The notes under the pieces are model-generated. The model was given only the letters and a program-made list of their open reading frames with translations. It was not told the DNA's origin and did not search any database. From contig JANLIR010000002.1 of NCBI GenBank assembly GCA_024654025.1, forward strand, positions 21,885-85,884: a stretch of 64,000 nt of DNA. Reading direction: 5' to 3'. This document shows positions 1 through 64,000 of the stretch, one piece after another. This DNA comes from Candidatus Wolfebacteria bacterium (GTDB taxonomy: Bacteria; Patescibacteriota; Minisyncoccia; UBA6257; UBA9933). Position 1 is the stretch's first letter. Every line of letters starts with the position of its first letter. A program made the position numbers and the translations under genes.

Positions 1-429
1 CACCATGTCCACTTTATTAAGAAAGACAACCATTGCCGGAACGCCAACTTGGCGCGCCAAAAGAATGTGCTCTCTTGTTTGAGGCATTGGGCCGTCCGCA
101 GCGCTAACCACCAAAACCGCGCCGTCCATTTGCGCAGCGCCGGTAATCATGTTTTTGATGTAGTCGGCGTGGCCTGGCGCGTCGATGTGCGCATAGTGCC
201 TTTTTTCAGATTCATATTCCGAGTGGTGCAAAGCGATGGTAATGCCTCTGGCTTTTTCTTCGGGAGCATTGTCAATCTGATCAACGCTCTCTTCTTTTTT
301 CGCCAAGCCTTTCATAAAAAGGACGTGGGTAATAGCCGCGGTCAATGTGGTCTTGCCATGATCAACATGGCCGATTGTTCCGACATTGACGTGAGGCTTG
401 CCTCGCTCAAATTTTTCTTTTTCTGCCAT
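1..429 (-). CDS. tuf: Elongation factor Tu, N-terminal ~143 aa (the gene runs off the window edge)
   Basis: Reverse-complement translation from the ATG at 427-429 gives [34 protein letters not shown]...[26 protein letters not shown], which contains the G1 P-loop GHVDHGKT and the G3 DAPGH motif of EF-Tu. The + strand ORF 49..453 is antisense to it. Confidence 0.9.
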
Positions 430-627
430 ACTTTTATAACTAATAACTTATAACCAATAATTTATGCTGAAAAATTCAGAGGTTATTAATTATGAATTAT
501 TAGTTAACAATTAATTGTTATTTGTATTGTTATGAATTTTTGTTTTTACGACCTTTCCAGTTTACGATAAAAAAATAAAAAGTCAAACCCCAAACATAAA
601 TACGGTATAAATATGAGGTTTGACCCC

Positions 628-984
628 TTAATCTTTCACAAATTCGATTATCGCCATTTTCGCGGCGTCGTTTTTCCGACGCGTCATGCTTTTTACCACT
701 CTTACATAACCGCCTTTGCCGTCTTTATACTTTGGAGCGATTTCGTAAAAAAGTTTCTGCGCCGATTTTTTATTTAATCGGGAAATCAAAAGACGCAAGC
801 TGGCCAAGTTTTGTTTTTTCGCCAAAGTGATTAATTTCTCGACAAAGGATTTCATTTCCTTCGCTCGCGCTTCGGTTGTCGAAATTTTCCCTTTCAAAAT
901 AAGGTTACCAGCCAGGCTTTTTAAAAAAGCCTTTCGTTGGCCTTTTTTTCGATGAAATTTTCTGCCCTTTTTTAAATGCCTCAT
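628..984 (-). CDS. rplQ: 50S ribosomal protein L17
   Basis: MRHLKKGRKFHRKKGQRKAF... is a typical L17 N-terminus, and the gene sits immediately downstream of rpoA as in the conserved alpha operon. Confidence 0.85.
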   Translation of the reverse strand: MRHLKKGRKFHRKKGQRKAFLKSLAGNLILKGKISTTEARAKEMKSFVEKLITLAKKQNLASLRLLISRLNKKSAQKLFYEIAPKYKDGKGGYVRVVKSMTRRKNDAAKMAIIEFVKD

Positions 985-989
985 CGCTA

Positions 990-1793
990 TTATTTCTTGG
1001 CCTTAGTTGTTTTTTTGACTTTTGCCGATTTTTTAGGTTTTTCTTCAGGTTCTTCCTCGGAAAGTTTTTTAGATTCTTTTACTTCCAGTTCGGAAATTTT
1101 TACAAAATGGTCGCTTAAAATATTAGCTGCTTTTCTAATCGCCTCTGAAGGAGTAATGCTTCCGTCAGTTTCAACGGCCAATTTCAACCGGTTATAATCC
1201 GTGTGCTCGCCAACGCGCATATTTTCAATATCAAAATTAACCTTCATAACCGGCGTAAAGACCGCGTCAATGGCAACAACGCCAATAGGCGTCTTTTCCG
1301 TTTTTCTTTCCTCAACCGGCACATAACCCAGGCCCTTTTCTACGGTTATTTCCATTTTAAATTCCGCTTTTTTATCAGTAAGCGTGGCGATATGAGCATC
1401 AGGATTTATAACCTCAACCAAAGAATTGGCTTTGATGTCTTTGGCTGTAATTGTTTTTTCGCCCTTAGCCTCAACAGTCAAAATCTGGGGCTCATCAGCG
1501 TGAAAACCAAACCTTACCTTTTTCAAGTTAAAAATTATTTCAATAATATCCTCTAGGACTCCCGGAAGCGTCGTAAATTCATGCTTAACGTTTGCAATTT
1601 TTATTTGCGTTACCGCCGCTCCAGGAATTGACGATAAAAGGATCCGGCGAAGAGAGTTTCCAATAGTCAATCCATAACCGGTATAAAGGCCTTCTATTTC
1701 AAAAATGCCTTTCTTTTCGTCTTCGGAAATTGTTTTGATTTTAACGGTTTCGCTAAGTCGTGCGTATTTCATATTTTTATACTTCAATTTCAC
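990..1793 (-). CDS. rpoA: DNA-directed RNA polymerase alpha subunit, N-terminal domain only, with a Lys/Glu-rich C-terminal tail
   Basis: Position is between rpsD and rplQ. Length is 267 aa against ~330 for canonical alpha. The C-terminus is KESKKLSEEEPEEKPKKSAKVKKTTKAKK rather than an alphaCTD. Confidence 0.75.
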   Translation of the reverse strand: MKLKYKNMKYARLSETVKIKTISEDEKKGIFEIEGLYTGYGLTIGNSLRRILLSSIPGAAVTQIKIANVKHEFTTLPGVLEDIIEIIFNLKKVRFGFHADEPQILTVEAKGEKTITAKDIKANSLVEVINPDAHIATLTDKKAEFKMEITVEKGLGYVPVEERKTEKTPIGVVAIDAVFTPVMKVNFDIENMRVGEHTDYNRLKLAVETDGSITPSEAIRKAANILSDHFVKISELEVKESKKLSEEEPEEKPKKSAKVKKTTKAKK

Positions 1794-1821
1794 TCAGTAT
1801 AATCCTGAGCCTGTCGAAGGA

Positions 1822-2439
1822 TTATTTTGAATAAAAATCTACCACCAAATTAATGTCAAACGGCATCTCAATGGCTAAAGGCAACGACTTCACTTTGCCT
1901 TCGATTTTTTCCGCGTTAATTGTCAACCATTCGGGCGCTTGATATTTTTTTATAGTATTAGAAAGCTCTTTAAAAATCAAGGAGTTTAACGATTTCGGCT
2001 TTACGGTAATAGCGTCTCCCGCTTTAACCAAAAACGACGCTACCGTAACTTTACGGCCGTTTACCAAAATATGCCCGTGGGAAACAAATTGCCTTGCCAT
2101 TATTCTTGAAGGCGCGAATCCCAATCTGAAAACCGTATTATCAAGTCGTCTTTCTAAAAGGCTGACAATCGCTTCGGACAAAGAACCTTTTTTCTTTGAA
2201 GCGTGTTTAAAAACATTCGCCATCTGCGATTCTTTAAGTCCGTAAGTTATTCTTATTTTTTGTTTTTCCATCAGTTGCTGTCCGTATTCGGAAATAGCCC
2301 GGCGTCTTGATTTGCCATGCATGCCCGGCCTATACGGCCTTCTAACCATGGCGCATTTAGGCGAATTACAACGATCCGCTTTCAAAAAAAGCTTTACACC
2401 CAACGCTCTTTCTTTTTTTTCTTTAGCTTGTATATGCAT
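1822..2439 (-). CDS. rpsD: 30S ribosomal protein S4
   Basis: 205 aa, S4-like N-terminus with a Cys cluster (CNSPKC), in operon position between rpsK and rpoA. Confidence 0.85.
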   Translation of the reverse strand: MHIQAKEKKERALGVKLFLKADRCNSPKCAMVRRPYRPGMHGKSRRRAISEYGQQLMEKQKIRITYGLKESQMANVFKHASKKKGSLSEAIVSLLERRLDNTVFRLGFAPSRIMARQFVSHGHILVNGRKVTVASFLVKAGDAITVKPKSLNSLIFKELSNTIKKYQAPEWLTINAEKIEGKVKSLPLAIEMPFDINLVVDFYSK

Positions 2440-2442
2440 GAT

Positions 2443-2898
2443 TTATACTCTCCTGACTTTACGCGCTCTTGGTCCGTTATGCGGAATCGGCGTAGCGTCT
2501 TTTATTGATAAAATATTAAACCCTTGATTGGACAGTGACCGGACTGCGCTGTCTCTGCCAGCGCCAACTCCTTTTACTATAACGTCAATATCGCTAAGGC
2601 CGACTTTCTTTAATTTCTCAGCCAGCGCCGCCACAACTTTTGAAGCCGCAAACGGAGTCGCTTTTTTAGGCCCAGAAAACCCCAAAGATCCGGCAGTAGA
2701 CCAGCCCAAAACATCGCCCTTGGCGTCTGTCGCGGTTATAACCGTGTTATTATAGCTGGCATTTATAAAAACCATTCCTTTATTTATTTTCTTGGCGGTC
2801 GCGCTTTTACCCGAGGCTTTCTCGATATTTTTTTCCAGCTCTTCGCCTTCCTTTAAAACTTCCGCTTCGCTTTTTTTGATTACTTTTTTCTTTCCCAT
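2443..2898 (-). CDS. rpsK: 30S ribosomal protein S11 (with Lys-rich N-terminal extension)
   Basis: GMVFINASYNNTVITATDAKGDVLGWSTAG matches the S11 core; operon position. Confidence 0.85.
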   Translation of the reverse strand: MGKKKVIKKSEAEVLKEGEELEKNIEKASGKSATAKKINKGMVFINASYNNTVITATDAKGDVLGWSTAGSLGFSGPKKATPFAASKVVAALAEKLKKVGLSDIDVIVKGVGAGRDSAVRSLSNQGFNILSIKDATPIPHNGPRARKVRRV

Positions 2899-2899
2899 T

Positions 2900-3283
2900 T
2901 TATTTCAAATCAACCTTCCTCCTTCCACTGCCGACTGTTTTTCTTACATTGCCTCTGACTGTCCGTGAATTCGTTTTTGTCCTTTGTCCTCTTACCGGAA
3001 GCTTTCTTAAATGGCGGCTCCCGCGATAACTTCCGATTTCTTTCAGTCGAGAAATGTTTGTTTTTATAACCTGCCTTAATTCATCGCCGATTTTATGATT
3101 TTTTTCAATATAATCCTGGATTTTTTTAACCTCCTCAGAAGTAAGGCTTTTAACTTTTTTCCCGGCCTCGATTTTTATCGAGTCCAAAATTTTGGCAGCT
3201 GTTGTTCTGCCTATTCCGTAAAGATGAGTTAACCCGATATCCACTCTTTTATTGTCCGGTATATTTATTCCTATTAAACGCAT
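2900..3283 (-). CDS. rpsM: 30S ribosomal protein S13
   Basis: MRLIGINIPDNKRVDIGLTHLYGIGRTTAAKIL is the canonical S13 N-terminus. Confidence 0.9.
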   Translation of the reverse strand: MRLIGINIPDNKRVDIGLTHLYGIGRTTAAKILDSIKIEAGKKVKSLTSEEVKKIQDYIEKNHKIGDELRQVIKTNISRLKEIGSYRGSRHLRKLPVRGQRTKTNSRTVRGNVRKTVGSGRRKVDLK

Positions 3284-3292
3284 GGTAAAAAA

Positions 3293-3409
3293 TTATCCTT
3301 GTCTTTGTTTATGCTTCGGATTTTTACTGCAAATAACATAGACTCTGCCGCCACGCCTGACAGTTCTGCAATTTTTGCAAATTTTTTTTACCGAAGATCT
3401 TACTTTCAT
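3293..3409 (-). CDS. rpmJ: 50S ribosomal protein L36 (38 aa; below the ORF-track size cutoff)
   Basis: Hand translation of the minus strand gives [38 protein letters not shown], with the L36 zinc-ribbon C..C..C..H pattern. It lies between infA and rpsM as expected. Confidence 0.75.
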
Positions 3410-3418
3410 TTTTATAAA

Positions 3419-3634
3419 TTAAAGCCGTCTAATAATTCTGCCTCTTTCTCCGTCAGGAGAAAGCTCTAACAAAACCGTGTCGCCAGGCATTATTTTAATG
3501 TAATGCATCCTCATCTTGCCCGAAAGATAAGCAATTATTATATTTCCGCTCTCCAGTTCAACCTTAAAATTCGTTGCGGGCAAATTTTCTATAATCCTTC
3601 CCTTCATTACCGCTTTCTTCTCGGAATTCGACAT
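3419..3634 (-). CDS. infA: Translation initiation factor IF-1
   Basis: 71 aa with an S1-like OB fold (MKGRIIENLPATNFKVELESGNIIIAYLSGKMR...), positioned upstream of rpmJ. Confidence 0.85.
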   Translation of the reverse strand: MSNSEKKAVMKGRIIENLPATNFKVELESGNIIIAYLSGKMRMHYIKIMPGDTVLLELSPDGERGRIIRRL

Positions 3635-3675
3635 GTAGAGATAAATACTAAATGAAATCGCAATAAAGTCAACCC

Positions 3676-5217
3676 CTAATTAATAATCACATTAACTCGG
3701 CCCTGATTAAGAGGAATTTTTGAAACCCAAAACGGCCAAAACGAAAAATCAGCTTTTTCAATATTGGGATATGAATAAATAAGGGATTTCAGCTCCGCCT
3801 CGGACTTACCGGAGATTTTTTGCCTGAAAGAATTCACGTCCAGAGGCTCCCAAAAAGTTCCTTTGAATTTAACCGGCAAAGTCATTATTTTGGTTTTCGG
3901 ATCAATTTGGACATTTCCATAACTTATCGAATACTCGTCCTCTTTTAAAATAAGCCGCAAAGAGGTGCCCACTACTTGTTTGGCCATTTGAGTTAAAAGA
4001 TTTATTATATGAACTTTTTTAAACGCCGTCATCGACATTTCTCCGTCGACAAAAACATAAAAATTGCTGTTTTCGTCTGTGTCGGTATTTACCGTTTCCT
4101 TTAACACATTAAATTGCCGGCTGCTGTCTATTAGTTTAAATTCGTCACTGGGAATTTGAGAAACTATAAAAACTTCGATTCCGTTTTTTAAATTTTTCTC
4201 CGCTTCCCCTTTCGCGTTTTTTATGTCTGCGTCAGTCGGATACGCCGCTTGCCCGACAAATCCGCTCGCAATCGGAGATTTCGATTCAGCGTAAAATTTA
4301 TCGAATTTGAGAGTTCCTTCAAATCCCGGAATAGTAAATTTACTGACCGAACCGATATTATAAGCCTCCCCTGGTTTTTCAGCCGCCACCTGCGCTTCAA
4401 TGCTTGCGGCAACCACTTGTCCGTTTCCCACTCTTGCGCCGGGAACTGTGATTCGATCTAAAAGCTTGAAAATTTTTCCGTCCGGCGCCTTAAATCTTGT
4501 TCCGCTTACTAATATCTGCTGCTCTGTTGAAAAATTATTATAAATGGTAATACTCCCGCTGGCTTTGCGCTCTACGTATTTTTTTCCTGTTGCCGGAAAA
4601 GGAAAATTTATATTTTTCCTCTGGGAAAAAATCGCAACGGGAATTTGCCGGCTGTTAAGATCGATATCCGTCAGCTTAGAACTCAAAGTCATAGGATTAT
4701 CATATTCCCAAGGAAATTTTTTAATTGAAATTTTAATATCCGCTTTGGGCAAATAGGCGTATGCTCCGTAAACCCCAAACCCCAAAACAACAGCGCCTAA
4801 AATCCAAGCTATCGAAGCCCATTTTTTTCTGGGATTTAATTTCATCTCCGGAAGCCGCGGCGGCAAAGAAATATTAATCGAATCCTGGCGAAGATGAGGA
4901 ATTTCTTTTTCGATCATCTGAGGCGAAGCTTTTCTGCCCAAAACTTCTTGTTCTTTCCTGTCAATCTTCTCAAACAACTTTTCCAACTCGTTGTTTTTAT
5001 TTTTCGGCTCTTCGCTTCCCTCTCCGCGGCTCTCTGCCCAGCTAAGCGGAGAAATAATTTTACCGCTTTTAACTGTGGTTTTTTCTTCCGGTTTTTTTAC
5101 CGGTTTTTTCTCCGCCTGCTTTATGCTAACCGGCTCGGAAACCAGTCCTTTGACATCCAGCTTTTTTATAATATCAACTACTTTTACTTTTGCTTTTTTC
5201 ACGTCTGAATCATCCAT
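3676..5217 (-). CDS. Hypothetical single-pass membrane protein (Lys-rich cytoplasmic N-terminus, one TM helix, ~360-aa extracytoplasmic domain)
   Basis: 513-aa ORF with a single hydrophobic helix WASIAWILGAVVLGFGVYGAYAYL; no recognisable catalytic motif. It occupies the slot between infA and the divergent gpmI. Confidence 0.45.
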   Translation of the reverse strand: MDDSDVKKAKVKVVDIIKKLDVKGLVSEPVSIKQAEKKPVKKPEEKTTVKSGKIISPLSWAESRGEGSEEPKNKNNELEKLFEKIDRKEQEVLGRKASPQMIEKEIPHLRQDSINISLPPRLPEMKLNPRKKWASIAWILGAVVLGFGVYGAYAYLPKADIKISIKKFPWEYDNPMTLSSKLTDIDLNSRQIPVAIFSQRKNINFPFPATGKKYVERKASGSITIYNNFSTEQQILVSGTRFKAPDGKIFKLLDRITVPGARVGNGQVVAASIEAQVAAEKPGEAYNIGSVSKFTIPGFEGTLKFDKFYAESKSPIASGFVGQAAYPTDADIKNAKGEAEKNLKNGIEVFIVSQIPSDEFKLIDSSRQFNVLKETVNTDTDENSNFYVFVDGEMSMTAFKKVHIINLLTQMAKQVVGTSLRLILKEDEYSISYGNVQIDPKTKIMTLPVKFKGTFWEPLDVNSFRQKISGKSEAELKSLIYSYPNIEKADFSFWPFWVSKIPLNQGRVNVIIN

Positions 5218-5281
5218 ACCAATTTATTATCGCAAATTTTTTCATTGCCGACAAGAAGCAATTAAAGTAAAATATAATTAT

Positions 5282-6838
5282 ATGAACACTCTCCGCAGCG
5301 TAATTTTAATAATATTAGACGGCTGGGGCATAGGCGCGGATGATTTTTCCAATCCGATTCGTCTTGTTAATCCGCCGATAATGAACTCCCTAAAAAAACG
5401 ATACCCTTACGGAACGCTTCAGGCGTCGGGAATCACCGTAGGCCTGCCTTGGGGAGAAGAAGGAAACAGCGAAGTCGGCCATTTAAATATCGGCGCCGGA
5501 CGCATTCTCTACCAAAATTTTCCCAGAATTACTTTATCAATAAAAGACGGCAGTTTTTATGAAAATGAAATTCTGAAAAAAACTCTGGAGTACGCCAAAA
5601 GCAATAATTCCAGTCTTAATTTAATCGGGCTTTTATCCGATGCCTGCGTTCATTCTTCTTTCGAACATTTATTGGCACTTCTCGAAGCCGCCAAAAAAAA
5701 TGATTTTCCTCTTGAAAAAATAAATCTCCATCTTATTACCGACGGCAGAGACAGCTCTCCTGAATCAGCCGTTGAATTTATAAATAAAATTCCTGAGCCT
5801 TTTTTAAAACAAATTGCTTCGCTTGGCGGAAGATATTACGCGATGGACAGAGACAGCCACTGGGACAGAACCCAAAAATATTACAACGCCATTACCGGAC
5901 AAGGAGGCACAATCGACGATTATCAAATGCACATCAAAAGCACTTACGCTAGGAAACTTAACGACGAATATATTCCCCCAACTTTAATCGGACCCCAAGA
6001 CCGTTCGATAAAAGAAAACGACGCCGTGATATTTTTCAATTTCCGCGAAGACAGAATGCGCCAACTTGTCCGCTGTTTCATCGAAAAAAATTTTAACCAT
6101 TTTCCCATAAAACAATTTTCCAATTTATTTGTCACAACTATGGTTTCTTACAAAGACGAATTTACCGCTCCCGTGCTTTTTCCAGCGGAAAAAGTTTTAA
6201 CGCCTCTGGGAAAAGTTTTGGAAGAGAACAACAAAATCCAGTGGCGCATCGCTGAAACTGAAAAATACGCCCACGTCACTTATTTTTTTAACGGCCAGCA
6301 AGAATCACCCTTTAAGGGCGAATACCGCGTTTTGGTACCCTCAAAAATAAGCTTCCGCTACGACCAGCATCCGGAAATGATGGCCGGAGAAATTACAAGC
6401 CGTCTTTTAGAAGCCATTAAAGAAAAAGTTTACGATTTTATTCTTGTTAATTTCGCCAATCCGGACATCATCGCCCACACCGGAAATTTCGAAGCCACAG
6501 CAGAAGCCATAAGAGTTATTGACGCCCAAATAGAAAAAATTTACGCCTCCGCAATGGAAAATGACTCTTTTTTGATAATCACTTCCGACCACGGAAACGC
6601 CGAAAGATTAATAGATCCCAAAACCGGCACTCCGGAAACAAAACACGACCCCAATCCGGTGCCGTTTTATTTAATCGCCAAGGAATTCGAAAGACAAAAT
6701 ACCGACCAATATGTGCATCAAGCCGAACATTCTCAAGTTGGCGTTTTAGCTGACGTTGCTCCGACGATTTTAGAACTGATGAAAATTCCCAAGCCCCCAG
6801 AAATGACCGGCCATAGTTTGATAAAATTAATTCTTTAA
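5282..6838 (+). CDS. gpmI: 2,3-bisphosphoglycerate-independent phosphoglycerate mutase
   Basis: The iPGM-type core begins at MNTLRSVILIILDGWGIGADDF (ATG at 5282) and includes ...SGITVGLPWGEEGNSEVGHLNIGAGR. The long ORF-track start at 4991 is an upstream read-through artefact. Confidence 0.8.
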   Translation: MNTLRSVILIILDGWGIGADDFSNPIRLVNPPIMNSLKKRYPYGTLQASGITVGLPWGEEGNSEVGHLNIGAGRILYQNFPRITLSIKDGSFYENEILKKTLEYAKSNNSSLNLIGLLSDACVHSSFEHLLALLEAAKKNDFPLEKINLHLITDGRDSSPESAVEFINKIPEPFLKQIASLGGRYYAMDRDSHWDRTQKYYNAITGQGGTIDDYQMHIKSTYARKLNDEYIPPTLIGPQDRSIKENDAVIFFNFREDRMRQLVRCFIEKNFNHFPIKQFSNLFVTTMVSYKDEFTAPVLFPAEKVLTPLGKVLEENNKIQWRIAETEKYAHVTYFFNGQQESPFKGEYRVLVPSKISFRYDQHPEMMAGEITSRLLEAIKEKVYDFILVNFANPDIIAHTGNFEATAEAIRVIDAQIEKIYASAMENDSFLIITSDHGNAERLIDPKTGTPETKHDPNPVPFYLIAKEFERQNTDQYVHQAEHSQVGVLADVAPTILELMKIPKPPEMTGHSLIKLIL

Positions 6839-8094
6839 CCAAAGATCTTCAGCACTCTTTCGTACTTTACTAATCTCTCCGGTTTTCCCGGAGCGCCGGA
6901 TTTCAATCCCCAAGCGCCAACGCCCACAGCCAAATCCGCGATAAAATCATCCATAGTCTCCCCGCTTCTGTGGCTCACCACTACCTGCCAATTGTTATCA
7001 TAAGCCATTTTCACGACTTCCAATGTTTCGGTCAAACTGCCGATTTGGTTAAGTTTTACCAAAATCGCGTTGCCGGAATTTTTATCAACCGCCATTTTTA
7101 ATCTTTTCGAATTAGTAGTCGTTAAATCATCGGTAATTACTAAAACATCCGGCTTGCTTGAAATATTTTCCCAATTTTTACTAATATTATCCGCGTTAAT
7201 CCGCGTTTTTAATCCGCGTAAATCAGCGGTAAGCGAAGCAAACGAATCGAAATCTTCTTCATAAAACGGATCTTCAATTGAAAGTATGTCGTACGCTTCA
7301 ATAAGTTTTAAATAATATTCTTTTATTTCTTCTTTTGAGTAGCTTTTTTTGTTGATAACATACTCCTCCGCCCGGTAGTATTGGCTCGCCGCAACGTCCA
7401 GTCCTATCCGCAAAGGATATTTATTTTTCGCTATCAAATCCGCCATAATTTCCAGCGCCTCTTCGTTGGTTTTAAACAGCGCCGAGTATCCCGCTTCGTC
7501 TCCTAACGTAATGTTCTCTTCTCCAAACTTATCGTCTAAAACTTTTTTGAGTTTTCTATAATATTCCCTGCCGACGCTGTAAGCAATGTTAAAATCTTCA
7601 GTTGTCGGAATCACCTGGAACTCCTGAAAATCAAGTTTGTTTTTAGCGTGCGCTCCGCCGTTGATAACGTTAAAAATCGGCTTGGGCGCTTTTATGATTG
7701 CGCTTCCAAAAAAAATTTCAGAAAAAATCTTATTAATATATTCGAAAAGTTCCTGATTATTTTCTTTGGCTCTAAGCCTTGCCCACGCCAAACTCAAAGA
7801 CAATATCAAATTTCCTCCCAAATTTTCTTTATTTTCAGTTCCGTCTAAAGCAATTAAAAATTTGTCAAAATCCTCTTGCGTCCGGCATTCTTTTTTCAAA
7901 ATTTCGCTTTTAATTTCCTCAAATTTTTCAATTGCTTTTTGAGGCTCCAAAACAAACGCCTCGTGCGTACCCGTGCTTTTCCCGGCCGGTATCGAAGCCG
8001 ACGCAAAAAAATTGTCGCTTCTTAACCCCGCTTCAAGCGTTTCGTTTCCTCTTGAGTCCGAAATAATTTTTACGTTCGCTCCAATAATCCGCAT
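6835..8094 (-). CDS. eno: Enolase (phosphopyruvate hydratase)
   Basis: 419 aa; enolase N-terminal domain MRIIGANVKIISDSRGNETLEAGLRSDNFFASASIPAGKSTGTHEA... and the C-terminal TIM-barrel SHRSGET motif. Confidence 0.9.
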   Translation of the reverse strand: MRIIGANVKIISDSRGNETLEAGLRSDNFFASASIPAGKSTGTHEAFVLEPQKAIEKFEEIKSEILKKECRTQEDFDKFLIALDGTENKENLGGNLILSLSLAWARLRAKENNQELFEYINKIFSEIFFGSAIIKAPKPIFNVINGGAHAKNKLDFQEFQVIPTTEDFNIAYSVGREYYRKLKKVLDDKFGEENITLGDEAGYSALFKTNEEALEIMADLIAKNKYPLRIGLDVAASQYYRAEEYVINKKSYSKEEIKEYYLKLIEAYDILSIEDPFYEEDFDSFASLTADLRGLKTRINADNISKNWENISSKPDVLVITDDLTTTNSKRLKMAVDKNSGNAILVKLNQIGSLTETLEVVKMAYDNNWQVVVSHRSGETMDDFIADLAVGVGAWGLKSGAPGKPERLVKYERVLKIFG

Positions 8095-8117
8095 TTGTTT
8101 AATTATAATCCGTAAAC

Positions 8118-8675
8118 TTATTTACGGAAAGCGCTTATCAAATAAAACGCCACTATCCCAAAAGCCACTACTACATTTAATGACTCCTTCCGGCCATACA
8201 TCGGAATTTCCAAAATTTTATCCGCTTTTTTCAAAATCGGTTTCGGCAAACCCTTAATTTCATTTCCAACGATTAACGCAATTTTGTTTTTCAGTTTTTT
8301 AGTTTTTGAGTATTTTAGTTTATTATACGGAATTGAATTCTTACTTTGCTCAATCGCGAAAATTTTATATTTTTCCTTTTTGAGCTTATCAATCAATTTT
8401 GAAATTGCTTGTGCTGAGCCCTTCGGTCCTGAGCTCAGGGTCGAAGGACGCGCCGAACCAATTTTCTCCCAAGCTACATATTTTTCCGCTCCCAAAGAAA
8501 CTTTTGTCAGTTGCTGTCTCGGCCGTCCAAAAACATCCGCCGGAGCCGGAGTTATCCCGCATAAATAAAGTTTTTTAATTCCCACCGCATCCGCAGTCCG
8601 GAAAATAGACCCCACATTATGCAAACTCCGAATGTTGTAAAGTAAACCAACCATAATGACTCTATTATAACCCAA
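8118..8675 (-). CDS. SpoU/TrmH-family RNA 2'-O-methyltransferase
   Basis: 185 aa, SPOUT-like (IMVGLLYNIRSLHNVGSIFRTADAVGIKKLYL...LIVGNEIKGL). It overlaps the start of the downstream giant gene by 11 nt. Confidence 0.6.
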   Translation of the reverse strand: MGYNRVIMVGLLYNIRSLHNVGSIFRTADAVGIKKLYLCGITPAPADVFGRPRQQLTKVSLGAEKYVAWEKIGSARPSTLSSGPKGSAQAISKLIDKLKKEKYKIFAIEQSKNSIPYNKLKYSKTKKLKNKIALIVGNEIKGLPKPILKKADKILEIPMYGRKESLNVVVAFGIVAFYLISAFRK

Positions 8676-11600
8676 TTTTCATATACCAATCCTCTCTTCC
8701 ACTTTCATACGAATAAGAACAACTATTACTATAAAATAAATGCTCTCCGCCCGCGTAAAGATCCTCTCTGCTAACAGCGTTTTGCCACTGATTCCTTGAC
8801 CATTGGTCATCATTATTTCCGCCAACATAACTATCAACCTCCAATAACATCCAATATTTTTTGTTGACCGCAAACGCTACGGGAAAAGAAAAATTAAAAA
8901 CTAAATCAGAAGAAGGGCTATAAATATCAGCCAATACCGAACTGGCTAATTGCGAATTCAAATCAGGTCTATCTTTGCCGTCGTCGTTGAATACCGACAA
9001 TTTTAAATTAGCGCCGTCTGTTCCTGTGTTATGCATAACCTTCACAACGGCTTTATCAAACTGAAAATCTTTTTCCGGAACAATACTCTGCGCGCTTTTG
9101 GCAACGCATCCCGAAAAATATTTGTTCCCAAAAGGATAGCTCCAGTTATTGGCTTGAGTTTGAGTTATTTCAAAATTAATATCAGGGTATTTCCAATTCG
9201 CCGTCAAAGCGCTTGAAGTTACTCCGAATTCATCTTTAGCGCGCGCGCTTATTGAAAAATCATCGCCCGACGTAACGGACTTTACTGTACCGGTCGCATA
9301 GACAGCTTGCCACTCGCCAGAATCATTGTATCGAATCTCATAACTTAACAAAGATTCAACAGTATCTGAGTCACTGGCTTTGGACCAATCAATAGCGAGT
9401 TTGGAATTTTGCTTATCAAAAACCAAATTAATAGAGCCTGTCAATTGTGGCGCCTCATGAATAGGTTCCTTGCCAAAATAATATTTCTTTTTATCAACAG
9501 CTACTAATCGAAAAATTTCCGGGCCGCCGTTTGGTATGCTTGAATGCTCAAAAGAATAATAGCCGGCAGTTATGTAATCGCTCGCTGAAAAAGATGTTTG
9601 ATCAGCGGTTTTTTCAAGCGGAACAAAAAATTTATTAATCCCCAAACTGGAAATAGCAAATCTTTCGGTGCCTATTCCCAAACCATTGCATCTTTGGGGA
9701 GTGTCCGCTAAAATCAAGGCCTTAAATCGCGATTCTCCTCCCGTTGACGCACACGGAATATACCGGACGCCGATTACCTTAAAAAAATCTTCCGCCGGCC
9801 ACTTCCAATTATAGCCGTCGCCAAAAGGATTCTCTATGTACGTTTGTTTCGATGGCTCGCTATTTAAATAAAAAACAACGACTTTCCAGCCATCAGGCGC
9901 GTATAAACTCGGCGCGATCGGATATTGGCTATATTTTCCTTCAACCAAATAATCGCTTTGATTTCTAGGGTCTTTATAAAAATAAAGTCCGGAAAGAAAG
10001 CTCGGCGCCGAAACTGTTGTTGTGGCGCTCGCCAAAATCGAGCTACTCGCGTCAACCGCTTCGACTAATAAATCATAATTTCTGCCAACCTCATCAATTA
10101 CAATACTTGCCGACGTGGATGAAGATTGATTTAAAATAGCGCTTGAAGAAGCATCTAATATTCTGTAACCAATCTCTGTGCTTGAAGAATCAATACTAGT
10201 TACAGCTTGCCAACTCAAATCTATCCTCATTGAATCTTTAACAAAAACAGCCGAAAGGCCGTTTAAAATCGAAGAAGAAGTTGCGTCAGAAGTTGATGTT
10301 GATAAAGTTGATGTTGACGCGGTTTGCTCTTGCGAATAAGAATACGAATCGATTATTTGAGTACCCGAAGCGCTGGAAATTAAGTTTTGATTAGAAACCA
10401 AAAACAAAGCTCCTTTAGTATTATTTAAAGCCTGGCTCCACGATAAATCCGCACCCTGACATGGAGTAGCGGCGTGGCAATTCGCGCCGATTTTAAAATA
10501 ACCTTGGCTTAAAATTTTATTTCCATTTTCGAAATTTCTTTTTTTAATGTTTGAGAAATCCTCGTCAGCAGCCAAATACTGAATGGAAAAATTACTTAAA
10601 TCAACATCGCTTTCTTCAGAATTAAAAATTCTCGCGTATTCATTACCTTCATCCGCGCCTTCAGGGTTATAAACAACTTCCGTGATTTTTAACCTTAAAC
10701 TGCTTACATTAGTTGAACTTGCGGTAGAAGTGGAATTTGTAGAAGTTGAATTAGAACTAGACGCCTGATTAGACGCTTGATTAGATACTTGAGAATTTTG
10801 AGTTGTGTTATTAGCAATAACTACTCCGCCTCCGCCATAAACAACCGAATTTTCCGCTTTCGGCGTTCCGCCGACATACGCCGACGTGTGCCAACCAAAA
10901 TCACCGCCATTTCGCTCCATTGTCTTTTTCAAATAATTGTCGCCAGCTAACCAACTAGAACCAGCCAGAACTTCGTCCATTAAATTACATTGTCCATCAA
11001 ACAATCTTAAACCCTCGTCGCTGTTAGAAAGCGCGCCGGTATAAATTAAATCCGCCTTAACGTTGAGCGTGGAATTATCATCCGTTCTTTCCAAAAGGAT
11101 AAATCCGCCGCTAGATAAATTTCTGTTTTTCAATTGAGATAAATTAACTTCTATTTGCCTGCCTTTGTTAATTATTTGCCAATTAGAAAGATCAATATTT
11201 TGATTTGAAATATTTTTCAATTCTACCCATTCGTCGTTAGCGCTGACAGCTGAACCCATCCACGCTACTTCATTTATTAAAACTTTATTCCGTAAAGGAG
11301 TTTGAGAATTATTAAAAAGACATTTAGCAGCTACCTGGTTTGTTAAATTAATTTCCGTTTGAGAACCGCTGGATTTTTTATCGCTATTTTTTTCAACAAG
11401 CGAAGAAGTTGAATTTTTATCCGAATTTTTATCAATGGTTGTTTTTTGGCTGTCGCTTTTCTTTACGTTTAGACTCTTTGAACTACTACTATCATTAGGG
11501 CCAGAATTGCCAACTATTGATAAGTCCTTTTTTAAAGAAGCAATATCCTTTTTCAACGAGCTAATTTCACTTTTTAAAGATTTTATTTGGCTATTTTCAT

Positions 11601-12894
11601 CTCCGGCTGATTTAGATTTAACAGAATTCTTCGTATTTCTACTGCCTGAACTAATTTCATTCTGAACACTCAAATCATTAGTTAAAGAAACTTGGTCCGC
11701 TTGAGTAAAATCGTTTTGATTGCCAAAAAGCCCAGAAAAAAACTCTCCCACCGAAGAAAGAGTATTCTTTACCGTGCCAACAGCGCTGTCCCAAAAAGAA
11801 CCAATCACACCCTTGGCTTTTTCCGTTTCTCCATATAAGGAAACAATTGGCACCGTAGGAATATCTATTTTTGTCGCACTCGGCTGATAATCAACAACCT
11901 GGGCGTTTTCTTGCGCGTCTTTAAAAAAATTATTTATCACCTGAACGCCGGTTAAAACAACTTGTTTTGAGAGAAGATTCCAATAAGCCTGGTGAATGAT
12001 AGGATCGCTTATTAAAAAATTTTCATCTCCATCTGAAGCTTCAAATGGATAAAAATTTCCAAAATTATCGTGCCTGAAATAAATTTTCTTATCCGTGGTA
12101 ATTTCCGATGATTCACTGGTTAATTTTTTATATTTAGGATCATCAATTGTGTCTTTGCTGTAAAAATTTTCATTGGAGTATTTTGCTAATTTAATAAAAC
12201 AATCTTTTGTGTCAAAACAAGAAATACTTCCTTTAATATTCGAATTTGTTAAATTAGAAAAATTAATATTTTGGCTTTCTGCGGCCCATTTTTCATAAGG
12301 ATCAGCATCGTTTACTGCTTGATTTATTTCCGCGTGAGTATCGTTTCTGGTATGAGCCGGAACGCCTAAGTCTTCAATTAGATGCAAAACATAGCCCAAT
12401 GCCTTAAAAGAATTTTCATAAGTGGCGTAATCCGGCTTTACTGCCGCGCTGGTATTTCCCAGTCCGGCAAAAACATACGCCTGAACTGCTTTTGAATAAG
12501 TTTGATCGCCTTGGTAGAGTGAATATCTTCCTTGAAGTTTTTGATCAAACGCCCAATTTACAGAAGAAGTCGCGTCTTTTATTGAAAGGAAGATTTTTGA
12601 AAGAAGGTAAATTGTTTCTTTTGAAATATCTCCTTGTTTTTCTCCAGTCCAGCCCTGATTTAAAACCGGATCATAAAAATGATTAATCCATCTTGGCGGG
12701 GTGTCTTCTTTTATAGATCCGTTAATTATCCAATCCGCTTGCTCTTGAGATATTTTTACTCCGGAATTTTGGTTATAAACTTTTATAATTTCTCTTGTTA
12801 ATTCCTGATGGGTTGGGCTTGGCCAAAAAGCAAGAGACGAATTAAAAGAAAAAATAAATAAAAATAATATAGCCGCAAAGATTTTTTTGATCAT
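8665..12894 (-). CDS. Giant secreted protein with four elements. (1) An N-terminal zinc-dependent phospholipase C / nuclease-S1-P1-like domain. (2) A coiled coil. (3) Two lamin-tail (LTD) domains. (4) Ser/Thr-rich linkers and a C-terminal beta-rich region.
   Basis: Signal peptide MIKKIFAAILFLFIFSFNSSLA. The N-terminal domain carries HFYDPV...GW and YVLHLIEDLGVPAHTRND, resembling the PLC motifs SHFYDP and LHYLGDVNQPMH. The coiled coil is heptad-like (SLKSEISSLKKDIASLKKDLS). There are two LTD signatures, LINEVAWMGSAVSANDEWVELKN and LKITEVVYNPEGADEGNEYARIFN. 1409 aa. Confidence 0.6.
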   Translation of the reverse strand: MIKKIFAAILFLFIFSFNSSLAFWPSPTHQELTREIIKVYNQNSGVKISQEQADWIINGSIKEDTPPRWINHFYDPVLNQGWTGEKQGDISKETIYLLSKIFLSIKDATSSVNWAFDQKLQGRYSLYQGDQTYSKAVQAYVFAGLGNTSAAVKPDYATYENSFKALGYVLHLIEDLGVPAHTRNDTHAEINQAVNDADPYEKWAAESQNINFSNLTNSNIKGSISCFDTKDCFIKLAKYSNENFYSKDTIDDPKYKKLTSESSEITTDKKIYFRHDNFGNFYPFEASDGDENFLISDPIIHQAYWNLLSKQVVLTGVQVINNFFKDAQENAQVVDYQPSATKIDIPTVPIVSLYGETEKAKGVIGSFWDSAVGTVKNTLSSVGEFFSGLFGNQNDFTQADQVSLTNDLSVQNEISSGSRNTKNSVKSKSAGDENSQIKSLKSEISSLKKDIASLKKDLSIVGNSGPNDSSSSKSLNVKKSDSQKTTIDKNSDKNSTSSLVEKNSDKKSSGSQTEINLTNQVAAKCLFNNSQTPLRNKVLINEVAWMGSAVSANDEWVELKNISNQNIDLSNWQIINKGRQIEVNLSQLKNRNLSSGGFILLERTDDNSTLNVKADLIYTGALSNSDEGLRLFDGQCNLMDEVLAGSSWLAGDNYLKKTMERNGGDFGWHTSAYVGGTPKAENSVVYGGGGVVIANNTTQNSQVSNQASNQASSSNSTSTNSTSTASSTNVSSLRLKITEVVYNPEGADEGNEYARIFNSEESDVDLSNFSIQYLAADEDFSNIKKRNFENGNKILSQGYFKIGANCHAATPCQGADLSWSQALNNTKGALFLVSNQNLISSASGTQIIDSYSYSQEQTASTSTLSTSTSDATSSSILNGLSAVFVKDSMRIDLSWQAVTSIDSSSTEIGYRILDASSSAILNQSSSTSASIVIDEVGRNYDLLVEAVDASSSILASATTTVSAPSFLSGLYFYKDPRNQSDYLVEGKYSQYPIAPSLYAPDGWKVVVFYLNSEPSKQTYIENPFGDGYNWKWPAEDFFKVIGVRYIPCASTGGESRFKALILADTPQRCNGLGIGTERFAISSLGINKFFVPLEKTADQTSFSASDYITAGYYSFEHSSIPNGGPEIFRLVAVDKKKYYFGKEPIHEAPQLTGSINLVFDKQNSKLAIDWSKASDSDTVESLLSYEIRYNDSGEWQAVYATGTVKSVTSGDDFSISARAKDEFGVTSSALTANWKYPDINFEITQTQANNWSYPFGNKYFSGCVAKSAQSIVPEKDFQFDKAVVKVMHNTGTDGANLKLSVFNDDGKDRPDLNSQLASSVLADIYSPSSDLVFNFSFPVAFAVNKKYWMLLEVDSYVGGNNDDQWSRNQWQNAVSREDLYAGGEHLFYSNSCSYSYESGREDWYMKIGL

Positions 12895-12897
12895 AAA

Positions 12898-13530
12898 TTA
12901 ATTCTGGTAAAGCTTCCAAATCTGCGCTGGCTTACTGAATTGAAAAATTATTGAGCCTTGATATTTGCCCGCGGGGATTGTGCTAGTTTCCTCTGCGGCT
13001 GTATCATAAAAAGTATGATTTTTTTTCTGAATATATTCATACGCAAACTTTTTTGAATCTCTGTCCCAAAAATCAACTTCTTTCAAATTAGACCATTCAA
13101 TCGGTAATTTATTTACATACTCCCCCAACCATCCTTCACTTTGTAAACGCACTAACCATTTATACGCTCTTCCCGGGCCTTCAATGCCGATGTAATACTT
13201 TGAAGCAAGCAAAATATCGCCTTTCTTTAAAGCATCCAAATACATAAAATAAGTTTCTTCCGGAGTTTTCCCTCCGTACTTATCGTTTTTTAGAGCGTTT
13301 AAATAATCCTGCTCAGCCGAAAAATAAGCGTCGAATCCCCTTTGAGCAAAATAATCATTGTACAAAGTTTTTAAGATCGGATACCCAACAAAAAGTGCGA
13401 TGATAATCGCCAAAAAACTCAAAACAAATTTTCGATACGATTTCTTTTGGACCGGAGACAGCGAAGAATCGGGTGAAGAATTGAAAGAATCATTTGAACC
13501 GCTTTCCGAATCTTGATTTTGGAGTTCCAT
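12898..13530 (-). CDS. Hypothetical membrane-anchored protein (Ser-rich N-terminus, one TM helix), co-operonic partner of the giant PLC/LTD protein
   Basis: 210 aa; TM helix FVLSFLAIIIALFVGYPIL; its stop is 3 nt upstream of the downstream giant ORF's start codon. Confidence 0.45.
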   Translation of the reverse strand: MELQNQDSESGSNDSFNSSPDSSLSPVQKKSYRKFVLSFLAIIIALFVGYPILKTLYNDYFAQRGFDAYFSAEQDYLNALKNDKYGGKTPEETYFMYLDALKKGDILLASKYYIGIEGPGRAYKWLVRLQSEGWLGEYVNKLPIEWSNLKEVDFWDRDSKKFAYEYIQKKNHTFYDTAAEETSTIPAGKYQGSIIFQFSKPAQIWKLYQN

Positions 13531-13749
13531 AAATTTTTTGTGTTAATTATTTATAATTTTAATTTCTAAGACTATATTTTACAATAGGCCAAAAACAAAA
13601 ATTTTGTCTTCTGAAACCCATAAGTAATTTAGATCTAAAATTTCAAAACACAAATTAAATAATATTTTTAACCTCCGGTTTTAAAAACAAAAAAAGAGCT
13701 TAGAGCGCTGGTCTAAAAAAAATAATTCGGCAGTCCGTCATCTGGTGAG

Positions 13750-14029
13750 TTGCCGAATTATTGTTTGCCGAACTATTTGTGATTGGCTTTGCCGAACCAA
13801 CTATCCTAAACTTATCAATAAAGGATTGCCGAACTAGTTGTGGCGAGCCTGCCGAATTATTTATAATATATTTATCTAACTGCTTACAATAAATTTTACA
13901 GAGTCATTGCCGAACTCATCAATAGTAATCTTGCCGAACTAAACCGTACTACTATACCAAACTTTGCCGAACTTTTTGCCGAATTACTTGTGGTAATCCG
14001 TCAGCTGACGGACGGACTCTTGCCGAACT
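13750..14029. repeat. Noncoding array of ~10 direct copies of TTGCCGAA(C/T) with irregular 7-55 bp spacing, plus one inverted copy at 13724-13732 and a 16-bp palindrome TCCGTCAGCTGACGGA
   Basis: Counted directly in the sequence; no ORF of 60 aa or more in 13531-14240. Confidence 0.7.
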
Positions 14030-14200
14030 ACTGCCTATTTTAACAAAAACCAGCCTGATTCAATCCCATCACTAACTCAATACACCTATTATTTAAAGCA
14101 GCAAAATAACTAAAATCGCCTCCATTAAAACTCAAAATTTTAAACGCTCCTCAACACATCATTTATCCCCCGCTTAAACCCCACTCAAAAGTTATCCACA

Positions 14201-14240
14201 TTTACTACAATAACCTGCGATCGCAGGTTATTGTAGTAAA
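14201..14240. repeat. Perfect 40-bp palindrome TTTACTACAATAACCTGCGATCGCAGGTTATTGTAGTAAA
   Basis: Exact reverse-complement symmetry; it abuts the stop codon of the wHTH/Cas2-like gene and a perfect DnaA-box 9-mer (14192-14200). Confidence 0.9.
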
Positions 14241-14846
14241 TTAAAAATTCCCTTCAAGCGTTCCTTTTTTATCTATGGAAAAAATCTCTACATAATGCAA
14301 AATGTCTAAATTTTTAAGATCGTCGATAAAATCTTTGGGCAATTTATTCTTGCTAATCCAAACGCTTTTTTGTAGCATAGAAAACCCGAGGGCAATTAAA
14401 TTTTCCCGCAGCCAATTTCTTTTTCGCTTTTCCTCTTCGGGAATATCAAAAATAACTATCTTTAATTTTCCATCTCTGTCACTTTCTTTCGTATAAATTT
14501 TATAAGGTAATTTATTTTCTTTTTTTAACTTTAACTCATTAAGCTTCTTTTCTCCTTTTTTGGTTATCTTCCATTTAGAACGGTTGTTCTCTTTAGTTCT
14601 TTTAACTAAACCTTGTTTTTGAAGATAACCTAAAAGATTATAAAAACGCTGTTGTTCTTTCTTTTTATATTGTTCGTAACTTAATTTTGAAGAATTTTCA
14701 AAAAGTTCTTTATAGAAAGGGCCGTATTTAATCTTTCGCTTCGCTTTCTTATAAGAGTCGTGATAATTCTTTAAAATAATATCAATTAGGTCTATGCTAA
14801 GCTCCCCAAATTTCTTCGCAGCTTCCAAAATAAATTCTGTTTTCAT
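14241..14846 (-). CDS. Small protein with an N-terminal winged-helix domain and a C-terminal Cas2-fold (Cas2/VapD-like) domain
   Basis: ...FYNLLGYLQKQGLVKRTKENNRSKWKITKKGEKKL is wHTH-like. KIVIFDIPEEEKRKRNWLRENLIALGFSMLQKSVWIS matches the Cas2 beta1-alpha1-beta2 pattern (VxxYDI..RRR..L.K.L...G.R.Q.SV). The likely ATG is at 14846; the track ORF starts with TTG at 14855. Confidence 0.5.
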   Translation of the reverse strand: MKTEFILEAAKKFGELSIDLIDIILKNYHDSYKKAKRKIKYGPFYKELFENSSKLSYEQYKKKEQQRFYNLLGYLQKQGLVKRTKENNRSKWKITKKGEKKLNELKLKKENKLPYKIYTKESDRDGKLKIVIFDIPEEEKRKRNWLRENLIALGFSMLQKSVWISKNKLPKDFIDDLKNLDILHYVEIFSIDKKGTLEGNF

Positions 14847-14860
14847 GATGAGCAATTAAT

Positions 14861-14900
14861 TTTACTACAATGACCTGCGATCGCTGGCTATTGTAGTGAA
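14861..14900. repeat. Imperfect 40-bp palindrome TTTACTACAATGACCTGCGATCGCTGGCTATTGTAGTGAA, a near-copy of 14201-14240
   Basis: Same arms and GCGATCGC core with about 3 mismatches; it lies between the trxB stop and the wHTH/Cas2-like start. Confidence 0.85.
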
Positions 14901-15818
14901 TTATTTTATTTTAAGGTAATCGTAGATATTTAAGACCGCTTTGATGGCGTCGCCGGCGGCGATGTTATTTTGATTGTATAAAACGTCAGTAACGTCCCCT
15001 GCCGCCCAAATACCCTCCGAAGAAGTTTTCTGAGTTTTTTGGTCAATAATAATTCTTCCGTACTTATCCAAATCAATCAAATCTTTCACGCTTTCGCTGT
15101 TTGGCTGGAATCCGATTTCCACAAAAACGCCTTCAACCGAAAGCTCTTTCATTTCTCCGGTCTTCCTGTTCTGGTATCTGATTCCTTTTACGAATTCGTC
15201 TCCAAAAATTTCTTTTACTTCAGCCATTGTTATCTCTTGAGATTTTCCCGAGGCTCTTACCTTATCGCAAGTCACGGAATCAGCCTTGCACTCTTCCGTA
15301 TATTCCAAAATGTAAATTTTATTAGCGTAAGGCAATAAATCCATGGCTGCTTCAAAACCGGAATTTCCCCCTCCAACAACAGCCGTGGTTTTGTTTTTCA
15401 TAAGAGGCGCATCGCAGGTAGAACAATAAAAAACGCCTTTTCCATCGTATTTATCTTCTCCCGGAACATTAAGCCGCTTGTGCCGGCTGCCGGCTGTAAG
15501 TAAAATCGTTTTTGTTTCAAATTTATCCCCTTTGTCGGTAAAAACCGAGATAACTTCCCCTTGTTTTTCAATCTTAGAAACAAAAACATTGTCTTTTATT
15601 TCAATATCTTCCTGGTCGCGAAGATGACCCTCCAAATTTTTGGCAAGCTCGAAACCGGAAATATCTTTAACTCCTATCCAATTTTTAATACCCGCAGAAA
15701 CAAGAGATTGTCCCCCAAAATCCTTGGTTAAAAAAAGCGTATTTATTTTTTTCCTGGCCGCGTAAACTCCAGCCGCTACTCCGGCCGGACCGCCGCCGAT
15801 AATTATCAATTCGTACAT
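14901..15818 (-). CDS. trxB: Thioredoxin-disulfide reductase
   Basis: MYELIIIGGGPAGVAAGVYAARKK FAD-binding GxGxxG motif; the active-site region includes CSTCDAP (CxxC); NADPH site GGGNSGFEAAMDL. Likely start is M17 of the track ORF. Confidence 0.85.
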   Translation of the reverse strand: MYELIIIGGGPAGVAAGVYAARKKINTLFLTKDFGGQSLVSAGIKNWIGVKDISGFELAKNLEGHLRDQEDIEIKDNVFVSKIEKQGEVISVFTDKGDKFETKTILLTAGSRHKRLNVPGEDKYDGKGVFYCSTCDAPLMKNKTTAVVGGGNSGFEAAMDLLPYANKIYILEYTEECKADSVTCDKVRASGKSQEITMAEVKEIFGDEFVKGIRYQNRKTGEMKELSVEGVFVEIGFQPNSESVKDLIDLDKYGRIIIDQKTQKTSSEGIWAAGDVTDVLYNQNNIAAGDAIKAVLNIYDYLKIK

Positions 15819-15828
15819 AAAAATATAT

Positions 15829-16056
15829 TTAAAGCCCCAATGCCTTATCAATCCCCGCCTTGTCAAACCCGACGATAATCGTATTGTTGATATCCAAAAC
15901 AGGTACGCCCATCTGATGCGATTTCTGAATCATTTCTCTTGCAGCCGCCTCGTCTTCCTCGACATTCACTTCTTTAAATTTTATATCATTTTTCTCTAAA
16001 TATTCCTTCGCCATATGACAATAGGGGCAAACCGAAGTGGTATAAATCGTAATCAT
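15829..16056 (-). CDS. Glutaredoxin-like protein (NrdH/GrxC-like)
   Basis: 75 aa with a CPYC active site (MITIYTTSVCPYCHMAKEYL). Confidence 0.75.
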   Translation of the reverse strand: MITIYTTSVCPYCHMAKEYLEKNDIKFKEVNVEEDEAAAREMIQKSHQMGVPVLDINNTIIVGFDKAGIDKALGL

Positions 16057-16117
16057 GATTTAGTTATTAATTATAACTGGTTAATTTGGCGACCTTGGTA
16101 AATTAAATATTTGCAGC

Positions 16118-16867
16118 TTATTTTTTTAAAAAAGCATCGATTGCTTGCGCGATATTTTCATAAGAACCCTGTATCATCTGTCCGTTTATAAACAGCGTTG
16201 GAGTAGAAATTTTTCCATTCATTAATTTATTGGCTTCATTATAATTATCCGTGATTTCATTTTTGTACTTTTTTGAATCAAAACATTGCAAAAAACTTGC
16301 AGTATCCATTTTTAAATCAACTGCTGTTTTTTCAAAAAAGTTTCGGTTTAAATTCCCGTTGTTTTCATTACTTTGCAATGCGCCAGACATTACCTTTTCT
16401 ACTTCGCCCCACTCAGCCTTAAATATCTCGTCGTGGAATTGCCAAAATTTCCCTTGCTCCCTAGCGCAACCCGCCGCTAAAGCTGCTGCCTCAGATTCCA
16501 AACCCAAAAACGCAAGCTCCTTATAAATCATTTTTGCTTTGCCGGTTTTTATATAATTATCCGTTATCTTGCCTTGTATTTCTTTAAAAAATTTAGCGCA
16601 AAACGGGCATTGATAATCACCAAACTCAATAATCGTTACCGGCGCGTCGGAATTTCCCAAAACCACATCAGAAGCAGAAACAGAAACTTTTTGAGCTTCC
16701 CGATTACCTTCGCTATTTTTAGCCGATCCCGATAAATTGGCTTTTTGCCCTTCGTAATTTTTAAGACCTGTTGAATAAATAACAGATACCGCTATTATTA
16801 CCGCAGCCGTCAAAATGCTTGCCGGAAGCAACCAATCTTTTTGATTATTTTGCGTGTCGTTTTCCAT
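16118..16867 (-). CDS. DsbA-like thiol:disulfide oxidoreductase, membrane-anchored
   Basis: N-terminal TM helix, then a thioredoxin fold with a CPFC active site (FGDYQCPFCAKFFKE). Confidence 0.7.
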   Translation of the reverse strand: MENDTQNNQKDWLLPASILTAAVIIAVSVIYSTGLKNYEGQKANLSGSAKNSEGNREAQKVSVSASDVVLGNSDAPVTIIEFGDYQCPFCAKFFKEIQGKITDNYIKTGKAKMIYKELAFLGLESEAAALAAGCAREQGKFWQFHDEIFKAEWGEVEKVMSGALQSNENNGNLNRNFFEKTAVDLKMDTASFLQCFDSKKYKNEITDNYNEANKLMNGKISTPTLFINGQMIQGSYENIAQAIDAFLKK

Positions 16868-16907
16868 ATGATAAGATTATTTATTATAACATAGCTGTCA
16901 ACCCCTT

Positions 16908-18245
16908 ATGAATCTAAAGATTAAAACATTCATAATTTTTATAGGTGATACCGTAATTCTTTACGGTTCTTTAGTTTTAGCGCTTTTAATCCGCTACGGC
17001 GCAGAGAATAATTTTTATGTTTTTTCATCGAATCTAACCAGTCATCTTGCGCCTTTCTCTTTAATTTTCGCGGTTTGGGTAATAGTATTTTATTTAACAG
17101 ATCTTTACGACCCAAGAAATTTCAAAAACAATATAAATTTCTTTAAAAATTTCGGGCTAACTTTATTAATCAACGGCTTCCTCGCCGTGCTTTTCTTTTA
17201 TTTAATTCCCATCTACGGCATCACCCCAAAAACAAATCTTCTTATATTTTTAATAATCTTCGGAGTTTTAAGTTCGCTGTGGCGTTATCTTTTTAATTAT
17301 TTTAGCGGAACTATCGGTTCTCCGGAAAAAATTTTAATTATAAAACCAGAACTCCAAAACATTGAGGTTGAAAATTTAATTAACTTTATAAACCACAATC
17401 CTCAGCTTGGTTATAAAATCGAGTATCAACTAAAAGAATCCAGCCTTGTAGAACTTGAAACAATTTTAACCAAAAAATTTGATATTGCCATAATCCCTAC
17501 TCATCTCCAAGAAAAATCAAAAATAACAAAGCTGATGTATAAAAACTTTTCCGGCGACTACAGGGTAATTAATTTTTCAGAATTTTACGAATTAATTTTC
17601 AAAAAAGTTCCGCTTTCAGAGCTTGAGGAATCTTGGTTTTTCGAAAATTTAATAAAGCGAAAAATATTTTATGATCCTCTAAAAATACTTTCCGATTTAA
17701 TTATGTCTCTTATTTTATTTTTCGTTATCATTCCGATCTCTCTGATAATTTTTTTAATTATTAAATTAACCTCAAAAGGACCTGCCGTCTACAAACAGAT
17801 ACGAACCGGCAAAAAGGAAAAAGGATTTCTTTTATACAAATTCCGAACCATGTATCAAGACGCGGAAAAACAAGGCCCTCAGTGGGCTGGTGAAAACGAC
17901 CCGCGAACAACGCCAATCGGAAAAATATTACGCCACAGCCATCTTGATGAAATACCTCAATTAATAAACATTATCAAAGGCAATATTTCTTTTGTCGGTC
18001 CGCGACCAGAGCGTCCGGAATTTATATCTCTTCTAAAAGAAAAAATTCCTTATTACGAAATTCGCCACCTTATAAAACCCGGCCTTACCGGTTGGGCCCA
18101 AATTAACTATCGCTACGGCTCCTCGATTGAAGATGCGTACGAAAAACTTCAATATGATATCTATTATCTTAAAAATAGGTCTTTTATTCTGGATTTTCTT
18201 ATTATTTTAAAAACCATAAAATCGGTGTTCTCAAATCCAAAATAA
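16908..18245 (+). CDS. Polyprenyl-phosphate sugar-1-phosphate transferase (WbaP/PssY-like bacterial sugar transferase), the priming enzyme
   Basis: Multiple N-terminal TM helices; the C-terminal catalytic domain includes KGPAVYKQIRTGKKEKGFLLYKFRTM...DEIPQLINIIKGNISFVGPRPERPEF. Confidence 0.8.
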   Translation: MNLKIKTFIIFIGDTVILYGSLVLALLIRYGAENNFYVFSSNLTSHLAPFSLIFAVWVIVFYLTDLYDPRNFKNNINFFKNFGLTLLINGFLAVLFFYLIPIYGITPKTNLLIFLIIFGVLSSLWRYLFNYFSGTIGSPEKILIIKPELQNIEVENLINFINHNPQLGYKIEYQLKESSLVELETILTKKFDIAIIPTHLQEKSKITKLMYKNFSGDYRVINFSEFYELIFKKVPLSELEESWFFENLIKRKIFYDPLKILSDLIMSLILFFVIIPISLIIFLIIKLTSKGPAVYKQIRTGKKEKGFLLYKFRTMYQDAEKQGPQWAGENDPRTTPIGKILRHSHLDEIPQLINIIKGNISFVGPRPERPEFISLLKEKIPYYEIRHLIKPGLTGWAQINYRYGSSIEDAYEKLQYDIYYLKNRSFILDFLIILKTIKSVFSNPK

Positions 18246-18246
18246 A

Positions 18247-19716
18247 ATGTTTCAAAAAATAAAGTCTTTTCTTTTTGAAAACAAAAACGCCCGTCAAACA
18301 ATCGCCAAAAACACCTTTTGGCTGTTTTTTGGAGAAATTTCCAGCCGCCTACTGAGAATGATCATAATAATCTACGCCGCCCGTGTTTTGGGGGCTGGCG
18401 GTTGGGGGGTATTTTCTTACGCAATAACACTCGCGGCTTTTTTCACAACTTTCTCCGATATAGGCATAAGCGCTATGCTTATACGAGAATCATCAAAAAA
18501 TCCGTCGATGCGCTCCCAATATCTTTCAACTTCGCTTTTTATTAAATTATTTCTTATCATTATAAGCGCTTGTCTTATAATATTCATTTCACCGTCTCTT
18601 ACGAAAATAGAACAGGTTAAACCGCTACTTCCTATTATCGCTTTAATTTTATTTTTCGACGGCATGAGAGAATTCGGTTTTTCTTTAAACCGTTCTTTGG
18701 AGAAAATGGAAAGTGAAGCTTTAATAAAAACAGTTACAAATTTTTTAATAGTGGGCCTCGGATTGATATTTCTGATGTATTCGAAAACCGTAAAATCACT
18801 CGCATTCTCATATACAATAGGGAGCGGAATCGGATTCTTGTTAACAATTTGGATTTTGAGGTCTCATTTTAAAAATTTATTTTCTAATTTCGCGAAAAAA
18901 TTAATATGGCCTATTTTTTCCACGGCTTGGCCGTTTGCCTTAATGGGAGTCTTGGGCGGGATTATGATAAATACCGACACTATTATGCTTGGATGGTGGC
19001 GGACCGCCGAAGAAATCGGTTTTTATTCCGTAGTCCAGAGAATCATTCAAGCGTTGTATCTTGTTCCGGTTTTATTTTCATCGTCCGTTTTCCCGTCTTT
19101 TTCCCGTCTTGCGAACAAAGACAACGAAAAATTTCGAACAATCTTAGAAAAATCAATCGCGCTTGTTCTTTTGATCGGAATACCTCTAATTTTCGGCGGG
19201 GTATTTTTAGCCAATGAAATAATAACAGCCCTGTTCGGAAACGAATATTTACCTGCCGCAACGACTTTTCAAATACTTCTTTTAACAATTTTGTTGGAAT
19301 TCCCCGTGATTTTTATCGGCAATGCGATATTTGCGTATAACGAACAAAAAAAATTCATCGGTTTTCTAACGATCGGGGCAATAAGCAACGTTGTTTTTAA
19401 TTGGTTGCTTATCCCCCGCTACGGCATTGCCGGTTCAGCAGTTGCCACCGTAATAGCTCAAGTGTTCTCCATGGGTTTTATATGGATCAAGATGAAAAAA
19501 ATAAACGACTTTAAAATTTTCTCCAATCTCGTAAAAATTGTTATTGCAACAATAATAATGTCTTTGTTTGTATGGATTTTAAAAAATTCCGGCATAAATA
19601 TTTTTATCAATATCGCTCTGTCATCACTAATCTATTTCGGACTGCTTTACATTCTAAAAGAGCCGTTACTTAATGAATTAAAGTTAATATTTCCAAGCCC
19701 AAAAAATAACGATTAA
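18247..19716 (+). CDS. Wzx-type polysaccharide flippase (MOP superfamily)
   Basis: 489 aa with about 12-14 TM helices; polysaccharide biosynthesis protein-like; directly follows the priming transferase. Confidence 0.7.
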   Translation: MFQKIKSFLFENKNARQTIAKNTFWLFFGEISSRLLRMIIIIYAARVLGAGGWGVFSYAITLAAFFTTFSDIGISAMLIRESSKNPSMRSQYLSTSLFIKLFLIIISACLIIFISPSLTKIEQVKPLLPIIALILFFDGMREFGFSLNRSLEKMESEALIKTVTNFLIVGLGLIFLMYSKTVKSLAFSYTIGSGIGFLLTIWILRSHFKNLFSNFAKKLIWPIFSTAWPFALMGVLGGIMINTDTIMLGWWRTAEEIGFYSVVQRIIQALYLVPVLFSSSVFPSFSRLANKDNEKFRTILEKSIALVLLIGIPLIFGGVFLANEIITALFGNEYLPAATTFQILLLTILLEFPVIFIGNAIFAYNEQKKFIGFLTIGAISNVVFNWLLIPRYGIAGSAVATVIAQVFSMGFIWIKMKKINDFKIFSNLVKIVIATIIMSLFVWILKNSGINIFINIALSSLIYFGLLYILKEPLLNELKLIFPSPKNND

Positions 19717-19752
19717 TTTTACTCTTTTTTTTAATTCGAGTACTATAAGGAT

Positions 19753-20703
19753 ATGAAAATAATAGTAACCGGAGGCGCAGGTTTTATAGGAAGCCATCTT
19801 GTTGATGCCTATATAAAAGCCGGGCATAAAGTTTCTGTTATAGATAATCTTGATACTGGCAAAAAAATCTTTGTTAATCCGAAAGCTAAATTTTACAAAA
19901 TAAGCGTAACGGATCTTAAAAAAATGGACGTTATTTTTAAAAAGGAGCGTCCCGATCTAGTGGTTCATCTTGCCGCCTTTGATTATATCACTCGCTCGGT
20001 TAAAGAACCTGAAAATGCCGTCAAAGTAAACGTTCTGGGCACTCTGAATGTTCTAAAATTAATGGTAAAATACGGTTCCAAAAAAATAATTTTTGCTTCA
20101 ACAGGCGGTCCGCTTTATGGATTTTCTCCGAAACCGTTGCCGCTAAAAGAAGATAGACCTATTGAATCCGTTTCTCCTTATGGCGCCAGTAAGGCATTTG
20201 CCGAAGAAACAATAAGATTGTACTACCGACTTTATGGCATTAAATATACGGTTTTCCGATACCCCAATGTCTACGGCCCAAGACAATACCCGAAAGGCGT
20301 TGGAAAAGCGGTTGCTATATTTTCAAAATTAATTTTGAGAAACAAACGCCCAACTATCTTTGGGGACGGATCAAAATTTCGCGACTACGCCTATATAGAC
20401 GACGTTGTAAGAGCTCATCTTTTGGCGATCAAAAAAGGAGACAATGAAACAATTAATATCGGCTGGGGTAAACCAACAAGCGATTTGGAACTTTTAAACG
20501 CGGTCAAAAAAGCGCTGGGCAGCAATATCGTTCCCATTTTTGGCAAAAGGCAGCCGGGAGAAGTTGACGGGTTTTATCTTGATGTGACGAAAGCTAAAAA
20601 ACTGCTGGGATGGAAAGCAAAAATAACCATGAAGCAAGGCATGAAAAAAACGGCGGAATATTACAAACTTTGCAAGAAACTTAAGAAAAAATTTATAAGA
20701 TAA
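19753..20703 (+). CDS. NAD-dependent sugar epimerase/dehydratase (extended SDR, GalE-like)
   Basis: MKIIVTGGAGFIGSHLV Rossmann motif, with a YxxxK in SPYGASKAFAE. Confidence 0.75.
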   Translation: MKIIVTGGAGFIGSHLVDAYIKAGHKVSVIDNLDTGKKIFVNPKAKFYKISVTDLKKMDVIFKKERPDLVVHLAAFDYITRSVKEPENAVKVNVLGTLNVLKLMVKYGSKKIIFASTGGPLYGFSPKPLPLKEDRPIESVSPYGASKAFAEETIRLYYRLYGIKYTVFRYPNVYGPRQYPKGVGKAVAIFSKLILRNKRPTIFGDGSKFRDYAYIDDVVRAHLLAIKKGDNETINIGWGKPTSDLELLNAVKKALGSNIVPIFGKRQPGEVDGFYLDVTKAKKLLGWKAKITMKQGMKKTAEYYKLCKKLKKKFIR

Positions 20704-20708
20704 ATTTT

Positions 20709-21530
20709 TTAAATAGATCTTTTAAAGCGGGATAGGATCGGATGCAATAAAGCTCGCAAAAACAACGGCAAAAAAGAATAAAAATACTGAGCCATATTAA
20801 GACAATAGGCCCGCCAAAAATTAGGATAATTTTTTCTGTGCTTTGTAATAATTTGTGAGATCATTTTTGATTGAGCCTTTTGATAAACAAAAGACTTGTT
20901 TTGTCCAGCCATTAAATAACGAGTAAAATATTCGGGGAAATTATAAAATTTTCCAATCTCCCCAAGCTTTAGCCATAAATCCCAATCCTCAGCATAGTGC
21001 CAATTTCCATACCCGCCAACTTTTTTAGCTTTCTCTTTTAAAAACATAGTTGTTGTATGCGAAAAAGGATTTGAAAAAAGAGCCCGCCGGCGTATATCCT
21101 CGTCTTTTTCGTTCTTTAAATAACGGAATAACTCTTTATCTTCGCCGTCAACGACAATTACTCCGCCCCCGCATAAAACATAGTCAGGATGTTTTTCTAA
21201 AAATTCCGTTTGTTTTTTTAATTTGTTTGGATCGCACCAGTAATCATCGTCATCAAGGCGAGCAACATACTTTCCCCTAGATTCCTCTAGGCCGCGATTA
21301 AGAGTTTTGGAAATATCGGGGTAATTATTTTTTTTATTTATCAAAGCCTTTATTCTGGGATCTTTTTTTGCCCAGCTTGATAAAACTTGCGGTGTTTCAT
21401 CCGTTGAACAATCGTCAATAATAATTAGCTCCCATTCTTTAAAACTTTGGCTTAAAATACTCTGGATAGCGCGCTCTATCAGTTTTGCCCTGTTATAAGT
21501 GGGCATAATTATACTAACCAATGGATCCAT
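20709..21530 (-). CDS. Glycosyltransferase family 2
   Basis: VSIIMPTYNRAKLIERAIQSILSQSFKEWELIIIDDCSTDET is a GT-A DxD-type N-terminus. Confidence 0.75.
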   Translation of the reverse strand: MDPLVSIIMPTYNRAKLIERAIQSILSQSFKEWELIIIDDCSTDETPQVLSSWAKKDPRIKALINKKNNYPDISKTLNRGLEESRGKYVARLDDDDYWCDPNKLKKQTEFLEKHPDYVLCGGGVIVVDGEDKELFRYLKNEKDEDIRRRALFSNPFSHTTTMFLKEKAKKVGGYGNWHYAEDWDLWLKLGEIGKFYNFPEYFTRYLMAGQNKSFVYQKAQSKMISQIITKHRKNYPNFWRAYCLNMAQYFYSFLPLFLRALLHPILSRFKRSI

Positions 21531-21536
21531 ATTTTT

Positions 21537-22244
21537 TTATAATTTTTTAAAATCTTCTTGGCATTTTTTATACCTTTCCGGAGTGCCTATGTCTTTAAGA
21601 TAATCCTTAGTCTCATAACCATAAAACTGCAATCCCTTACTTAAAATGTCAGGTAAAAGTTGATGATCTATTTGGTAATGTTCTTTTTCTGGAATAAATT
21701 GAAGTATGTTTTTATCAAAAACATAAACCGCTCTCATTGCTTTATATTTTTTAGGCAAAGCTTCATGAGGTTTTTTATGAATTTTTAAAAATTGGAGGTT
21801 TTTATCTATTTCTGATAAATCAGAGTCTAAAGGGTGATCAGTATCGCCAATAACCATCATGCCTATAGCGTCTGGCTTTTCTAAAAAGCTTTGATATAGC
21901 TTACCATAATCCAAAAGGCTAAAAATGTCTCCGTAAATTAAAAAGAATTTGCCCTCTATTTCTTGTTCAAAATTTTTAATCGCTCCGGCTGTTCCTAAAA
22001 GCTCCGGCTCATATTTATAAGTTATTTTTACCCCCCAGTTGGAACCGTCCCCGAAATAATCGGTTATTTTATCCGGCAAATAATGAAGATTGATCAAAAA
22101 CTCTTTTACGCCGTGTTTTTTAAATTGTTCTATATGATGTTCCAACAATGGCTTTCCGTTAATCGGAACCATCGGCTTGGGAATCATATCCGTCAAGGGT
22201 CTCAAACGAGTGCCTCGGCCGGCACAAAGAATTAATGCTTGCAT
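21537..22244 (-). CDS. Sugar-1-phosphate nucleotidyltransferase (HddC-like heptose-1-P guanylyltransferase)
   Basis: MQALILCAGRGTRLRPLTDMIPKPMVPI nucleotidyltransferase signature; adjacent to gmhA, hddA and gmhB. Confidence 0.7.
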   Translation of the reverse strand: MQALILCAGRGTRLRPLTDMIPKPMVPINGKPLLEHHIEQFKKHGVKEFLINLHYLPDKITDYFGDGSNWGVKITYKYEPELLGTAGAIKNFEQEIEGKFFLIYGDIFSLLDYGKLYQSFLEKPDAIGMMVIGDTDHPLDSDLSEIDKNLQFLKIHKKPHEALPKKYKAMRAVYVFDKNILQFIPEKEHYQIDHQLLPDILSKGLQFYGYETKDYLKDIGTPERYKKCQEDFKKL

Positions 22245-22245
22245 T

Positions 22246-22833
22246 TTAAACTCTATAACTTATTGCTTCCTTAAAATACTTTATAATAAAATGGCAGACG
22301 CTCGCGTGAATGCTCTCAACAATTTCATATTTGCCCTTCTCTGTTGATACCAAAACTTTCGCGTCCGCCAATTCGTTCAACTTCCCGCCATCGAATCCGC
22401 TTAAACCGATGATTGGAATACCGCGTTCTTTGGCAACTTCAACGGCTTTGATGATATTTATGGAATTCCCGGAACTGCTTATCGCAACTAAAACATCGGA
22501 TTCCTGCAGATAATTTTTCAGCGGTCCGGCGAAAACCATATCATAACCCAAATCGTTCGCCCAAGCGGTTAACTCCGCATCGGTAGTGGGCAAGGCGATT
22601 GCCTGAAATCTTTTTATATCCTTATCGATATGCGCTCCAAAAACGGTTTTATTCAAATCTCCGACAAAATGTCTGGCAATAGCCAAAGACCCGCCGTTGC
22701 CGATAACGTAAATTCTGCCGTCACGCTCATAAGCGGCTTCTAAAATCTTGAGAGCCTTCGCTAATTCTTCTTTGGAAATCAATTTAAAATGCCGGCTTAT
22801 TTCGTCAAAAAATGATGAAATGTGATTATCCAT
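22246..22833 (-). CDS. gmhA: Sedoheptulose-7-phosphate isomerase (SIS domain)
   Basis: 195 aa SIS-domain protein (RIYVIGNGGSLAIARHFVGDL...AISSSGNS) in heptose-pathway context. Confidence 0.75.
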   Translation of the reverse strand: MDNHISSFFDEISRHFKLISKEELAKALKILEAAYERDGRIYVIGNGGSLAIARHFVGDLNKTVFGAHIDKDIKRFQAIALPTTDAELTAWANDLGYDMVFAGPLKNYLQESDVLVAISSSGNSINIIKAVEVAKERGIPIIGLSGFDGGKLNELADAKVLVSTEKGKYEIVESIHASVCHFIIKYFKEAISYRV

Positions 22834-22837
22834 AATC

Positions 22838-23887
22838 TTATTTACGGTCGTCTCTATAAACTATATCAACGCCGCATTCGGTAAAATTAAACGGTATTTC
22901 TTCAAAATTAGAAAGATTTTGAGATCTTGCGGTTTCAAGAATAGACGCTTTGGCTTCTTCGCGCTTTTCTGATGGAACCAGAAAAAGCATGCATCCGCCT
23001 CCGCCGGCTCCCAAAATTTTTCCTCCCCACGCTCCGGCGGCTTTTCCGGAATCATAAATAACATCAAAAGTGTTGTTAGAAATTTTAGAACTTAATTCCC
23101 TTTTCCTTTTCCAACCCTCATCAAGCATCTGGCCAAGCTTTTCAAAGTTTCCTGAAAGCAAATATTTTTCGAAATCAGCCACCGAATCAGCCATTTGTTT
23201 CAATGTCTCTAGTTTGGAATTAATATTAGTTTTTTGATCACTCAAAACACTGCTGGCATCACGAGTCACTCCGGTAAAAAATAATAAAAGATGATCTTCT
23301 AGATTTTTTTTAATCTTATAAGACAACAAAACCGGTTTAACCGTGACTGAATGGTCAGTATTAAATTGAAAAATATTAACGCCCCCAAAAGCAGCCGCAT
23401 ATTGGTCTTGTTTGCCAACGGGCTCCTTTAAAAGATCTATTTCCAAACGGGAGGCCGCTTCGGCAATTTCTTGCTTGTTTAAATTTTTCCCCAAAAAAGC
23501 GTTTAGTCCTTTTAAAAGCGCAACGGTAAAAACACTGGAAGATCCCAAACCGGCTCTTGAAGAAATATCCGCAAAAGACGCTATCTCAATATCTTTTAAT
23601 ATGCCTAGATCCAAAAGAGCTTCTTTGACTCTGGTATGATTGAGCTGGTGAGGAGAATCAACTGTTTCCGTGGTGACGTATTTAACAATCACTTTTTTAG
23701 TATGAGGAATATGATTTATGGTGATATAAATAAATTTGTTTATGGCGGCCGAAATAACCCGCCCCGGGTATTGAGTATAAAAATCAGGCATATCAGTGCC
23801 GCCTCCGACAAAACTTATTCGAAGTGGAGCCCTTACTATTATCATAATATGTAGTATAGTAATACCACTTATAACATGATTAATCAA
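22838..23887 (-). CDS. GHMP-family sugar kinase (D-glycero-alpha-D-manno-heptose-7-phosphate kinase HddA-like)
   Basis: RAPLRISFVGGGTDMPDFY is the GHMP N-terminus; ATP motif LGSSSVFTVALL. The true start is probably the ATG at 23845 (MIIVRAPL). Confidence 0.7.
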   Translation of the reverse strand: MINHVISGITILHIMIIVRAPLRISFVGGGTDMPDFYTQYPGRVISAAINKFIYITINHIPHTKKVIVKYVTTETVDSPHQLNHTRVKEALLDLGILKDIEIASFADISSRAGLGSSSVFTVALLKGLNAFLGKNLNKQEIAEAASRLEIDLLKEPVGKQDQYAAAFGGVNIFQFNTDHSVTVKPVLLSYKIKKNLEDHLLLFFTGVTRDASSVLSDQKTNINSKLETLKQMADSVADFEKYLLSGNFEKLGQMLDEGWKRKRELSSKISNNTFDVIYDSGKAAGAWGGKILGAGGGGCMLFLVPSEKREEAKASILETARSQNLSNFEEIPFNFTECGVDIVYRDDRK

Positions 23888-24490
23888 GTCGTTTTTTTAA
23901 AATTACTCGTGAATAAAACAATAAAAACTGAAAAAAATCCTGCAATATTTCTTGATCGCGACGGAACATTAACCCAACGCGCGGATTTAACTTGGAAAAA
24001 GAGTCAAATAAAAATTTCTCCCAAAATAACGCCGTTTTTGCGGCAATTTAACAAAAAAAACATTCCAATAATTATCATAACCAATCAGCCGGTTGTGGCG
24101 AGAGGATGGATTTCCGAAAAAGGAGTTGAAAAGCTTCATCAAATAATTCAGAAGCGGATTAAAAAACAAAAAGCGTTAATAAATAAATTTTATTTTTGCC
24201 CCCACCATCCCGAAGCAACCATAAAAAAATACAGAAAAAATTGCGATTGCCGGAAACCAAAAATCGGGTTATTTAAAAAAGCCGCTAAAGAATTTAATAT
24301 AAACCTTTCGCGTAGCGTAACAATCGGAGATATGACTCAGGATATTTTAGCAGGCAAAAAGGCGGGCACAAAAACGATATTAATCAATTCGGGTCACGGC
24401 GGCAGAGACAAAAAATACAATATTTCTCCCGAATACATAGCAAAAACAACGGCCGATGCTTTAAAACTAGCTCAAAAAATACTCAAATAA
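23876..24490 (+). CDS. gmhB: D,D-heptose 1,7-bisphosphate phosphatase (HAD superfamily)
   Basis: IFLDRDGTLTQ (HAD motif I), plus a Cys cluster FCPHHPEATIKKYRKNCDCRKP and a GD motif. Confidence 0.75.
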   Translation: MINQVVFLKLLVNKTIKTEKNPAIFLDRDGTLTQRADLTWKKSQIKISPKITPFLRQFNKKNIPIIIITNQPVVARGWISEKGVEKLHQIIQKRIKKQKALINKFYFCPHHPEATIKKYRKNCDCRKPKIGLFKKAAKEFNINLSRSVTIGDMTQDILAGKKAGTKTILINSGHGGRDKKYNISPEYIAKTTADALKLAQKILK

Positions 24491-24507
24491 AAACTTCAGT
24501 TTTTATT

Positions 24508-25548
24508 TTATTTAAATATAATTTTAAATATTTCTTCAAATCTCTTTTCGTAAGTGTGCTCATTAGTAGTCCTTAAATAACCGGCCTCGGCGATTTTTTT
24601 GCGCTCTTTATCATTTTTTAAATAATAATTTATTTTATCAATTAAATCTTTAATGTCTTTATAAATCACAATTTCCTCTCCGATTTTGTAATAATCGCCT
24701 AAATTATCCGCCATAGAGGTCATCAAAAAACCTCCACAAGCCGATATTTCAAAATGACGGGCTTTTATTTGCGGAATTCCCCGATGAATCCAAGATTTGA
24801 AATTACTCCAAAAATTAAAGTCGGGCACAATCTTATCCATCGATCTTCTAAACAATAATCGCCCCAAAGAATTTTTATTTAAAAATCCCGGAGCCGGATT
24901 TAATGCCAAATTAATTTTGCTGGAAGAAAAAATTTCAACCATTTTATCCGAACTTATTCTGCCGTTTAGCCATCCGCTTCCATAACACTCCACATTAATT
25001 CCCTTATTTTTTAAAGCTGAAATTATTTTTTGCCGCGGCCGGCTCCAAGCTCCAACAAAACTGACATCCGGTCCGCTGTTCTGTTTATCATAATTAGACT
25101 TGAAAATGTCGCAATCGGCGGCCCATTGAGAATGAATAAAGTTTTTAACTCCATTTTTTATATACCTATCAACTGCTTTGGAATAGGTGGTGATTATCCA
25201 AGAAAAATGCGGAGCGTAGTGTTTGGAATAATTATCAAAACGCCAATGGTCATCGGAAAACCACGCCAAAGAAACGGTTTGTTCTTTTATTTTTTCAAGA
25301 ACCGAAATTAGTAGTTCATCCGTAAACATAAACGCTAAAAACAAATCCGGTTTTTCTTTATTGATTAAATCAAGAAGTTCGGCATTGCCCCGCTCGCGCC
25401 CCAACTCTAAAATCCTTTCATACGGAAAATCAATAATTTCAAGTCCTTTAGTCTTATTTAAAGCGCCCAGTACGCTATTATGTTCAAAACTAAGCCCCAG
25501 TCCCGGATCATAATTTGTATATTTTAATCCAGTGTATACTATTTTCAT
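24508..25548 (-). CDS. CgeB-family glycosyltransferase-like protein
   Basis: The C-terminal region ARHFEISACGGFLMTS matches the R.FE..ACG motif of Glyco_trans_1_2/CgeB proteins. Confidence 0.5.
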   Translation of the reverse strand: MKIVYTGLKYTNYDPGLGLSFEHNSVLGALNKTKGLEIIDFPYERILELGRERGNAELLDLINKEKPDLFLAFMFTDELLISVLEKIKEQTVSLAWFSDDHWRFDNYSKHYAPHFSWIITTYSKAVDRYIKNGVKNFIHSQWAADCDIFKSNYDKQNSGPDVSFVGAWSRPRQKIISALKNKGINVECYGSGWLNGRISSDKMVEIFSSSKINLALNPAPGFLNKNSLGRLLFRRSMDKIVPDFNFWSNFKSWIHRGIPQIKARHFEISACGGFLMTSMADNLGDYYKIGEEIVIYKDIKDLIDKINYYLKNDKERKKIAEAGYLRTTNEHTYEKRFEEIFKIIFK

Positions 25549-26252
25549 CGCTTAAAATTTTTTTTCTTTTTTGCCTCCCAAATCAAACAGTATTGGGAAT
25601 TTGAAAAAATGGAAACATCGTTAAAAAAATCTTTCAATATATTTCCCAAATCTTTCTTATTATACTCCCTAACATGGAATTTTGAGCCTGAAAAAACTTT
25701 ATAATTAGTGGGGTTCATGGGAGTAGAACCGATAAAAATTCCTTCGGGTTTTAAAATTTGAGTTATTTTAATTAATAATTTTTTAAAATTTTCTTCGCTA
25801 ATATGCTCTATGAACTCACTTGAAATAACGACGTCAAAATCGTTTGGAAGAACTGACAAATCCCCTGCTAAATCCATAGTTAAATATTTAATTTTCGGAT
25901 TAAAGCGGCGGAAACTTTCTATTTTATCGACACCAATGACATTTTTAACATTTTCGTTTTTGGAAATGCGTTCCGTTAGATACCCGTGCCCGCAGCCCAA
26001 ATCGAGAACTTTTCCGTACGCATTACCCGCTAAAACACCGGCGTAACTTTCAAAATATTCGTCGTCACTTTTCAACCCATTAAAATCAGGCCGTTCTTCA
26101 CTTGCAAAATCAAAATATTTACTATCAAAAAAAATAGAAAAATCGCGGAGTAATGGAACTCGCTTTATGTTCCACCTCGCTTTTCTTATAAAACTCCTCG
26201 TACTAGGATGATTTCTTAAAAAATTTTTAATTGCGGAAAAAATTTCTTTCAT
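25545..26252 (-). CDS. Class I SAM-dependent methyltransferase
   Basis: VLDLGCGHGYLTERI (motif I). Confidence 0.7.
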   Translation of the reverse strand: MKEIFSAIKNFLRNHPSTRSFIRKARWNIKRVPLLRDFSIFFDSKYFDFASEERPDFNGLKSDDEYFESYAGVLAGNAYGKVLDLGCGHGYLTERISKNENVKNVIGVDKIESFRRFNPKIKYLTMDLAGDLSVLPNDFDVVISSEFIEHISEENFKKLLIKITQILKPEGIFIGSTPMNPTNYKVFSGSKFHVREYNKKDLGNILKDFFNDVSIFSNSQYCLIWEAKKKKNFKR

Positions 26253-26266
26253 AATTAAGCGTAATT

Positions 26267-27214
26267 TTAATTAAGAAAACTCCCTTCTTTATCTATAAAA
26301 ATAAAATTCTTTTTGTCTGATAATACCTCTTTCCTTAATTCTTTCACCTTCTCCAAATAAATACTTCTCATTCGTTCAACTTCTGCTCTGCGTTTCTGAC
26401 CCAACTGGCCCTCGTGGATTCTCGCGAAATTGGCAGAAATTGGCAAACAATAAGACAAATATCCTTTTGCGTTAAAATTGAAGTAAAAATCCATATACGC
26501 ATCCACTATTTTACTTCCTAATACGTATTCCGGAATGCAATTTAAAAAAACCTTTTTATAAACGCACATATTACAATCCGGGAAAATAAGCGCTGTTTTT
26601 AACCAATAAAAAAACCAGTCCTGTTTTTGAGGAGGTTTTTTTCTCTTAAATATGCTCATTAGAAATAAAAAATTAGTAAAATTTATTTTTTTAATAAGAC
26701 CCACCCATGACGATGGATTTAAAAAACGATACCTCTTGATTATTTGGCGGGCTGAATTTGTTTTTCCAAAAAAATTATTTTTATCCAGAAATTGAGCATA
26801 AGCAAAATGGGGACCAACTACTTTTCCGTTTTCGGTCATATTAAAAGGTATTCCCCAAACAAGAGAAATTTCTTTGTCATTTTTAAATACTTCCATGCAT
26901 TTTAAAAGCCAGTTCGGATTTAAATACCCGTCGGACGCATAAGTAAAGCAAACAAATTCGCCCCGCGATAAAACAAGCCCTTTCATAATTCCGTGCCAGG
27001 CACCTTCGTCTGGCTCAGAAAACACCCGAATATTTTCATATTTTTTTGAATACTCACCCAAAATATCGAGCGTTCCATCGGTTGACCCCGCATCCATTAT
27101 AATCAGTTCCCAATCTTTATATGACTGTTTAAGCACACTTTCAACCGTATCTTTTATGAATTCTTTAGAATTGAATACCGGACACAAAATTGAAATTTTA
27201 GGCGATTGATTCAT
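26267..27214 (-). CDS. Glycosyltransferase family 2
   Basis: ISILCPVFNSKEFIKDTVESVLKQSYKDWELIIMDAGSTDGT. Confidence 0.75.
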   Translation of the reverse strand: MNQSPKISILCPVFNSKEFIKDTVESVLKQSYKDWELIIMDAGSTDGTLDILGEYSKKYENIRVFSEPDEGAWHGIMKGLVLSRGEFVCFTYASDGYLNPNWLLKCMEVFKNDKEISLVWGIPFNMTENGKVVGPHFAYAQFLDKNNFFGKTNSARQIIKRYRFLNPSSWVGLIKKINFTNFLFLMSIFKRKKPPQKQDWFFYWLKTALIFPDCNMCVYKKVFLNCIPEYVLGSKIVDAYMDFYFNFNAKGYLSYCLPISANFARIHEGQLGQKRRAEVERMRSIYLEKVKELRKEVLSDKKNFIFIDKEGSFLN

Positions 27215-27223
27215 TATAAAATT

Positions 27224-28705
27224 CTATAACTTTTTTAGTTTATTATACGCTTTAACGAAAGCCGATTTAAAAATGCTCCATCGGTGTTTTCTCCAATAAT
27301 ACGGGGCTTTCTCAAAAATCATCGTTTGAAGTTTTAGGGGAATTATCGATTTTAACCAAAAAACAACATTAAAAAATAATAACAAAATTTTATTGGATTT
27401 ATAAGGCGGGGATAGTTCCAGAATTGCTTTGAAAATACTTTTTCTAAAACAGGTATCTTTTTCCGGCAAAACATTTTTTTTCTTCAGTAAATAGTAGGTG
27501 AATATTTTTCCCCGTGGCGGCGCCAATCTTATCTGTCCCCTGTCTTTCCAGACCAAAGAAATATCGGACCGGTTTTCCAAAACCTCCGCGCATTTGTTAA
27601 ACCAATCCTCGTCTAAATATTCGCCGCCCGGTCGAGCATTAAATATATAACCCTCTCTTGATTCCGAAACTCCTTTTAGAAATAACTTAAAATAATCTTC
27701 ATCTTGAGAAAAAACCAGTTTAAGCTTCGGAAACTTTTTGCTTATTTCTTTTATTCCTTCACTCTTTTTGCCACAGACCACTATGTGTTCGAAATTCGTA
27801 TAACCCTGTTCGGACACGCTCTCTATGGTTTTTACCAATTTATCAAGGCTTTCGTCTCCCATAAACGGCGAAATAACGGATATTTTCGGCGTGCGCAGAT
27901 CAAATTTCCCATCGAACTTTTTTCCTGAACGCAAAAACTTAAAAGCGGAGTCATAAGACACTTTAGGAAAGGGATTATAAAAGCTGATTTCCGAACAAAT
28001 TAAAATATCGATCGGTTTAAGATTGTAAATTTTATAAATATTTTTAACCGAAATAGGAGCTACCGGATTAAAATATTTATTCGTATCGTTAATAAGATCT
28101 TGACGCGGCGACGGAGTAAGTTCGCCCTGACGATAATAATAAATATTTTTGTCGCTATAGCCGTCTCCTCCAAAAATAACAACTTTTGAAGCTCCTCCCA
28201 CTAAAGCGATATGAACCGCCGCCAACAAAGAATTACTAACCATAAAATGGAGAGGTTTTTGCTCATTAGGAACATCTTTGGCTTCGCTTAATCCGAAGAA
28301 AAAAAGTTTTTTGTCGTATTTTTTTAAAAAATCTTTGAGCTTGAAATCCTTACCCATCAAATCAAAAGTCCCCCGGTAAAACGAGGATGCCAAAACATTA
28401 TTGTCGCCTCTTTCAAGAAAATCTATGCTTCCTTTAATATACTCCGGCATTCCCTCGCGACTGCTGTTTAAAATCAGAGAAAAACGCTTTCCTATCTTCC
28501 CTAAAATATGATTTTCGGCGACCGAATAATTATTCATCCCGAAATAACAGATATCGACATTTTTTAATTCTTCAATCCTTTTTTCCAATTCGGCAATAGA
28601 GGGCCCTGCGGCAAGAATAGCCACCGGCCTTTTGTTGATAATCTTTCGCAAGCGATCTAACCGCTCTTTTGAGTTGGGCAAATAATCTTTCGATGAAAAG
28701 TCCAT
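27224..28705 (-). CDS. Two-domain transferase: N-terminal Maf/DUF115-like domain plus C-terminal GT2-like domain
   Basis: The N-terminus has a VAILAAGPS glycine-rich loop resembling motility-accessory-factor/DUF115 proteins. The C-terminal half ISVISPFMGDESLDKLVKTIESVSEQGYTNFEHIVVCG is GT-A-like. Confidence 0.4.
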   Translation of the reverse strand: MDFSSKDYLPNSKERLDRLRKIINKRPVAILAAGPSIAELEKRIEELKNVDICYFGMNNYSVAENHILGKIGKRFSLILNSSREGMPEYIKGSIDFLERGDNNVLASSFYRGTFDLMGKDFKLKDFLKKYDKKLFFFGLSEAKDVPNEQKPLHFMVSNSLLAAVHIALVGGASKVVIFGGDGYSDKNIYYYRQGELTPSPRQDLINDTNKYFNPVAPISVKNIYKIYNLKPIDILICSEISFYNPFPKVSYDSAFKFLRSGKKFDGKFDLRTPKISVISPFMGDESLDKLVKTIESVSEQGYTNFEHIVVCGKKSEGIKEISKKFPKLKLVFSQDEDYFKLFLKGVSESREGYIFNARPGGEYLDEDWFNKCAEVLENRSDISLVWKDRGQIRLAPPRGKIFTYYLLKKKNVLPEKDTCFRKSIFKAILELSPPYKSNKILLLFFNVVFWLKSIIPLKLQTMIFEKAPYYWRKHRWSIFKSAFVKAYNKLKKL

Positions 28706-28714
28706 TTTTTAAAA

Positions 28715-29659
28715 TTAAAGTTTTTTAGAAGCAACAACAAAAATATTGGAGGTTATTTCATTATCGCTTAATATTTTTCTGTATTCAGCGTCAAAATCTT
28801 TGAAAAGCGCGTTTAATTTATCGCCGATTTCCGAATGCTCCTTAGAAAATTCGATATTTGGCTTATCCAAACCGAAACGGCAATCTTCTTGAGGGCCGTT
28901 CATAAAATACCAATAAAAATGATTCAATAAATTATAGTCCTGGATAAAATGAATTTCGTCTATTTTATATCCGGTTTTTTCGAAAAGTTTTTCCAAACTT
29001 TTTTTGGAAAAATAGTGAGTATGCGCTTCGTGATAATAAAACCTTTGATAAGCCGGTATTTGCCACACTTTTAAAAGAGCGTCATACAAATTAGGGACCT
29101 CGATAAAAATTTTTCCTCCGTCTTTCAAATGCTTTTTAACATCAAATAAGAACTCCGCGGGATTTAATGTATGCTCTAATACTTGAAATGCGGCTATAAA
29201 ATCAAAGCTCTCTTTTTCGAAACCGCATTGGCTAAGCTCATTTTTACAAACCTTTATATTGAACTTATTTTCAACAAAATCAGCGCATTTGGAATCCAGC
29301 TCAACACCCTCGCATTTTTCGAAAGAATCTTTAATGTGCCGTAAAAATTGGCCGGCCGAACATCCAATTTCAAGAAATGATTTATTTTTATCAAAATATT
29401 TTTTAACGATATCGATACGGTCATCCTGATAATTTTTTCTCGAGTTAAAAATATCTTCGGGGTCGGATTCCGGTTTCTTTAAATGATCGGTAAATTTTTT
29501 TCTGTATTCGCTGTCGTAATATTCTTTTACGTTTAAATCACGCGGTTCCAAAACCCCCAAATCGCAATTCGGACAATAATAAACCCTGCCCTCCGTTCCC
29601 CCCCTTAGTGTTTGGGTTATTAAACTTAAATTGCCGTTGCCGCAAATTTTACATTCCAT
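28715..29659 (-). CDS. SAM-dependent methyltransferase with an N-terminal zinc ribbon
   Basis: CKICGN...YYCPNCD Cys4, then EIGCSAGQFLRHI (motif I). Confidence 0.65.
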   Translation of the reverse strand: MECKICGNGNLSLITQTLRGGTEGRVYYCPNCDLGVLEPRDLNVKEYYDSEYRKKFTDHLKKPESDPEDIFNSRKNYQDDRIDIVKKYFDKNKSFLEIGCSAGQFLRHIKDSFEKCEGVELDSKCADFVENKFNIKVCKNELSQCGFEKESFDFIAAFQVLEHTLNPAEFLFDVKKHLKDGGKIFIEVPNLYDALLKVWQIPAYQRFYYHEAHTHYFSKKSLEKLFEKTGYKIDEIHFIQDYNLLNHFYWYFMNGPQEDCRFGLDKPNIEFSKEHSEIGDKLNALFKDFDAEYRKILSDNEITSNIFVVASKKL

Positions 29660-29667
29660 TTTAAAAA

Positions 29668-30411
29668 TTACGCTTCTTTGGAAAAATTCGCTTTAAGATA
29701 ATCGTAAAGATTATTGCTTTTTTTAATGTCATATTCCAAATACTCAAAATCTTCCGGCCGATCAATCTCCACAATAATTGGAGTAATGAAACTCAAAATC
29801 CTCGGCCCAAAAACCATTTTACCTTCTTTAATAAAACCGCTTCTCACTATATCAACATAACCATTTGGGTGATACGCCTTGGGAAACATTTGACGCGGTA
29901 AATCATGATAATCAGACCGAGGATCATTCGGAAAAAACCCTTTAAAATATCCGTCTTCGCCAATTTGAAACATTTTTTGGGGCGGCTCTGCCAATTCATG
30001 AGCCGAGCGAAGAGATGTCGCCTGATCATCCGCTATAAAAATATCTATGGCTGAATCAATTAATTTTAAATCGCGAAAAGGCGTCGTCGGCCTTAAATAA
30101 ACCAATAAATCCGGAACTGCGCCTTCATTTTTTTCAAACCAATCAACAGCATGGCTTAACACGTCAAAATCCGTTGATTTATCTTGGGCAAATTCCGAAG
30201 GGCGCATGAACGGTACTTCAGCGCCATATTTTTTCGCAATTTCGGCGATTTCTTCGGAATCAGTCGAAACGATAGTCCTTTGGATATTTTTTGAAAGTTT
30301 GGAGGCAGCAATTGAATAAGCAATTAGCGGAAATCCGCCTAAAAGACGAACATTCTTTTTGGGGACGCCTTTTGATCCTCCTCTAGCCGGTATAATTGAG
30401 TAAATTTTCAT
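29668..30411 (-). CDS. CMP-sugar (acylneuraminate/Kdo-type) cytidylyltransferase
   Basis: MKIYSIIPARGGSKGVPKKNVRLLGGFPLIAYSI is the CMP-NeuAc/CMP-Kdo synthetase N-terminal signature. Confidence 0.75.
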   Translation of the reverse strand: MKIYSIIPARGGSKGVPKKNVRLLGGFPLIAYSIAASKLSKNIQRTIVSTDSEEIAEIAKKYGAEVPFMRPSEFAQDKSTDFDVLSHAVDWFEKNEGAVPDLLVYLRPTTPFRDLKLIDSAIDIFIADDQATSLRSAHELAEPPQKMFQIGEDGYFKGFFPNDPRSDYHDLPRQMFPKAYHPNGYVDIVRSGFIKEGKMVFGPRILSFITPIIVEIDRPEDFEYLEYDIKKSNNLYDYLKANFSKEA

Positions 30412-30475
30412 AAGAATAAAATATTAGGATAGTAAAAACATAGCGAAAAATTCGTTCTTGGTCAAATACAATAAT

Positions 30476-30506
30476 AAAAACCGCGGTCACATCACTGTGG
30501 CCGCGG
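30476..30506 (-). terminator. Rho-independent terminator downstream of the NeuB-like gene
   Basis: GC-rich hairpin CCGCGGTCACA-TCAC-TGTGGCCGCGG preceded on the + strand by AAAAA (a U-run on the minus-strand transcript). Confidence 0.6.
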
Positions 30507-30547
30507 CACTTTTCAAAACCCGAACAAGGTCCAGATAACCGCTTAAA

Positions 30548-31453
30548 TCACCTACCTCCGACATAATACGGCAGCAGGGTTTCCTTTCGTCTCAGTTTTT
30601 TCGCGATGGGAATTTCGGTCTCGAGAATTTCTTTCGTGTGGTTCCCGAGATAAGTCGGAAGCGATCGTAGCTCTTTTGTCAGCTTTACAAGCCCGCCGAC
30701 TTCCAAGCTGGCAGCTTGATCGCTGCCCCACATCGCCCGGTCCAAAGTGATGTGCCTTTCGACAACTCGGGCGCCAAGCGTCGCGGCAACAAGAGACGCG
30801 TACGCACCCACTTCGTGCCCCGAATAACCGATAATCGCTCTGGGGAATTCATTGATCAGCCGCGGTATGTTGTTAAGATGAAGCTCCGAGTCCTTCGACG
30901 GATAAGTGGAAGTGCAGTGAAGAATCACGAGCCCGTCTTCACCCAGAGTGTCAACGATCTTTTCGATCATCTTGTCATCGCTCATGCCAGTAGAAACGAT
31001 TACCTGCCGACCCTTAGACTTTACGTACTCCAAAAGTTCCCGGTCGGTGTTGGTGGCAGAAGCGATTTTGTAGCACGGCGGGTTATATTGCTCCAGAAAA
31101 TCCACGCTTTGTTCATCCCACGGCGAGGCAAACCACATTATGCCTTTTTCCTCACAGTAACAGTGGATTTCATCGTATTCATCCTTACCGAACTCCAGAC
31201 CCCTTTTTAAATCACCGTTGGTCACGCCAAACGGATTTTCCCGAGGCCGCGCCAACTCTTCGGAAGTATATACCACTTCAATCGTCCGCTTCTGGAATTT
31301 CACTGCGTCACAACCCGCTTCAACAGCAGCATCGATAAGTTGTTTGGTAATATCAATGTCTCCGTTGTGGTTGATGCCGATTTCCGCGATAACGAATACG
31401 GGCTGGCCTTCGCCCACCAGTTTCGGCCCGATCTTGACTATTCTCATCCTCAT
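30548..31453 (-). CDS. NeuB-family PEP-condensing sugar synthase (sialic acid / Kdn-9-P synthase-like); short form without a C-terminal SAF domain
   Basis: MRMRIVKIGPKLVGEGQPVFVIAEIGINHNGDIDITKQLIDAAVEAGCDAVKFQKRT is the NeuB/SpsE N-terminus. Only 301 aa. GC of sampled 60-mers is 48-65% against ~38% in neighbouring genes. Confidence 0.7.
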   Translation of the reverse strand: MRMRIVKIGPKLVGEGQPVFVIAEIGINHNGDIDITKQLIDAAVEAGCDAVKFQKRTIEVVYTSEELARPRENPFGVTNGDLKRGLEFGKDEYDEIHCYCEEKGIMWFASPWDEQSVDFLEQYNPPCYKIASATNTDRELLEYVKSKGRQVIVSTGMSDDKMIEKIVDTLGEDGLVILHCTSTYPSKDSELHLNNIPRLINEFPRAIIGYSGHEVGAYASLVAATLGARVVERHITLDRAMWGSDQAASLEVGGLVKLTKELRSLPTYLGNHTKEILETEIPIAKKLRRKETLLPYYVGGR

Positions 31454-31650
31454 CCCCTTTCCTTATGTTTTTTTTAAAATCTTGGTAGATTTGCTGGCAT
31501 CACTATAAAGATAAAAAGACAGTTAGTCAATAACGCCTAGAATTACCAAGCACTACGGCTCCACCCTTAATAATAGGTCTTAAAAAAAACCCCGTTGCAG
31601 TACCACACAAGCAACGGGGGCTTAACCCAAACCGTACGCAGGAGATTTTT

Positions 31651-33045
31651 TTAGACATCTCTAAATCCCCTGAAATTCACGTTTTTCTCCAGATACAACC
31701 GCGCAGCTGCCTCAATATGCCGCTCGGACTGATCGATATGAAATTTCTCGATCAGCTTTTTATTTACCTCAAACAATAATCTGTGCACCTTATCATCACT
31801 CATATCGGTAAAATTGACGGCCAGCAGATCGGAGTTTAAGTGTTTTCTTTCGTAAAAATCTTCCGGACCATCAAGAAGACCTTTTTCTATGGCGTAGTAA
31901 TACAACGGCGAACCAGGATACGGAGTAACCGGCCGGATAGTCCGAAGTTGAGAATGATCGTCATATTTCAACAAAAACTCCAATCCCATTCTCAACGACT
32001 GAGCCGTCTCGCCAATATTACCGAAAATAATATTGAATCCCGGGCTAATTCCCACCATAAGCGTATTTCTGATTCCGCTTTCAATCTGCTTTACCGTCAA
32101 CGCCTTATTCATTCTTTTCAGAGCCGCTTCGTCCATTGATTCAATGCCATAATTGATGAAAACACAGCCGGACTTTTTCATCAGCCGTAAAACATCCGGC
32201 TTAGCGTAATTGAGCCTGCCATTGCATTCCCAGTTTATTTTCAAATTCGCATCCAAAAAAACCTGGCACAACTCTTTTACACGCTGCTCTGAATTCATCA
32301 ACAATTCATCATAAAAGGCGAAATAATCTATCTGGTAGCAATCTTGAAGGGTTTTTATCTCCTCAACGATACTTCGCGAACTTCGAATCCTGAGCCCTTG
32401 GTCCATTCGATAACAAAAGTTGCATTTGAATTTACAGCCCCTTCCAGAAAGCATTATCATGCACCGCTGAGAATTCAAAATATTGGGCATTCTTGCCAGT
32501 GCGTAATGCTCCATAGGAAAAAGATCCCAGGCTGGAAACGGAATCCGATTAATATCCGCAATCAGTTCCCGCCTCTTGTTTTGGACGAACTGCCCGTTGT
32601 CGCAATCAAAAAAAGCAATGCCGCTAATATCCTTGAAGCTTCTGGAAGTTTCCAAAACGCTCAATAATTCCACAAAGGTTTCCTCGCCTTCGCCGATAAC
32701 CACCGCGTCAGCTCCGGTTTTTTTCAAAAAATATTCCGGTTCAGGAGAAGGGCCATGACCACCGATAACAAAAAACGGCCTGTTTTTGGAGTTATTTATC
32801 GCAACCGAAATCTTTAACAATTTCCGGTATTGATAATATCCCCCGATTACGCCGACGCCGATTACATCCCAGGCTTCGTTGTTCAAAAAATTAGTCAGGT
32901 GCTCTTCGGGCCAGTGATAAACGTCCTGATTGTAAATCCTTACCTCGTGTCCGGCCAAGCGGCAAGCTGACGCAAGATACGCCAACCCAAGCGGAAAAAA
33001 AGAAATGTGCGAATCATTGTCGTAAGCGACCAAAAGAACCTTCAT
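31651..33045 (-). CDS. B12-binding radical SAM enzyme (class B radical SAM, probable methyltransferase)
   Basis: N-terminal B12-binding domain (MKVLLVAYDNDSHISFFPLGLAYLASA), then a GRGCKFKCNFC CxxxCxxC cluster. The start was chosen at 33045 because of a strong AGGGGGA RBS 5 nt upstream; the track start at 33135 is probably too long. Confidence 0.7.
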   Translation of the reverse strand: MKVLLVAYDNDSHISFFPLGLAYLASACRLAGHEVRIYNQDVYHWPEEHLTNFLNNEAWDVIGVGVIGGYYQYRKLLKISVAINNSKNRPFFVIGGHGPSPEPEYFLKKTGADAVVIGEGEETFVELLSVLETSRSFKDISGIAFFDCDNGQFVQNKRRELIADINRIPFPAWDLFPMEHYALARMPNILNSQRCMIMLSGRGCKFKCNFCYRMDQGLRIRSSRSIVEEIKTLQDCYQIDYFAFYDELLMNSEQRVKELCQVFLDANLKINWECNGRLNYAKPDVLRLMKKSGCVFINYGIESMDEAALKRMNKALTVKQIESGIRNTLMVGISPGFNIIFGNIGETAQSLRMGLEFLLKYDDHSQLRTIRPVTPYPGSPLYYYAIEKGLLDGPEDFYERKHLNSDLLAVNFTDMSDDKVHRLLFEVNKKLIEKFHIDQSERHIEAAARLYLEKNVNFRGFRDV

Positions 33046-33138
33046 CGTATCCCCCTTTAATCCATTTTTTATTTTTAAGCTTCCGCTATGAGTTTTATCC
33101 AAAAACCGCAAAGTGTCAATAAACCAAAAATTCAAAAA

Positions 33139-33978
33139 TTACCAAGCGCTCCGGCCGCCTTCAATAACAAGCGTTGCTCCGGTCATATATGAAGAGGCAT
33201 CTGAAACAAGAAACAAAACAGCGGCGTTATATTCGTTTTGATCAGCCATTCTTCCCATAGGAATAAGATTAGAAAGTTTCTGCAAAAACTCTTCGTTATG
33301 ATCTCTATACACTCCGCCCGGGGCAATAGCGTTTACCCTGACTCCATTTTTCGCCCAATAGGTCGCTAGATACTTCGTAAGCCCAATAAAAGCATGCTTC
33401 TCAACGGAATAAGTCACCGGCTTTACCGGCTGTTCAAATTCAGGCACTCCCTCTTTCTTGTAAATCCGCTGATCCGGAGCGATAATTCCCAAATCGGAAG
33501 CGATATTTAAAATAACTCCTTTGTTTTGAGACGCCATATAACTACCAAACACCTGACTGCATAAAAAAGCTCCTTTAAGCCCGACATTAAGCGCTTCATC
33601 CCATTCTGTTTCGCTAAAATTTTCAAAACGAGAGGAAATGTCTTTTTCTTTTCCTTGTATTGTGGGGTTCGGATTATGCGAAGCGCAATTTATCAGTACG
33701 TCAATTCGGTTGTATTGTTTTAAAATCAATTCTTTAGCTTTCTCCAGTTCATCTTTATTCGCTATATCAACTTTTAATCCCATCACTTCAACTTTGTATT
33801 TTTCTTTAAAACTGGTCACTAAAGATTTTAATTTTTCTTCATCAACGTCAAAAAGGACAGGAATGCCTTTCGCGTCTAATATCGCTTGCGCAAACCGGCT
33901 TCCCAAAAATCCCGCGCCGCCGGTAATAATACATATTCTGCCGTCAATTAAAAATTTTTGAAGCGTATTTTCATCCAT
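33139..33978 (-). CDS. Short-chain dehydrogenase/reductase (SDR)
   Basis: ICIITGGAGFLGSRFAQAIL Rossmann motif; YSVEKHA is close to YxxxK. Confidence 0.7.
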   Translation of the reverse strand: MDENTLQKFLIDGRICIITGGAGFLGSRFAQAILDAKGIPVLFDVDEEKLKSLVTSFKEKYKVEVMGLKVDIANKDELEKAKELILKQYNRIDVLINCASHNPNPTIQGKEKDISSRFENFSETEWDEALNVGLKGAFLCSQVFGSYMASQNKGVILNIASDLGIIAPDQRIYKKEGVPEFEQPVKPVTYSVEKHAFIGLTKYLATYWAKNGVRVNAIAPGGVYRDHNEEFLQKLSNLIPMGRMADQNEYNAAVLFLVSDASSYMTGATLVIEGGRSAW

Positions 33979-33988
33979 AATTTATATT

Positions 33989-34933
33989 TTATAATTTAGG
34001 CCAAAGCGCCGGATCAACTTGCTTCGGATCATCAATGGCTAATTTTTGTAAAGCGCTTATAGTATCTTCGCTAAGCGGCCCCGCCGAAATCGCGCTAATC
34101 ATGGATTTTAAATGTTCCTTTCGATTAGTACCGACTAAAACACTAGTAACTGATTCGTTTGAAATAGCAAAACGAATAGCGAGCGTAGGCAAATCCATGC
34201 CCGCTTCCTTCGCGATATTATCAGCTTTATCCGCATTTAGTTTTAAAGACGCTAACTCGTCCGGAAGCTTCGCCCTAAGAGGCGTTAAAGATCCCTTAAG
34301 AAGAACAGAACGGTTAACAACCCCTACATTACTTTTTTTTGCGTATGGCAAAACTTCTTTTGCCATACGCTGGTCTAAAATACTATATGCCACTTGAATT
34401 ACATCAAAAAATCCGCTTTCAATGGCCGCAAGAGCATTATCTTCGCCACGCAAAGAAATCCCGAAATTTTTTACCTTTCCTTCACTTCTAATCTTACTTA
34501 AAATATCCGTTACCTCGCCTTTTTCAATATCAACACGCGTTCCCCCATGAAGATAAAGCAATGGCAAGACATCAAGTTGAAGTTTTTTCAAACTTGTTTC
34601 AACTTCATCACGGACGCGAAGTTCCATCTCATCGTACGGAAGTTTTTCTCCTTTTTCCAAAAATTGAGCGCATTTCGTTCCCACAAGAATATCCGGGTTT
34701 TTCAAAATTCCCGACCTGCCAATTCGCTCCTCTGAAAGAGCGTAAACATGAGCGGTATCAAAATAAGTGACGCCCATATCAGCCGCGGCTTTAAGCAAAT
34801 AATCCGCTTCGTCGTCAGAAGGCAAATGACGTTCTCCTATGCCGTATGCAAAACCGATTTCGGCAGTGCCCAAACCAATAAGAGACACTTCCTTTTCGGT
34901 ACGACCTAGTAACCGTGATAAAATCTTATCCAT
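33989..34933 (-). CDS. Aldo/keto reductase
   Basis: 314 aa AKR-like (VTYFDTAHVYA...), with a predicted TIM-barrel oxidoreductase architecture. Confidence 0.65.
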   Translation of the reverse strand: MDKILSRLLGRTEKEVSLIGLGTAEIGFAYGIGERHLPSDDEADYLLKAAADMGVTYFDTAHVYALSEERIGRSGILKNPDILVGTKCAQFLEKGEKLPYDEMELRVRDEVETSLKKLQLDVLPLLYLHGGTRVDIEKGEVTDILSKIRSEGKVKNFGISLRGEDNALAAIESGFFDVIQVAYSILDQRMAKEVLPYAKKSNVGVVNRSVLLKGSLTPLRAKLPDELASLKLNADKADNIAKEAGMDLPTLAIRFAISNESVTSVLVGTNRKEHLKSMISAISAGPLSEDTISALQKLAIDDPKQVDPALWPKL

Positions 34934-35423
34934 TATTTAAAATATTATCAGCCCTGTCTTTTAATATCAAATCACAAATTTCTCTAACAGCGTGGTCGCC
35001 TCCTTTTCTTGTAGTTACATAATGCGCTATTTTTTTACACTCCTCGTCTCCGTCTGCAACTGTAAAGGCGGTGCCAACAAATTTTAAACATTCAAGGTCA
35101 TTTATATCGTCTCCCATAAACGCCGTTTCTTCGACTAAAATATTTTCTCGCTCGATAAGTTGCTTTAAAATATCTATTTTTTTATCAGCGCTCTGAAAAC
35201 ATTCTATTTCCATCTTTTCGCATCTTTTTTTAACAATCAAATTCTTTTCTTTAGAAATGACGGCTAGTTTTATCCCGGCATTCTTTAACTCCGAGAAGCG
35301 CAAAGTATCCTTCCGGCTGCAAATAACGCTTTCAGTTCCGTTTTGATCTGTTAATACTTTGCCGTCGGTAAAAACGCCGTCGAAATCGAAAACTATCAAT
35401 TTGATTTTAGAAAAATCTTTCAT
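34926..35423 (-). CDS. KdsC-family HAD phosphatase (Kdo-8-P / Kdn-9-P phosphatase-like)
   Basis: IKLIVFDFDGVFTDGKV (motif I DxDGV) and AFMGDDINDLE (motif IV); 165 aa, typical of the C0 subfamily. Confidence 0.75.
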   Translation of the reverse strand: MKDFSKIKLIVFDFDGVFTDGKVLTDQNGTESVICSRKDTLRFSELKNAGIKLAVISKEKNLIVKKRCEKMEIECFQSADKKIDILKQLIERENILVEETAFMGDDINDLECLKFVGTAFTVADGDEECKKIAHYVTTRKGGDHAVREICDLILKDRADNILNNG

Positions 35424-35437
35424 TTTTAAATCTTTAA

Positions 35438-36700
35438 TTAATTTCCCGCGGACGAAAGTATCGCCTCCGTGATAACCATAACCGCCTCACGAATGGCTTC
35501 AGCGGTTATAGTTAAAGGAGGGGCTATTTTTATAGATTTTTTAAAAGTACAAACCGGCAGAACTCCGTTATAAATGCATTTTTTAACAATCTCCGTAGCA
35601 ATGTCGGCATTTTCAAAAATTATACCCGCAATCAGCCCCTTCACGTTTACAAGCTTAACCAAACTTAAATCTGCAAGATTGCCGATTTCCTTCTCAAAAA
35701 TTTGAATCGTTTCTTGACGTTTTACGCTTTGCTCTTCGGAACTTAAAAACTCTAAATTTGCCAATCCCGCCGCGCAACAAATTGGATTCCCGGAATGAGT
35801 TCCGTGCAAATCAGTATTTTCGTCAACATCAGCCAATTCTTTTCTCATTAAAACCGCTGAAATAGGCAGGGACGAAGATATGCCCTTACCTACACAAATC
35901 AAATCCGGCTCTAAATCGCCGTAAGTCATATATCCGTATACAGGCCCCATCCGATAAAATCCGGATTGCATTTCGTCAAAACAAACCAAAGCTCCGGCTT
36001 CTTTAGCAAATTTATACAAGTCGCCTATAAATTTTTCTGGATAAAACCAAGCTCCCCATCCTTGGAATGTCTCAAGAAAAAAAGCGGCAATCTGATCCTT
36101 TGGGGGCAACTTACTTTCGTCAAACTGAACAAAATCTTCATAAGGAAAGTCCAAAAAATAAACATCGTCGTCAGACACATTAGCCCATTGAGCGTTACTT
36201 TTATTTACTCCTATTAAATCATTACTCAAACCTCTTCCATGATAACTACCCGTAAAAGTGATTATATATTTTTTATTATTTTTTTTAGCCCATAGTTTTA
36301 TCAGTTTATACGCGCCATCAACAGCTTCGGACCCGGAATTTAATAGAACAACCTTGCTGAAATATTTTGGAGATATTTCCAATAGCTTAGAAATAAATTT
36401 ATATTTTATAGCTGTCGGATAATTGTAAGAGAACATCAAATCCGAATCTAACTGCTTTTTTATGGCTTCTTTTATAAAAGGGTTGGAGTGGCCGGCGTTG
36501 GCGACAAAAATACCGGAAGTTAAATCTATCCATTTGTTTCCCTGCTCGTCATAAACTGAAAAATCAATCGCTTTATCCCAAGTTAAAGAAATAGGATTGA
36601 CCGCCGGAATCGGCTCCAGTTCGGATATTTTTTCATATAATTCATTATTTTCCAGTGAAAAATCTTTTCGTATCTGCCTATATTTTGTATTAATTTTCAT
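35438..36700 (-). CDS. Class III PLP-dependent aminotransferase
   Basis: 420 aa; ...LLNSGSEAVDGAYKLIKLWA...FTGSYHGR...DEMQSGFYRMGPVYG..., with a conserved Lys in ICVGKGISS. Confidence 0.7.
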   Translation of the reverse strand: MKINTKYRQIRKDFSLENNELYEKISELEPIPAVNPISLTWDKAIDFSVYDEQGNKWIDLTSGIFVANAGHSNPFIKEAIKKQLDSDLMFSYNYPTAIKYKFISKLLEISPKYFSKVVLLNSGSEAVDGAYKLIKLWAKKNNKKYIITFTGSYHGRGLSNDLIGVNKSNAQWANVSDDDVYFLDFPYEDFVQFDESKLPPKDQIAAFFLETFQGWGAWFYPEKFIGDLYKFAKEAGALVCFDEMQSGFYRMGPVYGYMTYGDLEPDLICVGKGISSSLPISAVLMRKELADVDENTDLHGTHSGNPICCAAGLANLEFLSSEEQSVKRQETIQIFEKEIGNLADLSLVKLVNVKGLIAGIIFENADIATEIVKKCIYNGVLPVCTFKKSIKIAPPLTITAEAIREAVMVITEAILSSAGN

Positions 36701-37547
36701 ATAAATTTATGCCGAATTCATTAAATTTATTTTTAATCCATTCCAATTGCCTTTTAAAAATTTCTATCCCTTCGTCATCGCGATAAGCCTGTATGGTAAA
36801 AAACCCACTATAACCAATTTTAGAAAGTCCGGTAAAAATTTTATCAAATTGCGTGTCTCCTGTTCCTAATTCTACAGAACCAGAACCAATTTTCCTATCT
36901 TTTATGTGAATATTACTGATTTTATTGCCATAAGCCACAAATTCTTTTTGCGGGTCATACCCCAAAAAAGCGCTGTTTCCAGTATCATAATTTACCGTGA
37001 CCCGTCTGGAATTAAAATTATTGAGCAATTGAGTAAAAGGCTCGGGAGCGAGATCCGTTTCCAAAGAAAGATTGACTTCACTTTTTTCCAGAAAATCTAT
37101 TATCAGCTTAACATTTTCTGAAAACTGTTTAATATCTTCCGAGCCTAAAATCGCTGTTTTTTCAAGGCAAGGAAAAACAATGTTAGATACGCCCATTTTA
37201 GAAGCGTTGGCTATCAGCTTTTTTAAAACTTCAAGATTTTGCTTAATGTCGCCGTCCGTAACATTGTGGATTGGCGCTTCCATAAAATAATCGGCGCAGA
37301 TATTTTTTACCAAAACCCCCGTTTTATCGCTCAATTCAATGATTTCTTTAAGGCCTTCGTCAGTCATAAGAGGATTATTTTGAAAATTTTCATAATCAAA
37401 TAAAAATTCTATTGAGCCCAAGCCCAATTCTTTCGCTATTAGGAATTCATCCTGCCAATACTCGGCTGGATGGGCTTGATAACGCCCTTTGTGTTTTGGG
37501 AGCAATCTGCCTTGCATAACCCCTATTCTATTAACCGATTTATTCAT
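36690..37547 (-). CDS. Sugar-phosphate isomerase/epimerase (xylose-isomerase-like TIM barrel)
   Basis: 285 aa, AP-endonuclease-2/xylose-isomerase-like fold predicted from IGVMQGRLLP...LGSIEFLFD. Confidence 0.5.
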   Translation of the reverse strand: MNKSVNRIGVMQGRLLPKHKGRYQAHPAEYWQDEFLIAKELGLGSIEFLFDYENFQNNPLMTDEGLKEIIELSDKTGVLVKNICADYFMEAPIHNVTDGDIKQNLEVLKKLIANASKMGVSNIVFPCLEKTAILGSEDIKQFSENVKLIIDFLEKSEVNLSLETDLAPEPFTQLLNNFNSRRVTVNYDTGNSAFLGYDPQKEFVAYGNKISNIHIKDRKIGSGSVELGTGDTQFDKIFTGLSKIGYSGFFTIQAYRDDEGIEIFKRQLEWIKNKFNEFGINLYEN

Positions 37548-38281
37548 AAATCATTTTTAAACATGATAACAGCTTTTTCGTATCTTTCGGGTGTCCCTAT
37601 GTCTATAAACCTTCCGCTGCCTTTAAATCCATAACAATTAAGCTCCAAAACTTTCGGAATTAAATCATGCTCAAGGGAAAAAGAATCAGCCTTAGGCATA
37701 TTTTTAAAAATATCTTTTTTAACAAGATAAATTCCCGCATTCACCAAGCCCTTCTCCTTTTTTTGATTTTTTCCTTTAAAACGGCTGATTTTATTATTAT
37801 TGTCCAACTCGACACTTCCGTAATCAGAAACATCGTCAACTTCTGTCAACGCAATCGAAAGCAAAGAATCATTTTTTAAATGCATGTCGAAAAAATCGAA
37901 AAAATCGATATCAAAAAAAGAGTCCCCATTCATCACCATAAAATGATCGCCAGATATTAAAAATTCGGTGTTTTTAATCGCACCCCCAGTGCCCAAAGGA
38001 GCGCTTTCCTCAGAGAATAAAATTTCGGCGTTTTCGTAATTTTCATAACGATTAATTATCTGATCTTTTAAATATCCAACGCTTAAAATTATTCGCTTAA
38101 ATCCCTTTGATAAAAGATTATCAATTATAATATCCAAAAACGCCTTATTATCCCCCATAGGAGCCAGCACTTTCGGACGGTCGTTTATAACGCTTTTCAA
38201 TCTCTCCCCTTTCCCGCCGCAAAGAATAACAACATCAATATCCTTTAAATTCTTATGGGTGAAAGGTTTCTGTTGGCGCAT
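37544..38281 (-). CDS. Sugar-phosphate nucleotidyltransferase (second copy)
   Basis: IDVVILCGGKGERLKSVINDRPKVLAPM. Confidence 0.7.
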   Translation of the reverse strand: MRQQKPFTHKNLKDIDVVILCGGKGERLKSVINDRPKVLAPMGDNKAFLDIIIDNLLSKGFKRIILSVGYLKDQIINRYENYENAEILFSEESAPLGTGGAIKNTEFLISGDHFMVMNGDSFFDIDFFDFFDMHLKNDSLLSIALTEVDDVSDYGSVELDNNNKISRFKGKNQKKEKGLVNAGIYLVKKDIFKNMPKADSFSLEHDLIPKVLELNCYGFKGSGRFIDIGTPERYEKAVIMFKNDL

Positions 38282-39257
38282 AATAAATTATTTGACTCCC
38301 AACGTTTTCAAATTTGAAAGGAACGTGGAGTAAATTTTTTAGTTTTTCTTTCACTTTTAGCTGCAGTTCCGGCTCGACAAAAAGCAGCATAAAACCGCCG
38401 CCTCCAGCTCCCAAAAGCTTTCCTCCGATAGCGCCCGCCTCTTGTCCAGCTGTATAAATCTCATCTATTACGGGATTAGTAATTTGAGAAGATAAAGATT
38501 TTTTAATTTTCCACCCTTCATGTAAAAGCTTGCCAAAATCTTCTAAATTATCGTTTCCGCTTAATATATTTATTCCTTCATCAACCATCTGCATCATAGC
38601 TCTAATTTCTGAAGTTTTATTATGAGTGTTTTTTATCTGTTCAGCCGCGATATCAGAAGCATTTCTTGATAAGCCGGTGAAAAAAAGCATTAAATGATCT
38701 TGAAATAAGCGCCACTTATTAAAATCCAAGGATATTGGTTTAACTGTTATTTTTTGAAGGCCGCCGAATTCAATTTTATTAAAACCGCCAAATGCCGCTA
38801 TTGTTTGATCCTGACAACCGACATTTTCTTTAATTCTCTCTTGTTCTATATGAATCGCGTCCAACGCCAATTGTCTTTTTGTTATCATTCTTCCCTTTAA
38901 TGCATTTAAAGCATGTAGTAGTCCAACCGTAAAAGTAGAGCTGGAACCAAGGCCGGAACGGGCGGGCAAATCCGCATCATGATGAATTTCAATTCCATCG
39001 TTTATGTCAAGGAACTTTAAAGTTTCCCTTACCGAGGGATGTTGAATTTCATCAACGCCTTTTACATTTTCCAATTTTGACCATATTATTCGGCTTTTAT
39101 GTTCAAAAAAGGGAGGTAAATATCTACAAGTAATGTAACAATATTTATTTATTGTTGTGGCGAGTACAGCGCCTCCGTTGTTATTTTCATACCAAACAGG
39201 ATAATCGCTTCCTCCCCCAAAAAAAGAGATTCTAAAAGGCGTTCTTGTGATAACCAT
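38253..39257 (-). CDS. GHMP-family sugar kinase (second copy, paralogous to 22838..23887)
   Basis: RTPFRISFFGGGSDYPVWY; LGSSSTFTVGLLHALN. Confidence 0.7.
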   Translation of the reverse strand: MVITRTPFRISFFGGGSDYPVWYENNNGGAVLATTINKYCYITCRYLPPFFEHKSRIIWSKLENVKGVDEIQHPSVRETLKFLDINDGIEIHHDADLPARSGLGSSSTFTVGLLHALNALKGRMITKRQLALDAIHIEQERIKENVGCQDQTIAAFGGFNKIEFGGLQKITVKPISLDFNKWRLFQDHLMLFFTGLSRNASDIAAEQIKNTHNKTSEIRAMMQMVDEGINILSGNDNLEDFGKLLHEGWKIKKSLSSQITNPVIDEIYTAGQEAGAIGGKLLGAGGGGFMLLFVEPELQLKVKEKLKNLLHVPFKFENVGSQIIYYAPTETFHP

Positions 39258-39360
39258 AAATTTTATTTACATAAGCAATATAACGCAATAGGAATAAAAA
39301 TCAAATAAAAATGGCGGTCGGGTTTCCCCGTCCGCCAAGCGATAAATTCTGATACGCTAT

Positions 39361-40851
39361 TTACTCCAAAAGCTTCCTTTTGAGAATAATTTGGCTCATT
39401 TTCCGGATATGCTCCGCCGTTGTTTTCCCGAATTTCGCGTGAATCATATTAAGATAAGACGCGCTTGAAAAATACTTCTGAAACGCCTTGTCCCGAAATC
39501 GCAGAACTTCCGCAGCTGAAAGCTTGTCTGTCGGAAGAGGCAAACATTCGTAAGCATGCTGTGAATACCCAATCCACCCAGGACCACCCTCATCATCCGG
39601 CAAAGGTAATTTACCTTTAGCGGCACGGTACAAAGCCGAACCCGGATAAGCCATGGCGCAATAGAAATTCGCCCATTCGGCGTTTATTTCTAAAGCTAGA
39701 TCAAGGGTTTCTTGCATTGAATCTAAAGTATCGTCCGGTAAGCCGAAGATATAGTTCGCCCCCACATAAATATCAGCTTTCTGTATTTTTCTGGCAACTT
39801 TAATCACATCTTCATTGCTAAATTTCTTTCGGGCGCTATTTCTTACGTGTTTACTTCCTGATTCAATTCCTAAAGCCAACCATCTGAAACCAGCCTTCCT
39901 TAACCGCTCAAGAAATTTATCCTTGATTGTATCCACGCGAGCGTAAGCCCAAATATTCAAATCGTAACCGCGTTCAATAATCCTGTCGCAAATGCCCAAT
40001 ACGTGCGCCTCGTTTAAAACGAACATCTCATCAACGATTTTTATATTTCGCACACCGTACCTGTTGACGAGAATATCAATTTCCTTAATCACGCGGTCTG
40101 GAGAAAACATCCGATAAGACGACTTGCCGAATGGCGCGTTGATGCAGCAGAAAATGCACGAAAACGGGCACCCGAAGGAAGTGTAAATCGCCGCGTAGGG
40201 TTTTCTCTTACCGACATTCTCAAAACAATGCCAGTTGTGCGCCCGATAATTACCCATCGGCAAAAGATCCCACGCCGTGATATCAAATTCCTCATCAAGA
40301 TCATTAATGAGAGGCGCAGTTTTTTTTGAACGCGCGATATGCCCTGCTGAGTCGCGATACCATAAATTACTAACCTTACTAAAATCGCTTGAGACAGACC
40401 TGAACGCAAGCAACGTCTCATAGATAGTAACTGGGCCTTCTCCCTCGCACACGAAATCAACACATTCCTCATTCAAAGTCCTTTCAGGAAGCGCGGAAGG
40501 ATGGGTCCCCACCATCATGATTTTGCACTCCGGCATCTCTACCTTAATCGCTCTGCACACCTCGCTGGCTGCAGGCATATTTTGAGTTGACGCCGACGGC
40601 TGATGGCCTTGAACCACCACAACAATCAAAACCGGCTTACACTTTTCAATAGCTTTTAATACGTCTTTTACTTCCATGCCCATTCCAGGCATATCGGCTA
40701 TCAGCGCGCTGCAATTTTTCAGTCGAAGATAATTCGCAAATAGGCCCGCCAGCGCGGGCGGCTCTATCGCGGAAAAATCCTCACCCAATTTCTGAAAAAC
40801 AGCTTTGGGATTACCAGGCACAATAAACAACACATCCACCAATGATTTCAT
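39361..40851 (-). CDS. B12-binding radical SAM enzyme (second copy)
   Basis: N-terminal B12-binding domain (VLFIVPGNPKAV...), then FGCPFSCIFC. GC of sampled 60-mers is 53-55%. Confidence 0.7.
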   Translation of the reverse strand: MKSLVDVLFIVPGNPKAVFQKLGEDFSAIEPPALAGLFANYLRLKNCSALIADMPGMGMEVKDVLKAIEKCKPVLIVVVVQGHQPSASTQNMPAASEVCRAIKVEMPECKIMMVGTHPSALPERTLNEECVDFVCEGEGPVTIYETLLAFRSVSSDFSKVSNLWYRDSAGHIARSKKTAPLINDLDEEFDITAWDLLPMGNYRAHNWHCFENVGKRKPYAAIYTSFGCPFSCIFCCINAPFGKSSYRMFSPDRVIKEIDILVNRYGVRNIKIVDEMFVLNEAHVLGICDRIIERGYDLNIWAYARVDTIKDKFLERLRKAGFRWLALGIESGSKHVRNSARKKFSNEDVIKVARKIQKADIYVGANYIFGLPDDTLDSMQETLDLALEINAEWANFYCAMAYPGSALYRAAKGKLPLPDDEGGPGWIGYSQHAYECLPLPTDKLSAAEVLRFRDKAFQKYFSSASYLNMIHAKFGKTTAEHIRKMSQIILKRKLLE

Positions 40852-40945
40852 AACTCCCCCTATCTTTCTGTATTATTTTTTTGGGAAATCTACTAACGAA
40901 ACTATATAGCTCTAAAGTATTTGAAGTCAAGTAAAAAATAAGCGT

Positions 40946-41380
40946 TTATAAGCGCTTATTTTTTATAACTGTTTTTATTTTCCCAATAATTTTGCCAATC
41001 TCTTGTTTCGATAAAATCTTTCTTTCCTTTCTGTAATTATCTATATCTCCCAACAAAACTTTCGGAATAATATGGAAATGAAAATGCTTTATGCTTTTAC
41101 CGGCGTTATTGCCGTCTCTCCCTAAAATTGAACAATCTTTATAACCAAAAGATTGGAGTATTTTTACGGCTAAGCTCACTAAATCCAACATTTCATCTCG
41201 TTCTTTTTTTCTTAAATCTAAAAAGGACTCAGTATGACGCTTAGGGACAACCAGCAAATGATCCTTATGATAAGGGGCTAACGCGTAAGTTAAAAAAGAA
41301 AACTTCTTTTCAATAATCCTTTCTTGCGGCAAACAAAAAGGGCATTGTTTTGATTTTTTCAGAAAATCGCCGTATAACAC
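40946..41380 (-). CDS. HIT-family nucleotide hydrolase/transferase
   Basis: HFHFHIIP histidine-triad motif; CPFC zinc-binding motif at the N-terminus. Confidence 0.7.
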   Translation of the reverse strand: MLYGDFLKKSKQCPFCLPQERIIEKKFSFLTYALAPYHKDHLLVVPKRHTESFLDLRKKERDEMLDLVSLAVKILQSFGYKDCSILGRDGNNAGKSIKHFHFHIIPKVLLGDIDNYRKERKILSKQEIGKIIGKIKTVIKNKRL

Positions 41381-41385
41381 GTTGT

Positions 41386-42321
41386 TTATAAATTCGAAAA
41401 ATGATTCCTTTTGATAATTTGGTATCCTTTTATTAATTCTTCTATTCCTTCCTGTAAAGAAATTTTGGACTTAAAACCGGTTTTTTCTATTTTTTCATTA
41501 CTAACAATATAATCTCTTTTATCCGGATCCTCTCCAATTTTTGCTTCGGCAAAATAAAAATCGGGGAGTTGTTTTTTTATCTCATTGCATAGTTCCATTT
41601 TGCTCAAGTTAGCGTCGCTCAAGCCCACGTTATACGGTTCATTTTTCATCTTATCGAAATTCTCCATCGCGTGAATGAAAGCGGCCGCCACATCGCGAAC
41701 ATGAATATAATTCCTCTTAAAATGGGCCTCAAAAAGAACCACAAAACGGTCGGTTACTGCCCTATAAACAAAATCATTTACGAGTAAGTCCAAACGCATA
41801 CGCGGGCTAACGCCAAATACAGTCGCTAATCTAAGAGTAATGCTGTTCCCCGCTTCAAGAAGCGCTTTCTCGGCTTCTACTTTTAGTTTCCCATATAAAG
41901 AAATCGGGTTAAGAGGCGTAGTTTCATCGCAATATGCGTCTTTCTGGCCTATGCCATAACCGCTGTTAGTATTGGGATAAATAATTTTCTGGCCTTTTTC
42001 CCGAAGCTCTAAAATCATCTTTATGGCGTCTAAATTAATGCTTTTTGCGGCCAGCGGGTCTCTATCGCAAGCCAGAGCGCCAACAATACAGGCTAAAGGA
42101 ATGATAAATTCCGCTCCTTTTATATGTTCAGAAATCAATTCGCGGCTTCTTGCGTCTCCACGGATTATTTTCAAATTCTTGTCATTACAAACATCCAACA
42201 ATGACATTTGGTCATAAAAAAAATTATCAATCGCCGTAACTTCATGTCCGCGCTTAAGAAGCTCCGGAGTTAAAATCGAACCTATGTATCCGGCAGCGCC
42301 GGTTATTAATACTTTTGACAT
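41386..42321 (-). CDS. NAD-dependent nucleotide-sugar epimerase/dehydratase (extended SDR)
   Basis: MSKVLITGAAGYIGSIL; YGKLKVEAE (YxxxK). Confidence 0.7.
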   Translation of the reverse strand: MSKVLITGAAGYIGSILTPELLKRGHEVTAIDNFFYDQMSLLDVCNDKNLKIIRGDARSRELISEHIKGAEFIIPLACIVGALACDRDPLAAKSINLDAIKMILELREKGQKIIYPNTNSGYGIGQKDAYCDETTPLNPISLYGKLKVEAEKALLEAGNSITLRLATVFGVSPRMRLDLLVNDFVYRAVTDRFVVLFEAHFKRNYIHVRDVAAAFIHAMENFDKMKNEPYNVGLSDANLSKMELCNEIKKQLPDFYFAEAKIGEDPDKRDYIVSNEKIEKTGFKSKISLQEGIEELIKGYQIIKRNHFSNL

Positions 42322-42322
42322 A

Positions 42323-43495
42323 TTATTTTATGCTTTCCAAAACAACGTTTGAAATAAATCTTACATCATTTTCATTAAGGGATGGATTTTGGGGAAGAAA
42401 AAACCCAGTATAATGTATCCTGTCAGCCATAGGAGCGGAAAATTTTCCATAACGCTCAAACCAAAACGGATGAAGCCCTAAATTTCCAGCAGAAAAAATT
42501 CTCGTTTCAATTCCATTATCTTCAAGCGCTTTAACTATCTTTCTCCGTTCTTCTCCGTCTTTCGCCAGCGCTCCAAAATGAATACTGCAAATAATTGATT
42601 CTTTATCGTATTTTTGAGAATAAAAATAATCTCCTAATAATTCTTTATAAAGCGCGTGGTTTTCTCTCCTTCTTTTTATAAGCCATTCTATCTTATCAAC
42701 CTGTCTTATGCCCAAAAATGCGTTTAGATCGGTAGAACGGAGATTAAAACCCGGCTCATAAAACACAAATGGCGAGTGGAAATCATCAATATCGTATTTT
42801 TTAATCAATTCATTGTGAGTTTCTTTATCCAAATCCTTACCCCAACCATGGCTTCTTATTCGCAAAAGAATATCATTAAAAATTTTATTATCAGTTGAAA
42901 CCAGCCCTCCTTCTATAGTTGAAAGCTGATGTCCGAAATAAAGGGAAAAACTGGCCATATCGCCAAAAGTGCCGACTTTTTTGCCCTTGTAAGAAGAGCC
43001 CATTGAAGCACACGCGTCTTCAAGTAAAATAAATCCATATTTTTCCTTAAGCGCCGTAAGCTCATCCATCTTATGTGGCACTCCCAAAACCTGCACCATA
43101 ACAACCGTGCTAGGATTATGTTCTATCAATAATTTTTCTAAATGTTCAAGATCTAAGCCAAAGGTGTCTTTATCCGCTTCACACATTATCGGCTCAAATC
43201 CGAGTTGAATCGCCGGAGCAATTGTTGTCACCCAACCCACGCTCGGGACTATAACTTTTTTATTTTTTAAAACGCCTGAAATAAGAAGCGTATAATACAT
43301 CAACAAATTAGCCGAAGAACCGGAATTGCAAAAAACAGAATACTTTCTGCCAACCCAATCGCTCCATTTTTTTTCAAAAGCGGGAGTGAGCTCTCCTTTT
43401 GTCAGCCGCGGATTAGTTTTCAACCATTCAATCAGCTGATTAATATCTTCTTTATCAATCGTATCTTCGGCAAGATGATATTTTATTTCTTTCAT
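42323..43495 (-). CDS. DegT/DnrJ/EryC1/StrS-family PLP-dependent sugar aminotransferase/dehydratase
   Basis: 390 aa; ...VFCNSGSSANLL...; RfbH/DdhC-like N-terminus. Confidence 0.65.
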   Translation of the reverse strand: MKEIKYHLAEDTIDKEDINQLIEWLKTNPRLTKGELTPAFEKKWSDWVGRKYSVFCNSGSSANLLMYYTLLISGVLKNKKVIVPSVGWVTTIAPAIQLGFEPIMCEADKDTFGLDLEHLEKLLIEHNPSTVVMVQVLGVPHKMDELTALKEKYGFILLEDACASMGSSYKGKKVGTFGDMASFSLYFGHQLSTIEGGLVSTDNKIFNDILLRIRSHGWGKDLDKETHNELIKKYDIDDFHSPFVFYEPGFNLRSTDLNAFLGIRQVDKIEWLIKRRRENHALYKELLGDYFYSQKYDKESIICSIHFGALAKDGEERRKIVKALEDNGIETRIFSAGNLGLHPFWFERYGKFSAPMADRIHYTGFFLPQNPSLNENDVRFISNVVLESIK

Positions 43496-43506
43496 TTCTT
43501 AAATTC

Positions 43507-44454
43507 CTAAATATTAAATCCTTTAACCGCTTTTATAATCGCTTCTTCGTCCAAATTGAGCAGTTTGTGTAAATAATTTCTGCCTCCCAATTCAAAAGCA
43601 TATTTATCGTCAACGCCCATTCTTTTTAATTTAATATCGGCGTCGTTATCAAGAATTATTTTTGACACTAATCCATCCAATCCGCCGTTATTTATAAATC
43701 CCTCCTCCAAAGTAATGGCATATTTATATTTTTTTAAAGCTTCAAACAAGGATTGTTCATTAGCGGGTTTCAATAAAAATACGTCTATTACGCCCACTCC
43801 GGGCAATTCCTTTGCCGCATTTAAAGCCCGATGCGTCATATAGCCGGTAGAAACCAAACAAACGTTATCCCCTTTTAAAAACTCATAAAATCCTTTTTCA
43901 ATATTCAAATCTTCCGCGCCTTCATAAATTGTCGGCAGCGGTTTACTATCAAATCGCAAATATTTTGGATTTTTATATTTAATCGAATAATCAACGAATT
44001 TTTTTGCCAATACCCAATCGCTCGGAGAAAAAACCGAAAAATTAGGCATCAATCTCATAATACTTAAATCTTCTAACGAGTGGTGGGTTGGTCCGGAAAC
44101 GTCATAGCTTAGTCCAGCCCCTATTCCGATAAGATTAACGTTGTTAGGCCTTATCTGGGAGGAAATAGACAAACTCTGCCTTATCTGCTCAAAAGGCCTC
44201 ATTGTTATAAAAGGCGCAATGGCATAAGCATAAACAATATAACCTTCCAGACCCAAACCGACCGCAACATTTATTAAGTTCTGCTCGGCGATTCCAACAT
44301 TTATAAACCGGTCTTTAAAATCTGTTTTTAATTTATCCAGCGCCGGGGCTCCTAAATCCGCCGTAACAAAAAAAATCCGGTCATTTTCTTTCATTTTCTC
44401 GTAAACCGTTTCTATAAATGCGTCCCGCATTGTTTTTGGCTTGTTGTCGCTCAT
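43507..44454 (-). CDS. Transketolase, C-terminal (pyrimidine-binding) subunit
   Basis: 315 aa; ...FINVGIAEQNLINVAVGLGLEG... Confidence 0.75.
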   Translation of the reverse strand: MSDNKPKTMRDAFIETVYEKMKENDRIFFVTADLGAPALDKLKTDFKDRFINVGIAEQNLINVAVGLGLEGYIVYAYAIAPFITMRPFEQIRQSLSISSQIRPNNVNLIGIGAGLSYDVSGPTHHSLEDLSIMRLMPNFSVFSPSDWVLAKKFVDYSIKYKNPKYLRFDSKPLPTIYEGAEDLNIEKGFYEFLKGDNVCLVSTGYMTHRALNAAKELPGVGVIDVFLLKPANEQSLFEALKKYKYAITLEEGFINNGGLDGLVSKIILDNDADIKLKRMGVDDKYAFELGGRNYLHKLLNLDEEAIIKAVKGFNI

Positions 44455-45272
44455 TGTAATTGATTAATAGCGGCGATGACTTCTTCCTCATTCAAAGACT
44501 TTACGTGGCACAAAGCGTCGTTTTCCAGTTGAGGAACTCCTTTGCCTTTTATTGTATTGGCAATTAAAACTTTCGGCCGGCTGTTTTTGGCTTCTTTTAA
44601 TTTTTTCAAAGATTCCAGTACCACCGATACATCGTGGCCGTCTATTGTTTCAACGTCCCATTTAAAGGCCCTAAACTTTTCTTCAAGCGGCAATAAATCA
44701 ATAATATTTTTACAATAATCAAGCATGGCTATTTTATTGCTGTCGATAATCAGCACCAAGTTTTCTAATTTATGCTCAGACGCAAACATAACAGCCTCCC
44801 AAACCGCGCCTTCATATAATTCCCCATCTCCCATCAAAACAAAAACCGTTGAATCGGAATTCTTATTTCTTAAAGCGATCGCTGATCCAGAGGCCACTCC
44901 TAATCCATGCCCCAACGCGCCGTTAATAGTTTCATAGCCTGGGATTGTTGTATCGGGAATGCCTCCCAAAAAAGATCCTTCGTGGCAAACTTTTTCTAAT
45001 TCGCTCTTATCAAAAAAACCCAGGTCCGCCAGTATCGGATACAAAGATATAGAGCCGTGGCCTTTGCTGATTATAAATCTGTCCCTTTCCTCCCATCGGG
45101 GATTTTTAGCGTCAAATTTTAAAACTCCTCCATAATACAAGGCCACAAAAATTTCAACGTCTGACAAAGACGAAGCGAGGCGGGTTTCCGGAGCAATTTT
45201 ATGGATATTTAACGTCTCTTTTCTGACCCACAAGGCTTTTTCTTTTAAAGATTCCGGTGAAAAATTAGTCAT
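44451..45272 (-). CDS. Transketolase, N-terminal (ThDP-binding) subunit
   Basis: ...GHGSISLYPILADLG...GALGHGLGVASGSAIA...VLMGDGELYEGAVWEA; overlaps the C-terminal subunit by 4 nt. Confidence 0.75.
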   Translation of the reverse strand: MTNFSPESLKEKALWVRKETLNIHKIAPETRLASSLSDVEIFVALYYGGVLKFDAKNPRWEERDRFIISKGHGSISLYPILADLGFFDKSELEKVCHEGSFLGGIPDTTIPGYETINGALGHGLGVASGSAIALRNKNSDSTVFVLMGDGELYEGAVWEAVMFASEHKLENLVLIIDSNKIAMLDYCKNIIDLLPLEEKFRAFKWDVETIDGHDVSVVLESLKKLKEAKNSRPKVLIANTIKGKGVPQLENDALCHVKSLNEEEVIAAINQLQ

Positions 45273-45314
45273 AAATATTACTATAAATTATCATGATTAC
45301 TCAAATAATCAAAA

Positions 45315-46250
45315 TTAAAGATTACCGTAATTGTCCACAAACCACTTATAGGCCTCTTTCAACCCATCCTCAAAACTAATTTGGTGTTTCCATCCAAGGG
45401 ATTGTAAACGGCTATTGTCTAACATTCTTACCGGCGTTCCGTCGGGCTTACTCGAATCCCATTCGATATATCCTTCAAAACCGACTATTTTTTTAATCAT
45501 TTCGGCTAATTCTTTTATGGAAATATCAGTGCCAATTCCAATGTTAATTATCTCTGACTCGTTATAATTATTCATCAAAAACACGCAAGCATCGGCCAAA
45601 TCATCAACATAAAGAAACTCTCTTCTAGGAGCGCCGGTTCCCCATAATAGAACCTTTTCCGAATTACTAACCTTCGCCTCGTAAAATTTTCTTATTAATG
45701 CCGGCAGAACATGGGAATTATTTAAATCAAAATTATCATTAGGACCGTATAAATTAGTCGGCATTACAGAAATAAAATTAGTGCCGTATTGCTTATTATA
45801 ACTTTGGCACATTTTAATGCCAGCGATTTTAGCAATTGCGTAAGCATCATTAGTCGGCTCCAAATATCCAGAAAGCAGATATTCCTCCTTTATCGGCTGA
45901 GGACAATTTTTTGGATAAACACAGGCAGATCCTAAAAATAAAAGTTTTTTCACTCCGCTCAAATAACAATTATGTATAATATTGTTTTGAATGGTTAAAT
46001 TCTCATATATAAAATCAGCGGAATAAGTATTATTAGCCAAAATTCCACCTACTTTGGCCGCTGCGTCAAAAACATATTCCGGTTTTTCTTCTTTAAAAAA
46101 ATCAGCCACTTTACTAACGTCAAGTAAATTAAGCTCTTCACGGGTTTTAAACACTAAATTAGTATAACCCTGGCTTTCCAGCTTTCTTAAAATCGCGGAT
46201 CCAACTAATCCTTTATGGCCGGCAATATAAATTTTAGAGTTCTTTTCCAT
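45315..46250 (-). CDS. fcl: GDP-L-fucose synthase-like 3,5-epimerase/4-reductase
   Basis: [20 protein letters not shown]...SACVYP...[12 protein letters not shown] matches the Fcl/WcaG family. Confidence 0.7.
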
Positions 46251-46274
46251 TTTGTATATAAAAATAGGTAAAAT

Positions 46275-46874
46275 CTACTCCAAAATACCGTCCAGATTGA
46301 CGTCATAGAGGATTTCGTCTTGGACTAAACGGTAAGAAATGATTTCGTTTGGCAAAAACCAATGATTAACTTCCATTTCCGCTTCTTCAACCGAACCGGA
46401 AGCGTGAACCAAATTCCTTATTGACCTGTTGTCGCTATCAGCCATTTCATAAGAATCCAAGACATAATCTCCTCTGATAGTTCCCACATCCGAAGACAAC
46501 GGCTCGGTTCCGCCAACTAATTTTCTGACTATTTTTACCGCGTGCGCGCCTTCCCAAACTATTGCAATCAAAGGCCCAGAAGACATAAATTTCACTAGTC
46601 CGTCTAAAACCGGCTGAGAAATTTCAATTGGATCTTCTGATGGCGGGCTTTGGCCTTTTTCCTTATAGCTTTTTATTGTTTTTTCTCCCACATTTTTTCG
46701 CCACTGGGAATCAAGTGTGTAGTGTTTTTCAATATGATCGCCGCTTGCCACCATCATCTTCATTGCCACTAATTTCAATCCGATCCGCTCAAATCGCTGT
46801 ATTATTTCTCCAATTAGTGTTCTCTGAACAGCGTCGGGCTTAATTAGAACTAATGTACGCTCCTTCTTGTTCAT
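46275..46874 (-). CDS. ndk: Nucleoside diphosphate kinase (with a ~40-aa insertion)
   Basis: TLVLIKPDAVQRTLIGEIIQRFE...NLVHASGS, with the catalytic His in NLVHASG. Confidence 0.8.
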   Translation of the reverse strand: MNKKERTLVLIKPDAVQRTLIGEIIQRFERIGLKLVAMKMMVASGDHIEKHYTLDSQWRKNVGEKTIKSYKEKGQSPPSEDPIEISQPVLDGLVKFMSSGPLIAIVWEGAHAVKIVRKLVGGTEPLSSDVGTIRGDYVLDSYEMADSDNRSIRNLVHASGSVEEAEMEVNHWFLPNEIISYRLVQDEILYDVNLDGILE

Positions 46875-46993
46875 AGTTTTATAAATTTTAAATTAAAAAT
46901 TATTTTTTATGTTTTTCTATTTTAAGACCCAATTCTTTAAGTTGTTTCTCCTCAACTTCCGAAGGCGCTTCCCCCGTCAGTATAAGCTAACGC

Positions 46994-48466
46994 TTAACTA
47001 CGAGACTGCTCTTTATTAATAAGCTGTTCTTTGTTTTTTATTTTTATACCTAATTCATCTAACTGTTGTTTGTCTACTACTGATGGCGCTTGCATCATTA
47101 AATCCCTGCCGTCGCCGGTTTTTGGAAACGCCATTACTTCTCTGATATTTGGTTCGTTGAATAAAATAGCAAATATTCTGTCTAGGCCTAAAGCAATTCC
47201 GCCGTGGGGCGGAGCGCCGTATTTAAACGCTTCCAGCATATGGCCGAAATTAGCTTGAATTTTTTCTATCGGATAACCCAAAATTTCAAAAACTTTTTCC
47301 AATGCCTCGGACTTATGATTTCTAATGCTTCCGCCGCCAATTTCAAATCCATTTAAAACCACGTCATATTGCGTAGTTAAAATGTCGCCAATATTTTTTT
47401 TATTCATCAAATCATCCATATGCTCAGGAATTGGAGCGGAAAAAGGATTATGAGTAAAAGTCCAGCCAGTCGGACCACTATGCGACCCTTCGACAAGCTC
47501 AGGGCGAGCTTCATTGTTATCAACAACTCGCTCGAAAAACGGGAAATCAACTACCCAGCAAAATGCCAGTTCGTTTGGGTCATTTTTATCCTTTCTCAAA
47601 TCAGGGCGGTCGGTTCCGTAATTATCAACGGCTTCTTTATAAGAAAACCGCGGGAATGGAATTTGCTGGACTTTTTTATCCGGATAAAGATTTTTTACCG
47701 TCTCAATAAGCATTGATTCAATAACCTCCATCACGTCTTCTCTTTTAACAAAACTCATTTCCAAATCAAGCTGAGTAAACTCCGGCTGGCGGTCTCCGCG
47801 CGAATCTTCGTCTCTAAAACATTTGGCAACTTGAAAATACCTTTCAAAAGCTGAGACCATTAACAGCTGTTTATATTGCTGGGGCGACTGTGGCAAAGCG
47901 TAAAACTTGCCCGGCTGAAGCCGTGACGGTACCAGATAATCCCTTGCTCCTTCCGGAGTTGATTTGCTGATAACCGGAGTTTCAATTTCCACAAAATCTT
48001 TTTTAACCAAAAAATCCCTGAAAAAATTGATTATTTTCGCCCGATTTTTTAAATTTGAATTTAGCCGCGGCCTTCTTAAATCAAGGTAACGGTATTTCAT
48101 TCTCACATCTTCGCCGATATCGCGTCCGTCGGAATAAACATCTATGGGCAAATTTTCCGCTTCGTTTAAAATTTCTAAAGACTCAACTTGCACCTCCAAA
48201 AGACCGGTTTCCATTTCCGGATTTTCCATTCCTTTTGGCCTTTTTGCAATTTTACCTGAAACTTTTATAACCCACTCGGAGCGAAGCTTGTTCGCTAATT
48301 CATAAACCTCTTTATTGCTGGGCACAAAAACAAGTTGGGCCAATCCGCTTCTATCTCTTAAATCTATAAAAATTATTTTGCCGTGGTCTCGGCGAACCGC
48401 GACCCAACCCATTAATTCAATTATTTCGCCTTCTTTATTTAAAATTTCTTTAACTAATGTACGCAT
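46994..48466 (-). CDS. aspS: Aspartyl-tRNA synthetase, short (archaeal/eukaryotic-type, no GAD insertion)
   Basis: 490 aa; N-terminal OB anticodon-binding domain; class II motif 3 GAPPHGGIALGLDRIFAIL. Confidence 0.85.
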   Translation of the reverse strand: MRTLVKEILNKEGEIIELMGWVAVRRDHGKIIFIDLRDRSGLAQLVFVPSNKEVYELANKLRSEWVIKVSGKIAKRPKGMENPEMETGLLEVQVESLEILNEAENLPIDVYSDGRDIGEDVRMKYRYLDLRRPRLNSNLKNRAKIINFFRDFLVKKDFVEIETPVISKSTPEGARDYLVPSRLQPGKFYALPQSPQQYKQLLMVSAFERYFQVAKCFRDEDSRGDRQPEFTQLDLEMSFVKREDVMEVIESMLIETVKNLYPDKKVQQIPFPRFSYKEAVDNYGTDRPDLRKDKNDPNELAFCWVVDFPFFERVVDNNEARPELVEGSHSGPTGWTFTHNPFSAPIPEHMDDLMNKKNIGDILTTQYDVVLNGFEIGGGSIRNHKSEALEKVFEILGYPIEKIQANFGHMLEAFKYGAPPHGGIALGLDRIFAILFNEPNIREVMAFPKTGDGRDLMMQAPSVVDKQQLDELGIKIKNKEQLINKEQSRS

Positions 48467-48485
48467 ACCCCGTAGTAGTAGAAAA

Positions 48486-50606
48486 TTATTTATTGTTTTT
48501 CATCGCTTCAATATTTTGTTTTACCTTAGTATCGTTAGGCCAATAAGTCAAAATTTCTTCCCCTATTTTTTCAGCCGCCTGAAAGTCTCCTTTGTCTTGA
48601 TACGTCTGCATTAAACCATACAAAAATTGCGGCCTTCGTGGAGAATAAACCAGACCCTCTTTGTAATATTCAATTGCTTTATTTAAATAATTTTGATCGT
48701 TAAAACGCTCGCCGATTGTTAAATAAAACTGTCCCACGGTCATAAAATTTTGCGAGAAATTTCCGCCGTGACCAGACTTAACGATGGGATCAAAATATTT
48801 CATATTAAATTTAAGAAGTTCTTCGGCAATTTCACGCGGCAAATTCTGCTGTCCGCTTAAAATCCCCAGAGTCGCACTCCCCAACTGTTTCACGCTTTCG
48901 TCTTGCCCAACAGGAGAATAAAAATCCAAAACCGATGAAAAAATTTTTTCAAAACCATCAACGGTTACGCCATTTTGAATATTTCCCATCGTGCCAATCA
49001 ATAACTGTGATTTTTTGAAAGGTAAATACGCTCCATAATAGACAAAAACAATTACCAGCACAGAAACAAACCCTGCCAAAGCCTTTTTAATCAACGGGTC
49101 AAGCACCGTCTTTTTAACATCTTTTTCGTTTTGTAATTTTTGTTCCCTAAAAATAAAATTAGCCAGCGCTAAAAATAGAAAAAGATTTATGTAAATAGGA
49201 GTTACATCAAAAATAAAAGCTCCCTGCGCAAGATAAGCGAGCGGCAAAGAAAAAAATATTGCATTCGTAGCCGTTATGTTAAAATCCGAATTTAAAAACT
49301 TATTTTTACTTGTTTCTTTTGCCGCTTGGTGTCCTTCCTTAGAAGAAACTAAATGTTTTTTATATTTAAAAAATCCCAAATAAAAAACTATAAATACCGA
49401 CAGATAACTCAAAAAGCCTAGGATTCCCGTTTCGGCAAGATAATCAAAGAAAACGCTATGCGCCCTATCAAACCATGTCTCCGACCTGGAAGCGTCTGGA
49501 TTAAAATGCCGGGTATCAAAATATTTATCAAAAACCGCCGGGAAATTTTCCGCCCCCCAACCAAATACAGGTCTGTCACGCCAGCCTTTTATTGCCGCCC
49601 CCCAAGTCCACAACCTGGTTTGAGCGGTATCTTCTTTTAAAGAAATACTAAACAAACGGCTGCCTGGAATTTTCTTGACAAAATTCGAATCATTGAAATA
49701 AAAGAGTAGTCCCCCTATTAGCGCCAAAAAAATTAAAGCTCCGGAACTCCATGTTCGCCATTTTCCTTTTAAAGATAGGATCAAATAAACCACAAAGAAA
49801 AACACCCCGGCTATCAACCCAAGAAAAGCGCCTCTGGTCTGCGACCACCAGAAAAAGAAAAGATAAAAAACAACCAGCGGCAAAATAAAATATTTAGTCT
49901 TTCGTGAATTAGAAGTGAATAACAGATAAAAAGCGTAAAAAATTATAAAAAGCAAAAGCGGCGCTAAATAAGCCGGGTTGCCTAAACTGCCCGCAAACCG
50001 GTTTAAATTGAAACTTAATGGTCCGCCCATATAACCGTCAAAGGTGGTTAGCCAACCGCTTTCAATAAGCTTACCTGAAGCGTCTTTTGGCCCGATTATG
50101 CTACCTCTTTCGTCAAATTGCATACCGACATATTTTAATCCTGCGGCAACGCCGTATAAGATAACTAAAACAGCCACCACCATAAAAATCTTTAAAAGAA
50201 GCCTCCAATCTTTTTCATTTGTAAAAAGAAACGTTAAAAGCAAGAAAAATATATAAAAGAAAAAGAGCTGGACACCTCCTTCTCCTCTTTCAAAATTAGA
50301 CCAAAAAGAAAAAGACGGATTAATCCCCAAAAATCCCGCCAGCAAAAAAATAAAAACAAAAATCGAGACCGCTATAACTAGCGGTGATTTTAATTTTTCC
50401 AAAAGTTTTTTTCCTCCGCTATAGCCCGAATAAGACCCGAACCCCACCCCCAGAGCAAAGAAAATCAGAGACAAACCGATCGTTATCCTAAAAAATACAT
50501 ACTTGCCGACTATAAAAGGAAACAGCGTTGATGAAGAAACGATTATCAAGCAAAACGGCGCCACGTAAAGCAATATTTTTGATATACTAAAAAAATAATT
50601 TTTCAT
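48486..50606 (-). CDS. Wzy_C / O-antigen-ligase-family polytopic membrane protein with a C-terminal TPR domain
   Basis: 706 aa with about 12 TM helices and a periplasmic-loop region; the C-terminal ~150 aa have TPR-like repeats (...AIEYYKEGLVYSPRRPQFLYGLMQTYQDKGDFQAAEKIGEEIL). Confidence 0.6.
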   Translation of the reverse strand: MKNYFFSISKILLYVAPFCLIIVSSSTLFPFIVGKYVFFRITIGLSLIFFALGVGFGSYSGYSGGKKLLEKLKSPLVIAVSIFVFIFLLAGFLGINPSFSFWSNFERGEGGVQLFFFYIFFLLLTFLFTNEKDWRLLLKIFMVVAVLVILYGVAAGLKYVGMQFDERGSIIGPKDASGKLIESGWLTTFDGYMGGPLSFNLNRFAGSLGNPAYLAPLLLFIIFYAFYLLFTSNSRKTKYFILPLVVFYLFFFWWSQTRGAFLGLIAGVFFFVVYLILSLKGKWRTWSSGALIFLALIGGLLFYFNDSNFVKKIPGSRLFSISLKEDTAQTRLWTWGAAIKGWRDRPVFGWGAENFPAVFDKYFDTRHFNPDASRSETWFDRAHSVFFDYLAETGILGFLSYLSVFIVFYLGFFKYKKHLVSSKEGHQAAKETSKNKFLNSDFNITATNAIFFSLPLAYLAQGAFIFDVTPIYINLFLFLALANFIFREQKLQNEKDVKKTVLDPLIKKALAGFVSVLVIVFVYYGAYLPFKKSQLLIGTMGNIQNGVTVDGFEKIFSSVLDFYSPVGQDESVKQLGSATLGILSGQQNLPREIAEELLKFNMKYFDPIVKSGHGGNFSQNFMTVGQFYLTIGERFNDQNYLNKAIEYYKEGLVYSPRRPQFLYGLMQTYQDKGDFQAAEKIGEEILTYWPNDTKVKQNIEAMKNNK

Positions 50607-50691
50607 TTTATTCGATGCAAATTAATACGGATTTTATACAATTTTAATAATATGAATAAATCGTTTAATAGTCAACGCGCGCATACAATTA

Positions 50692-50725
50692 TCCGCATAA
50701 ATCCGTTTAATCCGTATTAATCCGT
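50692..50725. promoter_or_regulatory. Three tandem AATCCGT(A/T)TTA-like repeats plus an inverted copy at 50620-50630, in the promoter region of the Wzy_C-TPR gene
   Basis: CCGCATAAATCCGTTTAATCCGTATTAATCCGTG. The inverted copy is TAATACGGATT (50620-50630). Confidence 0.35.
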
Positions 50726-50730
50726 GAACT

Positions 50731-50754
50731 AAAATCCCCCTTTCGGGGGATTTT
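50731..50754 (-). terminator. Terminator hairpin downstream of the 1651-aa surface-protein gene
   Basis: AAAATCCCCC-TTTC-GGGGGATTTT perfect stem. Confidence 0.55.
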
Positions 50755-50768
50755 AGTTTCCGCAATTT

Positions 50769-53700
50769 TTATTGCGTTGCCTTCTTTAACTCCTGAAGTT
50801 GCGCCAAAAGTTTTGTTATCTTGGCTTCAATCTCTTGAATCAAAGTTCTTAATTGCTGAATTAATTGCGCTTTAGAAGATGCCTGCTCTGGCAATTGCGG
50901 AACATTCGCGCTTGAACCGGCTAAAAGTTGGTTAATTTTCGCCCGAGTCGCCGGCCCGACATCGCCATATCCAAGATTGCCGGATTTTGCGATTCCATAT
51001 TTTTCCTGAAATCTTTGAACAGCTCTTCTTGTGGCAGTGCCGAAGTATCCGCTTATTATTCCTTCAGGATAAACATCGCTGTCTTTTGCTAAAAATTCCT
51101 GCAGAGATTTTACCTCATTGTCGGTTATTCCCTGCATCAATCTCAATGTAAGTTTTTTAATTAACCCTGTTGGCAATGAAGTTTGCGCTACGCCGGTTAG
51201 CTGCGAAATTGTACTGGTAACAGACGTTGCCGATGAAGTGGCAGTAATAGAAGGAGTAAAACCTCCTCCGCCGCCGGAAGACAGAATTGATATCGGAAGG
51301 CCGCTGCCAGCAACAGCCGCTGGAGCAGCAGGCGTAGCGGAAACCGCGTCCGTCGTTGCCGCTGATTCGTTGTCATTGCTATCCAAAGCTGAAACTTTAT
51401 AGGAATAAGCCGTGCCGTTTGTTAATCCGGTATCCGTGTAGCTCGTTACCGTTGTCTGGCCTAAATACGGATAATCCGAACCGCTTAGACGATACACATC
51501 ATACTTGGTTGCGCCGGTTGAAGCGGTCCATGAAAGAGCAACTTGGCCATTACCAGCCGTAGCCGATAAACTTGTAGGCGTTGCGGGCGCAGTTGAAGTA
51601 GTGGAAATTATTGGCGCAAAAGTTGAAAAGTGGCTTGTTGTCCCTTTTAAGGTTAGGGATGTGAGCGTATCCCAAGTTGCGCCGGTTGGAGCAACTACTG
51701 GTGTTGTTGAAATTTCAGTCCAGTTGTCCGCTGTTGTATCCCAATAACCGATTACGATTTTATTCGCGTCAACCAAACTAGTAATACCCGCGCTAACTAA
51801 TTCCGCCTTAGTCAGCACAATTTCCATATCAACATTCTGGGACAAATTAGTAATTTGTTGTCCTTGGTTAGCGCCGCTTGAATAAGACGCTTCGATTTTT
51901 TTGCCTTTAGTTCCGAAAACTTTAACGTTGTTTTTATCGGGCACATCCATTGTATTTTGCACTGTTACCTGCGTCTGAGTTGTGTCCGATCCTAAAGCGC
52001 CCTGAGGAATATTTAATTTTACGTCATCAGTTTGAACAACTCCTCCTTGAGTCGGAGTAAACGACTGCGATGTCTGTTTAGCATCAAAACTTACGGCCTG
52101 CAGATTAACTGTTAAGCCCGCAGACGGAGCGGTTACGCTGATTGGATTAGCTGTGTTATACCCGTCGGCAATGGCTTGGACTTTCCACAAACCGCTTCCC
52201 ACATTTAGAGTAAAGCTGCCGTCTCCTTCTGACATTGCTCCTGCCCAACCCGTACTTCCAGTTTGTTCAGCCCAAACTCTGGCGCCTTCTATTGCCGTGC
52301 CATTATATTTAACATACCCGGTAATGCTTTGAGAATTTTGAGTTAGAGACAAAGACAAACCAGCGGTGGTTGTGCTTATTGATTGATTAGCCAATCTTGT
52401 CCCTAAAAACCCGGGCTTTCCAACTCCTATATCGTAATTCCCTCCCCTTAATTTCATTGAAAAAGTTCCGTCATTGGCAACTCTCGAGCCCCCGCCTCCA
52501 GCCGGACTAGCTGCCCAGACAAAGGCGTCTGTTGAACTGCCGGAAACCGTTCCTGAAACAACGTAAAAGTCAGTTGCGCTCAAATCTATAATTATAGAAG
52601 TGCTGGCGGTGATTGCCGTTGTAGTTGGAGTGATTGGTCCGAAACCGGGAATTCCTCCTTCAATGGTGTAGGTAGTTGAACCCGAAAAAGGAATTTGAAT
52701 GCTGTAAGCGTCGTAATCGGAGCCGACACTGGAAGTGGTATTAGTGAATCCTCCTCCTAAAGTACTGTGCGCGCCGATAAATACATTGCTGAACGTATTT
52801 TTTGGCTTCAGGCGAATTTCCAAAGTTGCGGTATTAACCGCGACGGTTACTGTTGTGCTGGCAGTCACCGCATTACCGCTATTTAACTGCCCTTTATAAA
52901 TTTCTCCCTGACCCATAACAGCGGCGTGAAGATAAAGATTAGTAAGGCCTGTTGTTGTTTTGAACGTAAAAGCGCCAGCGCTATCGGTTTTAGCCCAACC
53001 CATTCCTGGGCCGAATTCTCCTTGTGTAACCCAAGTATCAACCTGAGAAACACCGGAACCGTTTTTTGAAACCGTGCCGGAAATCGTAATAAAATTAGCG
53101 CTGCTTAAAGTAAAGTTAACCGTCGGGCTAGTGGAATTAGTTACCACAACATTTGTTTGTTCCGACAGCTGTCCGTATTCCTTACTGAATCCGCCGACAC
53201 GATAATTAGAACAAGGTGAAACATACATCTTGTAATAGCCTTGAGAATCGGTAAACGCGCTCCCTCCGCCAGGGCCTCCTGAACACCAGGCATTCAAATC
53301 CACGTTGGCAATCGCGTTCCCGGAACCGTCTTTAACGTAGCCGGAAATACTGCTCGTTGGCGGTTCTAATTTAATCGTTATCACCGGCGTGCTCGCGTCA
53401 AGCGCAAAAGCGCTACTGCTAACAACCACTATTTCTTTTTCAACTGACCCAGGCATACCAGGCCCGCCAACGCCTATTTTATAAGTCCCTTGGCTTGCGT
53501 AAAGCGAAAAGTATCCGGTGCTGTTAGGCATAGTCGCGCTGCCTTTTCCGTTTGCGATTGGCTGGTAAGCTGTTACCCACATCTCGTTATATTTACTTGC
53601 TGAAAGCGCGCTGCCGGCTCCATCAACAATTCTGCCGTAAATTTTTCTGTCAGCCGCGGTAAAAGTAAGGTTAGAGGTAATCGTTGTGGTGGAATCGGTT

Positions 53701-55724
53701 ATTTCAAACATCTGCCCGCTCGGTTCAATCAACGGCGAAGTGCTTGTCGTTGATTGAGAAGGCGGCAAATGCGCCTCAACTCTATAAAATCCATTGCTCG
53801 GCAAAGCAACGGCATAAGCCACCTGACAAGTGCTGGTTGTGCTGAAAAATGACGGCATCACGCCTCCTGGTCCCATTTGCGTATTTGTTCCTTGAGGCAT
53901 TGCAAACACCGCGATAGTTTTATTTCGTCCGTCAGCGTCGCAACTTGCTTTTGTTGTTATTGTGCCGGAAACTTTTCTGGTCGTCGCGCCTTGCAAAGTC
54001 AAAACTAGCGGACTGGAAGATGAAGTTCCTGATTGAATATTTGCGCCGGGAGCCGGCAAGCGAGCGCCAGTGGGGTCGTATGCCCAAACCATTCCCATAC
54101 CCGCAATATTATCTATTGTGTAAACTCCGGTGCTTGTGCTGAAAGTTATTCCCGAGCTCGCGGCTGTATAAACTTGAGGCCCGCTCATCCCGGCGATAAC
54201 CAAACTCACATTGCCGCTGGAAGTAACCGTAGAAGTACTCACTCCGGCTAAAAGATCAACCCGAACATTAAGAGGTCCGGAAATATCAAAAAAAGTATTT
54301 TGGTTCATATCCGACATCATTCCATCAGAAGTAACTATAGTGATCGGTCCGCCTTGGGCGCCAACAGGAACCGTAGCCGTGATTGAAGTAGCGCCCCAAG
54401 CAGTTGTGGAGGCGGGAATCGGCTGAAGCGGCCCAGTACTTGGGTCAAAACCTCCGGAAAACATCACCGTTCCAGTGTCAGTCCCAAAATTAGTTCCGGC
54501 AATTGTTACGGTATCCCCTACGGCCCCTGAAGTCGGAGAAACCGAACTGATTGTCGGAAGCAGTGCCGTAGAAACAGTGATACTGCTATTGGAATAAGAG
54601 AGAGGAAGATTGTTTGTATCAGTAACTCCCGAAATTGCCAAGCTTATAATCGCCCCTCCGGTTAAACTTAAGTTTTTAATAGTTACGCTATTGCCCATAA
54701 ATTCTATAAACGAACTCCCATAACCGCCGCAACTCAAAGCAGAACCGTTCAAAGTATAATTTGCGCAATTCGTGGCTAAATCTCCACGCAAATTTTTACT
54801 GGCGTTAATTACTATTTTATTAGTAAACGCGTTAACAGACGTAACTGTCGGCGGAGTCGAAGTAGAATTCGGAATAAATTGGACAAAACTACTCGTGGCA
54901 TTGCCGGCCGCGTCGCTCATCGCCAGCCACAAAGAAGAATAAAACGTGCTCCCGATGCTAAAATTAGCAGTCCCGCTAGCGCTAACTCCGCCCGTAGCTA
55001 TTGGCGCGGAACTCGTTGAAGTTGTGTAAACAGAAAGAAGTCCTTGTTCGCCAAGACCACCCGAACCGGTATCGGCCAAATAATAATTTCCACTGGAATA
55101 CGTAAGCGTTGCCTTAGTTGAATCAGGAATTTGCGAATGCGTATCAGCTACTACTTGAGCCGTAGTGGTGGCGCCAATTGTGGGAGAGTTAGCAGATGTA
55201 ACAACACTGCTTGTGCCTGCCGCGATATTTACCGTAACGCCCTGGCGGACAGAAGTAGTGGCTTCAGGATAACCATTGTCAGTCCATGCGTTTGAAGTTC
55301 TTAAAACCACAAAAAATGTTCCGGTTGCCGGCGTGGTTGTGGCGGCCGCGATGTTTATCCTTGTTGTGGTGGCTATATTAACGCTTGAAGTCGCTAACAA
55401 AACATCGGCTGGGTCAAATTGGAAATCAGAATTCGCGTCTTTATATACGCCTACCCAGTCAAAACTGGACGAAGCAACCGCGGTGCTTGTCGCGCTCGTT
55501 GACGTAGAAATCAAAACCGTCGTGCTTGATAAGGTCTCGCCAGCGGTAATGGATAATTCAAGTCGTAAAACAGGAATCATTGATCCTGCTTTTACCGTGC
55601 TTGTCGCGCTGACCAGCGCCGTTGAAGTGCCGGTTACCGCGGCCTGCGCGTTATTTAATAAACCGACCGTAAAAAAACTGGCGACTAAAAAAATCGCCCC
55701 GACAAAAAAGAATTTTCTAAACAT
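50769..55724 (-). CDS. Giant (1651 aa) Thr/Ser/Gly-rich cell-surface protein with Cna-B-like domains, an Fn3 domain, a PG_binding_1 domain and a C-terminal coiled coil
   Basis: Signal peptide; repeated GYVKDGSGNAI...-type beta-sandwich modules. Fn3 is at ...LSWTASTGATKYDVYRLSG.... The peptidoglycan-binding domain is ...LMQGITDNEVKSLQEFLAKD...GYFGTATRRAVQRFQEKYGI. The terminal heptad coiled coil is QLIQQLRTLIQEIEAKITKLLAQLQELKK. Confidence 0.6.
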   Translation of the reverse strand: MFRKFFFVGAIFLVASFFTVGLLNNAQAAVTGTSTALVSATSTVKAGSMIPVLRLELSITAGETLSSTTVLISTSTSATSTAVASSSFDWVGVYKDANSDFQFDPADVLLATSSVNIATTTRINIAAATTTPATGTFFVVLRTSNAWTDNGYPEATTSVRQGVTVNIAAGTSSVVTSANSPTIGATTTAQVVADTHSQIPDSTKATLTYSSGNYYLADTGSGGLGEQGLLSVYTTSTSSAPIATGGVSASGTANFSIGSTFYSSLWLAMSDAAGNATSSFVQFIPNSTSTPPTVTSVNAFTNKIVINASKNLRGDLATNCANYTLNGSALSCGGYGSSFIEFMGNSVTIKNLSLTGGAIISLAISGVTDTNNLPLSYSNSSITVSTALLPTISSVSPTSGAVGDTVTIAGTNFGTDTGTVMFSGGFDPSTGPLQPIPASTTAWGATSITATVPVGAQGGPITIVTSDGMMSDMNQNTFFDISGPLNVRVDLLAGVSTSTVTSSGNVSLVIAGMSGPQVYTAASSGITFSTSTGVYTIDNIAGMGMVWAYDPTGARLPAPGANIQSGTSSSSPLVLTLQGATTRKVSGTITTKASCDADGRNKTIAVFAMPQGTNTQMGPGGVMPSFFSTTSTCQVAYAVALPSNGFYRVEAHLPPSQSTTSTSPLIEPSGQMFEITDSTTTITSNLTFTAADRKIYGRIVDGAGSALSASKYNEMWVTAYQPIANGKGSATMPNSTGYFSLYASQGTYKIGVGGPGMPGSVEKEIVVVSSSAFALDASTPVITIKLEPPTSSISGYVKDGSGNAIANVDLNAWCSGGPGGGSAFTDSQGYYKMYVSPCSNYRVGGFSKEYGQLSEQTNVVVTNSTSPTVNFTLSSANFITISGTVSKNGSGVSQVDTWVTQGEFGPGMGWAKTDSAGAFTFKTTTGLTNLYLHAAVMGQGEIYKGQLNSGNAVTASTTVTVAVNTATLEIRLKPKNTFSNVFIGAHSTLGGGFTNTTSSVGSDYDAYSIQIPFSGSTTYTIEGGIPGFGPITPTTTAITASTSIIIDLSATDFYVVSGTVSGSSTDAFVWAASPAGGGGSRVANDGTFSMKLRGGNYDIGVGKPGFLGTRLANQSISTTTAGLSLSLTQNSQSITGYVKYNGTAIEGARVWAEQTGSTGWAGAMSEGDGSFTLNVGSGLWKVQAIADGYNTANPISVTAPSAGLTVNLQAVSFDAKQTSQSFTPTQGGVVQTDDVKLNIPQGALGSDTTQTQVTVQNTMDVPDKNNVKVFGTKGKKIEASYSSGANQGQQITNLSQNVDMEIVLTKAELVSAGITSLVDANKIVIGYWDTTADNWTEISTTPVVAPTGATWDTLTSLTLKGTTSHFSTFAPIISTTSTAPATPTSLSATAGNGQVALSWTASTGATKYDVYRLSGSDYPYLGQTTVTSYTDTGLTNGTAYSYKVSALDSNDNESAATTDAVSATPAAPAAVAGSGLPISILSSGGGGGFTPSITATSSATSVTSTISQLTGVAQTSLPTGLIKKLTLRLMQGITDNEVKSLQEFLAKDSDVYPEGIISGYFGTATRRAVQRFQEKYGIAKSGNLGYGDVGPATRAKINQLLAGSSANVPQLPEQASSKAQLIQQLRTLIQEIEAKITKLLAQLQELKKATQ

Positions 55725-55928
55725 TTTTTTAAAAACCGCGAACTGAAAATTATTTGCTTATAATTTTACAGATCTACGACTCTTTATTATAAAAAACAAG
55801 ACCTTTTTTATTTTAAAAAAACAAAAATTGGGAGATAGTTTCTCTTAGTTTAATTATACAATATTTAAGGAAATGGAAATTGTGGATAACTATTTAGATA
55901 CGGACAATCTGCATTGGTCCGTGAATTC

Positions 55929-55952
55929 AAAAACCCCCTCTCGGGGGTTTTT
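55929..55952 (-). terminator. Bidirectional-looking rho-independent terminator after the 1084-aa gene
   Basis: AAAAACCCCCTCTCGGGGGTTTTT. Confidence 0.7.
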
Positions 55953-56000
55953 GAATTGGTCGGTTATGCGCTACCGACAAACTCCAATCAGTTATTCAGG

Positions 56001-59000
56001 TTAGTTCAAGAAACTACTGGCTTGTCCGTTGATTGGCGTCGCAATTGACGGATCTATCGATGAAATATCGTTAACTCCATCATTCCAAGTAGCGGTCGAT
56101 ACCACAATCTGGTAAGACCTCGTAATTGGAGTAGTGGCATTTGATGCCAAGCTAGTTGCAGACCCTAAGTCGGCTTTCACGATCAAGTACAAGCTCTGTC
56201 CGGCAGGAACTGTCCAACCGGTTGTGCTATTCAACACAACTGACGTAGCAGTAGTAGATGACAATGTCGTAGAAGCGAGCAATGTCGACTGCCTATCGCT
56301 GCCATAAAGGCTGATAGTGACGATAGTCGAAGATTGCTGTAATGATCCTACCTGTTTCATTGTCACCGTCTTAATGATTGTGTCGTATCCAGCGCCAGCA
56401 GCAAAAGTAAACTGTCCAACAACTGAACCGTCCGCAAGACCGGCGGCTGCCGTAAATGTCGGGCCAGAAGCCACGCCCAAGGTAGTCCTATAAAGCGTTA
56501 CTGCCTGGCTGTCATAAGCAGCTGACGAAGTTGTGGAAGTAGAAAGAGCGATGCTGGTTGTGGTAGCTCCAGAAGCGTTGTTGTAAGTAAACTGCGCCAA
56601 TCTAAAGTTATGAGCAGCGCCTGAAGAAGCGGCTGCCGCAAAACCTACAGTATCGGCAACCACGCTCAATGACTTGTAAGAGCTGGCCGGTACAACAAAT
56701 CCTGTCAACGGGAAGCTGATTGCGCTACCAGCGCTTTCAGTACCATTAGACAATAAAGTTGCGCCGTCGTACAACTTGAAATTAGTCCAAGACCTATCCG
56801 TTGAAGTAGTGGTTGTTGCCGCGCTCTTCATATCGTTTATAGCGACATTAGTCAAAGCGCCGTCTCCACTGCTATTGGCGGTAAATCTGAACTTAGCCAC
56901 TGTAATACCATTTACTCCCATTCCGACAAACGCGGCATTCGGAGTAGCGGAATCAATAGCTCCGGTCACAGTACCACCCGTTGTTATGCTGACCGTTTGG
57001 CCAGCCACACCGGTAATACTAACTGCGTTTCCAACATTATTGGTCGCGTTAACGCTAGCCAAAGTAACCAACGAACCGCTGTTCGTGGTTGCGCTGTTAG
57101 AAATGTTTGAGTAAACATCAACAATCGCAATCGCGCCCGGCGCGATTGAAACAGCCGAGCCAGTATTGAAGGTGTAAGACGTATTGCTGGCAACAGTCGG
57201 TTGAGTATTGCCTGCTTGAACGCCGTTAACCTTAACCGTCAAAGCTGTCATCCAGTCGGAAAGCGTTCCGCTGGCAGTAGATGTTACGGTAACTCCTGTT
57301 AAACTAACACTGTTAACTTGACCCGCGGTCAAATTAAACGACGCGATTCTTGCCTGGCTTGCTCCAGCTGTAACTATCGGCGTACCCAAAGCATAGTTCA
57401 AAGACGATGCTAATTGAGTAGTGGAAAGCAACACCGACAAAGGATACCCGCTAACCGCTGAAACCGTAACTGTCGCGTAGCTGGTGTAGCTTTGCGCGGT
57501 ACCGCTGGCAATAGCTACTGTCATTGTTCCAGTCGCGCTAGAACCGACATCAGCGTAAACATTCAATGTTCTGGTTTGATTAGCAGAAATAATGTAATTC
57601 AAGCTGCCTGAGCCAATCGCAAATGTAGTGGCTCCGGTAGTTTGGGTTGTCCCAAGCTGAACGCCCTGATCATCAACAACTCTTACGTTGCTGTAGTTAT
57701 TGGCGCCGGCGCTCATTGTCATGTTCAACTGGTTTATCTTTACGCTGTCTCCGGAAGCCAATAAATCTAACTTGGCCAACACTTGGTTGGTGTTTCCAGC
57801 AACAACATTGGAAGCCGGCGAAGCAGCATTTCTGCTCATAACCAACCCTCCATTGTTAATGGTTGCGGTGTAGAAACTTATCGGCCAAGTGGCATACGTA
57901 GCTCCTATTCCTACGCTGTAAGTCGCGTCAGTAGCAGTAATATCAGCTGATTGCTGAAGTGAAAACGCGAAAGTTCTGTTAACTCCGCCAGTTATATCAA
58001 CATAAACCTGCAAAACAACAGTTTGCCCTGACGACAAAGACAACGGAGCGCTTGACAAATCAAATGTCAAAACATTGTCAGAGCCAAGCTGGGCAATAGC
58101 ATTGCCAACTTGAGTTCCTGCTTGCATCAATTTGATGTTTTGCAAGTAGCTCGGAGTAACGCTTCCGACATTAAGTAATCGCAAACTATTAACTTTAACC
58201 GGTTGATTGCCGACCTGTACCGTAAACTGGGCAGCCAAATAATTGGTCTGTCCGGCATTTACAGTAACAGCGCCTGTGCTGACCGCGGAAATCGTTAAAG
58301 TAGCGAGGTTGGTAACGCTTACCAAAGCAAACTGACTGCCGCTTACCGGGAGATTACCCGAAACAGCGCCTGTTCCGCTAAGAGTTACGTCAGCCGCAGC
58401 CGCGACGCCAAACGACATCACGTGGCTGGCGCTTGAAGTAGCGGTGGTCGCGTCCAAAGAAACAGTAATGGTCTTGGTTGTACCGGCAGGAACAATAAAG
58501 AGGCCATTAGCATTGTTAAAGTTAACTTTGCCAAGAGAAGTTCCCAAATTGGAAGCCAATCTGGTAACGCCGTCGTAAAGATACATATTGTTTATGTCCG
58601 CATCTTGCGACAAGCCGCTTCTTGTTATTTTTAAACCGGTAACCGTAACCGCAGCTGATCCGGCAGAGAAGTTAAGTTTCAAAACCGGAGTATTTACAGC
58701 GCCGATAGCCAAATTGGCTGACGCTGGATTATCAGAAGCTAAACTAACAGCAACCGCTCCAGTGACTGGAGTGGTGCCTGTGCCCGTTCCAGTGCCTGTG
58801 CCTGTTCCAGTTCCAGTGCCGGTTCCGGTTGAAGCCAAAGAGTTAATATAACTCCTTGTTATCGGACCGAAGTAACCGACAGCCGGAGAAATTGCGTTCG
58901 CTGCCTGATATTTCGCCACAGCGGCTTTGGTCCTGGATCCGAAATAAGTAGTTTCGTTTCCAACTGAACCAGCTCCGCTGGCGGAAACTGTAAATCCTTG

Positions 59001-59255
59001 AGCATTCAAGAATTGCTGAAGGGACTTAACATCTTCTCCAGTTGACCCCACAGTGAGGCTGCGGGTAAAGGAATAAGATGTCGTGCCCTGTACTTGCCCC
59101 AATTGCGCTTTTGCCGCGTTAAGCTGAGCCATAAGCGCTGCGATTTGGGCTTCCAAATCCGTAGTGCTAGTCTGAGCAAAAGCAACCGGCGCCATCATAT
59201 AGACAACGGTTGTTACGGAAACTGCAATGGACGCAAGTTTTCGTCCTATATTCAT
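56001..59255 (-). CDS. Giant (1084 aa) surface protein with four parts. (1) Signal peptide. (2) Coiled coil and a PG_binding_1 domain. (3) A (Gly-Thr)n linker. (4) Multiple Ig-like beta-sandwich repeats.
   Basis: N-terminal signal peptide; coiled coil DLEAQIAALMAQLNAAKAQL; PG-binding ...GEDVKSLQQFLNAQGF...TKAAVAKYQAANAI...; the linker is GTGTGTGTGTGTGTGTGT; the remainder is Thr/Ser/Ala/Val-rich. Confidence 0.6.
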   Translation of the reverse strand: MNIGRKLASIAVSVTTVVYMMAPVAFAQTSTTDLEAQIAALMAQLNAAKAQLGQVQGTTSYSFTRSLTVGSTGEDVKSLQQFLNAQGFTVSASGAGSVGNETTYFGSRTKAAVAKYQAANAISPAVGYFGPITRSYINSLASTGTGTGTGTGTGTGTGTGTTPVTGAVAVSLASDNPASANLAIGAVNTPVLKLNFSAGSAAVTVTGLKITRSGLSQDADINNMYLYDGVTRLASNLGTSLGKVNFNNANGLFIVPAGTTKTITVSLDATTATSSASHVMSFGVAAAADVTLSGTGAVSGNLPVSGSQFALVSVTNLATLTISAVSTGAVTVNAGQTNYLAAQFTVQVGNQPVKVNSLRLLNVGSVTPSYLQNIKLMQAGTQVGNAIAQLGSDNVLTFDLSSAPLSLSSGQTVVLQVYVDITGGVNRTFAFSLQQSADITATDATYSVGIGATYATWPISFYTATINNGGLVMSRNAASPASNVVAGNTNQVLAKLDLLASGDSVKINQLNMTMSAGANNYSNVRVVDDQGVQLGTTQTTGATTFAIGSGSLNYIISANQTRTLNVYADVGSSATGTMTVAIASGTAQSYTSYATVTVSAVSGYPLSVLLSTTQLASSLNYALGTPIVTAGASQARIASFNLTAGQVNSVSLTGVTVTSTASGTLSDWMTALTVKVNGVQAGNTQPTVASNTSYTFNTGSAVSIAPGAIAIVDVYSNISNSATTNSGSLVTLASVNATNNVGNAVSITGVAGQTVSITTGGTVTGAIDSATPNAAFVGMGVNGITVAKFRFTANSSGDGALTNVAINDMKSAATTTTSTDRSWTNFKLYDGATLLSNGTESAGSAISFPLTGFVVPASSYKSLSVVADTVGFAAAASSGAAHNFRLAQFTYNNASGATTTSIALSTSTTSSAAYDSQAVTLYRTTLGVASGPTFTAAAGLADGSVVGQFTFAAGAGYDTIIKTVTMKQVGSLQQSSTIVTISLYGSDRQSTLLASTTLSSTTATSVVLNSTTGWTVPAGQSLYLIVKADLGSATSLASNATTPITRSYQIVVSTATWNDGVNDISSIDPSIATPINGQASSFLN

Positions 59256-59788
59256 TTTTATGTTTTCGTTTTATGCCCGTTTTAAAAATAAAAGCTAAAA
59301 ATAAAAATTTTATTTTAAAAAGGGTTTTTTGTTTTTAATCTAAATTAATTTTCAGAAAAGCTATTGCCTTTCAATCGACCCACTGTCTGACCGTGTGAGG
59401 TTAGGCGGCAGTCTGACAAAACAATAACTCTGGTAGCTTGTTAATGAGGATTTATTAAAATAATTATAAAAAATCCTCGCGTGAGCGAGGCATCCATGCC
59501 GACTATGTCGGCAACCAAAATAACTTAAAAACTAAAATACTTAACGCTTCTTAATTTTACGTTTTTTAGTATTTTAGTATTTTCGTATTTTCGTAGCGCT
59601 TATAAAGCGCTGTGGTCTAGCCTCACTCTAAACCCCCTTTTCTTAATTCAATTATAAATCACTCCCAAATCTTGTCAATCTTACTTAACGGTCTTGACGG
59701 CTTTGATAGAGATAACGACATAAAATCATTGTTGTTTCAGCTCCCAAAGAAATATACTTGTCGTTGGTTGTGGGTTGTAAATTGTTAG

Positions 59789-60499
59789 TTATTTAGCCAC
59801 ATAATAACTGCCCGGACCAGTACTTCCGATTCTAGAAACCAAGCCCTGATCGCAAAGTCGCAAAAGATAAAATCTAACAGTTCTTTCGCTTATATCAGGA
59901 AAAGAGGCTAATAATTCTTTAGTGGTTGTTTTACCTAATTCTTGTACTTTTTTAAATAAACGATTTTGCCGATCTTCGTCGTCCTGAGGTTGCCGAAAGA
60001 TTGCCGAACTCTTTTCGCTCTTGTCCTGAGCTTGCCGAAGGATTGCCGAACTCCTCTCATCTTGCCGAACTATTGCCGAACTACTTGTGGTGAGCTTTGC
60101 CGAACTAACTTGTCCTGAGTTTATCGAAGGATTATTTATATCAAATAAAGGCGCTGGAACTTTTGCAAAAATTCTGTCTATTGCCGAACTTTTTTCTTTC
60201 TCTTGCCGAATTGCCGAATTCCATTGCCGAACTGCTTCTTTTAAATTATCTATTTCCCTAAAAAGTATAAAAGCGTTAATTTTGCCGATCTCTTCCACTA
60301 CTTCTGCCAAACGAATAAGTTGTTCCAATTTTTCCAAGTTATCCACAACTCCAAGATTGGCAATAATATCCACAGAGGCGTTTTCCAGCTCAATTTTAAG
60401 CTTTGGCTGTTTTATAATATTGGCGCACCTAAAAACCGCCCAAGCAATCTCGAAAGACCTATTTTTAATAAATTCCACATCCCCTGTGATCATAGCCAT
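59789..60499 (-). CDS. Putative DNA-binding protein: N-terminal helical domain, low-complexity 'SSAI' repeat linker, C-terminal winged helix
   Basis: The C-terminus TTKELLASFPDISERTVRFYLLRLCDQGLVSRIGSTGPGSYYV is DeoR/MarR-like wHTH. The central region is encoded by the TTGCCGAAC repeat array, so the ORF could alternatively be a read-through of a DNA-level repeat. Confidence 0.4.
   Translation of the reverse strand: MAMITGDVEFIKNRSFEIAWAVFRCANIIKQPKLKIELENASVDIIANLGVVDNLEKLEQLIRLAEVVEEIGKINAFILFREIDNLKEAVRQWNSAIRQEKEKSSAIDRIFAKVPAPLFDINNPSINSGQVSSAKLTTSSSAIVRQDERSSAILRQAQDKSEKSSAIFRQPQDDEDRQNRLFKKVQELGKTTTKELLASFPDISERTVRFYLLRLCDQGLVSRIGSTGPGSYYVAK
59990..60235. repeat. Second array of ~11 copies of TTGCCGAA(C/T), embedded within ORF 59789..60499
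   Basis: Counted directly; copies occur in all three reading frames relative to the ORF; TTGCCGATC variants lie at 59966 and 60273. Confidence 0.7.
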
Positions 60500-60585
60500 T
60501 ATTTAACAGGCAAATAATACTATGTCAATCCCTTTGTCGAACTTTTGACAAATTAAACAAAAACAATAGAATTAGATATTAAAAT

Positions 60586-60669
60586 GCCCGGGTGGCGGAA
60601 TTGGCAGACGCGCAGGACTCAAAATCCTGTAATCGCAAGGTTGTGTGGGTTCAACTCCCACCCCGGGCA
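60586..60669 (+). tRNA. tRNA-Leu (anticodon CAA)
   Basis: Acceptor stem GCCCGGG/CCCGGGC with discriminator A; anticodon stem CAGGA/TCCTG around loop CTCAAAA; long variable arm (class II); T-arm GTGGGTTCAACTCCCAC. Confidence 0.85.
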
Positions 60670-60732
60670 CAAAAAAAGGGAAGGCTTTCGCCTCCCCATT
60701 GACCGAATAGTTACCTCCGCCGCGCCGCATCC

Positions 60733-60957
60733 TTACGCTATCGCTTCCGCGCGAATAACTCGAAAATCCTTCGTTACAATCCCTTGAGGAGCGCACGCGA
60801 AGCAACCGTTAATCTCAAGAATCTCCATATTGCTTTTCATCTCTTCGGTTTTTTTCCATTCCGGAGTGCCTGGCTCACACAAAACGCTAAGCGTTTCGCC
60901 ATCACGGATTTTTCGGCTGCGACACTTCTTGCATTCAATCAGCCACGGCTTTGCCAT
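60733..60957 (-). CDS. Small zinc-ribbon-like protein (75 aa)
   Basis: MAKPWLIECKKCRSRK...GCFACAP has two CxxC pairs. Local GC is higher than average. Weak call. Confidence 0.3.
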   Translation of the reverse strand: MAKPWLIECKKCRSRKIRDGETLSVLCEPGTPEWKKTEEMKSNMEILEINGCFACAPQGIVTKDFRVIRAEAIA

Positions 60958-61151
60958 AGCCCACCTCCCCTTTGCGCCAAAGCGCAAAGAAATAAAGTGA
61001 TATTTTACCTCACGTCTTAATCCATATGAAATTTTATAAGAACAAAAAAACGGGCTCAAAACCCGCCTTCTTTTGACTTAGGGTGCGTTTTCTTGCTGAA
61101 AACAACCGTTCTTCCTAATCCATTCTTAAATTCTCTCAAATTATCTTCCAT

Positions 61152-61607
61152 TTAATCGAATTTAACTTTTATTTTTTTGGTTTTTGCCTTATTCAGTTTT
61201 GGCAAAACCACTTTTAATATTCCATTTTTTATAGAAGCGTTGGCCTTATCCGAATCAACTTCCTGAGGCAAAATAACGATTCTGGCGAATCTGCCCCAAT
61301 AGCATTCTTGATAAAGATAGTCGTCTTTTTTTATTTTTTCGTTCTTTTCCCTTGTTCCTTTTATTGTAACCGATTCCGGCGAAATTTCAATGTCTAATTC
61401 GTCGGCTTCAACGCCGGCAATAGCCGATTCCACAACTATAGAAGTGGGGGTTTGATAAACATCTATAGCCAATTGTCCTTCGGGTTCTTCAAAAATATCC
61501 GCCGGCGAACTTTCTTCGTCGTCGGCAACAACCAATTTTATTTCTTCTTCCTCATCGGTAGCGCCTTGAGCTAATTTTTCAAAAAATTTTTTGGTGTTTT
61601 CATTCAT
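61152..61607 (-). CDS. Hsp20/alpha-crystallin-family small heat-shock protein
   Basis: ...YQECYWGRFARIVILPQEVDSDKANASIKNGILKVVLPK is an alpha-crystallin-domain C-terminus. Confidence 0.8.
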   Translation of the reverse strand: MNENTKKFFEKLAQGATDEEEEIKLVVADDEESSPADIFEEPEGQLAIDVYQTPTSIVVESAIAGVEADELDIEISPESVTIKGTREKNEKIKKDDYLYQECYWGRFARIVILPQEVDSDKANASIKNGILKVVLPKLNKAKTKKIKVKFD

Positions 61608-61646
61608 ACGCTTACGCTAATTGGTATTGCATTGTTATTTATATTA

Positions 61647-62309
61647 TCACACTTTTTTCAATTTTTCAAAGTCGTAAAATACAAAAAAAGACACAAATAC
61701 TAAAATAATAATTGAGTACACAAGCCCGTCGGCTTTTAAAAAGATTATTAAATAATTAAATACAAAGTGCAGTAAAACAGCCGCCGCTAAACCTATTAAA
61801 ATATAAAAAAAAGCGTGTTTTTTAATAATTCCTCTTGCCCAATAATAACCGACTATCGCCGAACTAAAAGCGTGAAGCAGGGTTGCCCCCAAAAACCTAA
61901 AAATCATCAGATCAAAGCTCGCCAAGCCCCCCGCTCTTAAAGCCAAGGCGACATTTTCTACCGTAGCCAAACCCAGGGCGCCGGTTACCATATAAACCAT
62001 TGCGTCAACCGGCTCGTCAAAATATTTGCTCCTAAAAATAGTGAGGTAAACAAAAATAAATTTAAAAACCTCTTCAATGGCGACAAAAGTTACGACGTAG
62101 ATTGGGCTTTGCCCAAAAATTCCATTTCCTAAAAAATAACCCTTCAAATAATTTTGCAAAATAACCGCCAACAAAGCCGCTAAAAATCCGGTGAAAAAAA
62201 CAAAAAAAATAGTTTTTTTCGGCTCCGGATGCTCGTCTTCTTTAAGAAAGAAAATTAGCCAGGCTAACCCCGGAACCAATCCCAAAAAAACAGGAAGTAA
62301 AATTGTCAT
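61647..62309 (-). CDS. PrsW-like intramembrane protease-family membrane protein
   Basis: 220 aa with about 6 TM helices; motifs ...FLKEDEHPE..., AIEEVFKF and LLHAFSSA resemble the EExxK/FxxxE/HxxxN pattern. Confidence 0.4.
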   Translation of the reverse strand: MTILLPVFLGLVPGLAWLIFFLKEDEHPEPKKTIFFVFFTGFLAALLAVILQNYLKGYFLGNGIFGQSPIYVVTFVAIEEVFKFIFVYLTIFRSKYFDEPVDAMVYMVTGALGLATVENVALALRAGGLASFDLMIFRFLGATLLHAFSSAIVGYYWARGIIKKHAFFYILIGLAAAVLLHFVFNYLIIFLKADGLVYSIIILVFVSFFVFYDFEKLKKV

Positions 62310-63631
62310 ACTTCAAACCAGCCCTTAATAATATTTTCCTTCATTATTTCTTCCATTTTTTCCAGTCCGAAATATTCGGAAAATATCTTATTCCACATTG
62401 ATTCCTGATGATGATAAAGATATTTGGTTAGTGCTCTTTGCTGGACCAAAGACATTGAAGAATCTATCAAGTTAAAGCTGACCAGCACATCTATCCCCGC
62501 GTCGCTTTTGAAATAATCACCGACCCAGTTCAAGTCCTGCCAAAAATAAAGGTCTGATTCCAAATGATCGATATTTCTTCCGGCGCGTATAAGCAGTCGC
62601 TCCGCTTTGTCCCAATGAAGCGCTTCCGGATTAATATGCGGCGCAAACAAACGCCAATCATTTTCATCGTCTTTAGCCAGATACCTTTGTATAACCAGCC
62701 ACAGGGATTTTTCCGATTCCGTTATTTGCTTATCAACAACATCGCCTCTTAAAAGCGAAATGATATTTTTGGGAAAATCAGCATTAACGCTAAATCGTTT
62801 GAAAAGATCGCTGTAAAAAGAAATCTCATTAAAATAGTGGAGTAAAAGCCCGAAATTTCTTAAAACCTCTCCGGATATTTCCAGCGCTATCGGAATCACG
62901 TAAATTACGCCCAATTCTTTCAAATGGCTTACATTATGATATTTTTTCTTTATAAAACTCTCTGCCAAACGCGCCCATTTTTCCGGCAGAGCTTTGGTCA
63001 TAATTTCCCGCTCCTCGAAATCCTCCGCTTTCAAGCCTTCGTATTGTTTAAAAAATACTTCATTAAGCCAGTCCCCGCCTTCCACAAACCTTAAACTTGG
63101 AAATATTTCAAAAACATCTTCCTTGCTTATAAGTTCATTAACATCTCTATAGCCCAATAAATTAATCAATTTTTTAGGCGGCTCTTTAAGTAAAAATTCG
63201 ATGGCTTTTTCTTTTTTTAAAAAAAACCCTTTTGGCCTGCCAGCTGACTCTTTGGCCACCTCCAGCACTCTTTCCCAATCTTTGGAAACAGTAGCTTTGG
63301 GATCCCCAAGCGCTTTAGACAAGCTATCGTTGTCACGCTCTATTTTTTTTATGAGCGCGTTATAAATATCTTTGGCAAATTTAACATCCTTTAACCCCAA
63401 CGTTTCCAAACGATTCCTGATGGCGGTGCCGTTTTCCTCGACAATTTTTTCCATAATATTTTTCTTTCCGGTCGAAACGGAAAGTTTTTCTTCAAGAGCT
63501 TTAATAACGTCTTTGTCGGTCCTTAAAATTTTTGCTATTTTTTCGTAAGGGTACATGCCAATTGATAGTATCGCGAAGTCTTTAGACGAAGCATATATCG
63601 CGCCGAAGGCGCAAGTATCTATAAATATCAA
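62306..63631 (-). CDS. Hypothetical soluble protein, 441 aa, no recognisable domain
   Basis: Long uninterrupted ORF with typical codon composition; 4-nt overlap with the downstream PrsW-like gene. Confidence 0.4.
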   Translation of the reverse strand: MIFIDTCAFGAIYASSKDFAILSIGMYPYEKIAKILRTDKDVIKALEEKLSVSTGKKNIMEKIVEENGTAIRNRLETLGLKDVKFAKDIYNALIKKIERDNDSLSKALGDPKATVSKDWERVLEVAKESAGRPKGFFLKKEKAIEFLLKEPPKKLINLLGYRDVNELISKEDVFEIFPSLRFVEGGDWLNEVFFKQYEGLKAEDFEEREIMTKALPEKWARLAESFIKKKYHNVSHLKELGVIYVIPIALEISGEVLRNFGLLLHYFNEISFYSDLFKRFSVNADFPKNIISLLRGDVVDKQITESEKSLWLVIQRYLAKDDENDWRLFAPHINPEALHWDKAERLLIRAGRNIDHLESDLYFWQDLNWVGDYFKSDAGIDVLVSFNLIDSSMSLVQQRALTKYLYHHQESMWNKIFSEYFGLEKMEEIMKENIIKGWFEV

Positions 63632-63695
63632 CGAGGATACTTGTAGATAAAAATGGATATTTGCTCGCTAACGCTCGCGATATTAATTGTATTAT

Positions 63696-64000
63696 TTACT
63701 CGTGTTCGCTTTTAATTCTTCCTTCCAACGTTCTTAATTCCGAAAGTGCCTCGCGCGCTTGGTCTTTGTTCGGCGAAGCGCCATGCCACAAATAATTTTT
63801 TTCCATAAAGCTGACTCCCTTGCCGGCGATTGTATGCGCGATAACCACCGTCGGCTTTTCATAAATTGCCTTAGCTTCATAAAGCGCGGCCACCGACTCG
63901 GAAATATTATGGCCGTCAATTTCCAAAACATGCCAATTAAACGCCTCGTATTTGTCCCTAAGCGAATCAAGCGGCATAACTTCTTCCGTAAATCCGTCTA
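63696..64000 (-). CDS. Transketolase N-terminal subunit, C-terminal end only (the gene continues past the window edge); second paralog
   Basis: ...YEAFNWHVLEIDGHNISESVAALYEAKAIYEKPTVVIAHTIAGKGVSFMEKNYLWHGASP is the end of the ThDP-binding subunit. The frame stays open to position 64000. Confidence 0.65.
   Translation of the reverse strand, partial: DGFTEEVMPLDSLRDKYEAFNWHVLEIDGHNISESVAALYEAKAIYEKPTVVIAHTIAGKGVSFMEKNYLWHGASPNKDQAREALSELRTLEGRIKSEHE

What the first reader, a model, noticed from the sequence alone, without database searches (positions are those of the whole stretch)
27224..31453. Kdn/nonulosonic-acid-like module with a Maf-type transferase
Four genes sit together. A NeuB-family synthase (short, no SAF domain). 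A KdsC-type HAD phosphatase at 34926..35423, which implies a phosphorylated-sugar substrate as in the Bacteroides Kdn-9-P route. A CMP-sugar synthetase. A two-domain protein whose N-terminus resembles DUF115/Maf enzymes, which transfer nonulosonic acids onto proteins. Two SAM methyltransferases are also present. Together they predict a CMP-activated 8- or 9-carbon acidic sugar delivered to a protein or glycan acceptor.
Basis: inference. Interest (0 to 1): 0.55.

Follow-up and report, generated by a model that had tools for sequence, protein, structure and literature searches.

The report
Modified CMP-ulosonic acid sugar pathway
A candidate-phyla-radiation bacterium (Wolfebacteria) carries a conserved but uncharacterised gene set that most likely builds an acidic sialic-acid-like sugar from a phosphorylated sugar, modifies it, activates it with CMP and attaches it to a surface glycan; related genes in other phyla hint that the sugar may have ten carbons, not nine.

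Summary

The synthase belongs to a tight, uncharacterised clade. The clade is separate from NeuB, PseI, SpsE and the characterised Kdn-9-P synthase (35% identity). A KdsC-like phosphatase lies nearby in 66 of those 80 loci, and fusions tie synthase, phosphatase and cytidylyltransferase together. A phosphorylated-substrate CMP-ulosonic acid route is therefore well supported.

Plain Kdn is not shown. The CPR cassette adds an AprD4-like B12/radical-SAM enzyme, an SDR, an AKR, a class-III aminotransferase, a UlaE-like epimerase and a methyltransferase, which points to a tailored (deoxy/amino/methyl) sugar. Fusions and adjacency with the heptose-7-phosphate isomerase GmhA, without heptose kinases, suggest a C10 product in this clade.

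The surrounding Wzx/Bac_transf/Wzy_C locus favours a glycan acceptor, not flagellin. Verdict: a new variant of a known kind, of moderate to high interest.

The parts
30548..31453 (-). Short NeuB-family PEP-condensing synthase (no SAF domain). Proposed ulosonate-omega-phosphate synthase.
   Evidence: PF03102 at 242.9 bits. Below the NeuB (228 against 399.65) and PseI (196 against 340.25) equivalog cut-offs. Forms its own clade. GC 0.508 against about 0.35 in neighbours, and flanked by terminator-like hairpins.
34926..35423 (-). KdsC-type HAD phosphatase. Proposed ulosonate-omega-phosphate phosphatase.
   Evidence: TIGR01670 at 113.8, above the 106.95 cut-off. Below the KdsC equivalog and Kdn-9-P phosphatase equivalog cut-offs. 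Has the DFDGV motif. A homologue lies near the synthase in 66-67 of 80 loci. HAD::NeuB and CMPtr-HAD-NeuB fusions exist.
29668..30411 (-). CMP-ulosonic acid synthetase (acylneuraminate cytidylyltransferase family).
   Evidence: PF02348. PseF-like at 146.6 bits against KdsB models at 45.6 bits or less. 50-63% identical orthologues lie next to the synthase in CPR loci. CMPtr::KdsC and NeuB::CMPtr fusions exist.
28715..29659 (-). SAM methyltransferase of the cassette (probably O- or N-methylation of the sugar).
   Evidence: PF13489 at 91.3 bits. 40-52% identical orthologues sit between CMPtr and the DUF115 gene in L086 and L094.
27224..28705 (-). Two-domain transferase. Residues 1-265 have the DUF115/MptE/Maf/GT42 sialyltransferase fold (proposed CMP-ulosonate transferase). 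Residues 270-493 have a GT-A (GT2-like) fold with a degenerate DXD.
   Evidence: Orthologues in L001-L004 and L086 are 40-46% identical.
31651..33135 (-). B12-binding-domain radical SAM enzyme. Tailoring step, either AprD4-like diol dehydration or C-methylation.
   Evidence: PF02310 plus PF04055. Best solved relative is AprD4 6fd2, E 2.9e-19. No NCBIfam equivalog reached.
33139..33978 (-). SDR oxidoreductase, resembling sugar-acid dehydrogenases and PtmA. Tailoring step, possibly the reductase partner of the radical SAM enzyme.
   Evidence: 51-54% identical orthologues in L086 and L094. Homologues in 24 of 80 loci at about 50% identity.
33989..34933 (-). Aldo/keto reductase; tailoring step.
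   Evidence: PF00248 at 141.9 bits. 52-60% identical orthologues in L085, L086 and L094.
35438..36700 (-). Class-III (omega) aminotransferase. Proposed to introduce an amino group.
   Evidence: PF00202 at 230.5 bits. Nearest solved structures are acetylornithine and GABA aminotransferases. 37-63% identical orthologues in four CPR loci.
36690..37547 (-). Xylose-isomerase-like TIM barrel. UlaE-like sugar-phosphate 3-epimerase or isomerase.
   Evidence: PF01261. Best PDB match is UlaE 3cqh, E 7.9e-13. Homologues next to the synthase in Chloroflexi-type loci and in L086/L094.
38253..39257 (-). GHMP sugar kinase (HddA-like), co-conserved with the cassette in CPR. Role unassigned; probably an anomeric kinase for a second, NDP-activated sugar.
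   Evidence: 57-65% identical orthologues in L001, L085 and L086.
37544..38281 (-). HddC-like sugar-1-phosphate nucleotidyltransferase, partner of the GHMP kinase.
   Evidence: PF00483. NF049965 at 175 bits, below the 300 cut-off.
22246..22833 (-). Divergent GmhA-like SIS isomerase. Possible source of the aldose phosphate; it also belongs to an NDP-heptose gene set at 21537-24490.
   Evidence: TIGR00441 at 111.8 bits, below the 209.45 cut-off. The catalytic tetrad is the variant H/D/E/H.
25545..26252 (-).
   Evidence: PF13649/PF08241. No orthologue found in the related loci.

Best explanation
The genes from about 27224 to 37547 encode a 'phosphorylated-route' pathway for a tailored, CMP-activated 3-deoxy-2-ulosonic acid. 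Shown by family assignment and comparative genomics: the short NeuB enzyme condenses PEP with an aldose that carries a terminal phosphate, the KdsC-type HAD phosphatase removes that phosphate, and the PseF/NeuA-like enzyme makes the CMP-sugar. Inferred: the aldose phosphate is manno-type (mannose-6-P or D-glycero-D-manno-heptose-7-P), supplied by an SIS/GmhA-type isomerase and possibly pre-epimerised by the UlaE-like TIM-barrel enzyme. Also inferred: the free ulosonic acid is tailored by the AprD4-like radical SAM enzyme with the adjacent SDR (deoxygenation, or alternatively C-methylation), by the AKR and class-III aminotransferase (oxidation then transamination to an amine, as in Kdo8N or gentamicin 6'-amination), and by the methyltransferase. 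The DUF115/GT42-fold domain of the 493-aa protein then transfers the sugar from CMP. The likely acceptor is an undecaprenyl-phosphate-linked oligosaccharide assembled by the surrounding locus (Bac_transf initiator, GT2/GT1 enzymes, Wzx flippase, Wzy_C-TPR ligase/polymerase), not flagellin.
Against: No enzyme of this clade has been assayed, so the substrate and every tailoring step are inferred. No equivalog threshold is met for NeuB, PseI, PseF, KdsC or Kdn-9-P phosphatase. The order of tailoring relative to CMP activation is unknown. The GT2-like domain lacks a conserved DXD, so its activity is doubtful. The radical SAM assignment (dehydratase or methylase) rests on about 20-30% similarity. 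KdsC sits 3.5 kb from the synthase, separated by terminator-like hairpins, so co-transcription is not shown. A DegT/epimerase pair at 41386-43495 could feed a canonical Pse/Leg-type route instead.
Confidence: 0.7

Rival explanations
1. Plain Kdn pathway. The synthase is a Kdn-9-P synthase (PEP plus mannose-6-P), KdsC is a Kdn-9-P phosphatase, and CMP-Kdn is transferred unmodified. The neighbouring redox, aminotransferase and radical SAM genes would serve other sugars of the locus.
For: [quoted passage not shown] It is linked to a KdsC-type phosphatase. NF058599 Kdn-9-P phosphatase scores E 6.4e-30. Man-6-P is a common metabolite, which would explain loci that have only synthase plus phosphatase (the Melainabacteria type).
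Against: The synthase is only 35% identical to the Kdn-9-P synthetase and does not group with it in the tree. The phosphatase scores below the Kdn-9-P phosphatase cut-off (104 against 180). AT3, AKR, SDR and MT are co-conserved with the synthase at 37-63% identity across CPR loci. GmhA fusions are unexplained unless the GmhA-like domain works as a phosphomannose isomerase.
Confidence: 0.2
2. Ten-carbon route. The clade's substrate is D-glycero-D-manno-heptose-7-phosphate made by GmhA, giving a 3-deoxy-dec-2-ulosonic acid 10-phosphate. The pathway GmhA, NeuB-short, KdsC, CMP-transferase would mirror KdsD, KdsA, KdsC, KdsB of Kdo synthesis.
For: NeuB::GmhA fusions exist whose C-domain scores 209.0 against the gmhA cut-off of 209.45. 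KdsC::GmhA fusions exist in 5 loci. The GmhA catalytic residues H61/E65/Q172/H180 and the phosphate loop are retained at 37-45% identity to E. coli GmhA. GmhA-like genes lie within 10 kb in 23 of 80 loci, and 22 of those have no HldE/HddA kinase or GmhB. SIS_2 sits directly upstream of the synthase in CPR loci L085 and L095. Mass spectrometry has detected CMP-activated C10 ulosonic acids of unknown origin in Magnetospirillum (preprint 10.64898/2026.04.20.719630).
Against: 57 of 80 loci show no GmhA within 10 kb. In this window the SIS gene is 8 kb away, is a divergent H/D/E/H variant, and sits with a complete NDP-heptose gene set. In CPR loci a GHMP kinase is co-conserved, so heptose may simply be a second sugar of the same glycan. 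A GmhA-like enzyme could isomerise fructose-6-P to mannose-6-P. The Magnetospirillum C10 sugars are diacetamido (Leg/Pse-like) and might arise by C-methylation.
Confidence: 0.3
3. Canonical pseudaminic/legionaminic-type pathway. The DegT aminotransferase and SDR-fold dehydratase/epimerases at 41386-43495 make a 2,4-diamino-2,4,6-trideoxyhexose, which the NeuB homologue condenses with PEP in the manner of PseI/LegI.
For: DegT resembles PseC (201.5 bits) and the cytidylyltransferase resembles PseF (146.6 bits). The SDR has PtmA similarity (127.9 bits).
Against: All scores are far below the equivalog cut-offs. The window has no PseH/PseG/NeuC-type genes (no Epimerase_2, no hexapeptide acetyltransferase). 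The synthase lacks the SAF domain and is tied to a phosphatase in 66 of 80 loci. CPR genomes that do have a Leg/Pse set carry a separate SAF-containing NeuB beside NeuB-short (L085, L095).
Confidence: 0.07
4. Kdo-like 8-carbon pathway in which the NeuB-family enzyme replaces KdsA (PEP plus arabinose-5-P).
For: The phosphatase is of the KdsC subfamily. c23-type Capsule_synth (KpsC/KpsS-like, CMP-Kdo-dependent by established knowledge) genes follow the synthase in some Chloroflexi loci.
Against: The cytidylyltransferase is much closer to PseF/NeuA than to KdsB (146.6 against 45.6 bits or less). The associated isomerases are GmhA-type, not KdsD-type.
Confidence: 0.05

Closest known systems
Kdn pathway of Bacteroides thetaiotaomicron and Prymnesium parvum (Kdn-9-P synthase, Kdn-9-P phosphatase, CMP-Kdn synthetase)
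   Same: It uses the same three-step logic: a NeuB-family synthase acting on a phosphorylated aldose, a KdsC-family HAD phosphatase, and a CTP_transf_3 cytidylyltransferase. The P. parvum synthase is also short (312 aa) and, by inspection of its translated sequence, shows no extra C-terminal domain (PMC6200933).
   Different: The synthase is 35% identical and forms a separate clade. The phosphatase scores below the Kdn-9-P phosphatase cut-off. This cassette adds radical SAM, SDR, AKR, aminotransferase and methyltransferase genes, and the clade shows GmhA fusions.
Kdo pathway KdsD-KdsA-KdsC-KdsB
   Same: It follows the same sequence: SIS-family isomerase, PEP-condensing synthase, KdsC-type phosphatase, CMP-transferase. 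The phosphatase belongs to the same TIGR01670 subfamily.
   Different: The synthase is NeuB-fold, not KdsA/DAHP-synthase-fold. The isomerase is GmhA-type, not KdsD-type. The cytidylyltransferase is NeuA/PseF-like.
Animal Neu5Ac-9-phosphate route (NANS, NANP, CMAS)
   Same: It is also a phosphorylated route with a NeuB-family synthase (established knowledge).
   Different: NANS has a SAF/antifreeze-like domain and uses ManNAc-6-P. The window has no UDP-GlcNAc 2-epimerase or ManNAc kinase.
Maf (DUF115) flagellin nonulosonic-acid transferases and GT42 sialyltransferases (CstII, Cst-I)
   Different: Sequence similarity to PF01973 is below threshold. The domain is fused to a GT-A domain instead of Maf's flanking domains. 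No flagellin or flagellar genes are in the window. The acceptor is probably a lipid-linked glycan.
Aminoglycoside sugar tailoring (AprD4/AprD3 deoxygenation; GenK/GenQ/GenB1 C-methylation, oxidation, class-III transamination) and Kdo8N formation (KdnB/KdnA)
   Same: It combines a B12-domain radical SAM enzyme, an adjacent SDR and a class-III aminotransferase acting on a sugar. AprD4 is the nearest solved relative of the radical SAM enzyme.
   Different: Similarity is low (83 bits against an AprD4 model cut-off of 500). The substrate here would be an ulosonic acid, not an aminoglycoside. The analogy rests on my own knowledge of those pathways and was not tested.

Membership tests
NeuB family (PF03102) | Pfam NeuB TIM-barrel domain above the gathering score | tested here: met
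   242.9 bits against 22.1, covering residues 39-273
N-acetylneuraminate synthase NeuB / pseudaminate synthase PseI (equivalogs) | Score above the TIGR03569 / TIGR03586 cut-offs, and a C-terminal SAF domain | tested here: not met
   228.4 against 399.65 and 196 against 340.25. No PF08666 hit; the protein ends at residue 301.
Kdn-9-phosphate synthase | Orthology to a characterised Kdn-9-P synthase (P. parvum CAMPEP_0191217894 or B. thetaiotaomicron BT1714) | tested here: inconclusive
   35% identity over 280 aa to the P. parvum enzyme. The NJ tree puts the P. parvum enzyme outside the clade, but deep nodes are poorly supported. The BT1714 sequence could not be fetched.
Kdn-9-phosphate synthase | Activity on mannose-6-phosphate but not on mannose | not testable with these tools
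   Needs an enzyme assay.
KdsC-type HAD phosphatase subfamily (TIGR01670) | Score above the subfamily cut-off | tested here: met
   113.8 against 106.95. The DFDGV nucleophile motif is present.
Kdo-8-P phosphatase KdsC / Kdn-9-P phosphatase (equivalogs) | Score above the NF007019 / NF058599 cut-offs | tested here: not met
   119.2 against 208 and 104.4 against 180
Acylneuraminate cytidylyltransferase family (PF02348) | Pfam domain above the gathering score | tested here: met
   74.4 against 22.6. The PseF equivalog is not reached (146.6 against 205.7).
DUF115 / MptE-like (PF01973), including Maf | Sequence match above the Pfam gathering score | tested here: not met
   18.5 against 34.6 bits for the window protein. 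17 of 32 homologues hit at E <= 0.01, the best at 7.5e-7.
DUF115 / MptE-like (PF01973), including Maf | Shared three-dimensional fold | tested here: met
Maf flagellin glycosyltransferase | Genomic association with flagellin or flagellar genes and a protein acceptor | tested here: not met
   No flagellar gene among the ORFs of the 64-kb window that were scanned against Pfam. The context is a Wzx/Bac_transf/Wzy_C glycan locus. The acceptor itself is not testable here.
GT2 (PF00535) GT-A glycosyltransferase | Pfam domain above the gathering score, and a DXD metal/nucleotide motif | tested here: inconclusive
   21.7 against 23.3 bits for the window protein. 20 of 32 homologues hit, the best at 1.2e-15. 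The fold matches SpsA and K4CP. The position aligned to the SpsA DD is not conserved (RPGGE here).
GmhA sedoheptulose-7-P isomerase (for the fused or neighbouring SIS domains of the clade) | TIGR00441 cut-off and catalytic H61/E65/Q172/H180 | tested here: inconclusive
   The P0042 C-domain scores 209.0 against 209.45. The catalytic tetrad is conserved in 16 of 19 SIS sequences aligned with E. coli GmhA. The window's own SIS scores 111.8 bits with the variant H/D/E/H.

The most novel reading that the evidence does not exclude
The short NeuB clade is a heptose-7-phosphate:PEP condensing enzyme. With GmhA, a KdsC-type phosphatase and a NeuA/PseF-like cytidylyltransferase it would form a previously undescribed four-step pathway to CMP-activated ten-carbon 3-deoxy-2-ulosonic acids. 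In CPR bacteria these would be further deoxygenated, aminated and methylated by a radical-SAM/SDR/AKR/class-III aminotransferase/methyltransferase set. This would give a genetic basis for the 'higher-carbon ulosonic acids' so far seen only by mass spectrometry.
Probability: 0.3. Interest if true: 0.8.

Novelty: new variant of a known kind. Interest (0 to 1): 0.58.

Why it matters
Sialic-acid-like sugars cap microbial surfaces and govern recognition by hosts, phages and partner cells. CPR bacteria live attached to other microbes, so their surface glycans are likely central to that lifestyle, yet none has been characterised. This locus shows that a Wolfebacterium, and a conserved cassette in several other CPR lineages, encodes a complete phosphorylated-route ulosonic acid pathway with unusual tailoring and a new DUF115-GT-A transferase architecture. 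It is unassayed and currently annotated only as 'N-acetylneuraminate synthase family'. Its repeated fusion with GmhA gives a concrete, cheap biochemical test for the origin of C10 ulosonic acids.

Tried and rejected
- **Exact-sequence look-ups.** Look-ups of the window NeuB and of P0001 found no record, so the source contig could not be fetched. Taxonomy rests on the source names of P0001 and P0121, both Candidatus Wolfebacteria.
- **Literature.** Searches for Patescibacteria plus nonulosonic, CPR plus N-acetylneuraminate synthase, and NeuB plus GmhA plus fusion gave nothing relevant.
- **Whole-protein Foldseek.** The 493-aa model returned only GT-A hits, because the C-domain dominates. The N-domain had to be modelled alone.
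- **BT1714.** The P. parvum sequence from the supplement of PMC6200933 was used instead.
- **Nonomuraea homologue.** The homologue (H1, 50% identity) was mis-extracted and gave a spurious long branch. It is ignored in the tree.
- **Consensus scans.** The terminator scan missed the two hairpins flanking NeuB, because of a loop longer than 8 nt or a stem mismatch. They were shown by folding instead. Promoter-like sites are not enriched over shuffles (42 against 36.8).
- **SpsE grouping rejected.** The idea that the NeuB homologue belongs with 'SpsE of unrelated function' does not hold. SpsE is the best PDB hit only by a small margin (139 against 130 and 124 bits) and falls in another branch.
- **Maf as flagellin transferase rejected.** There is no flagellar context.


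Full report
**Source and setting.** The best protein matches are 100% identical entries named Candidatus Wolfebacteria, from a 248-kb MAG contig. The finding lies inside a long, mostly co-directional minus-strand glycan locus spanning about 16908-50606. The locus opens with a Bac_transf initiating transferase, a Wzx-type flippase and a GMD-like dehydratase on the plus strand. It ends with a Wzy_C-TPR protein.

**Checking the observation.**
- 30548-31453 is a NeuB-family protein of 301 aa with no SAF domain. PF03102 scores 242.9 bits, but the protein is below the NeuB and PseI equivalog cut-offs.
- 29668-30411 is a CTP_transf_3 cytidylyltransferase. It is closest to PseF (146.6 bits) and far from the KdsB models (45.6 bits or less).
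- 34926-35423 passes the KdsC-subfamily model TIGR01670 (113.8 against 106.95). It does not pass the Kdo-8-P or Kdn-9-P phosphatase equivalogs. This gene lies outside the stated coordinates.
- 28715-29659 and 25545-26252 are SAM methyltransferases.

**The synthase clade.** The NeuB homologue has thousands of close relatives. CPR relatives (Yanofskybacteria, Sungiibacteriota) are 62-75% identical. The best 80 loci, at 51-66% identity, come from Saccharibacteria, Peregrinibacteria, Acidobacteriota, Chloroflexota, Melainabacteria, Myxococcota, Planctomycetota, Acidocella and an archaeon.

A neighbour-joining tree places these sequences in one tight clade. The clade is separate from N. meningitidis NeuB/BpsE, PGAP-named PseI and NeuB, B. 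subtilis SpsE (1VLI), the short Leptospira enzyme 6NCS, a SAF-containing CPR paralogue, and the biochemically characterised P. parvum Kdn-9-P synthetase. Deep nodes of the tree are weakly supported. I translated the P. parvum sequence from the supplement of PMC6200933; it is 35% identical over 280 residues.

**Evidence for a phosphorylated substrate and a CMP end-product.** A homologue of the window's KdsC lies within 10 kb of the synthase in 66-67 of 80 loci, usually immediately downstream. Domain fusions among relatives that are 44-50% identical to the synthase include CMP-transferase-HAD-NeuB (P0249), HAD::NeuB (P0261) and NeuB::CMP-transferase (P0251). CMP-transferase::KdsC fusions occur in at least nine of the loci. 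These fusions tie the three activities into one pathway. The logic is the same as in the Kdn pathway of B. thetaiotaomicron and P. parvum (PMC6200933) and, with a different synthase fold, the Kdo pathway.

**What the substrate might be.** Two close relatives (P0042 and P0081, 68% identical) are NeuB::SIS fusions. Their C-domain scores 209.0 bits against the gmhA cut-off of 209.45. In the tree they sit next to the CPR subclade. Five loci encode KdsC::GmhA fusions. The fused and neighbouring SIS domains are 37-45% identical to E. coli GmhA. They keep H61, E65, Q172, H180 and the S119-T120-S121-S124 phosphate loop. A GmhA-like gene lies within 10 kb in 23 of 80 loci. In 22 of those there is no HldE- or HddA-type kinase and no GmhB. 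GmhA without the rest of the NDP-heptose pathway suggests that heptose-7-phosphate is consumed directly. Condensation with PEP would then give a ten-carbon ulosonic acid.

This remains a hypothesis, for four reasons:
- 57 of 80 loci lack a nearby GmhA.
- A GmhA-like enzyme could isomerise fructose-6-P to mannose-6-P, giving Kdn.
- In this window the SIS gene (22246-22833) is 8 kb away, is a divergent H/D/E/H variant, and sits in a complete HddA/GmhB/HddC-like set.
- An HddA-like GHMP kinase (38253-39257) is itself co-conserved with the cassette in CPR at 57-65% identity. Heptose may therefore simply be a second sugar of the same glycan.

[quoted passage not shown] This shows that such sugars exist, but it does not link them to this clade.

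**The CPR cassette is larger than four genes.** In Yanofskybacteria (L001-L004), Sungiibacteriota (L085) and two further MAGs (L086, L094) the synthase is accompanied by orthologues of the following genes:

| Gene | Identity to window orthologue |
|---|---|
| Cytidylyltransferase | 50-63% |
| Class-III aminotransferase | 37-63% |
| Aldo/keto reductase | 52-60% |
| SDR | 51-54% |
| KdsC | 46-52% |
| Methyltransferase | 40-52% |
| DUF115 protein | 40-46% |
| B12-domain radical SAM enzyme(s) | 22-30% |
| Xylose-isomerase-like TIM barrel | 31-34% |

The nearest solved relative of the radical SAM enzyme is AprD4, a radical SAM 1,2-diol dehydratase that works with a reductase (E 2.9e-19). Here an SDR follows it after a 3-nt gap. 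The TIM-barrel protein is closest to the ketose-phosphate 3-epimerase UlaE. The aminotransferase is closest to omega-aminotransferases.

By analogy with known chemistry, I infer that the ulosonic acid is deoxygenated or C-methylated, oxidised and transaminated to an amino sugar, and methylated. The analogues are AprD4/AprD3, GenK/GenQ/GenB1 and Kdo8N formation. This analogy comes from my own knowledge and was not tested. The order of these steps and the positions they modify are unknown.

**Acceptor.** No flagellar genes were found among the window ORFs scanned against Pfam. The transferase is embedded among GT2 and GT1-like genes, a Wzx flippase, a Bac_transf initiator and a Wzy_C-TPR protein. 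Transfer to a lipid-linked oligosaccharide is therefore the most economical reading. Large PG_binding_1/fn3 surface proteins encoded next door are possible final carriers, but that is speculation. In Melainabacteria the synthase-phosphatase pair follows fliO, so elsewhere the same sugar may serve flagellin glycosylation.

**Other contexts of the clade.** In Acidobacteriota and relatives the synthase-KdsC pair is inserted between RfbF/RfbG/RfbH-like genes and a ThDP-dependent acetolactate-synthase-like enzyme plus an FkbM methyltransferase, with no cytidylyltransferase nearby. The 2-keto acid may there be a ThDP donor for a branched higher sugar. I did not follow this further.

**Local anatomy.** The synthase gene has GC 0.508 (GC3 0.579) against about 0.35 for its neighbours. 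It is bracketed by GC-rich hairpins followed by U-tracts, at about 31582-31620 and about 30476-30507. A TTGACT-17-TATAGT promoter-like site lies upstream at 31530..31502. It looks like an insulated single-gene unit, possibly exchanged recently.

**Verdict.** It is too specific on two points (Kdn; Maf-type protein glycosylation) and too narrow on a third (four genes; 8-9 carbons). The system is a new variant of a known kind. The enzyme clade, the tailoring set and the DUF115-GT-A architecture are all uncharacterised, and the GmhA link gives a directly testable route to C10 ulosonic acids.

Noticed in passing
window 30476-31620: The NeuB-short gene has GC 0.508 (GC3 0.579) against about 0.35 in its neighbours. 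It is flanked by two hairpin-plus-U-tract terminator-like elements and has a promoter-like TTGACT-17-TATAGT site upstream. It looks like an insulated, possibly recently acquired single-gene unit. The two B12-radical SAM genes are also GC-rich (0.43-0.45).
   Followed up: partly
window 21537-24490: A complete NDP-heptose-type gene set is present: an NTP transferase, a divergent GmhA-like SIS with an H/D/E/H tetrad instead of H/E/Q/H, an HddA-like GHMP kinase, and a GmhB-like HAD on the opposite strand. A second HddA/HddC-like pair lies at 37544-39257.
   Followed up: partly
window 39361-41380: A second B12-domain radical SAM enzyme, closest to HpnJ (159 bits, far below the cut-off), is followed by a HIT-family protein. 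Their role in the glycan locus is unknown.
   Followed up: no
window 43507-46250 and 19753-20703: A split transketolase (TK_N plus TK_C) sits inside the glycan locus next to a near-threshold GDP-L-fucose synthase (490.3 against 500 bits). A GMD-like dehydratase lies on the plus strand. Split TK or E1-type ThDP enzymes also accompany the cassette in Yanofskybacteria and in L086.
   Followed up: no
window 50769-55724, 56001-59255, 8665-12894: Three very large proteins (1651, 1084 and 1409 aa) are encoded here. They carry PG_binding_1, CarboxypepD_reg, fn3 or Lamin-tail domains. They are probably cell-surface proteins and possible glycan carriers.
   Followed up: no
L010, L021, L027, L041, L046, L057, L065, L073 (Acidobacteriota and others): The NeuB-short plus KdsC pair is embedded between RfbF/RfbG/RfbH-like genes and a 600-aa ThDP enzyme plus an FkbM methyltransferase, with no CMP-transferase nearby. 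The ulosonic acid may serve there as a ThDP-activated donor for a branched higher-carbon sugar.
   Followed up: no
L009, L013, L024, L032, L037, L043 and other Melainabacteria/Gastranaerophilales loci: The NeuB-short plus KdsC pair lies directly downstream of a FliO-family gene and outside any glycan cluster. This hints at flagellum-linked use of the same sugar.
   Followed up: no
L085 16954-18357 (Sungiibacteriota CP066690.1): A bAvd accessory gene and a reverse transcriptase (RVT_1), the signature of a diversity-generating retroelement, lie about 6 kb from the ulosonic acid cassette.
   Followed up: no
L092 3287-4831 (E. coli plasmid NZ_CP145673.1): A 514-aa NeuB-family protein lies next to an inositol-monophosphatase-family gene on an IncX1/IncY plasmid. 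It groups with the P. parvum Kdn-9-P synthetase in the NJ tree (73% bootstrap). This may be a plasmid-borne phosphorylated-route ulosonic acid module.
   Followed up: no
window 14241-14855: A 204-aa protein has a PaaX central / Cas2-like domain and winged-helix hits, next to a thioredoxin reductase-like gene. No CRISPR context was examined.
   Followed up: no
window 3676-5217 (-) and 4991-6838 (+): The listed ORFs of a GlxA-barrel protein and of the cofactor-independent phosphoglycerate mutase overlap by about 230 nt on opposite strands. The iPGM Pfam match begins at residue 103, so its true start is probably further downstream.
   Followed up: no

What the first reader, a model, noticed from the sequence alone, without database searches (positions are those of the whole stretch)
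31651..40851. Two B12-binding radical-SAM enzymes inside a nucleotide-sugar pathway block
Class B radical SAM enzymes (B12-binding N-domain plus CxxxCxxC) are rare in glycan loci. Where they are known (GenK, Fom3, and the MoeK5- or TsrM-like enzymes) they C-methylate unactivated carbons. Here two of them are interleaved with a second GHMP kinase / nucleotidyltransferase pair, a class III aminotransferase, an isomerase, SDR and AKR reductases and a KdsC-like phosphatase. This suggests an NDP-sugar that is aminated and C-methylated, possibly twice. Such a sugar would be a novel monosaccharide.
Basis: inference. Interest (0 to 1): 0.55.

Follow-up and report, generated by a model that had tools for sequence, protein, structure and literature searches.

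The report
Two radical enzymes, two sugar cassettes
A surface-sugar gene cluster of a tiny candidate-phylum bacterium carries two uncharacterised B12-type radical SAM enzymes that belong to two separate, widely spread sugar-building cassettes (a sialic-acid-like sugar and a modified seven-carbon sugar), pointing to sugar chemistry that has not yet been described.

Summary
The two enzymes are 26% identical and belong to two independently conserved cassettes, not to one pathway.

- **rSAM1** travels with nonulosonic-acid genes (NeuB in 33 and CMP-synthetase in 29 of 48 related loci). Here it sits in a CMP-ulosonic-acid cassette together with the class III aminotransferase, TIM-barrel epimerase, KdsC phosphatase, SDR and AKR.
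- **rSAM2** travels with a GDP-heptose cassette that extends beyond the given interval, to 46250. This cassette holds HddA/HddC-like genes, a Cj1427-like C4-dehydrogenase, a ColD-type 3-dehydratase (His replaces the catalytic Lys, so it is not an aminotransferase), a thiamine-dependent carboligase and an Fcl-like reductase.

Neither family reaches any curated family threshold. The nearest models are BchE and HpnJ, which are non-methylating, and AprD4 is the nearest solved structure. C-methylation is therefore plausible, more so for rSAM1, but unproven. Both families are widespread and, as far as the searches here reached, uncharacterised. They could explain the recently detected C10 ulosonic acids and, more speculatively, carbocyclic sugars such as caryose.

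The parts
31651..33045 (-). rSAM1: class-B-type radical SAM enzyme (464 aa from the ATG at 33045; the ORF extends to a TTG at 33135). It is an accessory enzyme of nonulosonic-acid clusters.
   Evidence: Pfam B12-binding plus Radical_SAM. CKFKCNFC motif. The GG (G95-G96) and GEGE (118-121) cobalamin-domain motifs are invariant in 32 homologues. Orthologues at 60-71% identity occur in many phyla. Their neighbours include NeuB in 33 of 48 loci and CMP-synthetase in 29 of 48. The AF2 model has pLDDT 90.4; the best PDB fold match is AprD4 (TM 0.74), then TsrM, MgmA, OxsB, CysS and TokK.
39361..40851 (-). rSAM2: class-B-type radical SAM enzyme (496 aa). It is an accessory enzyme of a GDP-heptose modification cassette.
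   Evidence: Pfam. CPFSCIFC motif. Best NCBIfam hit is HpnJ at 159 bits against a cutoff of 578. Orthologues at 51-83% identity. Neighbours in 58 loci: GHMP2 52, Cj1427-like 52, DegT 49, NTP2 49; a ThDP enzyme in 52. AF2 pLDDT 90.4; fold matches TsrM, AprD4 and OxsB at TM 0.65-0.71. The cobalamin motifs are only partly kept: G115-T116 and E138-G139.
30548..31453 (-). Short NeuB-like ulosonic acid synthase (301 aa). Pfam finds only the NeuB domain.
   Evidence: Pfam NeuB 242.9 bits. NCBIfam NeuB 228 bits (cutoff 400) and PseI 196 bits (cutoff 340), both below cutoff. PDB matches SpsE, NeuB and PseI at 117-140 bits. Homologues at 48-61% identity lie beside rSAM1 orthologues in L090, L097, L098, L104, L136, L158 and L168.
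29668..30411 (-). CMP-ulosonic acid synthetase (cytidylyltransferase)
   Evidence: Pfam CTP_transf_3. PseF model 146.6 bits, cutoff 205.7. Copies at 47-54% identity occur in the same related loci.
33139..33978 (-). SDR oxidoreductase next to rSAM1 (PtmA-like)
   Evidence: Pfam adh_short. NCBIfam PtmA 128 bits, cutoff 350. A copy at 48% identity lies directly beside the 71%-identical rSAM1 orthologue in L087 and L168.
33989..34933 (-). Aldo/keto reductase
   Evidence: Pfam Aldo_ket_red 141.9 bits. Weakly conserved in related loci (2 of 35).
34926..35423 (-). KdsC-type sugar-acid phosphate phosphatase. Its presence implies that the synthase uses a phosphorylated aldose.
   Evidence: TIGR01670 113.8 bits, above the cutoff of 106.95. 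The Kdn-9-P phosphatase model scores 104 bits.
35438..36700 (-). Class III (omega-type) aminotransferase of the ulosonic-acid cassette
   Evidence: Pfam Aminotran_3 230.5 bits. Best PDB match is acetylornithine aminotransferase at 153 bits. Copies at 33-39% identity lie beside CMP-synthetase and rSAM1 orthologues in L095, L097, L136, L158 and L168.
36690..37547 (-). Xylose-isomerase-like TIM barrel, a probable sugar-phosphate 3-epimerase or isomerase
   Evidence: Pfam AP_endonuc_2. PDB UlaE 51.8 bits. Copies at 50-56% identity in L136 and L168 lie between NeuB and CMP-synthetase.
27224..29659 (-). GT2-like glycosyltransferase (27224-28705) and class I methyltransferase (28715-29659) that travel with cassette A
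   Evidence: Pfam. GT2_c homologues at 41-46% identity lie next to or one gene from rSAM1 orthologues in L098 and L158, and MT_b-like genes occur in L097 and L136. The whole stretch 27224-37547 has no counterpart in the closest relative, L007.
37544..39257 (-). NTP2 (37544-38281, HddC-like guanylyltransferase) and GHMP2 (38253-39257, HddA-like heptose-phosphate kinase). Both belong to cassette B.
   Evidence: NCBIfam HddC 175 bits (cutoff 300) and HddA 146 bits (cutoff 600). GHMP2 orthologues (median 59% identity) are present in 52 of 58 rSAM2 loci and usually adjacent to rSAM2.
40946..41380 (-). HIT-family nucleotide hydrolase or transferase inside cassette B
   Evidence: Pfam HIT 53.1 bits. 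Conserved only in the closest relative L007 (87% identity). A NUDIX hydrolase sits two genes downstream of the rSAM2 homologue, after the kinase, in Azospirillum lipoferum.
41386..42321 (-). Cj1427-like GDP-heptose C4-dehydrogenase
   Evidence: 411 bits over the full length to PDB 6vo6/6vo8, 'putative sugar-nucleotide epimerase/dehydratase'. From my own knowledge this entry is C. jejuni Cj1427; its function is described in PMC10680097. Orthologues occur in 52 of 58 rSAM2 loci.
42323..43495 (-). ColD-type PMP-dependent sugar 3-dehydratase (DegT fold, not an aminotransferase)
   Evidence: Best PDB match is ColD 2gms at 180.7 bits. His sits at the ColD H188 position in the segment FSLYFGHQLSTIEGG. 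46 of 47 DegT-family genes beside rSAM2 orthologues also have His there.
43507..45272 (-). Split transketolase (TK_C 43507-44454, TK_N 44451-45272): a ThDP-dependent carboligase, the candidate C-branching enzyme
   Evidence: Pfam and NCBIfam transketolase halves. ThDP enzymes of three different architectures accompany rSAM2: ALS/YerE-like, E1 alpha/beta, and split transketolase.
45315..46250 (-). Fcl-like GDP-sugar epimerase/reductase
   Evidence: NCBIfam GDP-L-fucose synthase 490.3 bits, cutoff 500. A homologue at 52% identity lies directly upstream of the rSAM2 homologue on the A. lipoferum plasmid.
21537..24490 (.). Core GDP-D-glycero-D-manno-heptose genes: NTP1, GmhA-like SIS and GHMP1 on the minus strand, GmhB-like HAD on the plus strand
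   Evidence: Pfam and NCBIfam.
16908..50606 (.). The surrounding Wzx/Wzy-type surface-glycan locus: Bac_transf 16908-18245, Wzx 18247-19716, glycosyltransferases and methyltransferases 20709-29659, Wzy_C 48486-50606
   Evidence: Pfam.

Best explanation
The interval is the junction of two independent sugar-precursor cassettes inside one Wzx/Wzy surface-glycan locus of a Candidatus Wolfebacteria genome. Each cassette carries its own class-B-type radical SAM enzyme.

Cassette A (about 27224-37547) makes a CMP-activated sialic-acid-like (ulosonic) sugar. A sugar phosphate is epimerised or isomerised by the TIM barrel, with a SIS isomerase elsewhere in the locus. The short NeuB condenses it with PEP. 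The KdsC-type phosphatase removes the phosphate. SDR/AKR and the class III aminotransferase oxidise and aminate it, and the cytidylyltransferase activates it. rSAM1 is an accessory tailoring enzyme of nonulosonic-acid pathways. It most likely uses cobalamin to add a methyl carbon to an unactivated carbon of the sugar acid or of its N-acyl group.

Cassette B (37544-46250) starts from GDP-D-glycero-D-manno-heptose (GHMP2, NTP2). The Cj1427-like enzyme oxidises C4. The ColD-like enzyme removes the C3 hydroxyl. The split transketolase adds a two-carbon branch to the 4-keto group, and the Fcl-like enzyme reduces it. rSAM2 carries out one further radical carbon-carbon step on this skeleton: a C-methylation or a ring closure.

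Shown here: the gene identities, the two-cassette architecture, the dehydratase identity of the DegT gene, and the linkage of each radical enzyme to its cassette. Inferred: the order of steps, the substrates and the actual radical chemistry.
For: Two cassettes:
- rSAM1 and rSAM2 are 26% identical.
- Beside rSAM2 orthologues (58 genome loci): GHMP2 52, Cj1427-like 52, DegT 49, NTP2 49. SDR, AKR, HAD, AT3 and TIM: 0.
- Outside Nitrospira (28 loci, about 15 lineages): ThDP enzyme 23, GHMP 20, NTP 19.
- Beside rSAM1 orthologues (48 metagenome loci): NeuB 33, LegC/PseC-type DegT 32, LegB/PseB-type 29, CMP-synthetase 29.
- In Desulfoscipio geothermicus the rSAM1 orthologue sits between flagellin and Maf genes and a complete Leg-type gene set.
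- In a Brocadiaceae contig the best rSAM1 orthologue (71%) follows NeuB-SIS-TIM-CMP synthetase-AT3-SDR-SDR, the same content as the window.
- The closest relative, L007, has cassette B at 66-96% identity directly followed by glycosyltransferases. It has no cassette A.

Cassette B chemistry:
- Cj1427-like match of 411 bits.
- ColD-like match with His instead of Lys, in 46 of 47 relatives as well.
- In vitro, Cj1427 plus a C3-dehydratase make GDP-3-deoxy-4-keto-heptose (PMC10680097).
- ThDP enzymes branch 4-keto-3-deoxy sugars, as YerE and ErwE do (PMC9306805).

Cobalamin and methylation for rSAM1:
- The PF02310 domain scores above its cutoff.
- The N-domain aligns to the B12 domains of BchE, PhpK, HpnR and KedN5.
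- The GG and GE motifs are invariant.
- Unexplained C10 CMP-ulosonic acids (+CH2 on the backbone marker) and +14.01 Da CMP-NulOs have been reported (preprint 10.64898/2026.04.20.719630). Kuenenia, one of the organisms concerned, has an rSAM1 orthologue.
Against: - No biochemical datum exists for either family.
- Both score highest against non-methylating models (BchE, HpnJ), and AprD4 is the best sequence and fold match for rSAM1.
- rSAM2 keeps the cobalamin GG and GE motifs only in part.
- The window has no cobalamin uptake or synthesis gene and no cobalamin riboswitch.
- Homologues occur in reduced genomes (Patescibacteria, Simkania, Nanoarchaeota). From general knowledge, such genomes usually lack B12 synthesis.
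- The ThDP linkage of rSAM2 is not universal. On Azospirillum lipoferum plasmid AZO_p6, only Fcl-like, kinase and NUDIX genes flank it. In Paramagnetospirillum it sits with an aminotransferase, an HMGL-like enzyme and E1 alpha/beta, without heptose genes.
- Locus counts are biased towards Nitrospira (30 of 58).
- AKR, HAD and TIM are only sporadically conserved beside rSAM1.
Confidence: 0.6

Rival explanations
1. One reading: one pathway in 31651-40851 builds a single NDP-sugar that is aminated by the class III aminotransferase and C-methylated, possibly twice, by the two radical SAM enzymes.
For: All genes are co-oriented and tightly packed on the minus strand. Both cassettes recur side by side in some other metagenome contigs: L098, L120, L154, L156, L158 and L168.
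Against: None of SDR, AKR, HAD, AT3 or TIM occurs in 58 rSAM2 loci, and NeuB occurs in only 1. rSAM1 occurs mostly in canonical Leg-type clusters without any heptose genes. The closest relative has cassette B without cassette A. Cassette A is activated as a CMP-sugar acid, not as an NDP-sugar.
Confidence: 0.06
2. Neither enzyme is a methylase; both do other radical chemistry on sugars. rSAM1 would be an AprD4-like 1,2-diol dehydratase that works with the adjacent SDR/AKR (as AprD4 works with AprD3) to deoxygenate the ulosonic acid, or to create a ketone for the class III aminotransferase. rSAM2 would be an HpnJ/BchE-like carbon-carbon cyclase or rearrangement enzyme. For example, it could close C7 of the heptose onto the carbonyl of a ThDP-installed acetyl branch to give a caryose-type carbocyclic nonose.
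For: - AprD4 is the best PDB match by sequence for both enzymes (72 and 63 bits) and the best fold match for rSAM1 (TM 0.74, same length and architecture).
- An SDR lies directly beside rSAM1 here and beside its 71% orthologue.
- The best curated model for rSAM2 is HpnJ (159 bits, near full length), ahead of every methylase model.
- rSAM2 lacks a clean GG/GE cobalamin motif.
- The conserved partners of rSAM2 (heptose activation, C4 oxidation without 6-deoxygenation, C3 deoxygenation, ThDP acyl transfer) map one to one onto the skeleton of caryose, 4,8-cyclo-3,9-dideoxy-nonose. Its biosynthesis is stated to be unknown (PMC9092360).
- The same review says radical SAM enzymes are implicated or postulated in forming sugar-derived cyclopentane rings (calditol synthase Cds, HpnJ, and the pactamycin pathway).
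Against: - All of these similarity scores are far below family cutoffs.
- The AprD4 model aligns only to the radical SAM core of rSAM1, whereas true B12 families align to its N-domain as well. rSAM1 also has invariant GG and GE motifs.
- rSAM1 also occurs in Leg-type clusters, where (from textbook knowledge of the Leg pathway) the 9-deoxy group already comes from LegB.
- An rSAM2 homologue occurs without a ThDP or ColD gene within 12 kb in Azospirillum.
- No link to Trinickia (Burkholderia) caryophylli could be tested.
Confidence: 0.27
3. The radical SAM enzymes do not act on the sugars. They would modify something else (a small acyl donor or amino acid for the ThDP enzyme, a lipid carrier, or the glycosylated protein) and would merely be co-located with the sugar genes.
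For: In Paramagnetospirillum the rSAM2 homologue sits in an aminotransferase - rSAM - HMGL-like aldolase - E1 alpha/beta unit without heptose genes. In Nitrospira a class I/II aminotransferase and a ThDP enzyme flank it directly. Both arrangements fit preparation of an alpha-keto-acid donor. ErwE-type ThDP enzymes do use tailored keto acids. In Kuenenia the rSAM1 orthologue has no NeuB within 10 kb.
Against: rSAM2 and the heptose kinase are adjacent in most lineages, including Azospirillum, which lacks ThDP genes nearby. rSAM1 is tightly linked to NeuB and CMP-synthetase in two thirds of loci across phyla.
Confidence: 0.07

Closest known systems
Gentamicin C6' tailoring: GenK (cobalamin radical SAM C-methyltransferase) with GenQ dehydrogenase and GenB1 class III aminotransferase. 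Also Fom3 acting on a CMP-linked substrate. (From my own knowledge; the 2026 review lists GenK, Fom3 and MoeK5 as known B12 radical SAM enzymes.)
   Same: A class-B radical SAM enzyme next to an oxidoreductase and a class III aminotransferase in a sugar pathway. Methylation of a hydroxymethyl carbon, then oxidation, then transamination would fit cassette A. The substrate may be nucleotide-linked, as for Fom3.
   Different: No detectable family membership. The methylase models PhpK, HpnR, KedN5 and TsrM score 47-110 bits against cutoffs of 500-700. The context is a primary surface glycan (CMP-ulosonic acid), not an antibiotic. The activity is untested.
AprD4/AprD3 (apramycin 3'-deoxygenation): a radical SAM 1,2-diol dehydratase with a B12-like but cobalamin-free N-domain, plus a reductase
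   Same: Closest solved structure for rSAM1 (TM 0.74, similar length) and a top hit for rSAM2. Acts on a sugar. An adjacent SDR-type reductase is present here too.
   Different: Only 18-21% identity. The NCBIfam AprD4 model scores 79-83 bits against a cutoff of 500 and aligns only to the radical SAM core. rSAM1 keeps the GG and GE cobalamin motifs.
HpnJ (hopanoid cyclitol-ether formation) and BchE (anaerobic Mg-protoporphyrin cyclase): B12-domain radical SAM enzymes that form five-membered carbocycles
   Same: Best-scoring curated models: HpnJ 159 bits for rSAM2, BchE 125 bits for rSAM1. HpnJ is thought to act on an amino sugar.
   Different: Scores are far below the cutoffs (578 and 481). There are no hopanoid or bacteriochlorophyll genes in the neighbourhood.
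Campylobacter jejuni capsular GDP-heptose modification pathway: HddA, HddC, Cj1427 C4-dehydrogenase, HS:5 C3-dehydratase, Cj1428-type reductases
   Same: Cassette B has the same enzyme types. The Cj1427-like protein matches PDB 6vo6 at 411 bits. Cj1427 together with a C3-dehydratase gives GDP-3-deoxy-4-keto-heptose in vitro.
   Different: C. jejuni has no ThDP carboligase and no radical SAM enzyme in this pathway. According to that paper, 3-deoxy-heptoses that keep the C6 hydroxyl were made only in vitro there. HddA, HddC and Fcl scores here are below the equivalog cutoffs.
Yersiniose and erwiniose branching: E1/ColD-type 3-dehydration followed by the ThDP-dependent YerE or ErwE and the YerF reductase
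   Same: 3-deoxy-4-keto nucleotide sugar plus ThDP carboligase plus reductase.
   Different: Those pathways use CDP-hexoses and ALS-like ThDP enzymes. Here the sugar is a GDP-heptose, the ThDP enzyme is a split transketolase (E1 alpha/beta or ALS-like in other lineages), and a radical SAM enzyme is added.
Legionaminic and pseudaminic acid pathways (LegB/C/H/G/I/F, PtmA/E)
   Same: rSAM1 orthologues sit mostly inside such clusters, including a flagellin-Maf island. NeuB-, PseF- and PtmA-like genes are present here.
   Different: The window has no LegB/PseB-LegC/PseC pair and no NeuC-type hydrolysing epimerase in cassette A. It has instead a class III aminotransferase, a TIM-barrel epimerase and a KdsC phosphatase, and its NeuB lacks the SAF domain. 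No radical SAM step is known in Leg or Pse biosynthesis.

Membership tests
Class B (cobalamin-dependent) radical SAM enzymes | [quoted passage not shown] | tested here: met
   CKFKCNFC (C204/208/211) and CPFSCIFC (C228/232/235) are invariant in 32 and 33 homologues. Radical_SAM Pfam scores are 64 and 71 bits.
Class B (cobalamin-dependent) radical SAM enzymes | N-terminal Rossmann-type B12-binding domain (PF02310) | tested here: met
   62.1 and 43.4 bits against a cutoff of 32.1. The AF2 models show the Rossmann domain and match TsrM, OxsB, TokK, CysS and MgmA.
Class B (cobalamin-dependent) radical SAM enzymes | GG (beta4) and GE (start of alpha5) motifs that hold the base-off cobalamin tail (review PMC9204698) | tested here: inconclusive
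   rSAM1: G95-G96 and G118-E119-G120-E121 are invariant. rSAM2: only G115-T116 and E138-G139 are invariant, and G137 is present in 13 of 33. So the test is met for rSAM1 and partly met for rSAM2.
Class B (cobalamin-dependent) radical SAM enzymes | Actual cobalamin binding and cobalamin-dependent turnover | not testable with these tools
   No cobalamin genes or riboswitch in the 64 kb window. The rest of the genome was not available.
Characterised B12 radical SAM C- and P-methyltransferase families (PhpK, Sden_1168, HpnR, KedN5, TsrM, RiPP C-MT, MCR Gln C-MT) | Score at or above the curated NCBIfam cutoff | tested here: not met
   Best scores are 110 bits (PhpK, rSAM1) and 93 bits (PhpK, rSAM2) against a cutoff of 600. 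The others score 47-89 bits against cutoffs of 280-700.
BchE / HpnJ / ladderane-lipid B12 radical SAM (non-methylating) | Score at or above the curated NCBIfam cutoff | tested here: not met
   BchE 125 and 126 bits (cutoff 481). HpnJ 120 and 159 bits (cutoff 578). Ladderane 122 and 91 bits (cutoff 360).
AprD4 radical SAM diol dehydratases | Score at or above the curated cutoff, with a full-length match | tested here: not met
   83 and 79 bits against a cutoff of 500; only the core (residues ~187-447) aligns. The fold similarity is nevertheless high (TM 0.68-0.75).
ColD/E1-type PMP-dependent sugar 3-dehydratases (gene 42323-43495) | His in place of the Schiff-base Lys of DegT aminotransferases | tested here: met
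   His aligns with ColD H188, the position mutated in PDB 3b8x and 2r0t. 46 of 47 relatives beside rSAM2 orthologues also have His.
Cj1427-type GDP-heptose C4-dehydrogenase (gene 41386-42321) | Close full-length similarity to the solved enzyme | tested here: met
   410.9 bits, residues 2-310 against 3-311 of PDB 6vo6. That this entry is Cj1427 rests on my own knowledge; the structural paper could not be opened. Substrate use was not tested.
HddA / HddC / Fcl equivalogs | Score at or above the NCBIfam equivalog cutoff | tested here: not met
   HddA 146 bits (cutoff 600); HddC 175 bits (cutoff 300); Fcl 490.3 bits (cutoff 500, marginal). These are same-fold relatives. The function is inferred from context.
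NeuB / PseI / PseF nonulosonic acid enzymes | Score at or above the NCBIfam equivalog cutoff, and the NeuB plus SAF two-domain architecture | tested here: not met
   NeuB 228 bits (cutoff 400), PseI 196 bits (cutoff 340), PseF 147 bits (cutoff 206). Pfam finds only the NeuB domain in the 301-aa protein, whereas Leg-type neighbours of rSAM1 orthologues have NeuB plus SAF.
KdsC-type (YrbI) phosphatases | Score at or above the TIGR01670 cutoff | tested here: met
   113.8 bits against a cutoff of 106.95.

The most novel reading that the evidence does not exclude
At least one of the two enzymes makes a carbon-carbon bond on a sugar backbone, a reaction not known in glycan biosynthesis. One possibility is that rSAM1 extends a nonulosonic acid by one carbon, producing the CMP-activated C10 ulosonic acids recently detected by mass spectrometry with no known origin. 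The other is that rSAM2 closes C7 of a 3-deoxy-4-C-acetyl-heptose onto the branch carbonyl, giving a caryose-type carbocyclic sugar whose biosynthesis has been open since the 1990s.
Probability: 0.22. Interest if true: 0.85.

Novelty: new variant of a known kind. Interest (0 to 1): 0.62.

Why it matters
Cobalamin-type radical SAM enzymes are known in antibiotic sugar tailoring (GenK, GenD1, MoeK5, Fom3) but not in the biosynthesis of cell-surface glycans. This analysis defines two large families that are conserved across phyla. Each has more than 100 clusters (grouped at 90% identity) at 60% identity or more, from Patescibacteria, anammox bacteria, Nitrospira, Firmicutes, Proteobacteria, Chlamydiota and archaea. 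Each family is tied to a specific pathway: nonulosonic acids for one, and GDP-heptose-derived 3-deoxy branched sugars for the other.

This gives concrete candidate genes for two open observations. The first is the unexplained C10 (+CH2) CMP-ulosonic acids and +14 Da NulO variants. The second is the unknown origin of higher-carbon or carbocyclic LPS sugars such as caryose. Culturable carriers are available for testing: Desulfitobacterium, Herbaspirillum and Azospirillum lipoferum 4B.

The finding also raises the question of how CPR bacteria, Simkania and a Nanoarchaeota MAG obtain or dispense with cobalamin. Nonulosonic acids on flagella and S-layers affect phage and immune recognition, so a new modification enzyme would have practical relevance.

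Tried and rejected
1. Erwiniose idea. I considered heptose plus rSAM methylation at C7 plus a two-carbon branch. I dropped it because erwiniose is explained by the ThDP enzyme ErwE using 4-hydroxy-2-oxopentanoate on a CDP-hexose, with no radical SAM enzyme (PMC9306805).

2. Testing the caryose idea. A homologue search seeded with the Herbaspirillum protein listed no Trinickia or Burkholderia caryophylli among its 120 best hits. A cluster-member look-up of unnamed NCBI hits returned no organism names. The idea is therefore untested, not refuted.

3. Literature. Searches that combined radical SAM or cobalamin with flagellin glycosylation, nonulosonic, legionaminic, pseudaminic or heptose terms gave nothing relevant. 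The 2026 B12 radical SAM review mentions no glycan enzymes. A Herbaspirillum lusitanum LPS search gave no structure. The last search (bradyrhizose / radical SAM) was swamped by generic radical SAM papers.

4. Fold search against the PDB. It did not separate cobalamin-dependent methylases from AprD4 for rSAM2, and only weakly for rSAM1.

5. Rfam scan for a cobalamin riboswitch. None was found; the only match was one tRNA.

6. Pfam scan of the rest of the window for cobalamin transport or synthesis genes. None was found.

7. Universal ThDP linkage of rSAM2. I rejected it after finding the Azospirillum lipoferum plasmid locus without one.

8. The Cj1427 structural paper (PMC7509852) could not be opened to confirm the PDB code.

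9. I did not use the search of protein representatives, because it returns no names or genomic context.

Full report
**1. What is in the sequence**

The window comes from a Candidatus Wolfebacteria MAG. Proteins identical to both radical SAM ORFs are on record from a 248,723-bp contig.

From 16908 to 50606 the window holds one large surface-glycan locus:
- an initiating Bac_transf sugar transferase and a Wzx-type flippase on the plus strand;
- a long run of minus-strand genes ending in a Wzy_C protein.

- ORF 31651-33135 and ORF 39361-40851 each combine a PF02310 B12-binding domain (62.1 and 43.4 bits; cutoff 32.1) with a Radical_SAM domain. Each has a CxxxCxxC motif. The first gene probably starts at the ATG at 33045.
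- Between them lie an SDR, an aldo/keto reductase, a HAD phosphatase that passes the KdsC subfamily cutoff, a class III aminotransferase, a xylose-isomerase-like TIM barrel (nearest to UlaE), a nucleotidyltransferase and a GHMP kinase.
- A first kinase/nucleotidyltransferase pair, with GmhA-like and GmhB-like genes, lies at 21537-24490.

**2. The two enzymes belong to two different cassettes**

The two radical SAM proteins are only 26% identical. Each has many orthologues at 50-83% identity in distant phyla.

I fetched 80 genome loci around rSAM2 relatives and 80 metagenome loci around rSAM1 relatives. I then asked which window genes recur beside them.

*Beside rSAM2* (58 loci longer than 15 kb):
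- the second GHMP kinase in 52, gene 41386-42321 in 52, the DegT-family gene 42323-43495 in 49, and the second nucleotidyltransferase in 49;
- the SDR, AKR, HAD, class III aminotransferase and TIM barrel in none.

The sample is biased: 30 of the 58 loci are Nitrospira. In the other 28 loci, from about 15 lineages (Patescibacteria, Nitrospina, Brocadia, Gammaproteobacteria, Alphaproteobacteria, Simkania, Omnitrophota, Methanoperedens), the pattern holds: a ThDP enzyme in 23, the kinase in 20, the nucleotidyltransferase in 19.

*Beside rSAM1* (48 loci longer than 8 kb):
- NeuB in 33, a LegC/PseC-type aminotransferase in 32, a LegB/PseB-type dehydratase in 29 and a CMP-sugar synthetase in 29;
- further clusters without a window counterpart whose size fits NeuC-like and PglD-like genes, as annotated in L001, plus PtmE-like and PtmA-like genes.

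In Desulfoscipio geothermicus the orthologue lies between flagellin and Maf genes and a complete legionaminic-acid-type gene set. In a Minisyncoccia MAG it lies next to a similar set.

The best orthologue (71%, a Brocadiaceae contig) follows NeuB - SIS - TIM barrel - CMP-synthetase - class III aminotransferase - SDR - SDR. This is the gene content of window 29668-37547. Smaller versions of the same set recur in L090, L097, L136 and L158.

The closest relative of the window (L007) has the rSAM2 cassette at 66-96% identity, followed directly by glycosyltransferases. It has nothing corresponding to 27224-37547.

The flagged interval is therefore the junction of two cassettes. Cassette A runs from about 27224 to 37547.

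**3. Cassette B: a GDP-heptose-derived, 3-deoxy, probably C-branched sugar**

- Gene 41386-42321 matches PDB 6vo6/6vo8 at 411 bits over its whole length. From my own knowledge this entry is C. jejuni Cj1427, and I could not open the structural paper to confirm it. [quoted passage not shown]
- The kinase and nucleotidyltransferase are HddA-like and HddC-like, but below the equivalog cutoffs.
- The DegT-family gene is most similar to ColD (180.7 bits). It has His where aminotransferases have the Schiff-base Lys; this is the residue mutated in PDB entries 3b8x and 2r0t. The same holds for 46 of 47 DegT-family genes beside rSAM2 orthologues, including those only 26-35% identical. These are 3-dehydratases, not aminotransferases.
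- Cj1427 plus the C. jejuni HS:5 C3-dehydratase make GDP-3-deoxy-4-keto-heptose in vitro. The window pair should make the same compound in vivo.
- Genes 43507-45272 are a split transketolase. In other lineages this slot is filled by an ALS/YerE-like ThDP enzyme (29 loci) or by an E1 alpha/beta pair (17-19 loci). Three different ThDP architectures in one slot argue for a ThDP-dependent acyl transfer onto the 4-keto group, as YerE and ErwE do on CDP-3,6-dideoxy-4-keto-hexose.
- Gene 45315-46250 is Fcl-like (490 bits; cutoff 500) and would reduce or epimerise the product.

The linkage is strong but not universal. On Azospirillum lipoferum 4B plasmid AZO_p6 the rSAM2 homologue (54%) is flanked only by Fcl-like, kinase and NUDIX genes. 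In Paramagnetospirillum it sits with a class I/II aminotransferase, an HMGL-like enzyme and E1 alpha/beta, without heptose genes.

**4. Cassette A: a CMP-activated ulosonic acid**

- The NeuB-like protein is short (301 aa; Pfam finds only the NeuB domain) and scores below the NeuB and PseI cutoffs.
- The cytidylyltransferase is PseF-like, also below cutoff.
- A KdsC-type phosphatase implies a phosphorylated aldose substrate. From my own knowledge, Kdn and animal sialic acid pathways work this way.
- The cassette has no LegB/LegC-type pair. The amino group would instead come from the class III aminotransferase after oxidation by the SDR or AKR.
- The exact sugar cannot be named from sequence.

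**5. What the radical enzymes do**

*No family membership.* The best NCBIfam scores are:
- rSAM1: BchE 125, ladderane-lipid enzyme 122, HpnJ 120 and PhpK 110 bits;
- rSAM2: HpnJ 159, ApyD 131, BchE 126 and PhpK 93 bits.

All lie far below cutoffs of 360-750 bits. The nearest solved protein by sequence is AprD4 for both.

*Fold.* The AlphaFold models (pLDDT 90.4 each) match AprD4 (TM 0.74 for rSAM1) and then TsrM, MgmA, OxsB, CysS and TokK.

*Evidence for cobalamin:*
- the PF02310 hits are above cutoff;
- the N-domains align to those of BchE, PhpK, HpnR, KedN5 and BzaD, whereas the AprD4 model aligns only to the core;
- rSAM1 has invariant GG and GE motifs of the kind described for OxsB, TsrM and TokK.

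*Evidence against, or neutral:*
- rSAM2 keeps these motifs only partly;
- the window has no cobalamin genes or riboswitch;
- homologues occur in Patescibacteria, Simkania and a Nanoarchaeota MAG.

*My reading.* For rSAM1, cobalamin-dependent C-methylation of the ulosonic acid or its acyl group is the most likely activity (about 0.5). It is consistent with two published observations:
- unexplained CMP-activated C10 ulosonic acids in Magnetospirillum gryphiswaldense, with backbone marker 311.10 against 297.09 and a 679/693/707 series;
- +14.01 Da CMP-NulOs in Kuenenia, which carries an rSAM1 orthologue.

The gentamicin trio GenK, GenQ and GenB1 (my own knowledge) is a close chemical analogy to rSAM1, SDR and the class III aminotransferase. 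The main rival for rSAM1 is an AprD4/AprD3-like deoxygenation with the adjacent SDR.

For rSAM2 I give methylation about 0.45 and a carbon-carbon cyclisation or rearrangement about 0.25. The conserved partners are heptose activation, C4 oxidation with the C6 hydroxyl kept, C3 deoxygenation and a ThDP two-carbon transfer. These map exactly onto the skeleton of caryose (4,8-cyclo-3,9-dideoxy-nonose) if a radical at C7 attacks the branch carbonyl. A 2022 review states that the origin of caryose is unknown and that radical SAM enzymes are implicated or postulated in forming related cyclopentane rings. I could not test whether the caryose producer carries the cassette.

**6.

The single-pathway, doubly methylated, aminated NDP-sugar model is not supported.

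I class the finding as a new variant of a known kind. These are class-B-type radical SAM enzymes recruited to nonulosonic-acid and GDP-heptose pathways, with no characterised member. No open-access paper found here describes them.

**7. Other observations**

NeuB, rSAM1 and rSAM2 are compositional outliers. Their GC3 values are 0.58, 0.50 and 0.48, against 0.29-0.40 for the other sugar and transferase genes of this block. They are bounded by the largest intergenic gaps of the block (94-197 bp, against -29 to +14 bp elsewhere). This fits the cross-phylum spread of their families and suggests that they move as individual accessory genes.

Noticed in passing
window 30548-33045 and 39361-40851: NeuB, rSAM1 and rSAM2 have much higher third-position GC (0.58, 0.50, 0.48) than the other sugar and transferase genes of this block (0.29-0.40). 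They are bounded by its largest intergenic gaps (94-197 bp, against -29 to +14 bp elsewhere). This suggests separate, more recent acquisition.
   Followed up: partly
window 42323-43495: The gene that looks like a DegT aminotransferase is a ColD-type 3-dehydratase: His replaces the catalytic Lys. The same holds for 46 of 47 relatives beside rSAM2 orthologues.
   Followed up: yes
window 27224-37547 compared with L007 7818-8420: The closest related contig (cassette B genes 66-96% identical) goes straight from the nucleotidyltransferase to the glycosyltransferases. The whole ulosonic-acid cassette, with its GT2 and methyltransferase, therefore looks like an insertion in the window lineage.
   Followed up: partly
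window 46275-48466: A nucleoside diphosphate kinase and a class II aminoacyl-tRNA synthetase (Asp/Asn/Lys type) sit between the last sugar gene and the Wzy_C gene, inside the glycan locus.
   Followed up: no
window 50769-55724 and 56001-59255: Two very large ORFs (1651 and 1084 aa) with PG_binding_1 and CarboxypepD_reg domains lie in a stretch of higher GC (0.45-0.48), directly after the glycan locus. They may be cell-surface proteins and possible glycosylation targets.
   Followed up: no
window 23876-24490 (+) and 22838-23887 (-): The GmhB-like phosphatase gene is on the opposite strand to the rest of the heptose genes. Its 5' end overlaps the 5' end of the first GHMP kinase gene by 12 bp.
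   Followed up: no
L003 867-2315, 4254-5798, 10001-11389, 18259-19734: A Kuenenia stuttgartiensis glycan locus holds four B12-domain radical SAM genes plus one plain radical SAM gene, among glycosyltransferases, methyltransferases and a LIC12162-family protein. One of the four is the rSAM1 orthologue.
   Followed up: no
L169 (Azospirillum lipoferum 4B plasmid AZO_p6) 601-7763 and 10693-15385: The rSAM2 homologue with Fcl-like, kinase and NUDIX genes lies next to a second gene set. That set holds a PEP-utilizing enzyme, a gamma-glutamyl hydrolase family protein, a cytidylyltransferase, an adenylyl-sulfate kinase and a methyltransferase. From memory it resembles the C. jejuni O-methyl phosphoramidate genes.
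   Followed up: partly
L070 (Paramagnetospirillum kuznetsovii) 2081-9645: An rSAM2 homologue (52%) sits in a unit of class I/II aminotransferase - rSAM - HMGL-like enzyme - E1 alpha/beta, next to another B12 radical SAM gene and without heptose genes. This hints that some family members may work on a keto-acid donor rather than on the sugar.
   Followed up: partly
window 8665-12894, 14241-14855 and 60586-60669: A 1409-aa protein with lamin-tail domains, a 204-aa protein with a PaaX/Cas2-like domain, and a single tRNA gene. All are unrelated to the finding.
   Followed up: no

What the first reader, a model, noticed from the sequence alone, without database searches (positions are those of the whole stretch)
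48486..59255. Wzy_C/TPR 'O-antigen-ligase' next to two giant Ser/Thr-rich PG-anchored surface proteins: a candidate protein O-glycosylation system
Monoderm-like CPR cells have no lipid A core, so a WaaL-type enzyme has no canonical acceptor. Wzy_C-domain proteins also include PglL/PilO-type O-oligosaccharyltransferases. This one carries a TPR protein-interaction tail and lies directly upstream of two huge secreted proteins that are 30-40% Ser/Thr/Ala/Gly and carry PG_binding_1 domains. The adjacent 29-kb island supplies a priming transferase and flippase but has no obvious Wzy polymerase or Wzz. The likely model is that the Und-PP-linked oligosaccharide is flipped and transferred en bloc onto the surface proteins, S-layer-like.
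Basis: inference. Interest (0 to 1): 0.55.

Follow-up and report, generated by a model that had tools for sequence, protein, structure and literature searches.

The report
Candidate surface-protein O-glycosylation enzyme in Patescibacteria
A WaaL/PglL-type membrane enzyme with an outward-facing TPR domain lies next to a conserved wall-anchored surface protein in many Patescibacteria, so it probably glycosylates that protein, much as Gram-positive S-layer glycosylation systems do, though nothing here shows it directly.

Summary
The three ORFs exist exactly as described, in a Candidatus Wolfebacteria contig.

- **Conserved pairing.** The 1084-aa PG_binding_1 protein family sits directly upstream of a Wzy_C/TPR gene in 20 of 44 species loci with enough upstream sequence. 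Searching from the other side found this in 14 of 32 metagenome loci. The aspS-ndk neighbours are conserved only in the closest relative.
- **Candidate acceptor site.** Every family member checked carries a Thr-rich, low-complexity linker after its wall anchor.
- **Split or fused TPR.** The TPR tail is a separate adjacent gene in 68 of 81 loci and fused in 10. The known S-layer O-oligosaccharyltransferases show the same pattern (WsaA+WsaB versus WsfB).

Corrections:
- The enzyme gene is downstream of the giant genes, not upstream.
- S+T+A+G content is 47-50%.
- The 1651-aa gene is adjacent only in close relatives, so the triad is not conserved.

Protein glycosylation is inferred, not shown. 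A non-protein wall acceptor remains a serious rival. I rate this a new member of a known kind, of moderate interest.

The parts
48486..50606 (-). Wzy_C/TPR enzyme, 706 aa: a WaaL/PglL-type undecaprenyl-diphosphate-glycan ligase or O-oligosaccharyltransferase candidate (family A)
49455..49697 (-). Large loop between TM9 and TM10 (aa 304-384), predicted to face outward. It carries invariant R317, R331, the GWG-x-ENF motif and W378-x-D380-R381-A382-H383.
   Evidence: Invariant columns in alignment A1. In the profile alignment to 7TPG and 9RMK, R331 aligns with WaaL R265, and H383 with WaaL H313 and 9RMK H349. Residue roles are from PMC10920833. Sidedness is inferred from the model helices and the Lys-rich loops at 426-440 and 488-503.
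48486..49109 (-). Tail module (aa about 500-706): a 13th transmembrane helix plus a TPR domain of about 160 aa, predicted to face outward. In most relatives this is a separate adjacent gene.
56001..59255 (-). 1084-aa secreted, wall-anchored surface protein and proposed acceptor. Order of parts: signal-like N-terminus, coiled coil, PG_binding_1, Thr-Gly linker, about six beta-sandwich (Ig-like) domains.
   Evidence: Pfam PG_binding_1. 71% identical orthologue directly upstream of the Wzy_C orthologue in L001. Family of 365 hits, mostly 1060-1300 aa among the listed hits, nearly all of those named being Patescibacteria. AF2 model pLDDT 80.3. Foldseek matches to tandem Ig-like adhesins.
58761..58835 (-). 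(Thr-Gly)n low-complexity linker (aa about 141-165) between the wall anchor and the first beta domain: the predicted O-glycosylation site
   Evidence: Sequence. Disordered in the model, with pLDDT below 50 at aa 143-163. A Thr-rich linker of different sequence ((TTP)n, (GGTTT)n, (TP)n) sits at the same place in homologues. The acceptor role is inference.
50769..55724 (-). 1651-aa secreted surface protein (CarboxypepD_reg, fn3, C-terminal PG_binding_1). It is a lineage-specific neighbour and at most a secondary substrate.
   Evidence: Pfam. Absent from this locus in L001. Kept next to the 1084-aa homologue only in the 84%-identity relative L168; contexts are unrelated in L169 and L170.
59651..59678 (-). 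Perfect sigma-70 consensus (TTGACA-16-TATAAT), about 400 nt upstream of the 1084-aa gene
   Evidence: 12 of 12 match. This is a consensus match only. The total number of promoter-like sites is no higher than in shuffled sequence.
50647..50750 (-). Terminator-like hairpin just after the 1651-aa stop (50750..50736) and a promoter-like site (50675..50647) before the Wzy_C start
   Evidence: This suggests the enzyme gene may have its own promoter. Consensus matches only.
16908..46250 (.). Glycan-biosynthesis island that would supply the lipid-linked oligosaccharide: Bac_transf, Wzx, three GT2, one GT1-like, NeuB plus cytidylyltransferase, heptose-type genes, GDP-fucose synthase, aminotransferases, methyltransferases and two B12 radical-SAM enzymes
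   Evidence: Pfam and NCBIfam. Only Bac_transf and Wzx are polytopic membrane proteins.

Best explanation
The 706-aa protein is a WaaL/PglL-type inverting GT-C enzyme. It takes a completed oligosaccharide from a flipped undecaprenyl-diphosphate carrier on the outer face of the membrane and transfers it en bloc to a hydroxyl acceptor.

The donor would be built by the neighbouring island: a Bac_transf priming enzyme, cytoplasmic glycosyltransferases, then the Wzx flippase. No polymerase is evident.

The most likely acceptor is the 1084-aa wall-anchored surface protein encoded directly upstream in many Patescibacteria. The most probable site is Thr in the disordered Thr-rich linker between its PG_binding_1 anchor and its Ig-like domain array. 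The outward-facing TPR module, fused here and a separate membrane-anchored partner in most relatives, would hold or present the protein substrate.

**Shown:** fold, catalytic-type residues, domain architecture, conserved gene linkage, and the split/fused TPR module.

**Inferred:** the lipid carrier, en-bloc transfer, protein as acceptor, the linker as the site, and the role of the TPR domain.

The 1651-aa protein also has a Ser/Thr/Ala/Pro-rich stretch before its PG_binding_1 domain. It may be a secondary substrate, but its adjacency is recent.
For: **Enzyme type**
- Pfam Wzy_C is above its cut-off.
- PDB profile hits are WaaL 7TPG (E 5.8e-9) and the oligosaccharyltransferase 9RMK (E 5.4e-7).
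- R258, R331 and H383 align with WaaL R191, R265 and H313 and are invariant in 20 diverse homologues. PMC10920833 states that these residues bind the Und-PP phosphates and activate the acceptor, and that polymerases of the clan have Asp or Glu in place of the His.
- The family is highly conserved: 58 invariant residues and 43% mean column identity. The glycan genes flanking the window and L001 differ. That pattern fits a ligase with a fixed acceptor.

**Only candidate:** no other polytopic membrane enzyme lies in or near the island.

**Linkage to the 1084-aa family**
- 20 of 44 GTDB species loci with at least 7.5 kb upstream carry a homologue upstream on the same strand.
- Reciprocally, 14 of 32 metagenome loci retrieved with the 1084-aa family have a Wzy_C/TPR gene within 4 kb downstream on the same strand. 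In three more loci it is adjacent on the opposite strand, and in three others it lies further off or upstream.
- L167 shows surface protein, then Wzy_C/TPR, then a GT4 cluster.
- Internal control: aspS and ndk are conserved neighbours in only 2 of 84 loci.

**Acceptor-like feature:** a Thr-rich linker with conserved composition but variable sequence, disordered in the model.

**Precedents**
- The S-layer O-OTases WsaB and WsfB carry Wzy_C. WsfB and PglL have a C-terminal TPR. WsaB lacks one but has the adjacent 168-aa TPR protein WsaA (PMC2943079).
- The substrate pilin gene lies immediately upstream of tfpM, as in the known TfpO-PilA pairs (PMC9829042).

**Model quality:** pTM 0.88 for the whole 706-aa model suggests a fixed docking of the TPR domain on the core. 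That reading is inference.
Against: - There is no experimental or proteomic evidence of glycosylation.
- No sequence feature is known to me that separates protein-directed from lipid- or glycan-directed Wzy_C ligases. The closest solved structure is WaaL, not an O-OTase.
- In 31 of 80 loci the family-A gene follows RNase Y, not the surface-protein gene (about 16 of the 44 loci with at least 7.5 kb upstream). The enzyme is therefore retained without that adjacency.
- In many relatives the gene immediately next to the surface-protein gene is a second, long paralogue (about 25% identity), not the orthologue of the window protein.
- Species loci are not phylogenetically independent, so part of the linkage could be inherited gene order.
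- Thr/Gly/Pro linkers are also ordinary flexible spacers.
- The consensus scan suggests separate transcription units here.
Confidence: 0.5

Rival explanations
1. The enzyme is a ligase for a non-protein acceptor. It would attach the flipped oligosaccharide to a wall glycopolymer, peptidoglycan or a membrane glycolipid, acting as a monoderm counterpart of WaaL. The surface-protein gene would be adjacent because both belong to envelope assembly, for example if the protein binds the glycan-decorated wall.
For: - WaaL is the best solved structural and sequence match.
- The family is present in loci without the surface-protein gene, for example after RNase Y.
- The most frequent neighbours are nucleotide-sugar and glycosyltransferase genes: an SDR pair in 49 loci, GT2 in 26 and GT4 in 24.
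- PG_binding_1 shows that the adjacent protein contacts the wall.
Against: - No acceptor-building pathway was found beside it. There is no LCP-like or teichoic-acid-like cluster among the 22 commonest neighbour families.
- The TPR partner is a protein-binding fold and is the feature reported for protein-directed Wzy_C enzymes.
- Linkage to the 1084-aa family holds for two paralogous enzyme families and whichever gene the search started from.
- A Parcubacterium genome was reported to lack lipid A genes (PMC5220378).
Confidence: 0.3
2. The enzyme is the Wzy-type polymerase missing from the island. It would polymerise repeat units, and another enzyme elsewhere in the genome would attach the polymer.
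For: - The island has a priming transferase and Wzx but no other polymerase candidate.
- From my own knowledge, some polymerases also hit Pfam Wzy_C.
Against: - His, not Asp or Glu, occupies the acceptor-activating position. PMC10920833 reports His for ligases and an acidic residue for the polymerase families of the clan.
- The family is very well conserved across species whose glycan clusters differ, whereas polymerases are the most diverse class.
- No Wzz-type hit appears in the window.
- WaaL is the top structural hit.
Confidence: 0.07
3. The enzyme is a general O-oligosaccharyltransferase that modifies many secreted proteins, including pilins, as PglL does in Neisseria. On this view the 1084-aa protein has no special relation to it.
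For: - Several large secreted proteins in the window have Ser/Thr-rich low-complexity stretches: the 1651-aa protein and the 1409-aa LTD protein.
- The enzyme is retained in loci without the 1084-aa gene.
Against: - No pilin-like ORF (G-F-T-L-I-E type motif) was found in the window or in any of 84 loci.
- Adjacency is specific to the 1084-aa family. The 1651-aa family shows no such linkage.
Confidence: 0.1

Closest known systems
S-layer protein O-glycosylation loci of Bacillales: WsaA+WsaB with SgsE in Geobacillus stearothermophilus NRS 2004/3a, and WsfB with SpaA in Paenibacillus alvei (PMC2943079)
   Same: - A monoderm setting.
- A Wzy_C-domain transferase proposed to move a lipid-linked glycan onto a secreted surface protein.
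- A TPR module either fused (WsfB) or encoded by a small adjacent gene (WsaA).
- An asparagine-synthase homologue is listed in the P. alvei locus (wsfA), and one lies downstream of the enzyme in 10 relatives here.
- From my own recollection, not from the passages read, the S-layer structural gene lies close to the glycan cluster in G. stearothermophilus.
   Different: - The proposed acceptor is anchored by PG_binding_1 and is a tandem Ig-like array. It has no SLH domain and no demonstrated 2D lattice.
- The glycan route here is Wzx-dependent with no polymerase evident. The Geobacillus route uses a Wzm/Wzt ABC transporter.
- Direct sequence comparison with WsaB or WsfB could not be made.
- The lineage is Patescibacteria.
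PglL, PglS, TfpO and TfpM O-oligosaccharyltransferases of Proteobacteria
   Same: - A Wzy_C domain with an essential His. H383 aligns with H349 of the 9RMK chain.
- En-bloc transfer from Und-PP carriers.
- For TfpM and TfpO, the substrate pilin gene lies immediately upstream.
- PglL and PglS have a C-terminal periplasmic domain.
   Different: - No pilin substrate is present.
- Sequence similarity is limited to the catalytic region (E 5.4e-7).
- The cell is monoderm-like.
- The extra module is a separable TM-plus-TPR protein.
WaaL O-antigen ligase (Cupriavidus metallidurans 7TPG/7TPJ; CAZy GT121)
   Same: - The Arg/Arg/His set is in equivalent positions.
   Different: - A lipid A-core acceptor is not expected in this lineage.
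- There is an extra 13th helix and a TPR domain.
- Identity is 14-17%.
- The gene lies beside a surface-protein gene rather than a core-oligosaccharide cluster.

Membership tests
Wzy_C domain / O-antigen-ligase-type GT-C enzymes (Pfam PF04932; CAZy GT121-like) | Profile match above the curated threshold | tested here: met
   69.9 bits against a cut-off of 31.7, E 2.6e-19, aa 244-402
Wzy_C domain / O-antigen-ligase-type GT-C enzymes (Pfam PF04932; CAZy GT121-like) | 12-TM WaaL-like fold with a long extracytoplasmic loop | tested here: met
   [not shown]
Wzy_C domain / O-antigen-ligase-type GT-C enzymes (Pfam PF04932; CAZy GT121-like) | Two conserved Arg that bind the diphosphate, and a His that activates the acceptor | tested here: met
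   R258, R331 and H383 align with WaaL R191, R265 and H313 (roles from PMC10920833). They are invariant in A1. R331 and H383 are invariant, and R258 is kept in 23 of 25, in the alignment with the long paralogue.
WaaL sensu stricto (LPS O-antigen ligase) | A lipid A-core oligosaccharide acceptor is present in the organism | not testable with these tools
   Only 64 kb of the genome is available, and no LPS gene was seen in it. A Parcubacterium genome was reported to lack lpxC and kdsA (PMC5220378).
Protein O-oligosaccharyltransferase (PglL/TfpO/PglS/TfpM type) | A Wzy_C domain with the conserved catalytic His | tested here: met
   H383 aligns with H349 of 9RMK 'Oligosaccharyltransferase'. The requirement for the His is stated in PMC9829042.
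Protein O-oligosaccharyltransferase (PglL/TfpO/PglS/TfpM type) | The cognate substrate gene lies directly upstream of the transferase gene (the pilin-OTase pair rule) | tested here: inconclusive
   A secreted protein family lies directly upstream in 20 of 44 and 14 of 32 loci. It is not a pilin, and no pilin-like ORF is nearby. Its status as a substrate is untested.
Protein O-oligosaccharyltransferase (PglL/TfpO/PglS/TfpM type) | Demonstrated transfer of glycan to Ser/Thr of a protein | not testable with these tools
   This needs mass spectrometry or reconstitution.
S-layer O-OTase systems (WsaB/WsfB type) | A Wzy_C enzyme with a TPR module, either fused or encoded by an adjacent small gene | tested here: met
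   The TPR fold of the tail is confirmed. It is fused in 10 and a separate adjacent gene in 68 of 81 loci. The pattern in WsfB versus WsaA/WsaB is described in PMC2943079.
S-layer O-OTase systems (WsaB/WsfB type) | The acceptor is a lattice-forming S-layer protein (SLH-anchored in the known cases) | tested here: not met
   The 1084-aa protein has PG_binding_1 and no SLH hit. Its fold matches tandem Ig-like adhesins, not solved S-layer proteins. Lattice formation itself cannot be tested here.
S-layer O-OTase systems (WsaB/WsfB type) | Sequence orthology to WsaB or WsfB | not tested
Wzy O-unit polymerase | An acidic residue (Asp or Glu) at the acceptor-activating position, high sequence diversity, and a Wzz partner | tested here: not met
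   His is invariant at that position. The family is highly conserved. No Wzz hit appears in the window.

The most novel reading that the evidence does not exclude
Paceibacteria share a conserved three-part envelope module:
- a peptidoglycan-anchored surface protein of about 1100 aa made of Ig-like domains, which could be the unidentified surface-layer protein of CPR cells;
- one or two WaaL-like O-oligosaccharyltransferases, each working with a membrane-anchored TPR partner;
- a variable glycan island.

Together these would build a glycosylated protein coat. The enzyme family would be a lineage-specific class of protein O-OTase that evolved without LPS.
Probability: 0.3. Interest if true: 0.7.

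Novelty: new member of a known kind. Interest (0 to 1): 0.5.

Why it matters
The make-up of the CPR/Patescibacteria cell envelope is still unclear. A glycosylated S-layer has been suggested only from glycosyltransferase counts (PMC5220378).

This locus names concrete, widely conserved candidates:
- a size-conserved, wall-anchored surface-protein family;
- a WaaL-like enzyme with a separable TPR partner;
- a predicted acceptor linker.

That makes the question testable by metaproteomics and glycoproteomics, or by reconstitution in glyco-engineered E. coli. If the enzyme proves to be a protein O-OTase, it would extend Wzy_C-type protein glycosylation to a very large uncultured lineage. It would also add a divergent enzyme, 14-17% identical to WaaL, to the glyco-engineering toolbox.

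If the acceptor is instead a wall polymer, the enzyme would define a WaaL-like ligation step in a monoderm-like lineage. That would also be informative.

Tried and rejected
- **Pilin glycosylation (TfpO-like).** Rejected on context. No class-III-signal pilin motif was found in the window or in 84 loci.
- **Conserved gene triad.** Rejected. The 1651-aa gene is missing from the locus of the 56%-identity relative and is unlinked in its 46-53% homologues.
- **Polymerase reading.** Considered and largely rejected because of the invariant His, the high conservation and the absence of Wzz.
- **S-layer identity of the 1084-aa protein by fold.** Foldseek against the PDB gave only generic Ig-like arrays, so this is neither supported nor excluded.
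- **NCBIfam.** It gave only far-sub-threshold hits (IctB, PEP_O_lig_1) for the enzyme and nothing for the 1084-aa protein.
- **Rfam.** It found only one tRNA, and nothing in the long leader of the 1084-aa gene.
- **Literature.** Searches for Patescibacteria with O-antigen ligase or oligosaccharyltransferase found no description of this system in the held library.
Full report
**What is in the sequence.** Almost all genes in the window lie on the minus strand, including every gene from 20.7 to 63.6 kb apart from one 204-aa HAD hydrolase ORF and a tRNA.
- In transcription order the region reads: a 1084-aa ORF (59255..56001), a 1651-aa ORF (55724..50769), a 706-aa ORF (50606..48486), then aspS, ndk and a GDP-fucose synthase gene. 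After that comes a glycan-biosynthesis island running down to about 16.9 kb.
- The 1651-aa protein is 100% identical to an NCBI protein from a 248,723-bp MAG contig labelled Candidatus Wolfebacteria.
- The rest of the window is ordinary chromosome: ribosomal proteins, rpoA, enolase and iPGM.
- The coordinates given in the finding match the three ORFs exactly.

**Checking the observation.**
- The 706-aa protein hits Pfam Wzy_C well above the curated cut-off (69.9 against 31.7 bits). Its TPR hits are sub-threshold, at E about 4e-3.
- Both giant proteins hit PG_binding_1 above the cut-off and begin with a hydrophobic, signal-like segment.
S+T is 26.8% and 26.6%, and S+T+A+G is 50.0% and 47.2%. 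The aspartyl-tRNA synthetase next door has 18% S+T+A+G.
- The island encodes a Bac_transf priming transferase and a Wzx flippase. These are its only polytopic membrane proteins.
- The island also encodes GT2 and GT1-like transferases, NeuB with a cytidylyltransferase, heptose-type genes, aminotransferases, methyltransferases and two B12 radical-SAM enzymes. No second Wzy_C, Wzy or Wzz hit appears.
The enzyme gene follows the two giant genes.

**What the enzyme is.**
- It belongs to a large family in which all named hits are Patescibacteria. There are 1301 database hits. A scan of one genome per GTDB species found 498 loci, and the 80 kept are Patescibacteria-type MAGs.
- The family is strikingly conserved. 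In 20 diverse members there are 58 invariant residues, including FWSN-x-ERG, TRG, GWG-x-EN and W-x-DRAH.
- A profile of the family hits two solved structures: the WaaL O-antigen ligase 7TPG (E 5.8e-9) and a 610-residue 'Oligosaccharyltransferase', 9RMK (E 5.4e-7).
- From those alignments, R258, R331 and H383 correspond to WaaL R191, R265 and H313. H383 also corresponds to H349 of 9RMK.
[quoted passage not shown] It also states that the polymerase families of the same clan carry Asp or Glu where ligases have His.
- From the model's helices and the two Lys-rich loops at 426-440 and 488-503, I infer a 12-TM core with the catalytic loop outside. A 13th helix would place the TPR domain outside too. 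This sidedness is inference.

**A separable TPR partner.**
- In 68 of 81 related loci the core (about 450-490 aa) and the tail (about 190-220 aa) are two adjacent genes. In 10 loci, including the window, they are fused. The three loci without a visible tail are cut by contig ends.
- 69 of 72 tail ORFs start with a hydrophobic segment. 57 of 72 overlap the core's stop codon or start within 30 nt of it.
- The tail is therefore a constant partner of the enzyme, not an occasional decoration.
- The same fused-or-split pattern is described for the known Gram-positive S-layer O-oligosaccharyltransferases. WsfB and PglL have a C-terminal TPR. WsaB lacks one, but the adjacent wsaA encodes a 168-aa TPR protein (PMC2943079).

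**Linkage to the surface proteins.**
- In the closest relative (enzyme 56% identical) the order is a 1081-aa protein, Wzy_C, aspS, ndk, then glycan genes. The 1081-aa protein is 71% identical to the window's 1084-aa protein. There is no 1651-aa homologue at that locus.
- Among GTDB species loci with at least 7.5 kb upstream, 20 of 44 carry a homologue of the 1084-aa protein (1056-1176 aa, with PG_binding_1) upstream on the same strand.
- In 10 of those 20, a second, long Wzy_C/TPR paralogue (750-860 aa, about 25% identity) lies between the two genes. About 16 of the other loci have RNase Y upstream instead.
- As an internal control, aspS and ndk are conserved neighbours in only 2 of 84 loci.
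- I then searched from the other side, retrieving metagenome loci with the 1084-aa family. 14 of 32 loci with at least 1.5 kb downstream have a Wzy_C/TPR gene within 4 kb downstream on the same strand.
- In three more of those loci the gene is adjacent on the opposite strand, and in three others it lies further off or upstream.
- One widely sampled Azambacteria locus reads surface protein, Wzy_C/TPR, then a GT4 cluster.
- In the alignment of the window protein with 24 long-paralogue sequences, R331, D380 and H383 are invariant. R258 is kept in 23 of 25 sequences and D467 in 24 of 25.
- The 1651-aa family behaves differently. It stays next to the 1084-aa homologue only in an 84%-identity relative. 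It lies in unrelated contexts at 53% and 46% identity.
- The conserved unit is therefore the pair (1084-aa family plus Wzy_C/TPR), not the triad.

**What the 1084-aa protein is.**
- Its family has 365 hits, and most of the listed hits are 1060-1300 aa long. Nearly all named hits are Patescibacteria, annotated only as 'peptidoglycan-binding domain-containing protein'.
- The model (pLDDT 80.3) shows, in order: a signal-like N-terminus, one coiled-coil helix, the three-helix PG_binding_1 domain, a disordered stretch at 143-163, and about six beta-sandwich domains.
- Its fold matches are tandem Ig-like arrays such as PrgB, antigen I/II, Gram-positive pilins and integrin legs. None is an S-layer-specific match.
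- Every homologue examined has a Thr-rich, low-complexity linker after the anchor. The sequence varies ((TG)n, (TTP)n, (GGTTT)n, (TP)n) but the composition is conserved.
- This linker is the most plausible O-glycosylation site, but it could equally be a plain spacer.

**Most likely mechanism.**
1. The island builds a lipid-linked oligosaccharide.
2. Wzx flips it to the outer face.
3. With no polymerase evident, the Wzy_C/TPR enzyme transfers the unit en bloc to an acceptor on the outer face.

I favour the 1084-aa protein as the acceptor (confidence about 0.5), for these reasons:
- the two-way conserved adjacency;
- the rule that ligase genes sit beside their acceptor genes, as in pilin-tfpO/tfpM pairs (PMC9829042);
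- the protein-binding TPR partner shared with the S-layer O-OTases;
- the Thr-rich linker;
- the reported absence of lipid A genes in a Parcubacterium (PMC5220378).

**Rivals.**
- **A non-protein wall or lipid acceptor (0.3).** This is the serious rival. WaaL is the nearest solved structure, the enzyme persists without the adjacency, and its commonest neighbours are sugar-nucleotide and glycosyltransferase genes. No acceptor pathway, such as an LCP-like cluster, was seen among the 22 commonest neighbour families.
- **A polymerase role (0.07).** This conflicts with the invariant His, the high conservation and the absence of Wzz.
- **A general O-OTase with no special substrate (0.1).** This is compatible with the chemistry, but not with adjacency being specific to the 1084-aa family. 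No pilin-like gene is nearby.

**Comparison with what is known, and novelty.**
- Functionally the system resembles the S-layer glycosylation loci of Geobacillus and Paenibacillus. The enzyme is a member of the Wzy_C / GT121-like ligase class.
- It fails one defining feature of the S-layer systems. The acceptor has no SLH domain and no demonstrated lattice. Orthology to WsaB or WsfB could not be tested.
- I found no description of this Patescibacteria family, its split TPR partner or its linkage to the PG_binding_1 surface-protein family in the held literature. A 'glycosylated S-layer' in Parcubacteria has been suggested only from glycosyltransferase counts.
- I rate it a new member of a known kind, of moderate interest. 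It gives a concrete and testable handle on the unresolved CPR envelope.

Noticed in passing
window 59300-59700 (minus strand); L001 6080-6629: The 1084-aa gene has a long upstream region. It holds a perfect sigma-70 consensus (59678..59651) and then a terminator-like hairpin (59490..59475). About 180 nt before the start codon is nearly identical (a few substitutions and one 16-nt indel) to the 71%-identity relative's leader, while sequence further upstream is poorly conserved. It contains a direct repeat, GTCAGAC. There is no Rfam match. It could be a regulatory leader, a small RNA, or the true promoter region of a highly expressed gene.
   Followed up: partly
L005, L008, L010, L022, L034, L044, L046, L052, L070, L081; L086-L159 (for example L133 13473-15851): Many relatives carry a second, long Wzy_C/TPR paralogue (700-860 aa, about 25% identical to the window enzyme) immediately after the 1084-aa homologue. 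R331, D380 and H383 are invariant in it. It is absent from this 64-kb window.
   Followed up: partly
L005-L084, downstream of the Wzy_C core and tail genes: A pair of SDR epimerase/dehydratase genes (GDP-6-deoxyhexose type) lies downstream in 49 of 80 loci, making it the commonest neighbour. An asparagine-synthase homologue follows in 10 loci, which recalls wsfA in the P. alvei S-layer glycan locus.
   Followed up: partly
window 8665-12894 (minus strand): A third giant secreted protein (1409 aa) has two Lamin-Tail-Domain matches, a weak fn3 hit and long Ser/Asn/Thr-rich low-complexity stretches. An LTD protein also lies upstream of the 1084-aa homologue in L167.
   Followed up: no
window 50001-60000: The two giant genes have 43-48% G+C, against 34-41% for most of the window. 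This is probably a consequence of their Ala/Gly/Thr/Ser-rich composition rather than foreign origin, because the orthologue of the 1084-aa gene is syntenic in relatives.
   Followed up: partly
window 29668-33135 and 39361-40851: The glycan island contains NeuB plus a CMP-type cytidylyltransferase (a nonulosonic-acid route), two B12-binding radical-SAM enzymes and several methyltransferases. This suggests a heavily modified sugar.
   Followed up: no
window 59789-60499 (minus strand); L166 6826-7536: A 236-aa protein with a weak DeoR-type HTH hit lies directly upstream of the 1084-aa gene, both here and in a 45%-identity relative. It is a possible dedicated regulator.
   Followed up: no
window 14241-14855 (minus strand); L168 3273-3731: A small protein with a PaaX_M / Cas2-like domain. 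A similar one lies near the surface-protein genes in the close relative.
   Followed up: no
window 3676-5217 (minus strand) and 4991-6838 (plus strand): Two long ORFs overlap by about 230 nt on opposite strands. The iPGM Pfam match starts only at residue 103 of the plus-strand ORF, so its real start is probably further downstream.
   Followed up: no
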